A program made the translations under genes and the position numbers. A stretch of 64,000 bases of DNA from Vezdaea acicularis. Taxonomy: Eukaryota. The notes below the pieces were generated by a model. The model saw nothing but the letters and a program-made list of their open reading frames with translations, ran no database searches and was not told the origin of the DNA. Below, one piece after another: positions 1-64,000 of the stretch. The DNA is taken from NCBI GenBank assembly GCA_026025075.1, contig JAPEUI010000081.1:1-64000 (forward strand), written 5' to 3'. The first letter of the stretch is position 1; each line of letters opens with the position of its first letter.

Positions 1-110
1 CAATAGCCTTAAAAACATGGTCATATGATCGAACTTCAGCAGGACTAATAGGGAGGATTTGGGAGAACCAAAAGTATTGCAGATAAAGACATTGTTACTT
101 GTAAAGTGCG

Positions 111-749
111 CTACTCCTTTGGAGGCGCATTGACTCGATCTGGGACGACTGGCTGTACATCCATTACAGCCTTCAGCAGATCCTCAACAACCTTGTCGCC
201 GCTCTTCCCTCCAATCTCCTTTATGTCCTTGAGCTTGCCCTCGGCTTCCTTGTTCGCATCCTCTTCAGCCTTCTGGTTGCCACTAGTGTGCTGCTACACA
301 TGAGCTCTTATGTACAAGTGGGATAGAGAAGATGCATTGCCAACCTCGGCCTCAAATTTCTTGAACTCCTCGTCCTTTTGCTTCTTGTAATCTTCTATTT
401 CCTTTTGCGCTTCACTTCGAGCATCTTTTACTCGCTTGGTCCGGTCTGGAGACTGTCAGAATAGAGGGGCGTTCGCCTGATACTTTGCTAAACATACACT
501 CGCGAGCTGCACAATTCTTATAAGCTATGATTTTTGGAATCAAACCTCAGGGGTCTCTACCTTGCTGAACAATCTTTTGAGCGTCACGTTCCGCCTAAGC
601 AGCGCCATTAGCTATATGTCCTTGAAGGTATCATACGAGCAGATAGCTCACGTCCAGTAGCGTCTGGATCCCTGCAGAATTCTGTGCCGCCTAGTGGTAA
701 TCTGTTAGCCTAAAGGCTCGATCGATAAAATAGAGAGGTAGCTGACCAT
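111..749 (-). CDS. VMA10: V-type proton ATPase subunit G (multi-exon)
   Basis: Manual minus-strand translation: ATG at 749 followed directly by an intron, then AAQNSAGIQTLLD...AQKIVQQ...RTKRVKDARSEAQKEIEDYKKQKDEEFKKFEAE...SGNQKAEEDANKEAEGKLKDIKEIGGKSGDKVVEDLLKAVMDVQP...PPKE*. Short GT-AG introns. Confidence 0.93.
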
Positions 750-928
750 CTTGAAAATGACTCTATTTCTTCACAAATAGCAGCAAGCTGTATCAATGGA
801 AATTTGCTGGCTTCCCGAGGCACAAGAGTTGCCGATACGGAGCTGACTAAGCCAAAAGTTCCCCCATCCATTCTAGCGCCTCACGATGATTCTTGCTTCC
901 ATATCACCTAGTAGTCGATGAGGAAGCA

Positions 929-1229
929 ATGTCTCGTGCAGCAAAATTGACACTAGCTGGAACTTCAGCAATGGCCGCAGGCATTGTGATTTTCGTTCAT
1001 TATGCGCAACGGGCGGAAAAAGCTGTGAGTTCATCATCCATCACTGAGAAGTTAGATTTTCTTGCTAAACTTGGCTAAATAGGCAATGCATGCAGGTGTC
1101 ATTAGAGATATGGAGCAGCAGAAGATGAAGCAAGAACGGCAGGCCGATTTTGAGATGCAACGAGCCCTAGAGGAAGAATATCGCAAGGTGCAAACGGTTT
1201 CAGATTCGACGAGGGGCCATGGGAATTGA
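929..1229 (+). CDS. PET117: Cytochrome c oxidase assembly factor Pet117 (2 exons)
   Basis: MSRAAKLTLAGTSAMAAGIVIFVHYAQRAEKA, intron 1025-1082, AMHAGVIRDMEQQKMKQERQADFEMQRALEEEYRKVQTV. Typical PET117 'VH..Q....MH.GV.RD' pattern. Confidence 0.88.
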
Positions 1230-2086
1230 ATGGGAACAATACACCCGCCATAACATCACGTATGAATCAGGCCTTGATACCGAATTGAATGAGAAGCAAC
1301 ACCTGCTTGATGTGAAGAGTACGAGCGCTAGGAGTTGACTCCCACCTCTCTCGAGCTCATCACGCTTATGCTTGAGTAAAGGGTCGTTGTCACCACCCTC
1401 CTATCTGACAGCCCCTATCCTGCATAGAAAGCTACCGGAAACGAAATCGAAACTAACACTGGGTAACGAACGATGAGGGCTCTACGTGATTAGGTTGAAA
1501 ATTTCAAGGAAATGTACGAGGATGACGACGTGTTGCTGGTCTGGGCCAAGGAGACTGGCTTCTCCTTTGTTCCTTGTTTTGGCGTCCGCCCTTTTCAAGA
1601 GGCGTAGCTAGTGGTTCATAGAATTATCTTTCAGCTACTTATATAGTCACAAGCATTGATCGAGGAGTGTTCAGATAGTCAGACGTATGACCATGAGAGA
1701 AGCTTGAATATGTGGTAGGGATGTCTGATGTGCTCGAACAAATCACGCATTGAGAAGTCCCGGAGTACGTTTAGGTTATCGAGAGCCTATCAATCCAAGG
1801 CAACAGATGGTTTTGGGTTTCCAGTCCGGTTGTGTCATCCCGCTTTCTGCAAGGGGGCTGGGCGAATCAAACATCACGAGTGGAACACTCGAATCCGGTC
1901 TAAGCGAAGCCCTCTGCATCATCAGTGGAGTACGTACCACGTCCCACGTCCCACATGTGAAGACTTCGTCGAAGATCATCTAATGCAGTGGACACCCTTT
2001 TACTGCCAGCTTTTGAGTCACCCTTCGGCCTTCTAGCTCATCCCATCGCGGTCGCGACGCGGACTCTGGGATGAGTCTCGCCAGAA

Positions 2087-4501
2087 ATGTCGCAGACACA
2101 CCTTATGGAGGAGTCGCATTCCTTGGGGCAGATTGAGGCGGTGGAACCCAGCGGACTCCTTCACGCGATGCCTCACCCGTCTGATAACGACATTCCGCAT
2201 CCAGCCATCTCCGATCTGAAATGTTGCTGCGGCCGGACCGATTGTGCGTTCCTCAAGCACAACAATGTAGCTCTAGAAGGTCTGGAGAAGGACGTACAGA
2301 CCGCGGCGCAACTGGGTCAAGCCCTTCTTCTGCGGCACGAAGCATACATGGCGGACGCGGAAGAAGAACGTCGGAAGGTCCACGCAACGATAGAGCAGCT
2401 GGAAAGCGACAAGCGGGTTCTGGAGGTTGCAAATGCAAAGACGATCGAGGAGAACAGAAGTTTGCTGGACCAACTCGAAGATCTCAACAACGGCGTCTCC
2501 GAAAGTGATGCAATAATCAAGTCGCTGGAAGCCACGCTTCAGTACACTCAGAGAGAAGTCCAACGCCTCACAGCATTGGCGGAGAAGACGACTCTGCTGG
2601 AGGTGCAGCTCTCGAACCTAGAGCAGGAACAAGCTAGTCTACAGAGGGAGCTTGTGACTACTAAGGAGGAGGAGAGGTCGGTCATGCAGCGATGGAAGAG
2701 GGCAGAGCGGATGATCAGCGACCTGCAGGATCAGATCGAGCGGATCGAGCAAGAGGCTCGAGAGGAGCGCGAGAGGCATGTCGAAGTTGTTGGGCGTCTC
2801 GAGAGACGGAGAGTAGTCGAGAGGGAGTTGGAGAGCGCGGCGGGACGACTGAAAGGTGCGGCGGCTGCCACGAGTCTCACGAAGGGAAACGATGCCAGCA
2901 ACGTCGTGTCACACTTTGTCAAGGATATCCTGCAGGACAACGCCAACCTCCAGCTTGGTATTGTTGAGCTGCGGGACATGCTGCTCACTTCGAACGACGA
3001 GGTCCAGCTTCTCCGGGAACAACTCCTGCTCCACCGCCCCATTGGGTCTGATGGCAAGGACGCCACTCAACCGGGAGATCTCCAGAGAGAGCTCGGGCTT
3101 GACACGGCGCAGGTCGTCTCTCAGGAGCTGCACATTCACCACCATTACCACCCTCCCGCTCAGCCTGTCGACTCGCCGCTAAGAGACCGACCCCAAGAGC
3201 GACCCCAACTCCGCCGCCCAAAGAAGAAGCGCAACATCATCACACCCGCGCTCTTCAACCCACCCCGCTATGGTGCCTCTTCTCCTACTCCCCAACCTCG
3301 ATCGATCCAGCCCGCCCTCTCCACAACCGCCTCGACCATCCTCAGCCAGACATCCGTCACAATACCCCCCCACAGCCCCCCCACGCCGTCTCCCCACCGC
3401 TGGTCCACAACAAGCACCCGCACGCAGCCGTCTTCTTTCGCCAGCTCCCCCCAATCCGCCCACAGGAGCTCCTCGATCTTTGACCGCGCCTTTACAGACA
3501 CGACGCTCGACTCCTCGCGGCCGACAAGCCCCGAGTCCAGCACCGCCGACATATCCCCCCTCTTCCCGCCACAACACCACCGCAAGAAGAGCTCTAGCAA
3601 CAGCTGGCGGGGCTTCAGCACCCCAAATCCCTTTCAACCGCCGAGCAGGAGCGTGGTCGCGCCTCCACAGCCGTCAACAACGCTCTACTCTACAGCGGAA
3701 GAGGTTGACGACGGGGAGATTACCGACCTGGACATTGCGCCCAGCGGTCACGCCAACGCCGCACAGTCCCCCACCACCGACCGCGACATCGTCCTATCAA
3801 TCGACTCGGAACCAGACCCCACCATCTCAAGTCCATCCACCCCCTTCGACCCCACAGCAACCTTCCGCGCACGCCCTCACCTCCACCGCTCCAGTTCGCA
3901 CGACTCTCTCCTCTCCATCTCAGGCATGGATATCCACCTCCCCCTGCCCCCTCTCCGCCACAAACCCTCCTTCGCGCCCGCAACCCCCTCTACAGCACTC
4001 ACCGACCTCTCCACCACCACCATAGCCGCTTCCGCGCGGCCCGTTCTCGTTGGGAGGAGTACTCAACGGCTGCTTTCGCTGCAGCTGGCGAGTCAGGGGT
4101 GTTACTCCTCGAGCCCTCGCGCGGTCCCGAATGAGACGTCACCGCGTCAATTGGGCATCGGCGAGCGCCTTAATGGATGGGTCTTGGGTCGCTGGGGCGC
4201 TACTCCTGCCTCTTCCTCCTCCAGCACGTCTGCGTCCTGTACCACCCCCACCTCATCGATCATCCCAGCCTCCCCCCTCTCCACTTCCCTCCCCCCCCAG
4301 TCCCAAGAACAACCCCCTCACCCCCTCCGCAGACCCCCTGGCGTGAACCAACCCGGCCCAATCCCCGAACTCGCCCATCTCCTCCTCCTGCGTGCCAACG
4401 CCAACGCCAACGCCGCTACAGCGCGGAAAACACCGCGCGCGGTAAAAATGACGAGAGAGCTGGATGCTGAGGCGCTTAGGGAGAGTTTGGAGGGGGTTTG
4501 A
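2087..4501 (+). CDS. Uncharacterised 804-aa protein: N-terminal CCCGxxxC motif, long coiled coil, disordered Ser/Pro-rich C-terminus
   Basis: Single long ORF. Heptad-rich helical region at about aa 55-315, with an AAQLGQALL motif at its start. Confidence 0.85.
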   Translation: MSQTHLMEESHSLGQIEAVEPSGLLHAMPHPSDNDIPHPAISDLKCCCGRTDCAFLKHNNVALEGLEKDVQTAAQLGQALLLRHEAYMADAEEERRKVHATIEQLESDKRVLEVANAKTIEENRSLLDQLEDLNNGVSESDAIIKSLEATLQYTQREVQRLTALAEKTTLLEVQLSNLEQEQASLQRELVTTKEEERSVMQRWKRAERMISDLQDQIERIEQEAREERERHVEVVGRLERRRVVERELESAAGRLKGAAAATSLTKGNDASNVVSHFVKDILQDNANLQLGIVELRDMLLTSNDEVQLLREQLLLHRPIGSDGKDATQPGDLQRELGLDTAQVVSQELHIHHHYHPPAQPVDSPLRDRPQERPQLRRPKKKRNIITPALFNPPRYGASSPTPQPRSIQPALSTTASTILSQTSVTIPPHSPPTPSPHRWSTTSTRTQPSSFASSPQSAHRSSSIFDRAFTDTTLDSSRPTSPESSTADISPLFPPQHHRKKSSSNSWRGFSTPNPFQPPSRSVVAPPQPSTTLYSTAEEVDDGEITDLDIAPSGHANAAQSPTTDRDIVLSIDSEPDPTISSPSTPFDPTATFRARPHLHRSSSHDSLLSISGMDIHLPLPPLRHKPSFAPATPSTALTDLSTTTIAASARPVLVGRSTQRLLSLQLASQGCYSSSPRAVPNETSPRQLGIGERLNGWVLGRWGATPASSSSSTSASCTTPTSSIIPASPLSTSLPPQSQEQPPHPLRRPPGVNQPGPIPELAHLLLLRANANANAATARKTPRAVKMTRELDAEALRESLEGV

Positions 4502-6245
4502 TGCGTTTGGTGATGAGGATATGTTGGAGGGGGGATGGAGGGGATGGATGGGAAATGAGTGGAGGAGGAGGAGGAGAAGAAGGAGAGGAGAAGGAGAAGA
4601 AGGAGAGGAGAGGAGGAGAACGATACTGCCGTTTTTACCCCAGTAACAAGACTTGGGAATTTGACACGCAGAACAGGACAGGACAGGAGTTTTGGAATCC
4701 CGCCCCGCCGGATACTAGACAGTTTTAGATATGATACCCCCCCCCCCTCCCCACTGTTACCCATCACAATTACCCCCTTTTCTTTCCCTCTTTCCTTCCC
4801 TCCTCCCTTCCTCCCTCCTCTCCCCTTTTCTTTCCTAGATCAGGGCTCATTCATGGAATCTCTCCAGTATGACTTAGGGCTTTAGATTCTCAATCCAGAC
4901 GTCTGTAGTCTGTATATGATATCGATGATATCCACAAGATTCACAGGATTTATGATTATAGTGAAGTAAGACACAACACGCAATACGCACGCACGATCCA
5001 GGATCCAGGATTCAAGTTCAACCGAAAGTTCAAACAGTATTCGCATTCTCATTCGCATTCTCATTCTCATTCTTAATTTCTATCAATTTACAGCGCCCGA
5101 AGGGCCAGCCAGCCAGCCATGCCAGCCTACTTCTCTCCCCGTCCCCGTCCCTCTCTCTCCGCCTTCGCCTACAGCCCCCTTTCTCAAGTATCTCAAGTAT
5201 CTCGACCATCTCTCACAATTATCTAAACACCACTCCCGGACCCTGCTCCCCGCGGTATTCGGTATCCGATATCCGATATCCGGTGTCCGGCACTGCCATA
5301 ACCCCCCTTCCCCTCCACATCCATCCATCCTATCTCCGCCACTCCTCCCCAGAACACAAAACAGAAAAGCAAATAAAAATTGCCAAGCACGCACGAATCC
5401 GACCCCCCACCCCAGCGGCAGCGGCAGCGAAGAAGAGCCAAGAAGAGAGAGTGAAAAAAAGATGCAACAATTCGCGCGAAGATACGAGGAGGAGAAATAC
5501 ATGGGATTACAGAAAAGAAAAGAAGGAAGAAGAGGACGCAAAAAAGAGAAGAAAAGGAAGGTTATGCTAAGCTAGGTTCAACGCCGCCTTTTCATTATGT
5601 TCGATCGATCGATGAATCAGATCAGTCGATTAATCGATTTCGATGGGTGGATGGCTCGATGAATAGATCGATTGAGGAATCGATTGAGGAATCAACGCAG
5701 TAACCCCCCTACCCCTGGTCCCATCCCTCCCGTGCTAGAGAAGAAGAAGAAGAAGAAAGAAGAAGACAGAGCCAAAGCCCATCCATCCATCCATTCGCCA
5801 AAGACGCCGTCGTACACGAGGAGGTCCTCCTTCCCCGCCCACAAATCCAGCCAGCCAACCTCTCAAGCTAGCCTGTCCCCGGCGTCTCATTTCCATTTCC
5901 GTTCCCATTTCCGTTTGCGTACTAGCTACAATGATGATGATGATGTTGTTGTTGTTTGTTCGAGTCGAGGATGAAGAGGGAGGAGGAAAGAGAGAAGGCG
6001 GTAATGAGGTTGGAAGTCGCCGGGAGCGGGGGGAAGGTTGATGAGGCGTGAGAAGAAACAAAAAAGGAGGCGGATGGGGCGGGGCGGGTGGACAGACGGA
6101 GCGAGGCGGATTTAACTGCTATGAGCGCGCAAGAGGAGCTGTGTACCCGAAATGACAAAGTCGTTAATACAGGATGAAGTTTGCGGAAACAAAGGAGCGG
6201 GAAAAATTAGAGAGATGGATGGATTGATGGATGGATGAATGGATT
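4502..6245. repeat. Low-complexity, microsatellite-rich intergenic region between convergent genes
   Basis: (GGA)n/(AGA)n runs at 4561-4620, polypyrimidine tract at 4737-4835, (ATTCKC)n at about 5039-5073, ATCG repeats at 5602-5690, (GAT)n(GTT)n at 5932-5955, (GATG)n at 6213-6250. Confidence 0.8.
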
Positions 6246-6252
6246 GATAGAA

Positions 6253-9200
6253 TCACTGGACGACGCAAGTAGCAGAGGAGGAGGAAGAAGTCTCAGCACT
6301 AACCCGATCCAGCCCATCACCCGACTCCGGGCCCATAGTAGCAGGCTGCCCCTCCCCAGGCACCTTCAACGCCGCCGCCGCACCCCCCGCCATCGGCGAG
6401 CCAAGGGACCCATCCTCTTCAAGACCCGTGCCCGTCGTAAACGCCCTCCCCTCAATCACCGGCCTCAGCAGGCCCTCATCCTTCTCGCTCAGCTTCTTAG
6501 AGGGGACGAGCACGCGCGGCTCCTCGGCGGCGGCGCCGCGCATCTCCTTGCTGCGCTCCAGCAGCTTGCCGCCGAGTGTCGCGCACTTGTTGATCGTCTG
6601 GATCAGGTGATTTGGTTTTAGGGGTTTGGTTAGGTATTCGTCCATTTGGGCTTGGATGCAGCGTTCGCGGTCGCCGAGCATAGCGTGGGCGGTCAGCGCG
6701 ATGATAGGGGAGCGCGTCAGGCCCATCGAGCCTTCGTATTCGCGGATGTTGCCGGTGGCTTCGAAGCCGCCCTGGGGGGTGAAGGGTGTTAGTCTTTTTG
6801 AAGGAAAGAAAGGGAAGGACAGAGGTAGGAGCATCCTCTTGTACAGGCAGTCTGTACATTGGAATACATCAAAATTTTACTCACCATTACCGGCATCTGC
6901 ACGTCCATCAATATAACGTCGAAGCGCTTCTCCTTGATCGCCTCGAGCGCCTTGAGACCGTTATCAACAACCGTGACGCGGTGCTTGAACTTCTCCAGAA
7001 TCTTGACCGCGAGCTTCTGGTTCACGGAGTTGTCCTCCGCCAGCAGAATATCAAAGGACTTGGCAGTGTCGGCGTACTCTGGCGTAGCCCGACTCTCCAG
7101 CGCCGGTATCATCGAGTTGCCGAGATCTACGGGATGGCAGGGCGTTGTCATGTACGACGAGATGCCCAGGTCGAGCGCCGTCTTCAGACTGATGGATATG
7201 ACCGGAGCCAAGAGCACGAGTGGGATATTCCTAAAGCAGTCGACCGTCCGTATCTTCTTGGCTGTGTCGACCGAATCGATCAGAATCGCGTCGTATGCGA
7301 TTGCGGTATCGCATTGAGGAACCTGCGACTCAGTCGAGATGACTGTTGGGTTCAGATTGAGAAGCCTTAGCATAGCAGCAATCTGCTCTCCAAAATCGGT
7401 ATGCATCTTGTCGACAAAGAGAATCTTGTGGTCAAAGTATGGCATAAGCTTTGCACCGATGACCGAGAGATCGGACGTCGCAAGTCTCGTAACACAGGTG
7501 AAATAGAATACGCTCCCTTCATCAACTACGCTCTCGACCCATAAATCGCCACCCATGAGATTCACCAGTCGCTTCGAGATGGTCAGTCCTAGCCCGGTAC
7601 CACCGAATCTGCGCGTGGTGGAGCCATCGGCTTGTTGGAAGGTATCGAAGATCAGATCCAGCTTGTCCACCGGTATTCCAATGCCCGTGTCTCGCACGGC
7701 AAACTCAAAGCGGTACTCGTTGTTCGCGCAATCCGCCTGTGACTTTGCCGGCCGGATGCTGACTTCGATCCCTCCTTGCTCCGTGAACTTCGTCGCATTG
7801 CCAACAAGATTGATAATGACTTGACGGAGACGGAAGGCGTCCCCAACGACATGATCCGGTACCTTTGCGTCAACGTAATAGGTAAGATCCAGCATCTTCT
7901 CGTTCGCTTTCACGGCGAGGGTCTTGAGTGCACTAAACACTGCACCCCTCAGCGAGAATGGGATCTCCTCTAGCTCCATCCGGTTCGCTTCAATCTTCGA
8001 GATATCCAGGATGTCGTCGATGATTGTAAGCAGACTATTCGCCAGGCTGAAGACGATGTTCAGCATCTCACGTTGATACTGGGTCAAGTCGGTATCGAGA
8101 GTGAGTTGCGTCATGCCGATGATCCCGTTCATGGGCGTCCGAATCTCGTGAGACATGTTGGCCAAGAACTCTGATTTCGTCCTGTTCGCAAGCTCAGCCG
8201 CTTCTCGAGCGGCGGTGTTCCTCTGGATACTCTCTCGAAGATTCAGAATCATCTGGTTGATCTTGCGCTTCAGGTCGTCCATCTCACCGGACGCATTGAC
8301 CATGATGATACTTGTAAAATCGCCGTCGGTTGCAGCGCTTGTAATGTCTCCAAACGCGCGGACTTGAGACGTCAGGTTCATGGCCATAGTATTCACGTCC
8401 GTTGTAATTTCTTTCCAGAGACCCTCGATGCCTTCTACGTTCGCCTGACCCCCCATCTTTCCGTCGACTCCCACGTCCCGAGCCACTCGCTTCACCTCGC
8501 TGGAGAACATGGCCAAACGATCCACCATGTTGTTGATGGTCTCTTTCAACAGCGCAATCTCTCCAGCCGCATGGACGTCGATCTTCTGACTCATGTCGCC
8601 ACTTGAGACAGCATTATCATCAGTAGCCCTTCCAAAATGAGGTTGTAGACGCAGAAACATACCTTGCAATAGCCTGCGTGACCTTCGAGATTCCTCTCAC
8701 CTGAGCCGTGAGGTTCTGCGCCATGATGTTGACGTTTTCTGTGAGGTCTTTCCATTTCCCTTCGACATTGTCTACTTTCGCCTGTCCGCCCAGAGTCCCC
8801 TCCGTACCGACCTCGCGCGCGACTTTGCTGACCTCAAAGGCGAATGTTCCGAGCCGGTCCACCATAGTATTGATAGTGTTCTTCAGATCCAGAATCTCTC
8901 CTTGTACAGGCACTCGGATCTTCTTGCTCAGGTCACCATTCGCCACCTACACATGAATCTAATTAGCTTGTCAATGTGACACAAAAGGGGACGGTTCCTT
9001 CTTACAGCCGTCGTTACTTTGGCAATCTCTCGCACTTGCGTCGTCAGGTTCATGGCCATGCCGTTGACGTTCTCCGTCAAGTCTCTCCACGTGCCCTCCA
9101 CGTCATGCACCGTTGCTTGACCTCCCAGCTGCCCTTCCGTGCCCACCTCTCGAGCGATCTTGGTGACTTCATGTGCGAACTGCTGCAGTTGGTCGACCAT

Positions 9201-10620
9201 GGAGTTGATCGTCGACTTCAGCTCGAAGATCTCACCCTTGCATTCCGCCTTTACTTTCTGGGACAGATCGCCTTTTGCGACGGCCGTCGTGACTGCGGCG
9301 ATGTCTCGCACTTGTGTTGTGAGGTTGTTCGCCATGGCGTTGACGTTGATTGTAAGATCGTTCCACATCCCTTGCACCCCTTCAATGGCAGCCTGTCCTC
9401 CGAGTACGCCCTCGGTACCCACGTCGCGGGCAACTCTCGTCACCTCTGTGGCGAACTTTCGTAGTTGGTCTACCATCGTATTGATCGTCTGCTGTAGTTG
9501 AAGGATCTCGCCCTGGGCTGGAATGTGAATCTTGTGACCCAGGTCGCCGTGTGCTACTGCTGTGGTAACGGAAGCAATCTCTCGCACTTGATCCGTCAAG
9601 TTTTTGGCCATTACGTTGACTGTAAAGAGTGAGTTAGCATTACCCCTCATGTTTCAACCCATGGCAGGAGCCAAACAGCTTACCGTTCTCTGTAAGCTCT
9701 TTCCATGTCCCACCGACGCCGGTTATCTGAGCCTGCCCACCCAGTCGCCCTTCCGTTCCCACCTCTCTGGCGACTCGAGACACCTCACTCGCAAAGACTT
9801 GCAGCTGGTCCATCATCGTGTTGATCGTTTGCTTGAAGGTCGTGATCTCGGGATCAATCTCCATCGAGTGGATCAGCACTTTCTGGCTCAGATCACCTCT
9901 CGCCACCGCCGTGATGATCTGCCCGATTTCCCTCAAGACCTTCTGGAACGCCTCGTTCGCCTGTTGATTCTTGTACAGCTCCCTCTCCAGATTCTGCACC
10001 CTCCCCGCCTCGCACTCCTTGACCTGTTTCAGGGCCTCTGCGGTCTTGTTCGTTTGCGAGGAGAGGTCGAGATTGAGACTCGCGAGCTGTGCTTTTTGGT
10101 TTTGAATCTGCTCTGATTGCTGGTTGACATGGTCTCGAAGGTATCCAAACTCCTCCGCCGTGATGTGTTGTGGCAGATCGCGACTCCCATTGAGAGAGTC
10201 CTTAGGGGCAAGTATCGAGTTCAGTAGGGAAGTGCCCCTATCCGCGGCAGACAGACGGTTGGGTCGTTGTAAGCGCAACGGCTGTGGATCTGGCGACCGT
10301 GACAGATTCTCCGGGACCCCTTCCCATGCGTAATCGAGCCCATTCTCATTCGGGGTATCTGGTAATGTGTGATGGTTGGCTGCCGCCGCTTTGGCCTCCA
10401 GGTACCGGACCCGCGAGACCAGGGCAGCAATCTCGGATTCAAGTTCATGCTTTGCATCGGATTCTTCACCAGGAAGTAAGATCTTCTGCGACGGTATGGG
10501 ACCGTTGACGATGTCTGAAAGAGGTAAGTGTGATGCTGGGGCAGCTTGCTTGGTAGTCCTACCCTTGGCCAACGACCGCAAGACTGCAGCCGTCGCCGCG
10601 AACGCAGCCTCGTCCGGCAT
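6253..10620 (-). CDS. NIK1: Group III hybrid histidine kinase (OS-1/Nik1), about 5 exons
   Basis: Six HAMP repeats (AVAxGDLSxKI...LGGQA), H-box [20 protein letters not shown] boxes ([25 protein letters not shown]), receiver ILLAEDN...[10 protein letters not shown]...PIIALTAHA...DEYLTKP. Introns near 9682-9621, 9005-8948, 8662-8602 and 6884-6772. Confidence 0.97.
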
Positions 10621-12986
10621 GGGGAACGGGTCCAAAGGTGAGTAACTAGGAAGTACGGGCCCACTCCACGCTGCCAGTCGCGATCATGAAGTTCGTGTCA
10701 AAGGGCCAGATGAGCGTTTGTTGACAGGAGAGAGAAGGGGGGTGGGGCTTATGGGAGGTTTAGTCGGGTCGAATCGAGCCTGGGTTGACTTTCTCTCCGG
10801 CGCCTCGCTTCGCAGTTTGCAGCCTTGGATTTGGATTCGTTCGTGGCTGACCGGGGAGGAAGTGATCCGCTCGGAGCTCCAGACGCGGTCGAGATCTTCG
10901 TAGTGCACGCTGCCTGCACGTCGGGCATAAAAGCGAAAGAGAGAGAGAGTGTGTGTGTGTAAGATCTAGACGACGTTCTTTGTGTCGAGGTACGAGGCGA
11001 CTCCTGTCCGGCCGATGAAGCTGCAGAATGAGCGTTCGGGTGGGCGAGGAGGCTACGGCGGACGAGGAGCAGGACTGGGCAGGGCAGGGCAGGGCCGAGC
11101 GACGAAGCGGCCCGTCGGCTCCAGCAGAACGTGGGCGGATGACGTAGGCGGCCGGTCAGGGTCTCAGCAGCCCCCGGAATGAGGCGCTGGAGAAGGCGGA
11201 GGACAAGCTGCTCGATCTCACTCGAACGGTGCAGGAGGGAAGGAAAGGGGAAAGGAAAGGGGACAGCAGAGAGCGACGAACAAAGCGAAGAAAAAGAAGG
11301 CAGCGGATTGCGACGATGGCACAACGTGCGACTTTGCTCATCGGTCGTCCGTGGGGATGGGGGGGGAGAATCGGGTTGCGTCTCCAGCGGCGTCGCTAAG
11401 ACCGTCCAGGGCAGCCGGATTGCCGATCCGTGGACAGCAGAACAAGCTGTGACCAGACGCCGCGACGTCCGCCAGCTACAGTACGTATCACCGCGACCAG
11501 ATGCGGTCACTGCTTCAATTGAGGCTATTCCTGGGGTGAGAGACCCTTCGCCCATGTTCGCAGTTCACGAAGCGTGTTTGCCGCCGCCTAAGTCGCCTGC
11601 TGCAATCGCTCAGGACAGAAGACAAGAAGAAGCCCGGGACAACAGCCTGTGGCTTGTGGGCTTGCCCGCACCAGGCCAAATCGACGATCGTCGAGCGACG
11701 TGGCTTGGGCACCCAGACGCCAATTGTGCCCGACTCAGCAAACGCCCTCGACCGCGAGCGAACACGCCGGATCGTCACATCAGCATCTCCAATCGCCATG
11801 GTCGCGCACTGAGCTGACACGATGAGAGTTCGCGGACAGACGCCTATCCCTCCAGGTCCGAGAAACAGACGGAAATATTCACACGGGCCCCCCTCGAACC
11901 GCCGGGCCCCCTTTGCCTCCCCCACACGGACCTCCCGCCCACCGGCCAATCGAAACGGCGCTCGTCCATCCGACGGAGACTCTTCCGAGGTCATACAAGC
12001 CCGTCCGAATGAACTACCTGTACGCAGCGCATCGGCGATAAGATGAAACGGAGAGGATGCGGCGGCTGCGCGACTGTAACACCCAGGCGAGCTGCCGACG
12101 GTCGAAGAAAGGGGCCCAGAACGGGAGTGGTGGTGGGCTGCCGACGTCACTACCCCGTCAGGCGTGATAAAGATCCCACGTCAAATACAACCTCAATATG
12201 GGCACTATGGCAGCCCGACGTGTATTGCATTTGGGGCATGATTCTTTTGATATCGATTGAACACGTGCGCTGGGCCTCCTTTTGCTGATCACCTGAGCCC
12301 TGCGAGGAATCGTTGGGTGGTGGTGGTGGAGTCGGCCGTCGATTACGGTGCAGGCGATCGGCACGCGGCCGCTGTAGATGCGTCGTCCCGAGATCATCTT
12401 CATGCACTTTCTGCTGTATTTGGAACTTCAATGTGCGTGTCTTCTGTTGAGCTTTGATGCCCTGTTTCGACATCGAAGGGGGGTTGCTGCTTTGCTGTCT
12501 TGATAGAAGACTTTCTCGGTTGGCGGCGTGACTGAAGGAGCGTTGACTATTCTGTGACGAGCGGACGTCTCCCTTCAACCGCCTGGTCAAATATTGCAAA
12601 CCTTCCCCCTCGCCAATTGAGCAGTCATCTTGTATATAAGGTTTGTAGACTATTTCCAATGATATATGATTTCTTGTAGCAACCATTGTTGCCATCTAGG
12701 CCTGCCTAGCTCAGTCATTCAGTTTTAACTTGCTTTTTTCGAGAACTCCGTCAATGTGTCATGGACTCCATGACTATCTGAATCACCGCCACGTCGTTGC
12801 TTGTTTGTGATCTACGGCGCAAACAATTGACTTCCTAAATGCATAGTGGCCCTCTGATCTCCGCTTTGACTAGAGTGGTGATGGGCAATTACCCCACCCC
12901 ACCGTAACATCTGTATATCACCCAGTAATCTATTGGGTGCCGTCACACGCCCCATATATCAAACGGCAACCAGCTGGCAAACCGCC

Positions 12987-14237
12987 ATGCCTCAACTGTA
13001 AGCCGCACACCCCCTATCCCCCCCACCACATGCCCCTTCACACTAACACCTCCCAGCCCAACCAAAATCCGCGTCGACATCCGCGACCACTACGACCCCG
13101 CCGACTCGGCCGTGCAGAAGGCAATCACAGCCCTGACGAACATCGTCGGCTACCCGGTCTCGATCGAGCTCGAATGGGCGATGCTCTGGGCGGAGCTGGA
13201 GCAGCTGTACCCGGACAAGGCCACCTTCGTGCCCACCGTCGCCGGCGTCCTTCAGTCCTGGTGCAACGCCCTCTCCACCCGCCTCCTCGACGACCGCTTC
13301 CCCAAGTGGACCGAGGAGCTGCTGGATAAGCTCTCGCCGAGCCGTCAGATCAAGGTGTACGTCCAGGTAAGCCTCATCCAGCACTGTACCACCCTACCCT
13401 CCCCAGAATCTACATCTACATCCATACCAACCCTGCCCTCCACCTACGGACATAGGTCTCCAACACCCCCCGCCCCAGCACAACCTGGGAGACCAAAACC
13501 TCATCATTTACTCTCAACCTCCCCAAATCCAGCACCACCTCCCCCGCCCGCGCCATCTCCGGCTTCGAAACCGACCTCGAAACGATCTTCGCCCCCAAAA
13601 CCGTCACCTTCGCCGGCACCACCTCCTCCATCCACTCACTCGCCCAAGACGACGAATGGGCCGACATCGGCGTCAGCAGCAGCGGTAGCGGGATTGGCGC
13701 ATCAGATACCGCACCACACAGCACTTCTGTAGCAGAGGGCAGCACTACTGCTCCCGCACCGCCAAAACTAGACGTCCTACCCACCCTTTCCACGCTCCCA
13801 CGCCCGGACATCCTCTTCCGCGACTCCCCCCCCTACCTCCTGCACATCACCTCATCCGGCGCGCAAAACCTCACCATCTGGGGCTCTCACCAGCCCAGCC
13901 TCGAGCTCCTCGCCGAATATTTCCAGAAATGGGCTCGTATGAACCCGAACGATGTCCGCAAAGTACATTCTCCCCTTCCTTCCCTCATCGCCCCTTTTCA
14001 CCGCATTTCTAATCGTATAGATAGAACCCCCGCCTCAGCGTTACCCTCGCCGAGTCCCATTTCGGGCTGGGTAGTAGTCGCGACTGCGTCCGTATCGCGG
14101 CTGATGATCGCAGTGCTTGGATCGAGGTTAATCCCGCGGCGATCTGTGCGTTTGTTGAGGCGGTGCTCGGGTATAGACAGACGTTTGCGAGTGGCGCGTC
14201 GTGGGAGTATAGGAGGGATGTCGGGTTTAGGGTGTGA
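12987..14237 (+). CDS. Uncharacterised fungal protein (about 4 exons)
   Basis: ATG CCT CAA CT then gtaagc donor; coding-like exons ...IRVDIRDHYDPADSAVQKAITALTNIVGYPVSIELEW...WTEELLDKL...; GSHQPSLELLAEYFQKW; ends WEYRRDVGFRV*. Strong C/G third-position bias. Confidence 0.7.
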
Positions 14238-14545
14238 GGTTTAGGGTGTGTGGATGAGGGGGGGGAAAGAGAGAGGGTGGAGCTGGGGGGGGGGGTGGGG
14301 TTTGGGTTGTTGAGCGGGGGTTATAAGTGGATTCAGGGGGGAATTTGCTGCCTAGTTTTGGACAGTTCTCCGCAAAGCTCATGGCTATTCCGAAACGTGT
14401 ATTTCATACAAACAGATTTCTGGTATAGCGCTAGAACCCCCACATATATCTCCAGACCACCCTTCCTCTCCATGCACCCTACCTCGTCCGGGGGTCATCC
14501 CAATCCAACGCAAGAACCACCCGACGAACCTCACGACCCAGGCGC

Positions 14546-16255
14546 TCAACCCTCAAGCTCCCTCGTGCCCTCCAACCGGCGTCGAAAACGCTCATACTCC
14601 TTATCCCTCAAAACGCCCCTACCGAGCTCCAAGCGCTCGACACCGAGCCTGATATTCTCGATATGAACCTCAAGCGGAACTTCAGAGAGGCCGAGATCAG
14701 CCAACAAGGCCGGGGCGCCGATACGCTCCCTTAGATCTTCAAGACCGGCCGCCATTTCCTGCAGCTTGAGCATGGTGGCGGTGACGCGGGCGTGGGCGGT
14801 GCGGCGGGTCGCGCTGATATCCCTGAGGAGGCCGAGCTGGCGCGCGAATTTCTGGAGTTGGCCGCGATTTCCGCCGAGGAGGGTCCAGAGCTGGCAGAGG
14901 ACATCGTCGCGGGAGTTCTCGATGTGGGCGCCGTCGCGCTGGACGATGCCGTTGATGATGTCCATGCGGTCTTCGAGGGCGTTCAGGAGACCGAGGAGGG
15001 TCTGCGCTTCGTCGATGAGGCGCGAGATTTCGGACTCGAGGACGCGGGCGTGGGCGATGTATTGGTGGAGGAGGACGGAGGGGGTCATGGGGAGGGGTGT
15101 GAAGGGGGCGAGGAGGTTGGTGGAGAGGCGCGAGAGGAGGCCGGTGGTGGGGGGAAGGGTCAGCCCGTCGAGGACGCGGGCCGTCCATCGGGTGGTGGAG
15201 AGGATGGCGTCGACGGCGCGGCCAGTGTGCGATATGAATCGCTGCAGGTCCACGGAGGCTAGCTGCGCAGTTTCGATGAAGATGGAGAATTCGTGGACGA
15301 GTTCGTTTCTGTAGAGAGAGGGATGATTAGTGGGATGCTCTGCTCTCGAAACGGGGGGCCAAGTGAAAGGAGAGGTTCGCCCTAGAGGAAGAGAAGGCTT
15401 GATGTGGAGAAGGCTGCTAGGGGAAGCTCACTTTGAGTGAAGACTGCTGTACCGCACCAACTGTCGCAGGTCACGGATCGAAGCCTCTCCTCTCTTCATG
15501 TCCTGCGGAAGAGAGACAGCCCCAGCGCTCTCCTCAAGTACGTCCTCGAATTGGGACTGGACTGTGATGAGCTGCTCGAACTCGACTGGCGTGAGGGGGG
15601 CGCCGAATTTGTCGGAGCCCGCGTTGCCCTGTGGGCAGAAGGGAAGATTGAGGAACGAAGTGCCTGGTATGCGGCATATCGGTGATAGAGAGGCATAGAC
15701 GGAGTTAGTTAGGAGGTTACGGAAGATGAGACTGAAGCCGAAAAGGAGATAAATCCCCAGCGCCAATCCGAGGGGCTTCTTCACGACCCAGGCGGCGCCG
15801 CCGAGTATGTCGACGATCCAGGTTGTTATTGAGCCTACAAGTCTCATTGACGAGTCTCGGAAAGAATCAAAGTATTGTGTCGAAGGGCCTTGCCGTCTTT
15901 GCTCGGTAGCTGTCTTGGTAGGGCGCTTGCTCCGTGTCTGGCCGCTTGCATCGCCTGCTTTATGACGTTTTACGAGACGACTTTGCGGTGGACCAAAGCC
16001 TTCGGGAGCAGATGGGATCTTAGCCCGGGGGGTGCGAGTAGGTCCTTTGGTATCGATCCATGACCCATCTACAATGTCGCCGGCCATAGAAGGCATGATG
16101 AACTCGGGCTCAGTCGATTTTGTTGGTGTACGCGCTACTGGTTCCGACGATGTCTGATCATTAACGGAGCTCGAGTCTTCAGTGTCGTCTCCCTCAACTA
16201 CCCACGAGTCTCCTAACTTGGGCGTCTCGGGTCTTCCAGGTCCTTGCTGCATCTT
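14546..16255 (-). CDS. Uncharacterised membrane-anchored helical/coiled-coil protein (2 exons; start uncertain)
   Basis: Two long ORFs (15428-16297 and 14546-15253) joined by an intron at about 15431-15311. Hydrophobic segment KPLGLALGIYLLFGFSLIF and motif SLSPICRIPG...LPFC. Confidence 0.75.
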
Positions 16256-16850
16256 TCCCGAGACCTCTTGCTTGTCTTTCAGCCGCCTTGGGACCAAAGC
16301 AGGCTGATCTTTCTGCTCGCTGAATGGTGCTGCGAGCTTTGCGTAACGTAGATGATTTTGTATGGACTCGAGTCCCTAACGAGTCTATTGCAAGAATGGA
16401 TAGAAGACGTTCACACTTGTGCGTAGAGTCGGATAAGGGGGCTTGAGGATGAGAAGGACTGTCACTATGCGCTAGTGGTGAGTTGTTGTGGAATATATAT
16501 TGCTTTTGTCACCACACTTTGATAGGAATGTTTTATGACCGTCTAGTAAGAGGGTCTTAGATATGGTAAGATGGCATTTAGGTTGTTAGAGGGCTGTCGA
16601 TTCTTTGGGGCACGCTGGTCGTCCGTCTGAATGACACCGCAACAATTGCAAGAACATGGTTGTCTACTGCCCCACATAAGCTTTAAGTCGATGCAGCCAA
16701 GGCCATCTCGTTATGTGGTCTCGGATAAACACTTATCCCTAGCGCCGAGGAGCTCTGCCAAATGTTTTCCTGCTGGAAAGATTAGTCTTTAACATCTCCT
16801 CTTGATCGCGCATTAGCTGTACTTCAATCACATCCCTCTCTTGTAAGAGG

Positions 16851-18377
16851 ATGGTACGGGTGTCTTGTCTGCGCCCCAGCTTTCTGCGTGCCTCTCGGAA
16901 TCGCGCAAGATGGGTGCAGCCACTAGCACATCGCCCCTGGTCCTCCTCTACTGCAACTGCTACCAGTCCAGACAGCCTGGGTGCAGACTCCCCTACTCCG
17001 ACCAAGCCAGATCATCGTAAACTAGCATCCCAACAGCAGCTTTATATCACATCTAAATATACACCTGGATCGCCCATGTTCCTCCCCCATGGCACGAGAA
17101 TATTTAACAAGATAGTTAACTACTTACGTTCTCAATATCTAAAGTATGGATTCGACGAAGTCATCACGCCAACTATATATAAAAAGTCGCTATGGGAGAA
17201 GTCTGGTCATTGGGAGAATTACAAAGACGACATGTACGAGGTGAAGGGGAGAGGAGCCTCCGGTATCAAAGAAGGAGTACAAATCGGGGAAGACGAGCAA
17301 TATGGGCTTAAACCGATGAATTGCCCCGGACATTGTCTGATGTTCCAAGCGCAGAACGTAAGCTACAGAGAGCTTCCCGTTCGATATGCAGACTTTAGCC
17401 CACTGCACAGGAATGAGGTTTCTGGAGCGTTAAGTGGATTGACTCGAGTCAGAAAGTTCCACCAAGATGATGGCCACATCTTCTGCAGAGCGTCGCAAAT
17501 ACAGACAGAGATCGTGTACACGTTACAATTCCTCAAGGAGGTACTTAAAAAATTCAATCTCGCCAACTACGATCTAGTCCTATCGACTCGACCAATGGAA
17601 GAGTATATTGGCATGATCGAAGAATGGGATAGAGCGGAAGAGGCGTTGAGAACTGCTCTCGATAAGAACAGAGAGCCGTGGTCCGTAAGTGAAGGAGATG
17701 GTGCTTTCTATGGCCCAAAAATCGACGTGATACTCAAGGACCCCAGCGGCAAACGCCACCAAACGGGCACGATACAACTCGATTTTCAGCTACCACAAAG
17801 GTTTGGCCTTCAATATGAGATTCCCATCCTTGACCCTGAGACTGGTCGCCTACTTCATCACGAGGTTGCGAGGCCAGTTCTCATACACCGTGCGCTCATC
17901 GGTTCTATCGAAAGATTTCTGGCTCTGTTGATTGAGAACTATGATGGTCGCTGGCCACTCTGGCTTGCGCCGCGACCATTGATATTTATCCCAGTCAACA
18001 ATTCGCCCTCCGTCCTCGATCTCATCAACAGCACCATCTCTACAAAGAAACTTCAGGAATCGTTCGAAGGACAGGTAAAAATCGATAGCAGCCAGCGATC
18101 TTTGCCAAAGCGAATATCGGATGCCAAGATCAGCCACTATGCAATCATCGCGATCGTGGGTGATAGAGAAGCAAAACGTGGGACCTTCTCTATCGACGTC
18201 ACTGGCCTTTCAGCGGATGAGCAAAAGGCAGCTCGGGAATGGCTGTGGGACCGCCAAGAGAAAGCTGCTCTTGAGAGCGAGCAATTGGTAAAACCGTGTT
18301 ACACAAGACAAGACTGGCGATCGATAGAAGTTACTGCTGATGAGCTAGCAGGGCTCTTAGGACACCTTGGACATTGA
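16851..18377 (+). CDS. MST1: Mitochondrial threonyl-tRNA synthetase
   Basis: Arg-rich presequence; class II ThrRS motifs LWEKSGHWENY, LKPMNCPGHC, LHRNEVSGALSGLTRVRKFHQDDGHIFC, GAFYGPKID, TIQLDFQLP, IHRALIGSIERF. No N-terminal editing domain. Confidence 0.95.
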   Translation: MVRVSCLRPSFLRASRNRARWVQPLAHRPWSSSTATATSPDSLGADSPTPTKPDHRKLASQQQLYITSKYTPGSPMFLPHGTRIFNKIVNYLRSQYLKYGFDEVITPTIYKKSLWEKSGHWENYKDDMYEVKGRGASGIKEGVQIGEDEQYGLKPMNCPGHCLMFQAQNVSYRELPVRYADFSPLHRNEVSGALSGLTRVRKFHQDDGHIFCRASQIQTEIVYTLQFLKEVLKKFNLANYDLVLSTRPMEEYIGMIEEWDRAEEALRTALDKNREPWSVSEGDGAFYGPKIDVILKDPSGKRHQTGTIQLDFQLPQRFGLQYEIPILDPETGRLLHHEVARPVLIHRALIGSIERFLALLIENYDGRWPLWLAPRPLIFIPVNNSPSVLDLINSTISTKKLQESFEGQVKIDSSQRSLPKRISDAKISHYAIIAIVGDREAKRGTFSIDVTGLSADEQKAAREWLWDRQEKAALESEQLVKPCYTRQDWRSIEVTADELAGLLGHLGH

Positions 18378-18593
18378 GGTAGAAGGCAAATATGTAATTC
18401 TCCTCCCGCCAGACACAATCGCTATTGCAATTCCTCTCAATCAAGAAGCTCTTTATTAAAGGTCAAATATTTTTTTCCGAAATATGCCAGTCCCCAAGAA
18501 AGTAAAGTACATACTATTTCGAATGGGAAAATTTTCGAGACTAGCAGGAAGCATTTGCCTGACCCATCCGCCTTAGTACCACACACAATAGGT

Positions 18594-19238
18594 CTATGGA
18601 TATAGGGATGCTTGCAAAGGGGGCACCAGGCTCTCAGCCCTACGGCCGAACCCTTCTCCATAGCCACAACTTGCTCCCCGGCAGCGACGCCTTGACCCTG
18701 ATATGGAGCATTCGTTTGGAAAAAGATACTTGTTCCGCTGGAATGTTGTCTCTTGGTACGCGTCTTTCGATGTTGAGGCCCTGTTACAACCGTTTTCGTC
18801 GATAGGTCGTGAACGTTGACGTCGCTGTTTATTTATCTCCTCCATGATGAATGGTTTCCAAACCTTGAACTCTATAAAGAGAGAGCTTAACTGGTCATAA
18901 TCATCTTTATGATTGCCTGTGCCTACACATCTGCAATTCATCCTGCAGTATTCTTCTCCGGATGGATACATTCTATGCAGTTCTCTACTCTCAGCGTCTT
19001 GCGCAACACAGCGAACGCCGAGGAGATCCGTGCAGAAACAGTCGAATGACGGGCTAGTCCCAGCGGGGCCACAGAGGTGGAATGGTCGATTGATCAGGGG
19101 ACTAACGCCCGCCACAAGCTCGGCACCTGCGATTATGCCATCATTGTTCGGGCCGGGACAAATGAGCTGATTCTTAGTGGTGGCAAAGGTTACGCCAATG
19201 AGAACGAAGGCGAGAAGTGCGCGGGCTCCGTCCATCAT
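18594..19238 (-). CDS. Secreted cysteine-rich protein, 8-Cys family member A
   Basis: Signal-like MMDGARALLAFVLIGVTFA, then C..C..CFC..C..CRMNCRC. Confidence 0.7.
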   Translation of the reverse strand: MMDGARALLAFVLIGVTFATTKNQLICPGPNNDGIIAGAELVAGVSPLINRPFHLCGPAGTSPSFDCFCTDLLGVRCVAQDAESRELHRMYPSGEEYCRMNCRCVGTGNHKDDYDQLSSLFIEFKVWKPFIMEEINKQRRQRSRPIDENGCNRASTSKDAYQETTFQRNKYLFPNECSISGSRRRCRGASCGYGEGFGRRAESLVPPLQASLYP

Positions 19239-20626
19239 GTTCAAGTGTCAACGCGAGGGATGAATGGAAAGAAAAAGGGTACTCAGGTGCAGTCATCGTT
19301 AAACATAGGTAGCTTCATCCTATAAATGCGAACTTCTGATAGACCCAGTATTCGAAGACGGTGCTCACGAACCAAAGTCGTATCCTGTTTCTCCTCAACT
19401 ATGAAAATGTGGTTGAGAAGAATACAAATAGGATCGGTTGCGGCATAACTTCTGTTCAAAAAAACCGCTGGAGGCAAGTAGTAGATATCCCGCAACAATC
19501 GAGGTTGGGATATCTCAACGTCCGCATCGGGTAACAGAACCTCATCCTTCGTCCGAATACGTACTAGTCCCGTTTCAGGGGATGCAATGCACCCCGTGGA
19601 ATCCTCCTGTTTTGGCCAAGTTCCTGAGGCTAACGCCATTTAAGGCGTGTGAGCTACTCAATGTATGGTTTGCGGTTGAGATGACTACTCCAGTGGCTGC
19701 GTCGCTACTGATGAGAAACGAAGAGCATGTGAGAGGCGCCCTTCCTTTTTCTTAGCTCGCTGCGCTATCCCTAACACCTGAGCAACAAGCTGTGTAATGC
19801 TAAACACGGATTGTTGGGTGGATCGCGCTCCTTCTCGGTAAAAATGTTGTGAATTATTTTTTCGCGGAGAAAGCGCTGAGTTCACTCACATCGATCTTCT
19901 TTTGACGGCTTCTGTCCTTGTCCGCGCCCCAGTCCCTGGGTTTCTGACGATATAATGAGCCTCCAGGGTACGAGAGTAAATCTAGGAACGGGCCGGCCCT
20001 AGCGGTTCCAGGCATGCATTTGCCAAGGCTGCTTCAGCCTTACCCGGGTTCAGACTGGGAGAATGAATGGTTTCCATGTGCGGAAGTAATATTTAGACCT
20101 CTGGCATTTCCCATCATCAATAGCGCTTGCTATGGACTACACACTGATGTCCGATCTTTGCTGACAAGCACGGCCCTACTAACACGCGACTAATTTACAC
20201 CAAACGACCTTATCGGCTCTTTTTGCCCTTCTTACTCCAGATCTAGCGGGAATCCTGGACTGAGTGCAAGGGAGCTTATCTGGAACTCAGGGTCCTCTGT
20301 CGGAGCCATGTAGGCGCGTGCATCGCTTCCTATTGGGATCTTCCCCCACGTTTCAAGGGGACTGTTGCGTCAGCGCAGAGCCATGGAAGAAAAAAATTTG
20401 CCAAACAGCACTCTGGAAAGCTCTGCGGCATTTTGGGATTGAAGAATGGGATTCCATATCTCTGTTAGGTGCTGAGCCTCGGAAGAGAACTGGCTTGGTA
20501 GAATGAACATATATCACGAATGTCTCAACCGGTCTTCTCATGCAATAACACGGAAAACGCTGCTCGGTGGCAACACCTCCCAGCTTTCCACCCACCACCA
20601 ACACCCCACCTTTTCGGTAGCTCGCC

Positions 20627-21268
20627 ATGTACCTCCTACGCTATGCGACGACCTCCCTTCTCCTACTCACCCTCTCCCTAGGCTGGAAGCTCTCATGCCC
20701 TGACTCACCCACCACCATCTTCTCCCTCCCCTCGCCCTACACGCAACTCTACCAGCTCTGCGCCTTACAAGCCAAATCGTTATTCCTGCCGACGCTAGGC
20801 TGTTCGTGCGGGCAGGACGGGGAGCCCTACTGCGTCCCCGTCGATCGGTTCGACATGGCGCTGCGCCGGGATTACCCCGGATTGGTCGAGCTCTGCATCT
20901 CTACCTGCCATTGTCTACCCCCGTATGAGCCGCCACCGGGCTCACAAGGCCAAGGGCAGGGTGAGCGGCAGAGTGAGAGTTCCGAGGAGGATACACCGTT
21001 GATGGGCTTGGACGACTACCTCACCGCGCAGGAGCACCTCATTACGAGGCAGGCGCTCCAGAACATTCGGTACCGAAAGTCGATGCCCGCGTACCCGAGA
21101 AGGAGGAATGATGGGAAGCCCAATGGTCCGGGCATGCGGGCTCACAGGTCTCTGGAGAGCTGCTCCTCCGATTCACCAATACCACGGGGCGGGCTAAGTA
21201 GATTGAAGATTGGTGGGCTGATGCGCGCGAGTTGCTTAGACCCTTCTGCAAGGCTCAGGAAAAGGTGA
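20627..21268 (+). CDS. Secreted cysteine-rich protein, 8-Cys family member B
   Basis: Signal-like MYLLRYATTSLLLLTLSLG, then C..C..CSC..C..CISTCHC. The 3' end is uncertain. Confidence 0.72.
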   Translation: MYLLRYATTSLLLLTLSLGWKLSCPDSPTTIFSLPSPYTQLYQLCALQAKSLFLPTLGCSCGQDGEPYCVPVDRFDMALRRDYPGLVELCISTCHCLPPYEPPPGSQGQGQGERQSESSEEDTPLMGLDDYLTAQEHLITRQALQNIRYRKSMPAYPRRRNDGKPNGPGMRAHRSLESCSSDSPIPRGGLSRLKIGGLMRASCLDPSARLRKR

Positions 21269-21739
21269 ATGGAGCGTGCGGGGGTACTGTCAGATGTAAG
21301 GTTTGGGGGAAGTAACCTTCTACGCTGAGGGGTCATCTGGAAGAGGGGAAATGGAAAGGCCTAAGGAGAGGGGGAGCAAGCCTTTGGCTTGGGATATATA
21401 GAGCTAGTCTCCTCATTTATTGGACTAGGTGGATCTCTCTTGTGTCTAGTACAGGCCGAGCCCTCTTCAAGAAGGACTTACAATATTGCTAGTACATAGT
21501 GTCTAGACTTCAGCGCCTTAGCTGCTCATTGTCCCCAAATAGGGGCTTACTACGAATAAGATGGTCGAGGGTAGTGTCGTGGAGTCGGGAGTAGCAGCGC
21601 AGCTGCCTACATACGTCGTTAGAAGGCTTACAATTTTTGTCCTGAAAAAAGCACAGATGGCTTCAGCAGCGTCCAAGCCTGATGAAACCTATCGTATATT
21701 ATGACTTCTCGAATCATATTCCGCGAGTAATCGCCTATG

Positions 21740-22498
21740 TTAGCTAACCCATACCAGACCATCTTGTGCCCCGCAGCATGTAGTCGATACGTAAGTTGAA
21801 TTGCATAGACAGGGCTTAGCCTCGGACTCGTCCCTTTTCCAATGGGACGAGCCGGCACATATGCCTACAAATGTAGGCAGCCCGATGTCTCCTGTCTTGC
21901 TTCCTACTACATGGCATTCGACGCCTCTGCAGTCATTCCGCCTCCTGGGCTTTTCACAGTCGCTGTAGGAGGAGCAGCTCCTAAAATTGCAATTCCTTGT
22001 GCTCCGTGGAAGACCTTCGGGTTTACTGCTGACTGCCTCCCAATGGTTGAAGTCCGCTATCGCCTCGTCAATAACATCGATGCTAGAACTCCATTCCTCT
22101 TCCATTGCCTTTTCCCTATCCCTCCCCCGACTGTGGGAATTCATCGGTGTTTTTATCCAAAGGTCAAACTCGTCTTCCGTAGGCTTGACGCAGCGACATA
22201 GGCGCATACAAGGTTCGACCAAATGGCGGTTTTCAGCAAAGTAATCTGCAGCCTCCGGAAGGCACACTACCACCCCTGAAATAATGCATCTACAGCCTAG
22301 ATTCTTTCCTGTCGTCGAATAGTGTGGGCAGATGCCTGCAAGGCTCCAGTGTGGCGGTGGAATGGACACGTCAGGTATAGGCGAAGTGGGACAAACGACT
22401 TTGTACTCGAAAGCGATGGCACCTGGAAGCCACCTAAAGGTCAGGATTAAGGCGAGCAGCAAAAGTTTGGCCGGATTCGGAAGCTGGTAAAGAATCAT
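21740..22498 (-). CDS. Secreted cysteine-rich protein, 8-Cys family member C (three Cys modules plus KR site)
   Basis: Signal-like LLLLALILTFRWLPGAIA; 8-Cys module, 6-Cys module, then WKR followed by PCLCNSTYVSTTCCGAQDGLVW. Confidence 0.8.
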   Translation of the reverse strand: MILYQLPNPAKLLLLALILTFRWLPGAIAFEYKVVCPTSPIPDVSIPPPHWSLAGICPHYSTTGKNLGCRCIISGVVVCLPEAADYFAENRHLVEPCMRLCRCVKPTEDEFDLWIKTPMNSHSRGRDREKAMEEEWSSSIDVIDEAIADFNHWEAVSSKPEGLPRSTRNCNFRSCSSYSDCEKPRRRNDCRGVECHVVGSKTGDIGLPTFVGICAGSSHWKRDESEAKPCLCNSTYVSTTCCGAQDGLVWVS

Positions 22499-23199
22499 CT
22501 CCAAATAGCTGCAGAGATTCGAATCTCCTATGTTAGACCTTGGAACAGCTCAGACAGATTGTGGCAGGATCCTAGCGTTCGTGCAATGCCATCTCTGGAA
22601 AGAGAGGCACAACAGCAAGGTGTAGAAATATGTACCATGGTTTGGTGGATGACTTTTCTTTCTGATGGGGGGGTCTAAGACAGAATGAGGCGGGGTTTGG
22701 TAAGTATATCGCGCAATTATGCCGCAGGAGAGACAATTGTCCGAGAGGGTTTTAAATTCAAGGAGCTTTGATGTGGGAAGAAAGCTTGTTTCCAATTGGC
22801 GCAGGAGAAAACTCCGTGTGGAGTCGGTCCGAGAGGAGGGTGCTGTATTAGATTGCGGTACTGAGTTTCCAGGCAGTCTGCGAATCGCCATTCCCACCTC
22901 TCTACTTCCAGGTGGGCACCCTACCACTCCAAATCTAGAGATGTGGTCCTTCTATTCCCTTCTTCAGCGATAGATAGTTCTTCCAATTAGATTTCTCATC
23001 TCCCGTTTCTTAAGCAATCCTCGGCCCAGTTCAAAATATCGGTAAGCTCTTTGCTCGTACGACTACATGTGAGAAGGCAAAAATATCTCGAAATATAGGC
23101 ACAATCCCAGCGAGAAAATGGTTGTGGCATCCAAGCTCCAGGCAATGCATGCGGCTCTCGTTGGCTTTTACTGGATAGTAGGAGAAGCGGACGCAAGTT

Positions 23200-23736
23200 T
23201 CAGCCGTGGATGGACGACTTCAATCGCCGTTTCTCTCGTCTGCGTTCTCTCCGTTCCCTTCGTTCCTGCTTGTCCTTCTTCTCTTTCTTGTTCCTAGGCT
23301 TCTGGTCTAATTTTGGACTTTGCTCCTTCGATATCTCACGTGTCGAAGTAGGAGTGGCTCCTTGTCCTAAAATAGTACCATCGAGCCCTTCACCCTTCAC
23401 AAAATGCCCATACAGCCCGTTCTTACCGACCCATTTACTACCCCCAGCTCGAACCATTTGGAGCTTCCCAGTCTTCTGCGTTTGCTTGACTACCACACAT
23501 TGCTTTGAGGCTCCGCTCTTAGATTCGTCAATGCCAGCATTGAGACCCCGTAGACCCTCATCAAATGCCTTTAGCCACCACTGACTCGCTACGTCGAATT
23601 TCTTTTTACCCACACCCAAGCTGTTTTCTTTTCTAGAGACTAGGAGGGGCCGTGTAAGGCCCGTGCCTGAAGTAGATGGCAGGGCATTGCCTGTGCCTGC
23701 CCAACCTTGAGATACCAGGTGAGCGTGTGCATTCAT
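23200..23736 (-). CDS. TMA23: Tma23-like nucleolar protein (G-patch-like N-terminus, Lys-rich tail)
   Basis: LVSQGWAGTG...GLTRPLLVSRKENSLGVG...QWWLKAFDEGLRGL resembles yeast Tma23 (YGW...GLKRPILV...GLG...WWERLFDGHL). Basic C-terminus. Confidence 0.7.
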   Translation of the reverse strand: MNAHAHLVSQGWAGTGNALPSTSGTGLTRPLLVSRKENSLGVGKKKFDVASQWWLKAFDEGLRGLNAGIDESKSGASKQCVVVKQTQKTGKLQMVRAGGSKWVGKNGLYGHFVKGEGLDGTILGQGATPTSTREISKEQSPKLDQKPRNKKEKKDKQERRERRERRREKRRLKSSIHG

Positions 23737-23897
23737 CTTGACACCTGGGAGCTTCCTAGGGTCTATATAACCAATAATGTGGTGAAGATTGAAGTGAAGG
23801 CGCCGTCCAGACGCACCTTAACGGAACAGTAGTCCCATGATCAATTTTGGCGCTATTACCTTTAATGACAAAATGTTGGTACGTTCATAATTTGTAG

Positions 23898-23932
23898 GCT
23901 TAAATTTTTCGCGAAAGCGAGTTAAAAATTTC
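23898..23932. promoter_or_regulatory. RRPE-like motifs upstream of the TMA23-like gene
   Basis: AAATTTTTCG and AAAAATTTC about 170-190 bp upstream of the ATG of a putative ribosome-biogenesis gene. Confidence 0.35.
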
Positions 23933-24396
23933 TTAAATCTTCTCACTCAGCGGCACTCACGTGTGATCATTTCGAATATAGTTTGATTAAAGCAAGGGTT
24001 TTGGTTTCTCTTATTCTCTTAGTCGCATGTCTACAGATTTCCAGGGTTATGAAAGTCATGTGCTACTATCAGCGTTCCTCAATATGTTAAAATCACATGC
24101 GCATAAAGCTAACTAAAATTTCAACATAATGACAATCGGATAAACCACTCATTGAAATGTAACCCTAAGGTAATTCATTGATGTTACTGTTTTGATGCCC
24201 ATTTGTGCCTTCCCTCTGCAGCCAGTGGACTATGAAGCCCGTCTATTGTAATGCTACCGTCAAGATACCAGACGCCACAAATGCACTGAATGACACCATA
24301 CAGGCCCAAAAATCAAAGGATGATTAAAGCCTGAAATAGCTTGAGGAAAGGGGAAGTTGAAAGTATAGGGGCTAAAAGCGCCAACTAATAAACGAA

Positions 24397-27300
24397 CTAC
24401 TTCTCCGAACCCTCTTCATCATCACCAGTTTCGTTGGCTTTCTCACTCGCCTCGGTGGCTTTTTCGTCGTTTAGCGCCCTTTCTTTCCTCTGTTTCCTGG
24501 ACATGATACTCCAGCTTTTACGGCCAGCCCCAGTGCCGATATTAGGACTGTTAGCAGGGCTCTCAACACTCTTCACCTGTTGAGAGTCGAACATACTCTC
24601 ATCGTCAGGTTCTCCTGGTGTGGATGGCTCAGTGGACTTCTTAGAGAATAAGCTAGACTTATCCTTCCAAGGGATATTGAACTTGCTGGAGCTACTCTTG
24701 CGCGAAAGCTTCTGCATGAAGGTCTCTGATTTTTCACGAGCACTGGGTGTTTGGCCCCCTTCAGAAGGTGTTCCGGAGATTGATCGATCAAGCGATTCGT
24801 GAGATTCAGAAGTCTCTGTGGTTTCTGTATTGATAGACCTTGAGTCCCGCGATCTGCGATGATTATCAGGAGAAGCATCTTCTGGGACGGAGCTCAGTTC
24901 CTTGTCTTTGTCTTTGTCTTTCTCCTTTTCCTTGTCTCTCTCCTTGTCTTTCGTCTTGATCTTTTCCTTCTTCTTCTTCCCTGTTTCTGCAGCCTTCTCA
25001 GCCCTCTCAGCTTTCTTGTTAGCATCTGATCTAAAAAGGTTGAACGAGAAGGCTGGAGCGGTTGGGTTTAGCGTTTGTGCATTGGTAGTGCCATGAGAAT
25101 CTTCCGGGCTGCCAACAAGTCTGGTCGAGTTGTATTCATGGAAACCCTCTGAGACCGTAGAGAATCTTCCGAGAGACGTAGAGCTAGCAGATGGTTGATT
25201 AAGCGACTGCCGTCGAGAAGGGACTCCTGACGACCAAGCATCGCTATGCATCGACCAGTCACCACTACTGAAAGGACCTCTGCGAGAAAGAGAGCCCGCA
25301 GTATCCCTTGCGCCCCATCCAAAAGGTTGGCTGTCGATCGAGGGGGCTGGAAATAGATTTTCGTGCGAAGAGGTTGAGGCTGGCCTTGGTGAGGGAAGGC
25401 TGTGGCCCAAGAGCTTTGACGGTTCGAATGGATCTGAATCAGACCTAAATTGAGCATAACGGCTGCCTTGGTGGTATGGTGGGTATCTTGCGGCCGCAGG
25501 ACCGTTGCCCTCGGTACTATCTAGAGGACTTGTGCCACGACGATTGAGCAAGTTTCCCACGCTACCCACTAGCCCTCCGCCCCACACAGAAGCGTTGGAA
25601 TGGCTGCCACTTCTTGCTCTTGTACCGATAGGATCTAGCTTTTGTTGTTGTTGTTGATAGTTCCTTGGAAATGATTGACTCTGGCCTGCTTTCAGAGATC
25701 CGAAGAGGGGGGGCTCTGTATCAAGATTCTTTCCCCTTTGACGACCGAGATGGAAGAGATTAGATAATCTTCGAGCGCTGGAGACGTTAGCTTCGCTAGA
25801 CTCTCCGATCGCTCCAAGAGATGCATGATTCGAGTTGAGAGAGCGCTTATCGGTATCAATAAAGGAGTCAGATCCGCTGGGATGATGGGCCAGATTTTGT
25901 AAGCTTGTTCGCGGGCTGGACCACCGACTTGTGGATCGACTTTCTGATGAGTGTGGTGAGTTTGGAGATTGAATCAATTGAGCGTCGAGACCAAAGGGAA
26001 CACCAAAACTGCTCATGGTAAAAGGGGAAGATCCTTGAGGATGCTTGAAATCAGCATCGAAACTTTCAGCGTCGTCATCTCCCAGTAAGCCAGATGGAAG
26101 ATAGCCCGCAGCAGTTGGACTGATAAGAGCCCCGCCAGCGAGTGTGTCAGCATCGGCCTTGTTCATGATTGGTGGATGAGAATTCAGTGGACCTAACTTC
26201 TGGCCAGCGATTGTATTGTAGTAAGGCGATGAGGAGGTGTAGGAAGATGGAATCCCTGTAGGTAAGCCACCGAAAATTGGACCGTTAGGCCCCTTTGTGG
26301 AGTCTGTTGATGAGAAGCCCTGCGTTGAAGCATTTGTACTTGAGCGAGACTTCCTTTGACGACTACGGCGGTGCTTGAGTCGTTTTGTGCCATTCGTATC
26401 TACTTCTGTCGTGGAAGAGATCAGAGGTAAGCCGTGCATATAAAACTGATTGCGCCAAAATTCAACCATCCCTTGCGCAGTTTTGAGGTCTTGAAGAGCC
26501 TGCAGAATAATTCGTTAGCATTTGGAGGACATAGGTGGCCGCACTTATTTGAGATATACCTTTTCGTGAGCTTTGTATACCTTAGAGAGCTTGTTCCTCG
26601 CCTCAGTCTGCTTTTGAAGCCAATGCGCTTCATTTTCCCTCTCAACCCGAACTCTATCATTTACCTCGCTACCCGCTTCATCAGGAAATAACCTTTTTCT
26701 CTCTTCGTCGAGCGCTTTGATCTCAATACCCTTTGCCTTGACTTCTTCCTCTAACGTCGGAATCATTTCTTGTTCTTCTTGTAGCTTGGCTCGAACCTCA
26801 TCAATTTGACGTTCAGCTTCTTGTTGATAGCGGATCTTGTCAATTTCGATCTGCTCAGTCTTTTTTTGAATCTCGTTCATCTCCTTCTGCCAGCGGACTA
26901 GGTCCTGACCCATTTTTTTTCTCTCCCCCTGTTTCTGTTGTAGTTGTTGTTCCTTGTCTTTTCGTTCTTTTGCAATCGCCCTACTGGCACGCTCAAGTTT
27001 CGTGAGGTCCTTCTTGAGATCTGCGCTGCTATCCTCTTTTGCTTTAATTTCTTGTTTTAGGGACTCATGCAGCTGAGCAAGCTCCGTGCGTGAGTTTTGG
27101 AAGTCCTCATCATCTTTAGATATCTGTAGTTGAACTTCTTCCGTCTCTCGTTGCAAACGCTCCAGTGCTGCTTGAAGCTGTTCAAGGGTTTCTCCGTAAC
27201 TCACTAGCTCTTCAGAGCCATCGTTCCGATCGCCATCAGAGAATGCAGGAGATGCAGGTTCTATAAGGTCCGGCGGCGAGTTTCGTCGAGGTTGCGTAAT

Positions 27301-27946
27301 TTTCTTTCCGTAGGAAGCGCCATTCTGATCTTTTGAAGACGCAACTCCCACGGACATAGAAACGAGTGGATCTGTATTCAAACCATGGACTCGTACTTGA
27401 AGTGAGCCATCATGCTTGTCACGTGCCGAAGCTGTCCCAGCACCCTGACTATCCCCTAAGGTAGAGCCTCGCCTTGACTGGCTCCCCGGAGGAAGTGCCT
27501 GCGTCTGTACACGAATAATGTTGCTACTTCCCTGGAATGTGCCATGCTTTCGCGCGACAATGCGAATGCTGTAGAGGGTGTTCGGTGATAGCCCGGAGAC
27601 CGTGAAGAGGCCGTCATATCGAGGAGGACTGCCAGCGGAACAGCCGTTGACTAAGATGTTATATTGCTGGCCACTGGGCGTATCAACCGGTGGATTCCAA
27701 CGAAGGTTGACTGAGTCGGCTTTGATTTCTGCGAGGGAGACCGATGGAGGTGCCGATAGTTCGACGCCTAGTATACTGATAAGTTCTTCCGTGGACTTCT
27801 TGCCGATCTGACTGCAGCGATGCACAAGCCTTAAAAGAGTCAAGGGTCAGTGACAGAACCTTGGGACTTCAAATAAGCTATCTCATGAACAGCACATACC
27901 ATCCAAAAGCTCCACAAGCTATTCCAAACTGTACCAAGTATGACAT
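24397..27946 (-). CDS. Fibronectin type III domain, coiled-coil and disordered C-terminus protein (3 exons)
   Basis: Exon 1 MSYLVQFGIACGAFGW (hydrophobic anchor); FN3 pattern SVNLRWNPP...YNILVNG...VSGLSPNTLYSIRIVA; long coiled coil; intron at about 26558-26502 joins the 690-aa ORF. Confidence 0.85.
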
Positions 27947-28837
27947 GGCAGTGGGCGGGTTCCCTCTTGTAATGGTTTTAGGTCAGCATTTGGTCGGTCC
28001 GGATGTTGCTGATGTATGCCTGTCCATAGCGCTACCACAATACTATGTCTCCAATTCCCCACGCCGCCTGCTCGTGATTTCCTGAAACAGATTTTGAACG
28101 CCCATATCCTCCGAACTCCGAGTCGTGGGGTTTCAGATGCCGGGGACTGTGAGTTCGCTTGAGGGCGTATAATATGGTCCTAGCATGTCCGAAACGACGG
28201 CTTCGTTTCGCGCTGCACAATGACGTCGGCATCAATCCCGCCCCACTCCCAGTCTCCAGGATGCAACAAGAGTCTTATTCACAGAACCTATCAAACCCAA
28301 GCAAAGCATAGCTTGTTCACTGACAGGCAATCTGCAGCCGGTCCCTTGCACCGTCAAGTGCGATCTCACACCTTCTGGAGTTCCACACCGCCCAGCATTG
28401 GACAGCATCCTCAGTCCACCCGCGATGATCGACATAAGCGAATTTAGCTCGTCCATTCGCGCCATCGCCTGTGTCTCATTTCCGTGCAAATCAACGCGGT
28501 TCATGCAAATGGCGAAGATGAGCAGCGGCAAACACCTCTACGTGCCGGCAGCAGTCTGATATCATCCGGCAAGCGCATCTTGACAGGCCAGTTGCTCCTT
28601 CTGTGCAGACGGCATTCCGAGCTAGTTCGCTCCCGCCCCACACATTCTATCAGGGTCCATCACCCAGTTTGGAACTCCACAACCTATTTCCTCCTGAAGC
28701 CCAAAGAAGCAAAGCTGGAAGGTTCTCATCATTGCTGTTACATTTCTTCAACAGTCTCCGCGCTTTTCCTACTTTGATCAAACATTTCTCTCAGTCTTTG
28801 GTTTATCATAAGTTCTACTCACGGCAACGCCACCATC

Positions 28838-29356
28838 ATGGCTTCAGACTCTGAGGGCTCAAGTGATATAGCGCGACCCACAGTTGGTAGTAAGAAACCA
28901 AGTTCGAATATCGTCCCTCGCGATAGTCAAACGATAGAACTCAAGGATGAGGTCTTTTCTCCAAGTGATATCAGATGTATGAGCCCACGGAGAAATAGCG
29001 AAGATGTTGAGAGAATGGGACAAGAATCTCGCAGAGTTGTTGAAGAGTATGCTCACTCGAACATCTTCACACCTTCTGCAACGATATAGTTCTAACATGC
29101 GTCACCCAGACAAGCACGAAATCTTCAGGCGTCACTACTTGCTCTCGTTGACCGGGTAGAGATAGTAAAATCAGAGCATGACAAACTTGAAGGCGAGAAT
29201 AGATTCCTACAATCGTGAGTGACCATCTACTGCCTCTCCTCCTCAGTCACTTCGGCACAATCTCTAAATAAAATCCCCTACAGGTACATCGGCGAACTTA
29301 TGTCTACGAGCAAGATCACAGCGGCCGGAGCTGGAAAGGGGGGTAGATCCAAATGA
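28838..29356 (+). CDS. SLO1: Short coiled-coil protein SCOCO/Slo1-like (DUF2205), 3 exons
   Basis: Spliced C-terminus QARNLQASLLALVDRVEIVKSEHDKLEGENRFLQS-YIGELMSTSKI matches the SCOCO pattern (L..RV..VK.E..KL..EN..L..YI..LM). Confidence 0.8.
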
Positions 29357-30509
29357 GCCACGGTTATCATCACGGCTCTCGTAGTTCATAAATTGGTTCC
29401 CAGGCGTTCCCTTGTCTACACTAGCGAACTCGCAGATTCTACAGCGAGCAACGGGTGTGTAACGGGCTTTCATACCGTCGATTTTCGATCGGACTGCTTT
29501 CTAAATGCTCCTGCCACAAAGCGATCAAGCGACATCAACTTTTTAGGTAGATCATCTGAGCGTTGATACCTGCACATAATACAGAGCTCCTAGAGGCAGC
29601 CTATGCATTGCATGAGGAATACCTCGACCTTGCATCTAGGGTGTGCTCAATCCAAACTAACAACTGGCTGCAACATACGTGAAGTGACGGCCTAAATTAA
29701 GAGACAACCAAAGCTCGGGCCAGCTATGATGGAACCAAAGCACCACAAATCTTTACCGCAAAGCAAGCTGGACCAGCACCATACTTCCTCGGCTACTGTA
29801 GCGATGCACTGACCAAGAATCCTTGTGTCAACCAAGCTTACGTGAACTTTGGTTGCATCTGAGCTAAGGCCAGTGGTAAGCAGTTGAACATTGCCATGGT
29901 GTAACTCTCAAGCGCCATGGGCTAGAAGAACGGATTGGTGTTTATAGCAGGCTAGTCTGTTAGAGCTTGGCACGTGAGTACGGTCGTGATTATGGTCGAG
30001 ATCTCGGTATTCAAGATGCCACCCTTAATCGTACGCTACCAGACCACAGTCTTTAAAATTTCAAGTGAGACTGGAAAGAGTTATTTCAAACACCTGGCCG
30101 TTTATGGCATGTTTCTCTTCTTTGTTTTTCCAAAGTCAGGCGGGTGGGCTGTGTGTAGGAAGCTTATGCCATGTGCATAAATTGTAGCTATGACTCAAAG
30201 AAGTGAAAGCATGTAGAAGTCACCCAGAGGCAATGATTACGGAGAGCGGTTAAAGCGACCAAAGATGGTTCACTGCTTTCCCCTGATCCATTTATGCCAT
30301 ATAACATTAGGGAAGCGTTCTAGGAGGCTAAATCCATTGGAGTAAGCAAGGCTAGAGGGAATCGGAGATAGAGGGAAGAAAGAAGCTACGACGTGAGAAT
30401 GATAGCCGTATGATCAAAGACTGAAAGATTCACGGTCGTCAATCAATCAACTCGCACATTCCTGCAGATGTCAAGAATGACTCTATGCAGCCACTGTCCA
30501 GACTGTCTA

Positions 30510-31550
<1,041 letters not shown>

Positions 31551-31729
31551 GGTTGCAGGTCTTGATGAGGGCCTGGAATAAGTAGACGAGGTCTATTAGT
31601 TTGGTTGATGTTTGTGGGGTAGGGTACCACGGAAAGTTGTTGAGACTGGGGTTCAGGGATATTGGGGAGCCAAGTGGGAGCGTGGGTAGTGCGCGAGAAC
31701 TCCGAAGTGCATAGCACAAAGATATGAGA

Positions 31730-31737
31730 TCACGTGA
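31730..31737. promoter_or_regulatory. Palindromic E-box TCACGTGA in the 14-3-3/INH1 divergent promoter
   Basis: Perfect bHLH (Cbf1-type) site in the middle of a 329-bp bidirectional intergenic region. Confidence 0.4.
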
Positions 31738-31879
31738 AAGTGCTCTGATGCCGTCACGCTTGGCAAGCGACCGCGCCATTTCAAGTTGCGGGAAGGCCAA
31801 GCAACCACCTGACGCATTCCAGCAAATAAACGTACAGCTTCCCCTCGTTCACCTCACATCACTTCTCTACATCGAAATC

Positions 31880-32358
31880 ATGCTACGCCCTACCCTTATC
31901 AACACTCTACGTCCAGCACTTAGAACACCATCACTTGTCTTTGCGAGAATGGCTGGCGGTGATACTGGAGCTCCTAGATCTGGCGGTTCAGCTCAAGCGT
32001 ATGTTATCTTACCTCTTTCTATCTTTTATCTACATAGCTTTACAAGCAATTGACCCTTTTTGCCACCACAGAGACTCATTCGTTAAGAGGGAAAAGGCCC
32101 AAGAAGATATGTATATGAAGAATCAGGAGAGAGAAAAGTGGGTTCTTCCTTAAATCCGTCATCTTCCGAGACTATGGGAGCTGACGCCCAGCCTTTATTA
32201 GGCTCAATCAGCTCCGCGAGAAGCTTAAGGCACAACAAGCTCATCTTCAGGAGCTTGACGCCCATCTGTAAGACACAGTTCACAAGTCGATCCAAGACTA
32301 CCAGCTGATACGTATTAGGGAGGCGATTGCCAAAGAACATGGAGGTGAGAACAAGTAA
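31880..32358 (+). CDS. INH1: Mitochondrial F1Fo-ATPase inhibitor IF1 (4 exons)
   Basis: Presequence plus GDTGAPRSGGSAQA-DSFVKREKAQEDMYMKNQEREK-LNQLREKLKAQQAHLQELDAHL-EAIAKEHGGENK*. Confidence 0.9.
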
Positions 32359-32827
32359 GGAGTCTAGCTTTCACTTATAGCGCTTAATCCTTTCTCAACC
32401 CTCGGCACACACTTTCATGTGTTTTAAACCAGAGTCAAAGTGCCCGGACGCTGATTGCGTATCCGCTGGTAGCTGAGTGCAATGGTCGAGTAAAGTAGAT
32501 GATTGGAAGTTGGTCGCGTATGGCAGTATCAAAAGAAAGGGATGAAACAATCATAATCGAATCTCCTCTATCATAAATTGCGAAGGGTACGCAGGAATAT
32601 CTCAGTGTATCGTGGATCACAGAATTGTGAATGTGCATAAGGAATCAAAGAAAATAGAAAACTACATTTCGATACTATAAGACGTGTCTCCGGAGTATAG
32701 TACATGGGTGTTGTTTCATACCAGAGAAAGGCATGTCTTGAACAGTATGCTTGCTGGCTTGTGACTTACGTCCATCACTCATTTCAGGACCCCCGGTAAT
32801 GTAGTCCTTTATCAACACTAAGCTCTC

Positions 32828-35256
32828 CTATCTTCGGCCCATATAACTTTTCATAAACTCATCCGCCGCGTCCGAGCCCAGGCCGCCAAATCCGTTTGAG
32901 CCCATATTCTGACTAGACGCTTGTGCTGCTGTGACCTTTGCGTGTAATGCTGAAGTATTTTGGTCGATCCATTGCAGCGAGCTTAAATGGGAATTTAGTA
33001 CCCTGACAATCTGTGATAGCTGCAAGAGCACGGACGATTAGCTTGACTCTCCAAAGCGTAAGGTATATATATATGTGTAGACATACCGAGTCATCAGTCT
33101 TATTGTTTTTGCTGAGTGAGGACGACGCAATGTTTATTTCGTCGATCATAGTTGTCAAGTCCGTGCCCATACCTTGCAGGCGTGACGAGAGCCTCTCAGC
33201 CATTTGATAACTACCCAGCACAACATTAGCGCTTCTGTTGGTTGGGTCCACAATGATAAACTTACGTTCTCTCCCGCTCTTGATCCGGTCCCTGGAGCCC
33301 TTCGCCCGTGACCATCTGCTTTCCCATCATTTCTTCAACCTCTCTTTCATACCTGTCTAGGAAGACTGAAAGCTCTTCCTGCTGATTCTCAACATTTGAT
33401 AGCTGACGAGATATCTCTGTGCTTTCACGTTCGGCCTGGTATGTGACACCATAAAGATTTGAGATCTTCTCCTGATTTTCAACAAGAAGACGATCCCAGC
33501 CAGCTACTTTTTCTGCATGTTTTTGGAATGATTTTTGGTGGAGAGAAAGATCGTTCGCCCAGCGTGTGATAATCTCATCCATTGTTTTATTAGATAACTT
33601 CGATTGAGTCGTCGGTGCAGGGCCACTCGTCGAAACGGCAGCTTTTGGGGTAGCTGTAGTGCTAGCACTGGTAGCAGGAGCAGATATATTAGGAGCAGTG
33701 GCACTGGTAGAAGATGTAACGTTAGAGGTAGGGGCCGAAGACTTTGCTGTTTCCTTCCCACTGGACATGTTGCCGAATAAGCCTCCAGATGCGGTAGCTG
33801 TGCTTGTAGGAGCTGGGCTCGCTGAAACAGTGCTTGCTGGAGCAGATGTCCCACCAAGCTTCCCTGGATTAAGGAAACCTCCAGAGGAAGCAGATGTTAC
33901 TGGAGCTGTTGCAGAGGAGGCTGCAGCAAAGGTACTTGACCCGATAGAAGAAGACCCTGGAAGGGCGAAGGTCGGCGTTGTCGTCGATTGACTAGCCGAA
34001 GTGGTTGAGAAGGAAGGGAACTTGACGGTTTGACCGGGTCCCGAAGTTGTTGCACCCCCATTAGATGTGAATGGAGCGGCTGATTGATTGGGCGCACTAC
34101 TGGAAGGTGTTTGGCCCCCGAAGATACCCAGATTCGATATTGGTTGTTGAGGTGTATTAGATGTTAGAGTACTTGTAGATGGCTGAGAAGTCTTTGGCGT
34201 GCCAAAAATATTCTGCGACGGGTTGGCTGCTGGCGTTGTTGATCCGAACAAATTGGCCTTCGGAGCACCCCCAGACAAAGCAGGGGCATTACTCGAAGCG
34301 GGGGTAGAGAGGGGCGTCGCTCCAAACATGCCCCCAGTTGAAGCTGCCCCGATGCTCCCGAAGATACTTGGTTGTGCAGGAGCCCCTGAACTCTGCTGTG
34401 TGGGAGCATTAGAGGTGTTATTTGTCGGAAAGAGGCTATTTGGCTGATTTCCCGCTGGATTCACGAAATTGAAATTGCCTCCACTACTGGCGTTACTCGT
34501 AGGTGGTGGCCCAGCCGGAGTAGTCGATGCAAATGAAAAGGGCTTGCTTGTAGCCGGCGTCGTAGATCCGATCCCACTAGAGCCTGTATTGATACTTATC
34601 AGACTGCCGAAAAGTTGTGCATTAGTTGTCTGAATCTGGGGGGTTGTCGATGGTTCAGAAGTCTTGTTAGGTGTAGAGAAGATTCCTCCCGTGCTTTTTG
34701 TTGGGGCATTACTTGTACTAGGCTTCTGGCCAAACTGAAAGCCAGTGCTAACTGGAGCATTGCCCGCCCCATCTTGGTTCAATAGATTTGGTGTTCCTGC
34801 ACCTCCACCAAATATTGAGGGAGTCTGAGTATCGGCCTTTTTATCCTGTTTACCTTGTTTAGCCCCGAAGATTGAAGTGGCTCCTCCGCTGCTATCACTG
34901 GACGTTTGACCCCCGAGCATGGAAGCCCCTTGGCCAGCGGACGATTGTGCCCCCCCAGAATTGAATAGTGAAGCTGCGGATGAGCCACTTGGTTTTCCAC
35001 CGAATATGCCCGAGCCCCCCGGGCTAGTACTTGAGCCGGCTATGCCACTTCCAAAGATGCCTGTGCCTTGGCTACCTTTAGTTGTGCTTCCTAGACTGCC
35101 AAACGTAGGTCCACTCGTTGAGGCGGTGGCAGTGTTTGCTCCAAAGATAGAGCCTTGGGTGTGTGCTGTTGACGTGGGAGTAAAAGGGCTCGATGAGGTG
35201 GACTGGCTGGATGGTGTCGCTCCGAAAGACCATGATGGTTTCTGATTCTGATCCAT
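32828..35256 (-). CDS. NSP1: FG-nucleoporin Nsp1/Nup62 (3 exons)
   Basis: Many (S/G)IFG and LFG repeats; Nsp1_C region KLSNKTMDEIITRWANDL...WDRLLVEN...PDQERERTYQMAE...LSQIVRVLNSHLSSLQWID. Confidence 0.95.
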
Positions 35257-35686
35257 GTTGACCTATAAGAAAAGCTCCAAGACAAGTGCCTAGCACGCGT
35301 GCCTTGGTTATAGCAGATCCCAAGTTCGACGCGAAAGCTAAGTTGCAAGATACCAAAATAAATTGTTTGCTAGGTCTGTTTACAAAGGGGGAAGAAACGA
35401 ATTGTCAAAAAGCACTATCAGATTCGCGCCGTAGATGAACGAGACTACTTTGTTGGTAGATCCTGCAGGGAGACGTGTTGCGCGCCGCAACTTTGTGGTT
35501 CGCTTAGTCGATAAGTTAGTGGCGGGTTAAGCGAGCGCCTTAATCCGGTTGGAAGCTTTGCCTTTATGTTACCACCTTCCTGGCACTGGAGGCTAATTGA
35601 TTGATCTTCCAAACTTGCTGCATCAAGAGGGCTAGCTTGTGAGAGGTAAAAGCAACTCTTGGACTGAGAAGATCAAATCCGACGCT

Positions 35687-37493
35687 ATGCCTAGCTTTCC
35701 GCCGTCACCAACGCTTCTTCCTCCTAGGAGGAGCCTCGAAGATCCTGGCGCCCGTGATCTAGGTGAGGAGCTCCTCATTGGTCCAGCTGATTCCTTTGGG
35801 TATAATCAAGTTGACTGACTGATGTATGTTTAGAATCTTCTGAAAATGAGGATGAACACTTCTCCGATGCTTCTGAAGGACGTCCTTCTGGAAGAAATTC
35901 ACCCGTGCCTCTTACAAGAGTGGAGAAGGTTGATGATGAACCAAGCTATGGCGAGGTTCCAGGTACCGCAGCGTATGAAATGCGGGCACAAGACGCTGTC
36001 CCGGACGTCGTTGGCGTCGCTCCTCATTCTTCCAAATCATCTTCTCCCCGACCAACGAGCCGTCCAGCTACTCCAGGAGGAGAAACAATCCCTTTCACTG
36101 TTGTTGAAAAGGTCGATCCGTCGTCCCCCAGCCATGGAGAAGTGCCTGGCACTACAGCGCATGCAGCTAGAAGAGCTGATGCTGTTCCTGACCTTGTGCT
36201 CAAAAGTTCTGAATCGGGCATTGCTTCGGGAGAGGTGTCTCCAATCCGTTCAAGGTCAAATAGTACGCCAGGGGACCTCCCAATACCTATTACGAAGGTG
36301 TCCAAAGTCGATACAGCACCGAAACATGGTGAGATACCAGGGACGTATGCTTATGAAAAACGAAAGGGCGATGCCGACCCTGATATTGTAGAAGCTGTCG
36401 AAGGTATGGGTTGACCGTCTTTTGTTTCCTGTTTCCAGCGAGCCATTGACCGAGTCAGGTTTGCCAACTTCACCGTCTCATAGATCCCAACCCCTGAGCG
36501 GTATAAATACAGAACCTAGTCACACGTCCGACCTAGTGGAGCAGGACGAGACTGAGGGTAAAGATGAGGGATTTGGTGATGATTTTGATGATTTTGAAGA
36601 GGGAGAAGAGGGCGAGGATGATTTCGGAGATTTTGATGACGGACTTCAACAGCCTAATGCAAGCATGTCCCATGAGACGCAAGCAAACTATTCACCTCTC
36701 CCTTCCTTTGTAAGTAAAAGTGATCAGGTTGCTGGAATGCCACATTCGTTGAATGCCAGAATTGCCAATCCGTAGGCGGCGGTTGCTGATCAATCTACAG
36801 CAAATGCTAGATTTCGACGAGCTTGATAGCCCTTCAGAAGTTGTCGCAGCAGCTACAAACCATTTCAGAGATCTATTTACGTCCACTGAGAGTATAGAGC
36901 CATCGCGCCTTGAGGCGCTGCCACGTGAAAATACTATATTTCTCACGGACCGTAGCGCGTCTTTATGGGCACAGCTCGTTGCACCCCCCCCATTGCAGCC
37001 GCCTAACTGGCTACGCTCTCGGATAAGGCGACTGTTTCTTGTTTCCCTCGGTGTACCTATAGATCTTGACGAGATTTTACCAGCATCAAAACAAAAGAAA
37101 CTCATACTTCCATCCATTCACGTGTCCTCATCACCTCGCCCTTCATCGGATTCTCGACCTCGCGGTGCCCAATCAAAGACGGAAGGTCAAAGTGGCTCAG
37201 GTGCATCGGAAAGCTCTCAAGGCCGGACAAAGCCACGAAAAGGCCCACCACCACAGCCAGAGATGGATCTTATTGGCGCAAGAATATTGTGTGGGACGAC
37301 AAACGCTGCATTGGAAGGATTTTCTGATGATGAGTTGATGAAGCATATGCAGGAACTGGAAGACTTGACTCAGCGAGCGGGGGAGGTGCTGGAGTATTGG
37401 CTACGGAGAAAAGATGGTGCAATTGGGGATAAAGAAGCATTCGAAGGCGTTATCGAAAACCTGGTAAAGCATGCTAGAAAGGTTAGGAAATAG
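35687..37493 (+). CDS. LAA2: Laa2/YBL010C-like AP-1 accessory protein (DUF5102), about 4 exons
   Basis: Acidic FGDDFDDF and DDFGDF gamma-adaptin-ear motifs; conserved SLWAQLVAPPPLQPPNWLRSRIRRLFLVSLGVPIDLDEILP; three N-terminal xKVD..P..GE.PGT.A...R..DA.PD repeats. Confidence 0.72.
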
Positions 37494-37602
37494 TCATCCT
37501 ACCACTAGTTTAAAGTCTTATGCGCGTGAATAATACGGCTGAGTGGGTTGAGCAGATGTTATCATGATTTTGTTCGAGTATATACAGTTGCTCTTCGCTA
37601 GT

Positions 37603-38166
37603 TTATATCGAATGGTCACCCTTCTTCCGAGCCTACGATTATTGCATCAGTAAATTACAGTGTTTAAAAAAGCTTGACTAGTTACTTACCCACAGAGCGC
37701 CTTCGCCTCCTAGCTCTCTATCCAGACCCCCCTCATATTCTTTGGGCACCGAAGGCTTGTCAGGATAGAACCGGCTCACGACAAAGCATAACCCAAGGAC
37801 AGCTGCAACAAATGTCCCAAGCTGAAGCGCACCCTTCCCAGGAGGAGTGTGAGTATACTCTTCCGGAGAAAATACGCCAAGGATATCATTATCCTCATGG
37901 ACAGGCTCTCCATAATTCCGTCTCTCCTGCTTATCCCACCAATCACCGTATGGATCGCGGAACTGTCGTTTGATGGGTGGCGGTTGTTGATAGCCGCCAT
38001 TCTAGCAGAGGCATTAGAATGCAATTGAATCACAGAAGGGTATTAGTACCATATTAGGGTCATCAACATCGGAAAAGCCTCGAGTATGGACGAGAGATCC
38101 ACGAGCATGTACAGATTTGGTCGTTCGAAGCAACGATCGCGCCGCTACCACTTGTCTCAGAAGCAT
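37603..38166 (-). CDS. NDUFB8: NADH:ubiquinone oxidoreductase subunit NDUFB8/ASHI (20.1 kDa subunit), 3 exons
   Basis: Manual translation: MLLRQVVAARSLLRTT...DVDDPNM-NGGYQQPPPIKRQFRDPYGDWWDKQERRNYGEPVHEDNDILGVFSP...TM...YPDKPSVPKEYEGGLDRELGG-ARKKGDHSI*. Not in the ORF track. Confidence 0.9.
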
Positions 38167-38606
38167 CTAGTGTCGCTGTTAGCTTGGACGATCGGAAATA
38201 CAGAGAATGAGAAACTGGTTTGTACCTTCCAATGCGCTGAATAGCATCAATGGAGAAGCTTTGACATCGAAGAAAGTACGTGGTGTCAAGCGTATGAAAT
38301 GCTGCACTAGGCGACCCCGTGATCGAATGCTCCTGGGACCGAATTGGCGTTCGTCGCTTATTACTTGAGGCGATTTTGAATTTTGCAGCCGTTTCATGCC
38401 TCGACCAGTCATGCCAGCATTTTCTCACTAATTACACTCCTACATACTTTACAGATCCAAAAACTTAGCCAAACTTCTTCCTCTTAACGAGATTGGCTCT
38501 GGCTATCTTTTGATGTCAGATTTGGCGCATTTGGCTTGCGTATCGCGCCGCAAGTTGGGGTTGCCTGGGCGAAGGGGTCACACGTCGTCGCCCTGGCCTG
38601 CCCGAG

Positions 38607-41600
38607 ATGCAGAGCCGGGACACATCTGGCGTGTCGAAGCATGAAGCATCAACCCACCACACCGCCTTCGATCATGTCGCGCGAAGTGAGTACGCGTCAG
38701 ATATGCTAATGATTAATACGTCAAATGCTAAAAAAATGTATAGATCCTGAATCGGACACTCACGATACCCATTTAAGTAACGGCACCGAGCTTCAGAATG
38801 GATTCGATGAATCCCCAAGTAAGAGACGGAAGCTCACCGACGCGGATGTCCGGCCTCGGTCACTATCCAGGCCAGTCTCGCCGCCGTGGAGGAGGATTGC
38901 CGTCGAGGGCCCAACATCGTTCGTGGAAGGAGGGCGAAGGAAGTCTTCAAGAACAAACCAGGTGCCACTGGAATTTCAACCCCCGTCTGAGAAACGCCAG
39001 ACGCGCTCAACCAACAAACGTCCTAAGGGCCCAAAGAGTATCTATGGTGGTGCAGCGATTATTTCTACTCCACCTGCCCCGCAGTCTTCAGATCCCCCTA
39101 AACCCAGACGAGGTCGTCCACCTGGTTCTGGTAAAGTGCAACAGGGTCAATTGGCAGGCAAGACAATCGCAGGTGCTGGGACCCCAAAAAGTGCGCCACC
39201 GAGGGTCAACACTCCAAAGTCATTCAAGGTCCCGATGACTAATTCACCGTCGAGTATCATGGATCAACCTCGTACACCAACCAAACAGCCAACACGAGCG
39301 AAAGAGTCGAGTGAACTGCAACCAACACGAAGATCCTCTCGTGCTTTCAAGCCCGCAAGGAAGTTAGAGTTGAACGGATACAACGGTGAACGCAATGATA
39401 ATAAATCTCCGTCAGTGTCTAAAAGTCCCCAAACACAGCGCTTTCGATTCAAAATCAAAATGCCGAGAGTACCGGTGCTACATCCTGGACATATTGTTGG
39501 TGCACGGCACTTTTCATCATTCAGAGATTGGTTTGAACACCAAGATCCGTTGAGTGGAGAGGACAACCAGAAGTTATCCTATGATGACGCTGTGCGGGAA
39601 GCTCATATTCGTCAGCGCATTGAAGAAGCCACTGAGCCTGGTGGAGTTTTGTCTCAAGAGAGGTGTGCTGTGTATCAGCCAGAGCCCCAGGAAGACCCAC
39701 CTAAGCAGTTCTCACATCAAGATCATCTTATTAGCCAAGCGATGCATTTTCAACGTCTAATGGACCGTGAGAGGAAGTCACATATGATATTAGCTCGCAA
39801 GATTGCACACGCTGCGAAGAGTGAAGGGAGAAAGATTCTTGAAAAGGGCAAACCGAAGACAGCGGAGCAAATTGAACGGGAACTTGAAGAGCAGCGCGCG
39901 GCCTTATATCGCCTTGTATGCAAGGACTTGCAGAAGAAATGGGGCTTGATCACCGAGGAAGTGAACAAAAGACGCCTCGCACGCTGGGAAGAGGAAGAGG
40001 AGGAACGTGGAAAACTGGCGCTCAATAAAATGCTCCAACACTCTAATCACTTACTTGATGCAAGACTAGCCCGCCGCTCCTCTGGAGCATTTTCAGATGA
40101 TGATAGCGATCAGTCCGACGATGAGGAATCAGCTTCAGCTTCGGGACATCGAGACAGCAGCAACATGTCTAACAGCGAATCAGAAAGTGAAGAAGATGCT
40201 CAGATTGACGGCGCGGACAATGATGAAAACCTCACCATTGAGCAGCTGCAGCAAAAATATTCTCGTCTCTCAGACTCGGCATTCCCAACTAGGTCTCCCT
40301 CGAAGTCTTCACTACACGACGAAGATCTTGAAGATGAGCTAGCTTTGCCTAAGGAAGTCAGTTACACTCCAAGGGCCACGGAGCGTGTGGCAGGCGTGGC
40401 TGATGTTGAGCTCGAGGATGTTGATGAGATGCTAGTTGATGATAGTGACAGCTCTACAGACATGGACGAGGATATGGGTGATAGCGATGAAGGTGATGCC
40501 ACTGATGAGGACATAGAAACGGAAGAGGAACATGAATCCGGTTTATTAGGCTTCTTCGCCCCTCAAGAACTTGGAGACGATACAAGACCTCTTATTGACA
40601 CCACCATGGGAGACGGCGAAGACGACATAGACGAGCTCTCGCTTATTCCCGGCCCTTCACAAACCCCCGCCGGTCCTCCATTTATGCAGGAGCCAGCATC
40701 AACGCGAAACAGCTTAGAAACACCTGATAGTCATCAAGAGCCCAGTAGTCAGGCCTCCCCAGGTACAAATGCAACCACAAAGGCATCAGAGCCAGATTCC
40801 CGTTCGTCCATCGAACTACATGACAGTCGTCAAGTATCACGAAAGGCAACGCCACAATCATCCAGCATCCCCAATATTCCAATACCATCGCTTCTTCGAG
40901 GCACTTTACGAGAATACCAGCACTACGGACTCGATTGGCTTGCTGGTCTCTACGCCAACGGCACAAACGGCATATTGGCTGACGAGATGGGTCTCGGCAA
41001 GACCATTCAGACCATAGCTCTCCTTGCCCACCTTGCTTGTGTCCATGAAGCTTGGGGGCCTCATCTGGTTGTTGTTCCTACAAGCGTTATGCTAAATTGG
41101 GAAATGGAATTCAAGAAATGGTGCCCCGGGTTCAAGATCTTGACATACTACGGCACGCAGGAAGAACGAAAAGCAAAACGGAAAGGGTGGGGTAACGATG
41201 ATACATGGCACGTTGTCATTACGTCCTACCAGCTTGCTCTGCAGGATCAGACTTCTTTCAAGCGAAGGAATTGGCATTACATGGTGTTGGACGAAGCCCA
41301 TAACATCAAGAACTTTCGCTCTCAGCGATGGCAAGCCCTTCTCACCTTCAAGACAAGAGCAAGACTTCTACTGACTGGGACGCCGCTTCAAAATAACCTA
41401 ACAGAGCTCTGGTCATTGCTCTATTTTCTTATGCCTTCGGACATGGCAGAGGATGGGATTGGCGGCTTCGCAGACCTTAAAGAGTTCTCAGACTGGTTTA
41501 AGAAGCCCGTCGAGCAAATCCTGGAGCACGGACGAGAGACCATGGATAATGAATCTCGCATGATTGTCACCAAACTGCACAAACTTCTGCGGCCTTATCT

Positions 41601-43530
41601 GCTCCGACGACTGAAAGCGGACGTGGAGAAGCAAATGCCCGGCAAATACGAACACGTCGTCTACTGCCGTCTTTCTAAACGCCAGCGTCATCTTTACGAC
41701 GAGTTCTTAAGTCGTGGCAAGACAAAGGAGACATTAGCTGGGGGTAACTATCTCTCAATCATGAATTGTCTAATGCAGCTTCGCAAGGTCTGTAACCATC
41801 CTGATCTCCACGAGACGCGTGAGATTGTAACATCCTGCCGAATGAGCAAGTCCGCAGTTGCAGATTTTGAAATCAATGAGTTTCTAGTCCGCAGGAAGCT
41901 ACTACGGGAAGAGTCTGAAGAGAAGGTTAATCTAGACTTCCTAGGCTTACTTCCTACTTCAAAAGAAGCAGAGTCGCGGTTAATGCTTGACACAAGCGAT
42001 AGGCTTATGGAACATGGCCCATTGCTCGAGCAATGCTGGGAGCAGAAGAACCGGATTTATGCTCAAAATGCTTTTGATGGGTCCTCTATGCATTCCACCT
42101 CGACCTACGTAAACGGCACCGTTCAGCGGTCTCGACTGATAGCCCTCGAGCAGACATACTATCGCAATGCCCTTCGACGCTCACACCGTCCAATCTATGG
42201 TAGCGGCCTGATAGAGCATTTGACTCTCGGTTTGCAACATCGACCCTTCGTTCCGAAACCAATACGACGAGCTCAGATGTCTGAATGGCTGACGGACTCC
42301 ATGTCTGCATTGAGGGAAATGATCCCTACGCTCGCGCAAAGGTCAATCATGATGCAGAGTGTAGTTGAGAAATTCGGATGCATCACGCCAGCCGTGTACG
42401 CACGTGAGATCCTGCCATTGTCCCTGACCGAACATGGTATGTTGGCCATCCAACAAGCACAATCGACCTACAAGGAGGATAATTTCCACGATGCTCGGAT
42501 CCGTCTTTCAATCGCATTTCCCGATAAACGACTGCTTCAATATGACTGTGGAAAACTCCAGAGATTAGACAAACTGCTACGAGACCTGCAATCAGGCGGC
42601 CATCGTGCCCTGATATTCACGCAGATGACAAAGGTTTTAGACATCCTGGAGCAATTTCTCAATATTCATGGCCACCGCTACCTGCGCTTGGATGGCTCCA
42701 CAAAGGTCGAACAGCGTCAAATTCTAACCGAACGCTTTAATAATGATGACCGGATCCTGGTCTTTATCCTTTCCTCGAGGTCTGGAGGGCTTGGCATCAA
42801 CTTGACTGGAGCCGATACAGTAATATTCTATGATCTGGACTGGAACCCTGCAATGGACAAGCAATGTCAAGATCGTTGTCATCGTATTGGCCAAACCCGA
42901 GACGTTCACATCTATCGATTTGTCACCGAAGCAACTATTGAATCCAACATCCTGCGGAAAGCCAATCAGAAGAGAATGCTCGATGATGTCGTGATCCAGG
43001 AAGGAGAATTCACAACAGAATATTTTAACAAAATGGCAGTTCCAGATATTCCTGATGATGACGCCGAGGTCCTTGAAGGACGCTCTGCTGCGAATGCCGC
43101 CTTGGACCGTGTTCTAGGAGGTCAAGTCGGTGGTGAGGTTGAGAAAGTGCTCGAGCAAGTCGAAGATACGGAAGATATCGTTGCAGCAAAGAAGGCCAAG
43201 AGCGAGCTGGTGCACACTGACGATGCAGATTTTGATGAGAAAGTTGTCACAGGCAGTGGTGCTGGGGCAACCCCTAGAACACCTGGTACACCCTTTGAGC
43301 AGGCCGGGCAAACTAGAAACGTGTCCATTGTCCCGGGAATCACCGACGACCTTCAAGATGCTGTTGCTCTTGTCAATGATGAGGACGACCTCCCACATGT
43401 CGATGAGTATATGATCAAGTACATGGAATGGTTCCTAGAAGACGTACCCGTCGATGTTCCGCTTGATAGGCTGAAGAGTAAGAGCAAGAACAAGAAGAAC
43501 GCCTACCGGGTCAAGAAGCACACCAAGTAG
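38607..43530 (+). CDS. SWR1: Swr1 chromatin-remodelling ATPase (H2A.Z deposition)
   Basis: HSA region; SNF2 motifs GILADEMGLGKT, LDEAHNIKN, LLLTGTPLQNN; split ATPase with FPDKRLLQYDCGKL and QCQDRCHRIGQTRDV. Frame-compatible first exon 38607-38685 with intron 38686-38743 (start inferred). Confidence 0.96.
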
Positions 43531-43964
43531 ACGTGTATAACCGCGCGCTAAGACTTGCATATTTACATACGAGCTTTCTTAGCGGTCTTAGAAAGGGCGG
43601 ATTGTTTGTATTAGGGGCTGTTAGTTTCATGTCTGTATTTCGTCTTATTGTCATTTCTTAGAGTCTCCGCATGAGCGTGGCGTTTTTTGTCTCCTTTCCA
43701 GCATTGTCAGGTCTTTTGCATTTGTCTGGGCGGCATGGAACCTGGGCGCGGTTTGGATCGTTGGAACGAGTAAAGTAGACCAAAAATTATACAGACATTT
43801 TCTCTCTTCTCAGACTCTCCAATCCTGTCATATGACAGATTAAATTTCTGTCCCACCCACCATCCCTTCGCTCTTATACCCCACCCTACAACGAAGGCAC
43901 ATGCCCACAGTAATGTCAACCCGCCTTTCTACCATCACCTCAATCCATATTCGCTAACTTAAAA

Positions 43965-44174
43965 AACAGGATATTTCTGGCTTCCCAAGCAATGAAAGAT
44001 GGTCAAATCAGCAGTCTAAAAGCAGCTGCAAGAACACATAATGTCAAATATACGATGCTTTACAATCGGCTTCGTGGCATGCACGCATAAAGTAATTACA
44101 GCTCTAGTTGCATCAAGCTTGCCTCTTTGGAGGAATCGGTTATGGGTAATCACATCTTAGACTTGGATTCATGA
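43965..44174 (+). mobile_element. Degenerate pogo/Fot1-type (Tc1-mariner) transposase fragment, N-terminal HTH
   Basis: NRIFLASQAMKDGQISSLKAAARTHNVKYTMLYNRLRGMHA*SNYSSSCIKLASLEESVMGNHILDLDS* follows the fungal pogo HTH_psq/CENP-B start pattern (S.RAAA..Y.V...TL..RL.G...KL...EE......ILDLD.RG). Contains in-frame stops. Confidence 0.75.
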
Positions 44175-44638
44175 GACGGGGTTATATCGAGAGTTCCTGG
44201 TCGCACTCGTGCCATCTCGCCGTGAAGTCCGTAACGAATTGTCTGCACTACTTGCTAACGCCCCGCTGGAGCTTTGAGGGCCATGATATTGAAAAGGGTG
44301 GAGTCTGGATTTAGATTTTCTCACGGCTCGATGACGCAAGCGCATTTGTGCTAGTTGAGACTAAAGAATCTAGTCGTCAGACCAGAGTTGTTGTTTCAAA
44401 GGCCGAAGGGGGGGGATGGCCTAGGCGACGTGCATGTGTGGCTGCACGGTATATGAACAGTAGTTGCAAGGTCGTCAAAGTATCGCACTATTACATATGT
44501 GCAGTGCTTGTTGGATATAGAGGCGACAAGAAGAGTGAAACCCAGAAAGAAGATGTTATCTACTACGATGCATACATGATCATTACCTGCCGTATAACCT
44601 GCGTACCCACCCGAACCCCGCATGCTCCATAGAGCCCC

Positions 44639-45890
44639 TTACTTTTTTAGCGCATCCACAGCCGCCATCAGCTCAACAGGCTTTTCAAAGACCTGCCAGA
44701 CGTCCCGGGGGACGTCTTTGAAGGCCTTCTCGAACCGTTCGGCGCTGTTCTTGTCTGTCTCGTTCATCTCGGCTACATCGCTCACTTTGCGGATAAATAT
44801 CTTTTTGACCCACCCAGGATACTTCCTGTAAATTTCCCCGTATGCTTCGGGATCTGTCTGAGTCGAGTCTCCAATGCAGAGCCACTTGCGCTTTGGTAGC
44901 CATTTGTGGATCATGTCCATCTGGCCTACCTTGTAGCCTTGAGTACCAACTGTCAGGGACGCTAAGAACCCTGCGAGGTCCATCCAAGATGCATCGCGGA
45001 GTAGGAGCGTTCCCCCAGGATAGACCTCTTTGATGAAGCGGTGCAGGAAAGGGTAGAGATTGTAGGGCGAGGCAGACAAGTAGAACCATGTTGGATTTAG
45101 GCGCCTTGCGATTTGCGCGTAAAGGGATGGCATGGCAGGGATAGGTTTTGGAATGTCAATGAAAGTAGACTTGAGGATACCAAGGGGTGAAGGGGTCATG
45201 GTCGTTTTGATGGTATCATCAATGTCTGGGGAAGCACTTCGTCAGTGAGAGTCTAAGGTAGTTTGAAGGCAAGGACGTACCCGAGATAACACCCCACCCA
45301 GTAGGGCCAGCAAAGTAGGTCGTCATATTATTGTCCTCGTCATCCAACCGACGACCAAGGATTATTCTTCCACTTCTAGTAATCATGTCGTCGTAATGGC
45401 CATGCAGCTTGATCTCGTTATGAGATATGCCATCCCTGTTACTCGGTCCTAGCTTGAAAACTTCCCCTTTGTTGCCTTTGAACATTATCTCTAGCGTTTT
45501 CGAAGGAAGTATCTGGTCCACGAAGGGCTGTAATCTCTCGCGGATCCTCTCCTGAATATCCTCGCCGTCAGCCGCCATGCCCAATTTTTGTGTTATGTCC
45601 GCCACGACTTTGCCGATAACGGCCCGTCCGCTGTCTTTCTCGAAGAAAGCAGCGACGAAAAGCGCTTGCCATGTGTGAGGGAAGCTGGCGCTCTGATAAG
45701 CAGTATTGTCGCAGAGCCATACGATTGAATTGGCAGGATCGATTGGTTGAGCAAAGGGATTTGCTTTCCCCAGATATGACGTGATTTTGTCGAGTGTAGG
45801 CGGTAGGCGCCCTTGGAGAAGAGGCATATCTTTTTCTACGTCGTGGAAGGCGCCCGCTTCTCGAGTTTCTTGTTCTTGGTGATTCGCCAT
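44639..45890 (-). CDS. APP1: App1-like phosphatidate phosphatase (DUF2183), 2 exons
   Basis: GVIS-DIDDTIK catalytic motif across intron 45280-45226; WFYLSASPYNLY; CIGDSTQTDPEAYGEIYRKYPG..KKIFIR. Confidence 0.85.
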
Positions 45891-47119
45891 CTTCAATAGA
45901 ACGGTACTTCTTAGGATATATAGCCGTTTAAGGAGGAGAAAGTGGCGAGAGACTCTAATCTTGCCTTGATATTCGCATGTAAGTCTACCGTCTTACAAGG
46001 AATAGGGAAATGCAAACGAGAAGCTTGGAAAGCAATTGCTTCAAATATAGGGATGACCGCAGGGTAGTGTAAAATAGGACTCAAGCTCAGATCTCGTGAG
46101 ATCTGACAGGGTTCGCCCTAAGCATAAGTGGTGCGGAGAAGCATGACCCGTCTCGCGGGTAATGCCCTTGCTAATTCGCCCCATGGTCCTGGTTGCGGTA
46201 ATGCGCGTGCAAGCACGAATCTTAGGATGACGTTAAGTGTAAAGTCATAATGTTGGGTGTCCAATCTGAGGCGGCGGACAAGCGTCGTGGACCGAACCAC
46301 TTAAGCGAGCGATCGCGAGCGATCACGGGGAGTCCTGGAAATTTCGCTCACGTGGGGCAGCGGGAACCCAACGAGCACACGATTTACCCTTCGAAAATTC
46401 CAAACTCACGCCTAACGATGGATCAAATGAGGCTTCAAAGTGATTGACTTGACTGTGACCACAGTCTCAATTGGGGACCCTGAAATCTCAGTCATGCATA
46501 AGCAGCTAAAGGATTGGCGTGGTCACCGCTTGCAAATGATCGCCAATCCTTAGAAGGAGGCCTTGGCAAATGCCTACCAATGCTACCATTCTCATCACGA
46601 GGACATTATCAGACGATAGTATGGTGCCTTGAAACTACGAGTAAGGCTAAGTTCAAACACTTAACTCTGGGGCTTTCATGACGCTTAGCTATCAGCAAAG
46701 CGCGGATTAAGGAGATTTAAATGCCCCTATCCGTTGTACTTCACGACAGATGCCGCAGACTCGGGACCTGATGGCAACCGAGCAGAGACCAGTCAAGCAG
46801 CTGCCTAACAGAGATTCAATAGTGCAAAGGCAGTTCTCAAATGTTTTGGTAGTCAAGTACGCCTAATTGAGGCTTTGTGCCTGGGTACATCTTGGGCGTA
46901 TTCTCGTAGCTGTGGCGGTGCATCTTTAGTGGTCCAATAAGCCTGCCACAGTAGACTCGCAGCCAGGCTGCAGATCATGATAACTCGGATGCCGTCGAAC
47001 CGAGTCAAGAAGCGGGATGGGCGATATGTTCGTTACTCCTACTCGAATAGGTATTTTAGGAACTTCATTCAAGTCTTGATTCTACATAAGTCAGATTGAT
47101 TGTGGACCGAGAGCAAGTT

Positions 47120-48406
47120 ATGGCCACACCTTCGACTACAGCGGAGACCTCTAATAGAGGCTCCGCCGACGTGGACTTGGAGCGGGGAGCCGAAGGCGAA
47201 GGCGATAACCACGCAGCGGCCATAGCGCCTACAAGCACTAAATCGACGAGCTCTGACGTGCGCAATTCAGATGAGAGTCAGTACTCCGCAAAAGCAGTTC
47301 CAAAGATGCAACTAAGATTTCGAACAGAGCAACCCAACCTGGCACAGCGTGTATCGCGATCGTTGAAGCGAAAACGAAGGAAATTGATATCGCCTCTGAC
47401 CGCAGATGTGAGCGACGACCGCTATGACCACTGGAAATATGAAGCTCGTAAGGTGGCTGATGAACTCCAGTCATATATCTTGACTAACACTAATAAACAG
47501 TGGAGGACCACCCTGACGGCTGGCCGCGGATGGCGGCATATCTTAACCTGTCAGACAACGCCCTAATCTATCGCAAGTTCGGATATTTGCGCAACCGGGT
47601 CCTCCTTAACAAGCAAGCAGAGATAATCGAGCTTGAAGAGCGTCTCCATAACCTCGACCTCCGCGACCAGGACAACGATGAATGGCGGCTCTTCTCACGC
47701 TCCTATGACAACTCACAACCTACCACGCCGCGACGCGCGCTCCTCCAGCAAATCGAGGACAAGCTGCGCGAATATGATGACCTGCTCTTTCGTCAGCAGA
47801 AGCTCGTTTCCATTGGTAAGCCCAACGAGCGTGACCATCTCTCGCTCTTCAACTGGGTATGGAACAATAAGCCCGTCGTCAACGAAGACTTCGACTTCAT
47901 GTTCCACAAGACGGACCTCGTCAAGCTTGAGAATAGGCCAGAAGACAATTGGTTCGATGGCATGCTGCAGGATCTCGTCATGGCGATCTTCAACAATAAC
48001 TTGGTGCGCTTCGTGTTCGGGCGCAGGGACGATAATGCGAGGATTGGGGAGGATAAGACGATCACCTTCTTGACGCCAGAAAGGATCGATACGATGGTCA
48101 AGATTGTAATGGCATGCATCACGATGCTCCTCCTTATTATTCCGGTCATATTACTCTATGTCCTGAATACGAGCAAGAACTCGAAGTTAGGCATCGTACT
48201 GGCCTGGATATTTCTCTTTGCGGTTGTGACGGCGACATTTACGCAGAGTAGGAGGTACGAAGTTATTGCTGGCACGGCTGCGTAAGCTTTTATCCCCTCC
48301 CGTGTAAGATTGATGAATGACATGCTGACGGCTTCGGCTTAGCTATGCTGCGGTTCTGACCGTTTTCCTGGGCCAGCAAAGCCCTGGCAGTGCTTCAGGG
48401 GGCTGA
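47120..48406 (+). CDS. DUF6594-family membrane protein (multi-exon)
   Basis: EDHPDGWPRMAAYL...IYRKFGYLRNRVLLNKQAEIIELEERLHNLD; three C-terminal TM helices ending EVIAGTAA-YAAVLTVFLG. Confidence 0.82.
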
Positions 48407-48833
48407 ATTTGTCGGAGCTAAAAACTCTCCGCTGCGTGTCCGCTATTTAGGGATCTTTGTAACGATAAATCAAGGGTGGGCATTTCAGCGCTGCATATAA
48501 CGATTTATAAAGAGTGGGCATTTCAACGCTGCATATAATCAAAGGGGGAAACATTCGCATCAAGTCCAAGCGCGTGTACATTAGTCATCGCCCGATTGTC
48601 CGGGAGCTCGCTAATCCGGAAGCAGTGCTTTGGAGAGATTCATACAGCACGAGTCTCAGGTAGCCATGACAAACAAATATAGCAACTCAGAGAAATGGCT
48701 AGGTGGCCTAACCCTAACTTTAATCATCTCCTCAGACAATATCCAAGAAAAGGGGCTCGATGAATCGGCTGAGCTAGCTTTGCCAGCTTTAAGACACTAG
48801 GCCTAAGTTACCGCATCGCCTTCTCCTGTAAAT

Positions 48834-50235
48834 CTACTCCTCCTGCAAAACAACAACCATCTTCTTCCCGCCCGCCTTTCCCTCGCTAAGTAACTTCTCA
48901 GCCTCTAGCACGGCCTCAAAGCCTACCTCGCCTACGACCTTGTACTCCACAGGCTTCAACAGTCCATGCTCGAGAAAGGCTTCTATCTTCGGTATGTAAC
49001 TCGCCACCTCCTTATTCACCTCTGAACCGAGATCGCTCGCGGTGGAGAGGCGCCCGATTGGGCCCAAGCGTACCATGTGGATGGAAACACCTTCGACGGG
49101 AGCGATGGGTACCCTGGATGTATGAATTTAGCATGGGTAGGGGTGGGAGGGGTGAGAATATTAAGAGCGCAATTTACCAGTCGTTGACGGTAGTGAAGTA
49201 CCCCTGTCCACCCATGGTGGAGCTCTTTTTGAGGGCCCTGAGGGCGATGCCGCTGCTTTGAGCGGAAGCGTCGTAGGCGCGGCAAAACTTTCCGCTGGTG
49301 ATAGATTTAATCGTTGCGAGTTGTTCTTCTTCCGGGAGGCGGTGGTTGAAAGTGGCCGATGCGCCTATAGCTTTAGTCGCCTAGGAAAATCAGGGATGAG
49401 GTTCAAGTGCGTGATAGGGGTGATGTGGAAAGGGAGAAAAGGGCAAAGACCCACTGCTTCGCTGCTAGGAGAGCAAGATGCGAGGACTTTGTAGCCTGAA
49501 ATCTTTGCGAGCTGGATAGAGTCAATAAATCGGACGGCCGAATAGCGAGGGGAGAGGAAGAGGACAGCCTACCTGGACAGCAAACTGGCCAACGGAGCCT
49601 GAACCTCCGAATACGATGAGCCATTCATCTTTCTCCGGGGCGTTGCCAGGCTCGGGATAGACGACCCCTAGACCGGCGCAGAGGCCGATGCTGGCGGTCT
49701 GCTTTCGTAAGTAAGGAGTGATGATGGGCTTAGCGTAAAACTCACCAACGAGCCGACTCCAATAGTTGCGGCCTGCTCCACAGTAATCTTGCTGGGCCGC
49801 TTGAAGGTCAATTTATCGTCCATCAAGAACTATAAACACCAAAAGGGTCAGCATTGCGATTCTCATATAGTCCATCTAGACTATCTTTCCCTGATCTGTG
49901 TAACTTCATGGTCTGAAGAGTCAGACTGAGCAACTCACAAACTCCTGAAACGTTCCATGCCCTTGCACGCCTAGCCTTGTGCAGCCAAAGACGTAGTCAC
50001 CCTTCTTCAGGGTCTTCACATCGGCTCCAACCTCAACTACGACTCCGGAGGCATCGACACCGATGACAATGGGCCAGCTGTCAATGAAGAGGCCGCCACG
50101 CATGAACTCATCAACCGGGTTGATTCCTGAAGCGAGGGATTTGACAAGAACTTGATTAGAAGCTGGTTTTGGCACTGGGAGGCCGTCGGCGAGTGTATAG
50201 GCACCATTGGCGGCGGGAAGCTGGACTCCTTTCAT
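48834..50235 (-). CDS. MDR-family (zinc-binding dehydrogenase-like) enoyl/quinone oxidoreductase, multi-exon
   Basis: QVLVKSLASGINPVD...GVDASGVVVEVG...GDYVFG; EQAATIGVG; IVFGGSGSVGQFAVQ (NADPH-binding); C-terminal GKAGGKKMVV. Confidence 0.85.
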
Positions 50236-51742
50236 GTTTAGATAGCTTAGGAGTCAGGCACAAGAAGTGGGCTTGAAAGAGTCAACAGATAGGATTGTTG
50301 TTGAAGCGATGCTTGCTAGAAAAATTACACCTGATAGTGAAAGAACGATGAAGTAAGACCTTCGAGCAAAACTGCCAGGAACCTAGCTATATAAGAATCT
50401 AAGGAAACCAGGTCAGAGAGGGTTGCGAGAGGGGAAGCTCCCGGGGAATTGGCTACCCCTCTCCGACCCCTCCCTCCCCTCTTCGCTTCGTCGTGCGTGG
50501 CATAGGTGCCTATAACTCGACTCGCCCTGCATTCAGCGCCCAATGTCATGTTCAATGACTGTCGGTGGATTGTCGATAGCCTCCGACATACAGGGATTAG
50601 TCAGCCGGGTTAGTCATTCACGACTGACAAAGCAGGGCATGCGTCCCCAGCAGCGCCCAATCATTCTGTGAGTTAGACAGATCGTCGGTAACTTTATGCG
50701 GTTTAGAGTTAGGCGCGGTCATAGTGATAACTCCTTCGAGGCGTTCTATTGGGTGTGCTATGCCACTACCGTATGGACCCTTAACTTGATCCGGTACCCT
50801 TGATGGTGACAAATGTAAGGCAGGATATTGGAAACCTCCTGGTTGAGTGTACTGTACAGTTGATGGTGGCGAAATGTCGGACAAAATACTATGGCCGACG
50901 TATTATGGAGCTCTATTGGGGTACTCCTTTCCCCTTTTGCCTAATTCCCTGAGATCTTAGTTACGTTTTACTCGCTTTCTTCTCCTTTTACCCTCCCATC
51001 CTCACTGGCGGGTTGGAATCGAGCATACAGCGGGGGCCCGTAAGTGTTGCACGTTCGCGAAAATGTGCCTCCCATATTAATCATGCCCTAAGCATGGCGA
51101 TCAACGAATCCATTTGTAAGAAACCTAGCTCACAGATTACCTGGGGAGGTCTTCGATATATCGATTCGATCAATACCTTATCAAGTGGAGGCAGTTCTTG
51201 ATTCTTGGGTGTTATACTATATATTAGCGGTCTCGTAAATGTACAACACTTACAACCCCCCAGTGTAGCTCCTCGTTAAGCTGGTTTATTCGAAACGCTT
51301 TAAGAAACCAAAAGACCAATCCTCGGACAAAAGAAGTCAGAAAGCAACTGTAAAAAGCTATGATGCCCGACCAGTTTCTCTTGTCGACGCTATTGGACAA
51401 GTAGATATATTGGTTAGTAAGGCAAGGAGACCCCCCTTTCAACGCTTTCGAATGTTTTCGCTCTTTCATGTGATTGATAACACAAAAAGTATTCCGATGC
51501 GTTTTTAGAGAGCATAGAGGCATGAAAAGACTGTGAGGTGTATTGCGTTCGGATTGGGAGACTTTGTATAGAGTTCTACTATCCGTTTCTTACTATTCTA
51601 CGAGTAGAAGTATATACTTATCGATGGGAACATTATTCCTATATCGCATAAAAGTGCTTCCTAATAAAAACTTAATACTCTTCCATTGTGAAGCTAGCAA
51701 TTGGCGATGTCAAAGATCGAACTTCATACAAACGATCCCTGT

Positions 51743-52561
51743 TCATTGCAACACGGGCACAATCCATTGCTTCTTGAATCGCTTTTGTATCTCGAGTGCC
51801 TCCAGCGTACTACATGCCCTCTGAATCCGTGCCACAATTTCCATCGGCACTTCCTGCCCATCATCGCCCATAAGAATGATCGCCTCGCACGGCTCAAAGT
51901 TCCACCCTTTCTTCCACACCTTCTGGCTCTTTACGCCCTTAGCAACCGTCTTGAGCAGTTTGAGCGTGACTTTATTATCCTTCTCTGTATTGGAGGGGGC
52001 GAGGCCGACTTTCAGAAGGATGGAATTCCCACCCCATTTACTGCTAGGATCGAGGTATCGGTGCTCGACGACGTCAACGAACCAAGGCGTCCCCTGTACA
52101 TTCGGAATAGTCCATCTTGTGAAGACGATAAGTTTCTGCTGCGCCATCATTTTGTTCGACGACATCACGTTGGCGCCCACCAGCCTTCGCTCCCACCGCT
52201 TTACACTGACAACATTAGCTCCCCCGCTCAAATGACCCACGACAGTCAATGTTGCCTTTTGGCTACTGCTGAGTAGCTTGTCCGGATCGTTGGCATCCAT
52301 ATGCTGTACACGTCGTTGTTTGTTGGCATGTTGCTTGGCCAAGATTTCATGTTGGGCTTGAGAATATAAGGGAAGGAGCGGCAGCTGCGAAAGATGAGCG
52401 TAGGTAGGGTTATAACCGCCTGTCTGTTCACCCTGCTCTGGGATGCCAGCTTCAGCAGCCGCGGTGATGGCAGCGTCGATCCGCCTTGTTGGGAGTTTGT
52501 TGAGCACAGAGAGAGGGGAGGGACCAGAGGAGGGGACGGAGTCGAGGATTTGGTCAGTCAT
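51743..52561 (-). CDS. Hypothetical protein (about 272 aa), no recognised domain
   Basis: Long single ORF with an ordinary globular-like C-terminal half. First ATG used is MTDQILD. Confidence 0.55.
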   Translation of the reverse strand: MTDQILDSVPSSGPSPLSVLNKLPTRRIDAAITAAAEAGIPEQGEQTGGYNPTYAHLSQLPLLPLYSQAQHEILAKQHANKQRRVQHMDANDPDKLLSSSQKATLTVVGHLSGGANVVSVKRWERRLVGANVMSSNKMMAQQKLIVFTRWTIPNVQGTPWFVDVVEHRYLDPSSKWGGNSILLKVGLAPSNTEKDNKVTLKLLKTVAKGVKSQKVWKKGWNFEPCEAIILMGDDGQEVPMEIVARIQRACSTLEALEIQKRFKKQWIVPVLQ

Positions 52562-52923
52562 TGTCGGGTTGATAATGTGCCGTCCGGAGACAGTGATGCA
52601 CACAAGGACGGATGTTGTAATTGATATAAATGAGTAAAAGAAGTTGCTTCTGTCAAGGAATCAGTTCCGGCCTGACTAGACTACACAGTGCCCTCAGGTC
52701 CTGAGGTGACCAAATGCTTCAAAGACCGAATCTTGGACAGATTTCTCCCGCTACTTTTCCATCGTCTTATATTTCTCATTAAGTTTAGCGCTCACAAACA
52801 TGTGGGGATAGAGCCAATCCAGACCTCAACCATGCTTCATAGCCCGCGGTTCTACCAGCAGACTAATGAATGTGATAAAGGATCCATTGGTGGCCTGGGC
52901 AAAGCTTAAGCCAGTCCATACTC

Positions 52924-53020
52924 TTTAGCTGCGTCGAGAAGACGGCATAATCCGCAGAGAGAAAGCTTAGGCCACTCTGTATCATTTAGCTGCATCGAGT
53001 AGACGGCATAACCCGCAAAG
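52924..53020. repeat. Imperfect 36-bp direct repeat, 2 copies, 61-bp period
   Basis: TTTAGCTGCGTCGAGAAGACGGCATAATCCGCAGAG versus TTTAGCTGCATCGAGTAGACGGCATAACCCGCAAAG. Confidence 0.8.
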
Positions 53021-53277
53021 GTTGTTCAGCTGCCAAGGTTGGTGGCGGTGATGGTAGGCTAAGTTAGCAGATATCGCTACTCACAGGGTATTCGAGCCCA
53101 TCCATAGGGATCTTGATTTTGTGTTATAACGTTCCAAGACCCCACCTCAGCGTCTGATTGGGTGGCGAACCTCAGCCTTATCTGGGGATTACAGGACCCG
53201 CACCCTCGGGAAGCACGAGAAGCACCTTGCTCTGCTAGCCAACGTCGCTATCGCATATTTCCATAGAGATACATGTC

Positions 53278-53761
53278 ATGGAGAAGTCAGAGTTCTCAGG
53301 GAGTCATCTGGCCACAAGAATACTCTATCGGACTTGGACTCAGCCTGACTCTCCAACAACGCCGACGCCTGCGCCGACGCCTCCAGCACAAACCAAAATA
53401 CAGTGGACATGCTGCAGCTGTACCGCGAATAACGAGACGGAGTCAAATAAGACCAAACCGTGGAGCTGCGGCCCCTGCTCACACCAAAAGTGCTCAGATT
53501 GTGAGCATGATGCCCTTGAGGGGGTCGGAAGTCATAGAGGAAGTTGGGGAATTAGAACGGTAGACCCGAACATCGTGTATTGGATATGCGTATGTATTCT
53601 AACGTTCATGTCCACGCTCTTGTCTTGGAAACTCTGTTATAACCTCAAAGTAGTGTCAGTGCGGGCAGGAACATGACAAAACTCCTGACAGCTCACGATG
53701 CAACGTCTGCCACCATAGAATTTGCGCCGAATGCACTATTGAACGAAGCTCACGACAATAA
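53278..53761 (+). CDS. Small protein with two WxCCxC...CxxCxHxxCxxC zinc-ribbon-like repeats (2 exons, about 139 aa)
   Basis: WTCCSC...CGPCSHQKCSDC; after intron 53590-53653, YWIC-CQC...CNVCHHRICAEC. Confidence 0.75.
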
Positions 53762-53773
53762 TCGCGCCCCTAT

Positions 53774-55867
53774 TTATGCTACTAGTTCCTCAAACCCGAG
53801 ACCGCTATTATCCTGATTTGCTTCTGCTCTCTTGAGATGTCGGGAACCAAAAATACGCTGGCTGAAGGCATAAAAGATAGTCGGGAAAAAAAGACAGACG
53901 CCTACGATGATGAACTGCTTGAAGCTGGTAGACTTTGGAAGTACTTGCATACTAAAAATGGACTGACATTAGTTAGCAACGAGTATAATACAGAATGATT
54001 ATGTTCAGCAAACCGTAGCTAATTGTAAAGGTAGAAAGATCTTATCATTGTTAAGGATTAGCGGCGTCAACCTTCAGGATGTAAGATATTCTCTTACAAT
54101 AGTGACCAACGTCAGTCGGCCGATGATATTACCCTGTCTGGTTGCAATTCGTTGAAAGTAGGCCGCAACGTGGCTCTGATCTCTTGATGCATGGCTTTCA
54201 ACTAAAGCTGCGACCGCCATTTTCTGATTGTTAAACTGTTAGTGAGGATATCACCGGATCATTATTGTGCTGTCTCACCCCCTGTCGATTGTTGTTCAAG
54301 GTCACGTCGTGCATGGCTATCTTTTGCTCGAGAGATCGGCGAAAGTGTTTAAGCTCGCTCATACTCTCCTCTATATTAGCCACGTAACGCGTCCAAACTG
54401 ATCGACGTGGGCTCTCTCTTGTTAGGTCAAAGTATTGGATTTCTAGCTCGGCAAAATTCTGCCATGACTCAATAGTGGTAGTGAGCGCATCGTTGAGTAA
54501 TCGAAGACGTAAGGCTTTTATCTCGTGTTCTTTAATACCGTTGGACTCATTATCAAAGGCAATATTAAGGTGATGAAGCCAATCATTTGGCTTATTCTGG
54601 AACAACATGTCGTCCTATAAATAAGTTAGAAGTAACGATATCTACTTGGGCTCTTTATAGTACATGAGGTCCTAAACGCTCTTCAAGGCCAGTTATAACG
54701 TGGCGCCACTCACTCATTACTTGCTTTACTCGACGGGATACAACTTTCAAAAAGTATTCCCTTGGATTCCACACTGGGGTCGATACGAAATGGCCACTGC
54801 CAGTTGGACCATCCAATCCATCTTTATGGTAGATTTTGACATTCTCACCACTTTTAAAATAGGTCTCAACGCAGCAGATTGCTGTCCAAAGCCACTCGTC
54901 AAGCCCAAACACAATCACAGATATCATTGCTTGGTGCAGATATAGTGATGTTTCATCCTGGGTTCGAGAAAAGAGTCCACGTCTTCTAAGTAATCGAAAA
55001 TCTTCATCGGAATCAGGTTCACTTCTCAGAGTGTAGTACGGTAGATGGCACTCCATGGCAAATCCAAACCGCTTGGTCGATTCTCTGTCAGCAAAGTCTT
55101 CTCATCTTATTAAAAAGAAAGAAATTCACAGACCAGGGACACGTGTATATAAGTCCTGGAAGTTATGTATCGATTCAAAAAGTCTCGAATAATCTGAGCA
55201 TGTGTTCTGGACGCGGTAGCTATCATAGCAAGGGCACAATGCGGGGTTAGATTTGTAATGAAGCTATCGTATATTAGCATTACCTCTCTCTTGTAATGTT
55301 CATAAGTCATTACAAGACTCTGCGTTGCGCTCGATGTTCTCTCATCTTAAAGTTTTCAGTTTATGCGAGCCAAAAAGTGGAACTCTGTTTGCAAAATACA
55401 ATTACCTTGATTTTCAGCACTTGGTATAGAGATTGGCCATTGTGAATGTCAAATCGTGTGCTACTCTCCTCACCCTCAGGTGGCTTTGTGGCATATGCAT
55501 CCCAATTTCGAGTAGCGTGTTCGCTGGGATCTGCTCCAGATGTTGTGTCACGTCTATCATCTCGAAGGACAATCTCCTCTTTTGCCCCTAGCGGAGGGTG
55601 TTCTGCTGTCAGGTCTGATAGCTTTGCAAGATTCAAAAAGTCCACTAAGGGATTGTAGTAATTAGATATGCTACCAAGATCCAGGACATTCGTTCGATGC
55701 ATGAGCAGTTTATGTATCATTTGAGGTTGGTCCTCATCTCGATCAGAGAAGGCACTTAGTGGCTCATCAACTCGGTCGTACGCTTGCACCTGGCGTATGG
55801 AAAATGGTCTCCCATTCTGATTTCTGAAGTTGCTCGTCTCGCTTTGTTTGTATGCGTCCCAAGACAT
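53774..55867 (-). CDS. CorA-like (2 C-terminal TM) fungal protein, multi-exon
   Basis: Exons include ECHLPYYTLR...HQAMISVIVFGLDEWLWTAICCVETYF...VWNPREYFLKVVSRRVKQV..EW; helical region; spliced end RLTLVTI-IFLPLQLAT-SIFSMQ plus a second TM. Confidence 0.7.
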
Positions 55868-56477
55868 ATTGCTTCTTGAAAGTTGTTCTCTGTACTACGG
55901 ATATGAAAGCGAACCGGCTCAACGAGTGGAAAATAGCAATTGAAGGTGCCTTCGGGGTAGTATTTATTCGAATGCGACCGCGGCCTCATTTTGCTTTTTA
56001 TGTTCGTTTAACTAGGCAAGGCTGAGGAATAAACTTGCATTAAGTGTACGACATTGCGGTGCTCATCGTCCAATCATATGATAGTACGAGAGCTAGAAAG
56101 GCTTAGGCACTTCGATAGGGAGAATTATCTAAAGTATCTCATTACAAGTCAAGAGAAGATTCGTTGGTTTATATTGAGTCAAATTGAGTAACAAGCATGA
56201 AGAGTATAGCGGCGGTAGAATACCAATGGCCCCAATATAGCTAACAGGTGGACGTTAGCTTCTACGTTCCGTAGCATCTCACCGGGCGCCTCTTGATTTC
56301 ATCAAGAGCTCTTTGTTATTTCTAACCAATATTGATGAGCTCCTAATGACAGCTACACTAGTCGATATGCCAGAAAGACTGCCATACATTTAACAACCCT
56401 TTAGGTCCATCCAGAGCGTATAAGCTCTGCTCATGCCCTTCCCCTGGAAACAGGTAATAATTGCAGCATTTTCTCTG

Positions 56478-58505
56478 CTAGGTCTTGAATGTGGCGCTGT
56501 AGCTGAAATTCGTTGGAGCCCCGATTACGTCACTTAGATCTGTGCGGGGAATCAAGTACGGTTGCACCTGGTTCCGAGTCATTGTTCTTTGCTCAAACGC
56601 ATAGGCAAATGAGATAAGGCTAGCCTCACTCCATTTCGGTCCCAGGAAAGTGATACCGAAGCTGTTTGGTATTAGCGATACCCTTCATTGCTGTTATTGG
56701 CCTTAGAGAGCACTCACGGAACATTAGGGCCGGTATTTACCAAGTCCATTCTTGGTGGACTTAAAGAGACGTTTGCCGTTGGTGGATAAAATCCCATAGG
56801 CACGGTAATCCCTGGAGTACCTACCAAAGCAGGTAATCCATATGCAAAATCTGTTGGTAAGATCAAAGCGTCAAGGCTATTATTTGTTATTGCTCCCAAA
56901 ATGCCCCCGATACCTCCCGTTGCCAAATTAGTCTGGTAAGCGGCCCAGAACCTCGGGTCTGTGTTGTTGAAACCTAGCGCTAAGGCTTCATCCCACACAC
57001 CTGTATCGCGGTCCGGGTAGTCTTCTGGGGGAAAAGTTTGAGTGAATTTCCGAACATCTTCCAAGTTGTATACTTTATTAGGATTTGAAGTGAGCTTAGA
57101 AAGGAATTCACCTGGGAGATCAGAGACGAAATCTGCTCCGAGGACAATGTTGGATGCATTTCCATTCAGATACTCGTCAAGCGCATCCGCAGTAATATCC
57201 GTATTGTCAACTATGACAGCGCCAGCCCTCTTGATGACTTTAATAGCAGCTTCAAATGCTGCTAGGACAGGATCGTCCCCAGGCTGCGTCGTTATAACAT
57301 TACGAGGAATGCCTATACGCTTACCCATGAGACCTGAGAAGTTGCAAGCTACGACGTAATCTGGAATTGTCCCATTGTTAGGAATGGCAGACGTATAATT
57401 ATCGTATGGGTCCTTCCCAGCTATGGCTTGTAGAATGTAGGCGGCGTCTTTTACTGTTCGTGCCATGGGACCGACCGTATCTTGACGCTCACTTATTGGT
57501 ACGACCAGAGCTCGCGACGTAAGTCCAACAGTGGGCTTGATACCTACAAGGTTGTTGACCTCACCAGGACTAAGGATGCTCCCACTTGTCTACTACGGTT
57601 AGAATTAATGATGCTTAAGCTGGGCGGGAAACCCACCTCAGTACCAAGTGCAGCAAGGCAAAGTCCAATAGATGCAGCCACTCCACTACCGCTAGAGCTC
57701 CCACTAGGATCTTGGTTCGGATAGTAAGCTCCCGTGACCTGGCCGCCATAGGCACTCCACCCGTTAGACGTATTTGTAGATCTGTAATTTGCCCATTGAC
57801 TAAGATTCGATTTTCCCAGGATGATAACACCAGCTGCTCTCAGCTTTGCGGCTACAGTGGCATCCCGGGGGACTGTAGCTCCATAAAGAGCGAAGGATCC
57901 AGCTACTTTCGTTATTTTTACTTCAACTACGTTTGGAGAAGAATCCTACCTGTATTGGTCATCTTATCGAAAGTAGCAATATTATTTTTAATGAGTAAAG
58001 GTATCCCGTGTAGGGGGCTTATCAAATAAATCAGTCTTCTATGCCTGTTTGCATTGGCAGCTACCTTGAAAGAGGGCTTCTTACCCTCTACTGGTGCCAT
58101 TTGCTCGTTCCGCATCCAATTCGGCAGCAATACTTAGAGCATCAGGGTTTAGCTCCGTCACAGCTCGAAGCGTTGCATTTACTTCACGAATTCTTGTGAA
58201 GTATGCCTATTCAAATTCAGTATATTGGCGACATGGTTACGGGCATGGTCAGGCACAAACTTTTACTAGATCGACGCTCGTGAACAAGTTACTCTCGAGG
58301 CCGACAACTAGCTCTTCTGCCGTAACATTTATTAAACTCGGGAACGGCTTCCCATTGACTGACATAGTTTAGCGCCAATCCAGTTTTTCGGATCGAGAGT
58401 TTACAAACCCAATTCTGATGGGCATGTATACTGTCCTTTGGCGGCCGTAAATAAAAGGAATAACGAGGAAAGAATAAAGACCTTCGAACTTATCTTATAG
58501 GCCAT
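56478..58505 (-). CDS. Secreted amidase-signature family enzyme, multi-exon
   Basis: Signal MAYKISSKVFILSSLFLLFTAAKG; PLHGIPLLIKNNIAT; GSSSGSGVAA...LGTE-TSGSILSP...VGIKPTVGLTSR; GPMARTVKDAA; FAYAFEQRT. Confidence 0.92.
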
Positions 58506-59736
58506 AGTGCCTATTGGACTTGCGGGTGATAATAAAGTAAAACTCAAGCTGGAAAATACTCCGGGGGCCAACGACTCTTTATTGATGGCATGATAAGCCT
58601 AAAAACCGGCATTGAATTTGCCATATCGTTCATCGGACCGCCTGCATTTTGAATCCCTGCAGGACATGGAGATAACGGGGGTCCAGATGTGGGAGATCTT
58701 GAAGCTCAGTGATTTCTCCAAATCAGGAAACTCGGGTAGGTATCTTCCTAGCAGTTTGGAAGGCAATAGACGTCACCACTCTCCAATAGCACCGTTTCGC
58801 ATGAAGCTTCTCGATAAGCGATTCCAGCTTACGAGAGAAGTATTGTCGTGTTATGTCCGTAATACTTCAGGAATAAAGCTGTACCTCGGGGCGGCAATCT
58901 ATCGCGGCTTGTGATAGGTAAGATTGTACCTTCCTAGAGCAGCGAGCCCTATCTTTCTGAGCTTTACCGTCCTGGCTTTGCGTGAGGAGCGTGACTTTAA
59001 TTTATGAGCCGCAGATCATTGCCCTTCGTAGTTGTAGCCTTTTCACTCTATAAAGAAGCACGTGATTAGACCTAGGTGATTTTTCGGTAGCGGTTAGAGG
59101 TACACGTACACGACGTTCCCGAGAGTGGACGTGATCTAAGTTTTAACATGATTGACCGTGCACATGTGTGCAAACAAGACACGTACAGTACATGGGTTAC
59201 CGACTGATGGGAATCATCCCTCAAAATTGAAACGTCTTGTTTCGCATACTGAGACGAGACGAGCCGAGCCGTTGTGTACCACCAGGAAAGACCCGTTCAG
59301 TGACCCGTTCACACCTGTCAGTAATGGCTTAAGTCAAGCCCCAATCGACGGTTGTCGCACCATAGCAGGTTTCGACCGCAGCGCGCTTCAACCGTACCGC
59401 TATGCCTCCCGTTCACAGTCCTACCGGGTGTTGTTGCGGGGCTCAGCTCACATAGACTTTACACTGACCTGACTTATCATTACGCAATTCGTCTCCTGGC
59501 GCAAGACCGAACCGGTTTAAGTATGAAGTGTCAACCCTCTGGTGTTGACCGAAACCGGATGGGTCTCAGTTAACTTGCTCCTACATTCCCGTTGTGATAT
59601 ATGGTGGGAACCGCAACTTTAGAAGGGTCCGCTTGGAGCCTACATTTCTCTTTCTACATCGAAGAATTCTAGCACATATCTACAACCTGTGAGGATGAAG
59701 TCAGAATATTTACGTACAGCCGCGAGCTCTGCGTAT

Positions 59737-60590
59737 ATGCATCCCAAATGGGCAGTTTTTCTCTCTCTTATCTTTGGCGTTTCCTCTTCCGATGCAATAC
59801 CTCTGCCTGAGTCGCCCTCTGGTGGCGCATATGTAAGACCTCGTCTGTCCACCTTAGCCGGCTCTTCATTAATGATTAACAGTATTTATCATGCAGTCCG
59901 TCGGTTTGTCAAAATACTGAACCTGGCGTATTTACCCCTTTCGTATTTGCAGATACCACCTGGGCCGCGTATTGCCCTAGCGAAGCCCAGTGTATTTGCC
60001 CATCTACCGGTGGACGTCCTCGTTGTAATGGACCGAACACTCCCGTAGGCGGCCCTGCACTATGCGAAACCCATTATTGCTCATGCCCTATGGCGGAAGA
60101 TCTTCCTGCTAGCGGAGGTGGAGGTAGTTCAGGCTCCGCGCAAAGCTGTCCTGTTGCACCGGGTGGTAACGCTCAGGTACGTCTTAAGTATCTCTCCAGA
60201 AAACTAATGGATGTCATGACTTATCTCTGGTAGGAGGACTGTGGCATTACGTGGCTCGGAGGGGGATCTGTTAGTCAATGTGGTGGCGAATGCACAAGTG
60301 GGATTCTCTGTACAGCTGGCTGCAAGTGCGCTCCAACTTCATCGATCGATCCCGGAAATATTGGGAACAGCAATCTCGGCGGATTTGCAACTAAATCGAC
60401 TTGTATATTCGGGAAAAAGAAAATGAAAGTGCGAAAACGACAACTAGATGGTACGGACATTGTCCTTGAAGCAGCTCCTTGCACGTGCAATAGCACATAT
60501 CATTCAGAGGCTTGCTGCGATAGTGCGGAGGGCTTGGTGTGGGAGCCAAGACATGCGCAGCTGTTCCCAGTCTTTGGAAAAGAGTTATGA
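59737..60590 (+). CDS. Secreted cysteine-rich protein, 8-Cys family member D (4 exons, about 229 aa)
   Basis: Exons 59737-59832, 59883-59895, 59953-60176 and 60234-60590 give an open frame: signal MHPKWAVFLSLIFGVSSSDA; YLSCNTTWAAYCPSEAQCICPSTGGRPRC...CETHYCSC; QCGGECTSGILCTAGCKC...TC; RKR; PCTCNSTYHSEACCDSAEGLVWEP. Confidence 0.8.
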
Positions 60591-61931
60591 GGTTATGTTG
60601 CATTCATGCATGCGTACTTTATGTTCTCTATTTCCCTCAACCACTTCTACCTATCTCGCTCACCAGGGGAAAAAGGTGGAATACATTAGGTCCTTTTTGC
60701 GTTAGCGATCCGCTTAACGTTATCTCAACCACGGGCAAGACTTGATTTATCCGTGTTCCACTTGAAGATGTGTCATGCCTTTCACAAGCTCTATAGTAGT
60801 GAAATTCACAGTCAAAGCATCTCATGAGTTATTAGAAGGCTTATTACCGAGCGACTCTCAGGGTGTACGATTACCAACCTAGCCACCGTAATGGACTCCG
60901 GAAACACAAAAACCCCTCTTCCATTTACTCCGTGGACGAAGAACCTGGGTAAGAAATGCTGTTCCTAGACCACAATGAGTTATGTGAAGGTCTCCCATTT
61001 TCTTTGATATTTGTTAATAATGATAGTGACGACGGAAATTGTATCGAGAGAATGAATATGTGTCAGATACTTACTTTTTTCCACTGATTTTGCAGTCTCA
61101 CTTAACAGATAATTAGAGTGAAGAGGCCAAAGCGTATGCAAGCACCGTGACGAGAGTTGCCGACACGACAAGACCTCGACTTAATTAGATCGCCCATCCG
61201 AGGCGATTAAGAATGTATTCTCTTATCAGAGACTGGGTGTGGTTAGGAAGGATCTGAATCGGTAGAGCTGAAGAATCTTCAAGTGAAAGATACACTTGGT
61301 AAAACTTGTTGAAAGTACAGGTGCTCTGCTTATCATCAAAAGATCCGCAACTGTTCTCGTTACCTCGCCAAGTGCTCTCTACCCGCATTCGTCTCCAAGA
61401 GTCTTCCATTCTAGGATGGCGACATCTTAATTCCAATTCAGTGCTTGATCGTCGACAGTACTCCCTCGCAAAGTAGGAATCCCCTTGGGGGGATGGGGAG
61501 AGGGGGCGTACCCGTTAGTGCCCTGAGCTTTGGGCTCGGATCTTGCTAACTTTTCACGGCTAACAATATCTATCTCAACGAAATAGTAGAAGGCTTCTCG
61601 ATTTTCTACTAACGCCAGCCAAGCAGAAGTGCGATTGCTTGGGATTTTGTATTGCGGTTACAGTGTCTCTAGTGCTGCTTTATAGTATGCCCACTCAGTG
61701 GGAGCTATGCCCATGAGAGTGTGAAATAAAGCAAATTTGAAATACCGCACGCACGTTCAGATCCACTCGTACTCCCTAACACCTCACGTGTGCGGATGCC
61801 CGGACCATTCTCAACAGTATGTTCACGTCTCCAGATAGTGCGGTTCTTACATTGCTTCTTATCTAAAACCTCACCTCGCATTCAGATAATTGTTGCGTAG
61901 TCCATATTCACTGGTATCCTTCAACACCACC

Positions 61932-62618
61932 ATGCTATTCCTCCCCATCCTTATCGCCTGGAGCACGCTCATGTGTTCCACCGTAGCGCCCGACCCTCCA
62001 CGAAATTGGCCTGTACGTCTGTATCCAGAGCCAATATGCGCAGACCTACCAACTCCAGAATGGCTGTCTTGGCCCGAACGACTAGTGGAAGCGCTTTGGG
62101 ATCCGAATGTAGCCTTCCCCAGAGTTTCAGATCTATGCCTTGATGGGCATGGCCTCAATTGCTACTGTGAGGATATGGGGGACGAAGAGTACATTATGAG
62201 TTGCGACGAGCCTGTGTCCTGGGGTTCTCCCAATGAGACACTCCGAATAGGGCAGCTGTGCTACGAGGTATGCGTATGTGGGAACGAGAGGCAAGTGTTC
62301 CATAAGAAATTGTTAAAGAATTGGGTCGTGAGGCTCTTAGAGCTACCGAAGCCAGGCTTCATTGAATTTGAGGTGGACAGGGGAGGTAATTTAGTTCAAT
62401 TGGGCGATGAGAATGAGTGGGAGATGGTTCCGAGGATCGGCAGGACGGGGAGGAGAAATTGTGGTACCGGAGCGTGTGTGGGTAAGGTAAGAAGTAGGCG
62501 GGCGAGATCTGCGGGAAGGATATGTAGTGCTGGAGCAACCGTCTGCGCAGGGAAAAGGAGGTCTTTCCACAACACGAGAGATAGGATGCTGGGTTTTTCG
62601 TCCTTACCAGGCAGATGA
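61932..62618 (+). CDS. Secreted cysteine-rich protein, 8-Cys family member E
   Basis: Signal-like MLFLPILIAWSTLMCSTVA, then C..C..CYC..C..CYEVCVC. The 3' end is uncertain. Confidence 0.65.
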   Translation: MLFLPILIAWSTLMCSTVAPDPPRNWPVRLYPEPICADLPTPEWLSWPERLVEALWDPNVAFPRVSDLCLDGHGLNCYCEDMGDEEYIMSCDEPVSWGSPNETLRIGQLCYEVCVCGNERQVFHKKLLKNWVVRLLELPKPGFIEFEVDRGGNLVQLGDENEWEMVPRIGRTGRRNCGTGACVGKVRSRRARSAGRICSAGATVCAGKRRSFHNTRDRMLGFSSLPGR

Positions 62619-62756
62619 CGGCGAGCCTTGAAGATCATCCTTAATGTCACATCCACAGTTTTCATGTTTTGGCTAGTGCCTTGCGCTACAGAAGGCGAGA
62701 TTAGACAGCTTGAAAATTAGAAATGGTGACCCAGATGACCGGTTTGTGTTATCTGA

Positions 62757-64000
62757 TCAAGGCTTTAGACTCCGCGGGACATTGAAGATGGTCTGCCCTT
62801 CGTCTCCTACAGGCTTTCTTCCGATGGACAGTAGATCTTCCCAGACTGTGGGATAATTTGCTTTTATCCAGAGCTCGACTTCTTCTTTCCTATCATATTC
62901 CGGGATTGCGTTGTGAAATATTCCCAATCTGTAATATGTCAGAGACTGCTGAAAGGGCAAAGGATGAATCCTACATCAATGAGTCAGGTTTCATTCCGTT
63001 CTCCTCATGCATGATCTTGATCATATCCACTACCTCATCAAAAATACCTTGGCCTGCTAGAGCTCCGACGTAGGCGGCGAAAAGCTCTCTGGTGACCTGA
63101 ACGTTCATCTTTGTGACCCTATTCCAGATCTCTCTCGCCGGAACCTCTCCAAGGGGCAAAACCTCACATGCATACAGAGCAATGCATATACTGCCGTAAG
63201 TCGGGCCTTCGCGAGAGCGTGCAATATCTTCCCAAAATTCCAAGGCTCTGTCTGGCATCCCACAAAATGCATACGCTAACATTAAGGCGTTGTAAAGTTC
63301 TGTGTTGGGCTCGATATTCATCTCTAGCTTTAACAGATTATGCAACATCTTGAGTCCCTCTTGGTCCTTCAATCTTGCAACCCCTTCAAGGCACTGTACA
63401 TAAGTACCTACGCTAGGTCGATTGCTGAGATCCGGGTTTAGATGCATCTGCCTGAAGACGAGGCAGGCCAGATCAGAACGACCACGGTCGAAAAATTCCC
63501 GCATAAAGAAGGTCATTTCTGCCACAGTAGTCTCGGGGAAAATTTCGATACACAAGTTGTATGCTTCCCAGATGCGCCCGACACTGATATCTTGAATAGC
63601 ACAGAAGATACGGAAAGATTCTCGAACCTTTTGCCTGTCTTTAACTGAATAATGGAATGAATGGGCATTGAGAAGATCCAGCACATCTTCGTTTTGTCCA
63701 TCTAAAAGCTTAATATAACATAGGTCTGCCACTACATCAGGCTCAAGTCGTTTCTTTTGCTCTTCAAGATCCAGCGCTATGCTTAGGGCAGCCTCGCGAT
63801 TTGGGGCTGAACCACTACAGAGAGCGTGAATCAATCTATTGACTACTGTCCCGTCCTCGTCGTTCAAGGTTTCCTGTTCTTGTAAGCCAGCATATGCGGC
63901 TTGAGCACCGCTGAGGTCGCCAACATCGATTCGATACCCAATCTGGAGTATGAATGTTCTTGCATCAGGCTCTATCCTCCATCTCTTACCAAGATCAATG
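62757..64000 (-). CDS. PPR-repeat mitochondrial protein, complex I intermediate-associated CIA84-like (5' end outside the window)
   Basis: PPR-like helices (ELYNALMLAYAFCGMPDRALEFWEDI, LFAAYVGALAGQG..DEVVDMI), SREGPTY motif; last exon LGIFHNAIP...WIKANYPTVWEDL after an intron near 62975-62930. Confidence 0.75.

Follow-up and report, generated by a model that had tools for sequence, protein, structure and literature searches.

The dialogue of lichen-forming fungi with their algae and microbiome is little understood. Yeasts and Ustilago secrete killer preprotoxins (K1, K28 and KP6) that Kex2 cuts into subunits; these remain together, in some cases joined by disulfide bonds. Kex2-processed effectors and peptide precursors of fungi are discussed in PMC8528282, and our statements about them refer to the part of that paper used here. 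The K2PP effectors, with SnTox3, ToxA and SIX1/4/6 as examples, have a Kex2-processed pro-domain that is N-terminal, lies within the first half of the protein, is prone to disorder and is poorly conserved. The class 1 precursors (i.e. repeat-containing effectors, KEPs and RiPP precursors) contain several peptide repeats between KR sites and little else; the bioactive peptides released from them by Kex2 are an established fungal class. Kex2 almost always cuts after an Arg at P1, prefers Lys at P2 while tolerating variation there, and prefers Leu or another aliphatic residue at P4, so that KR, RR and LxxR serve as working motifs. A further point of reference is the Xanthoria study (10.1101/2024.08.16.608140), according to the consulted part of which a third of the secretome is unannotated and is preferentially induced in the thallus.

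Two genes in the window (i.e. the whole 64 kb stretch of DNA that was analysed), C on the minus strand and D on the plus strand, encode proteins that end in a common Cys-rich sequence, which we call the tail. What appears to be new here is a Kex2-type family, probably secreted, with a conserved C-terminal module that is modelled as folded and predicted to be glycosylated. The likeness to the K2PP effectors, as these are portrayed in the part of PMC8528282 used, is that of Cys-rich fungal proteins, here probably secreted, with KR, RR or LxxR in a disordered stretch, so that a cut made during secretion would detach one piece from a folded part. However, the present site, at residue 222 of 252 in C, falls within the final quarter of the protein, and the piece behind it is the best conserved and is modelled as folded, with disulfides and glycosylation predicted. 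The Kex2 motif KR, RR or LxxR is present, while an N-terminal disordered pro-domain and the tandem repeats of a KEP are both absent, and structure and profile searches found no relation to the K2PP effectors in sequence or fold. The class 1 precursors of the same source share with the present proteins a kexin site before a short conserved peptide, but here there is a single tail per protein (in 149 of 151), lying behind two or three folded Cys domains. The killer preprotoxins are similar in mechanism only, a two-chain product being one possible fate of the proteins described here; no such match was returned by searches of the PDB, and no likeness of sequence or fold was seen.

The preliminary description of this DNA had drawn attention to a C-terminal motif with an N-S-T sequon in C and D, and the sequences are as it described. 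When the six-frame translation of the window was searched with regular expressions, PCxCNSTYxSxxCCxxxxGLVW occurred in exactly two places, one in each gene. Minus-strand positions 21740-21838 encode ...HWKR-DESEAKPCLCNSTYVSTTCCGAQDGLVWVS-stop in C, and plus-strand positions 60435-60590 encode ...VRKR-QLDGTDIVLEAAPCTCNSTYHSEACCDSAEGLVWEPRHAQLFPVFGKEL-stop in D, each span running from the Lys of KR through the stop codon. BLASTP of C against D exon 3 aligned the tail alone (16/25 identical, E 1e-8), all other segments having E >10; the tail is indeed better conserved than the rest of either protein. The DNA of the two tails has many synonymous differences (e.g. Ser TCA versus AGC, drawn from different codon families, and Cys TGT versus TGC), so the likeness has been kept at the level of the protein and does not reflect a recent copying of DNA. 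A match as short as 25 residues might be put down to chance, or to a recent local duplication or gene conversion between unrelated genes. But the pairwise E value, the synonymous differences and the hundreds of relatives with the same motif (below) already refute this explanation, to which we attach a negligible probability.

Gene C (P0001; 21740..22498, minus strand) is a single-exon coding sequence of 252 amino acids plus stop, and belongs to the family as a protein of 8 + 6 + 4 Cys. It has a near-identical twin in the database, P0004, whose gene model is also 252 amino acids long. A putative signal peptide, judged by eye, occupies residues 1-29 (22412..22498), with the core KLLLLALILTF followed by AIA↓FE, where the arrow here and below marks the putative point of cleavage. 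The N-terminal 8-Cys domain extends from C36 to C103 (22190..22393), ends in CxxxCxC and is modelled with a pLDDT of ~86-93 (residues 51-110). It is homologous to P0003, the neighbouring paralogue A (E 3e-10), and is also linked directly to the N-terminal regions of the family members P0058, P0154 and P0064. The 6-Cys domain (C170, C175, C181, C190, C195 and C214; 21857..21991) has Cys in 90% or more of the rows at each of its six columns in alignment A5, and blocks of ten residues there have pLDDT values of 86, 68, 90 and 87 (residues 171-210) and 83 (211-220). It is followed by a Kex2-type dibasic site of the canonical [KR]R class, K221-R222 in HWKR↓DESE (21833..21838), and by the tail from D223 to S252 (21743..21832), with core CLCNSTYVSTTCCGAQDGLVW at 21749-21811 and sequon N233-S-T at 21794-21802. 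The AF2 model of C as a whole has a mean pLDDT of 75.5, with ~86-93 in the N-domain, mostly 41-57 in the linker of residues 121-165 and 68-90 in the C-terminal module.

Gene D (plus strand) was modelled with three exons over 59695-60590, the splice sites being read by eye. Exon 1 (46 codons, 59695..59832) encodes a putative signal peptide, WAVFLSLIFGVSSS, and has a GTAAGA donor at 59833; intron 1 (59833-59882) contains a TTAAC branch-like site and then AG. Exon 2 (98 codons, 59883..60176, with a GTACGT donor at 60177) encodes an N-terminal Cys domain and a Gly/Ser linker. The Y-L-S-C with which this domain starts matches the Y-[IL]-x-C of P0058, P0119, P0068 and P0082. Exon 3 (P0002; 118 codons plus stop, 60234..60590) encodes a knottin-like Cys domain, a linker and the tail. 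Its 6-Cys core runs from C16 to C57 (60279..60404) with the spacing C-x3-C-x5-C-x3-C-x-C-x24-C, in columns that are 97-100% Cys. The Kex2-type site R67-K68-R69, in VRKR↓QLDG (60432..60440), has an aliphatic residue at P4. Spacer and tail extend from Q70 to L118 (60441..60587), with core CTCNSTYHSEACCDSAEGLVW at 60480-60542 and sequon N86-S-T at 60489-60497; the core is followed by E and by a diverged ...FGKEL end. The order of signal, Cys domain, linker, Cys domain, KR and tail that had been proposed for both proteins is found in both. The accompanying count of 8 + 6 cysteines applies to C, but D has 9 + 8 ahead of its tail in the by-eye three-exon model.

The AF2 model of D exon 3, made with 150 aligned sequences, has a mean pLDDT of 68.1, with 72-85 in the 6-Cys part and 75-79 in the tail. 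The linker around the site is its least confident stretch (53 for residues 61-70, 58 for 71-80, and below 50 at 67-70). In this model the tail forms two short strands, one at CxC and one at Y-x-S, and a helical turn at CC. Considering the models of C and D together, the piece after the Kex2-type site is modelled as folded with a pLDDT of 72-88.

Word-based searches recovered the twin of C and three tail-bearing relatives: C found its own twin only, D exon 3 found one relative and a three-sequence profile found two more. By comparison, a five-sequence profile run against 1.84 billion representative proteins matched 341 clusters at E <= 1e-3, and 39 of them at E <= 1e-10. The relatives listed and counted below are the best 150 of these 341 matches. 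Most matches span profile positions ~175-284, covering the 6-Cys domain, linker and tail, and they lie at the extreme C-terminus of proteins of ~250-330 or 500-600 residues.

The tail is strongly conserved in this set. Among the best 150 of 341 matches, 148 of 149 relatives have the core C-x-C-N-x-[ST]-[YFWL]-x-[ST]-x-x-C-C, and 149 of the 151 proteins have it in single copy. The consensus for the family is C[PA]CNxTYVSxxCCxxxDG[LM]VWExxxxKLGEL, followed by up to ~30 more residues; conservation reaches 90% or more at every one of the four Cys and at the Asn, Tyr, Ser, Gly, Trp and Glu. Among the matches listed, the N-x-S/T sequon after CxC is found in 148 of 148 relatives. Many residues occur at its middle position (44 A, 37 S, 14 G, 12 T and others), and the third position is occupied by T (126) or S (22). 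A free middle residue with a fixed third position indicates selection on the glycosylation sequon itself, and the pattern argues for passage of the tail through the ER. The invariant sequon and the even Cys frameworks fit secretion, and hydrophobic N-termini were recognized by eye in C, D and the neighbouring paralogues A and B. A crude test for a hydrophobic start was passed by 50 of the 93 long members that begin with Met, a count to be read with the possibility in mind that many of the gene models start wrongly.

The tail of C departs from this consensus. It ends two residues past the Trp and has neither the Glu nor the K-L-G-E-L typical of most relatives (kept in 116 of the 151 proteins), and its 10 residues after CC are the fewest among the 151 proteins examined. 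On this evidence C may be a decaying copy. K-L-G-E-L was considered as an ER-retrieval signal of the HDEL type, and this was rejected as most tails continue variably past G-E-L for up to ~30 residues; tails ending exactly at G-E-L number three among the relatives from the best 150 of 341 matches. A GPI anchor was likewise rejected, the C-terminus having no hydrophobic stretch.

The preliminary description had also suggested that the tail might be a tag attached to variable cargo domains, and this is contradicted by the regions upstream of it. All full-length members that we read have one domain order, consisting of a putative signal peptide, one or two 8-Cys N-domains, a disordered linker of low complexity, the knottin-like 6-Cys domain, a short linker with L-x-(K/R/G)-R in which the Arg is nearly invariant, an acidic spacer and the tail. 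The N-domain has eight Cys and the end CxxxCxC, and occurs in two copies in the forms of 500-600 residues. Of 97 long members, 54 were matched by an HMM grown from a single N-domain, and 21 of them have the domain twice. When the regions upstream of the C-terminal module were compared, 87 of 102 proteins fell into one single-linkage BLASTP component that includes both C and A; these regions were cut 100 residues before the tail, so that part of the 6-Cys domain may remain in some sequences. Since the N-terminal regions are homologous, the tail is best described from these comparisons as the C-terminus of a single family whose N-domains evolve fast, and not as a portable tag on unrelated proteins.

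Conservation of KR in the homologues had been set beforehand as the test of the proposal, and the basic site is conserved. The column of R222 (P1) is Arg in 113 of the 119 alignment rows. Lys is commonest at P2 (50 rows), ahead of Gly (35) and Arg (22). Gly predominates at P3, Leu occupies P4 in 47 of 106 rows, and the residues at P1′ include Asp (49), Ser (21), Gly (14) and Ala (9). Sorted by class, the 119 rows comprise 68 with [KR]R, 31 with LxxR only, five with [IVM]xxR, nine with some other xxxR and six in which the aligned Arg is absent, and some of these six have KR adjacent. The alignment could have drawn arginines together, and the count was therefore repeated free of alignment. In the stretch that leads from the last Cys upstream to the tail, [KR]R or LxxR was found in 130 of 145 relatives, and [KR]R in 95. 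Length-matched random segments from the same proteins contained [KR]R or LxxR in 486 of 2560 cases (19%) and [KR]R in 295 of 2560 (12%), corresponding to an approximately fivefold enrichment in the linker, with which an earlier and cruder count agrees. The Kex2-type site is thus a conserved feature of the family at the level of sequence. It lies 7-56 residues past the last knottin Cys (about 8-25 in most relatives) and is separated from the tail by an acidic, low-complexity spacer of 5-55 residues in the alignment (5-35 in most relatives); one relative has its basic site much farther from the tail.

The specificity of Kex2, as given in the part of PMC8528282 used, agrees with L-G-(K/R/G)-R↓D, the consensus of the family. 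Gly at P2 in 35 of 119 rows is not the preferred residue according to the same text, so that these members could be poor substrates for kexin or be cut by another protease. Moreover, L-G-x-R-D may have been conserved as a structural turn instead of a site of cutting. Overall we judge the chances of cleavage at the Arg to be near even, or slightly better.

The most serious alternative is that the tail is an integral and uncleaved C-terminal domain, forming a module of ten Cys with the knottin-like domain or acting as a separate binding domain, with the Arg in a structural role. This draws on the model of C, where pLDDT remains at 75-90 across the KR over residues 171-252, apart from 68 at 181-190. 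The linker that carries the KR is short there, with pLDDT 75-83, so knottin and tail may form one compact, joined unit. The frequent Gly at P2, poor for kexin, points in the same direction. By contrast, an acidic, low-complexity spacer whose length between Arg and tail ranges over 5-55 residues is hard to reconcile with such a domain, and the corresponding linker of D has a pLDDT of 53-58. The fivefold excess of dibasic or LxxR motifs over the controls, together with the Leu at P4 expected for kexin from the part of PMC8528282 used, also speaks against it. We therefore regard an uncleaved domain as unlikely, while giving it more weight than any other rival.

Two paralogues that adjoin C bear on the same question. 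Paralogue A (P0003; 20627..21268, plus strand; 213 amino acids plus stop) begins with a signal-like stretch, continues with an 8-Cys N-domain and a linker, and terminates in ...ARLRKR-stop; the tail is missing, and only two Cys are left where the 6-Cys domain is expected. All frames downstream of A were checked and contained no remnant of the tail; a lost tail exon was ruled out, there being no Cys-rich frame downstream. Paralogue B (P0008; 18594..19238, minus strand; 214 amino acids plus stop) likewise begins with a signal-like stretch and an 8-Cys N-domain; its C-terminal part is degenerate, with four Cys, and again lacks a tail. B is weakly linked to the family member P0108 (E 0.001). Both have thus kept the N-domain and lost the tail together with most of the 6-Cys domain. 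To judge from their sequences, this joint loss fits a joint domain, as in the uncleaved reading, and fits decay equally well.

The 6-Cys domain resembles the knottins. Its spacing in the family is C-x3-C-x5-C-x3-C-x-C-x(20-25)-C, and when the model of D exon 3 was compared with 48,161 chains by VIA-align, 11 rows were obtained with Z >= 2, the best having Z 3.0 and an rmsd of 2.6 Å over 37 residues. All 11 chains belong to small peptides or domains rich in disulfides, for the most part knottin toxins and inhibitors from spiders, scorpions or plants, and all the matches cover the 6-Cys part, with the tail barely covered. On the other hand, Z extends from 2.0 to 3.0 only, the last loop is long and the domain lies inside a multi-domain protein. 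Given the Cys spacing and these matches, we consider knottin-like to be a fair label, short of proven membership. Foldseek returned no match in the PDB at E <= 0.001 for the models of either D exon 3 or C, and a wide VIA-align search with the C model gave nothing convincing (best Z 2.5, to unrelated proteins). A search of solved structures by sequence with the family profile found no relative, one row at E 0.67 being taken as noise. Prediction of a complex between the knottin part and the tail of D gave a score of 0.00; this was run without an alignment and the fold of the partner was uncertain, so that the score argues neither for nor against binding.

We favour, with moderate confidence, the view that C and D are diverged paralogues within a large undescribed family of secreted Cys-rich proteins, predicted to be N-glycosylated, and that the tail, cut off by kexin, is a module for biogenesis or targeting. 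The protein would enter the ER, where the tail Asn beside CxC would be glycosylated and the tail would fold as a small hairpin with a helical turn, held by two disulfides within the tail. Kexin in the Golgi would cut after the Arg, and would so separate a fast-evolving body (i.e. N-domain and knottin) from a constant glycopeptide of ~30-60 residues. The tail would serve the body as a handle for folding and quality control, or as a piece for sorting or docking to the wall, and would not be the main product. The tail is read as a common module of this kind because many diverged paralogues per genome share it while their folded N-domains vary.

The roles could be the reverse, with kexin releasing the tail as the product, a glycosylated peptide of ~30-60 residues with two disulfides that acts as a signal or an antimicrobial, and the N-terminal part being a carrier or pro-region. 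No other part of the family is nearly as well conserved as the tail, which has the Kex2-type site directly upstream in the 130 of 145 relatives counted above, and peptides released in this way have precedent in the class 1 precursors, as the part of PMC8528282 used describes them. Yet the N-domains keep their eight-Cys framework with a pLDDT near 90, occur twice in 21 of the 54 members matched by the HMM, and diversify among paralogues, all of which would be unexpected for a mere carrier. Each precursor has one tail without repeats, as noted above, and the tailless paralogues A and B persist as open frames. We consider it improbable that the tail is the product, and place this below the uncleaved domain in likelihood.

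The system had been claimed to be undescribed, and our searches are in agreement with this, no Pfam family above cut-off having been found in the members scanned and no printed description having been located. Pfam gave no match to C or D exon 3 at E <= 1, and none to A, B or D exon 2 at E <= 0.001. For 41 relatives there was none at or above the curated cut-off, three weak rows with E <= 0.01 and 15-16 bits, well short of their cut-offs, falling in two proteins. The ESM Atlas provided no usable match for P0012 or P0058. The family is not described in the literature that we consulted on lichen secretomes, Kex2, knottins and K2PP effectors, although supplements to preprints (including Data S4 of the Xanthoria study) might list members; a term search of two 2026 lichen preprints gave no match to it.

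Thirty representatives were looked up, of which 14 have named sources, and all 14 are annotated as hypothetical protein. Six are from Vezdaea aestivalis, one from Vezdaea acicularis, four from Caeruleum heppii, two from Chrysothrix sp. and one from Chaenotheca gracillima; the cluster of P0011 also includes a fifteenth named protein, from Puttea exsequens. The named members are distributed over Lecanoromycetes, Arthoniomycetes, Coniocybomycetes and unplaced leotiomyceta, and we take all the source species to be lichen-forming ascomycetes. All 14 named proteins come from MAG-type records and the other 16 representatives from metagenome assemblies. With 14 of 30 named, and these drawn from the best 150 of 341 matches, restriction to lichens is a lead and not a result. 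Should its members prove to occur in lichen-forming lineages alone, across several classes, the family would be a candidate for a symbiosis-linked trait.

A bolder proposal, which we think doubtful, is that tail and Arg site were invented once as a C-terminal module for processing, quality control or targeting, have since stayed nearly the same in several classes of lichen-forming ascomycetes, and serve to mature, sort or release a whole repertoire of fast-evolving secreted Cys-rich proteins, or that the constant glycopeptide, co-released with each of these proteins, is a signal in the symbiosis. If either the module or the glycopeptide-signal reading were true, this would be a lichen-associated secretion or peptide system without a described counterpart. 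The family would extend the idea of the Kex2-processed effector from N-terminal pro-domains to a conserved C-terminal module. The fixed domain order, the invariant sequon and a kexin-type site with a near-constant tail provide a testable handle on the dark secretome, where the tail can be used as a simple search key for members in any genome and the Arg site predicts the mature products.

The number of paralogues per genome is at least six in Vezdaea aestivalis and at least four in Caeruleum heppii. In its general features the window is eukaryotic and resembles fungal DNA; its other genes are ordinary housekeeping genes, and the compartment is not obviously special. The GC content of the window is 50%, and its introns are short, with GTAAGA or GTACGT donors.

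The N-terminal eight-cysteine domain of gene C (22190-22393, minus strand), a member of the secreted cysteine-rich family, is also present in the database relatives P0058, P0082 and P0119, and family members of 500-600 residues carry two copies of it. The domain has a pLDDT of about 86-93 in the predicted model of C; a search with the whole model gave no convincing solved-structure match for it (best Z 2.5). It is retained in both of the paralogues that flank gene C, i.e. A (P0003; 20627-21268, plus strand) and B (P0008; 18594-19238, minus strand). Both lack the four-cysteine tail together with most of the six-cysteine domain, and in paralogue A a dibasic R-K-R lies immediately before the stop codon.

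The tail of gene C is itself short, ending two residues past the conserved tryptophan (21743-21748, minus strand). It lacks a glutamate that is 99% conserved in the family, as well as the K-L-G-E-L that is present in most relatives. The tail of the relative P0018 is truncated in much the same way, so that the distal part (the glutamate and K-L-G-E-L) may be dispensable; alternatively gene C may be decaying.

The predicted gene structure of the second tailed member, gene D, contains three cysteines beyond the family pattern. One lies within the N-domain at SPSVC (region 59883-60176, plus strand) and two are directly upstream of the knottin-like core. With the introns as predicted the total is 21, an odd number. 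Three sequencing runs of one study, labelled as a moss metagenome, contain the DNA of the D locus (59600-60700), with matches to over half of the words sampled from it; there was no RNA run among those listed as containing the locus.

Pfam matches on long open frames of the window indicate that the surroundings of the family members are ordinary genes. Those on the plus strand encode a class II tRNA synthetase (16806-18377), LAA2 (36753-37493), an SNF2/HSA helicase (38713-43530) and a DUF6594 protein (47497-48285), while on the minus strand there are a hybrid histidine kinase (6789-8696), an fn3 protein (26545-27846), a 14-3-3 protein (30728-31468), an Nsp1-like nucleoporin (33262-35262), an amidase (56714-57589) and a PPR protein (62971-63999).
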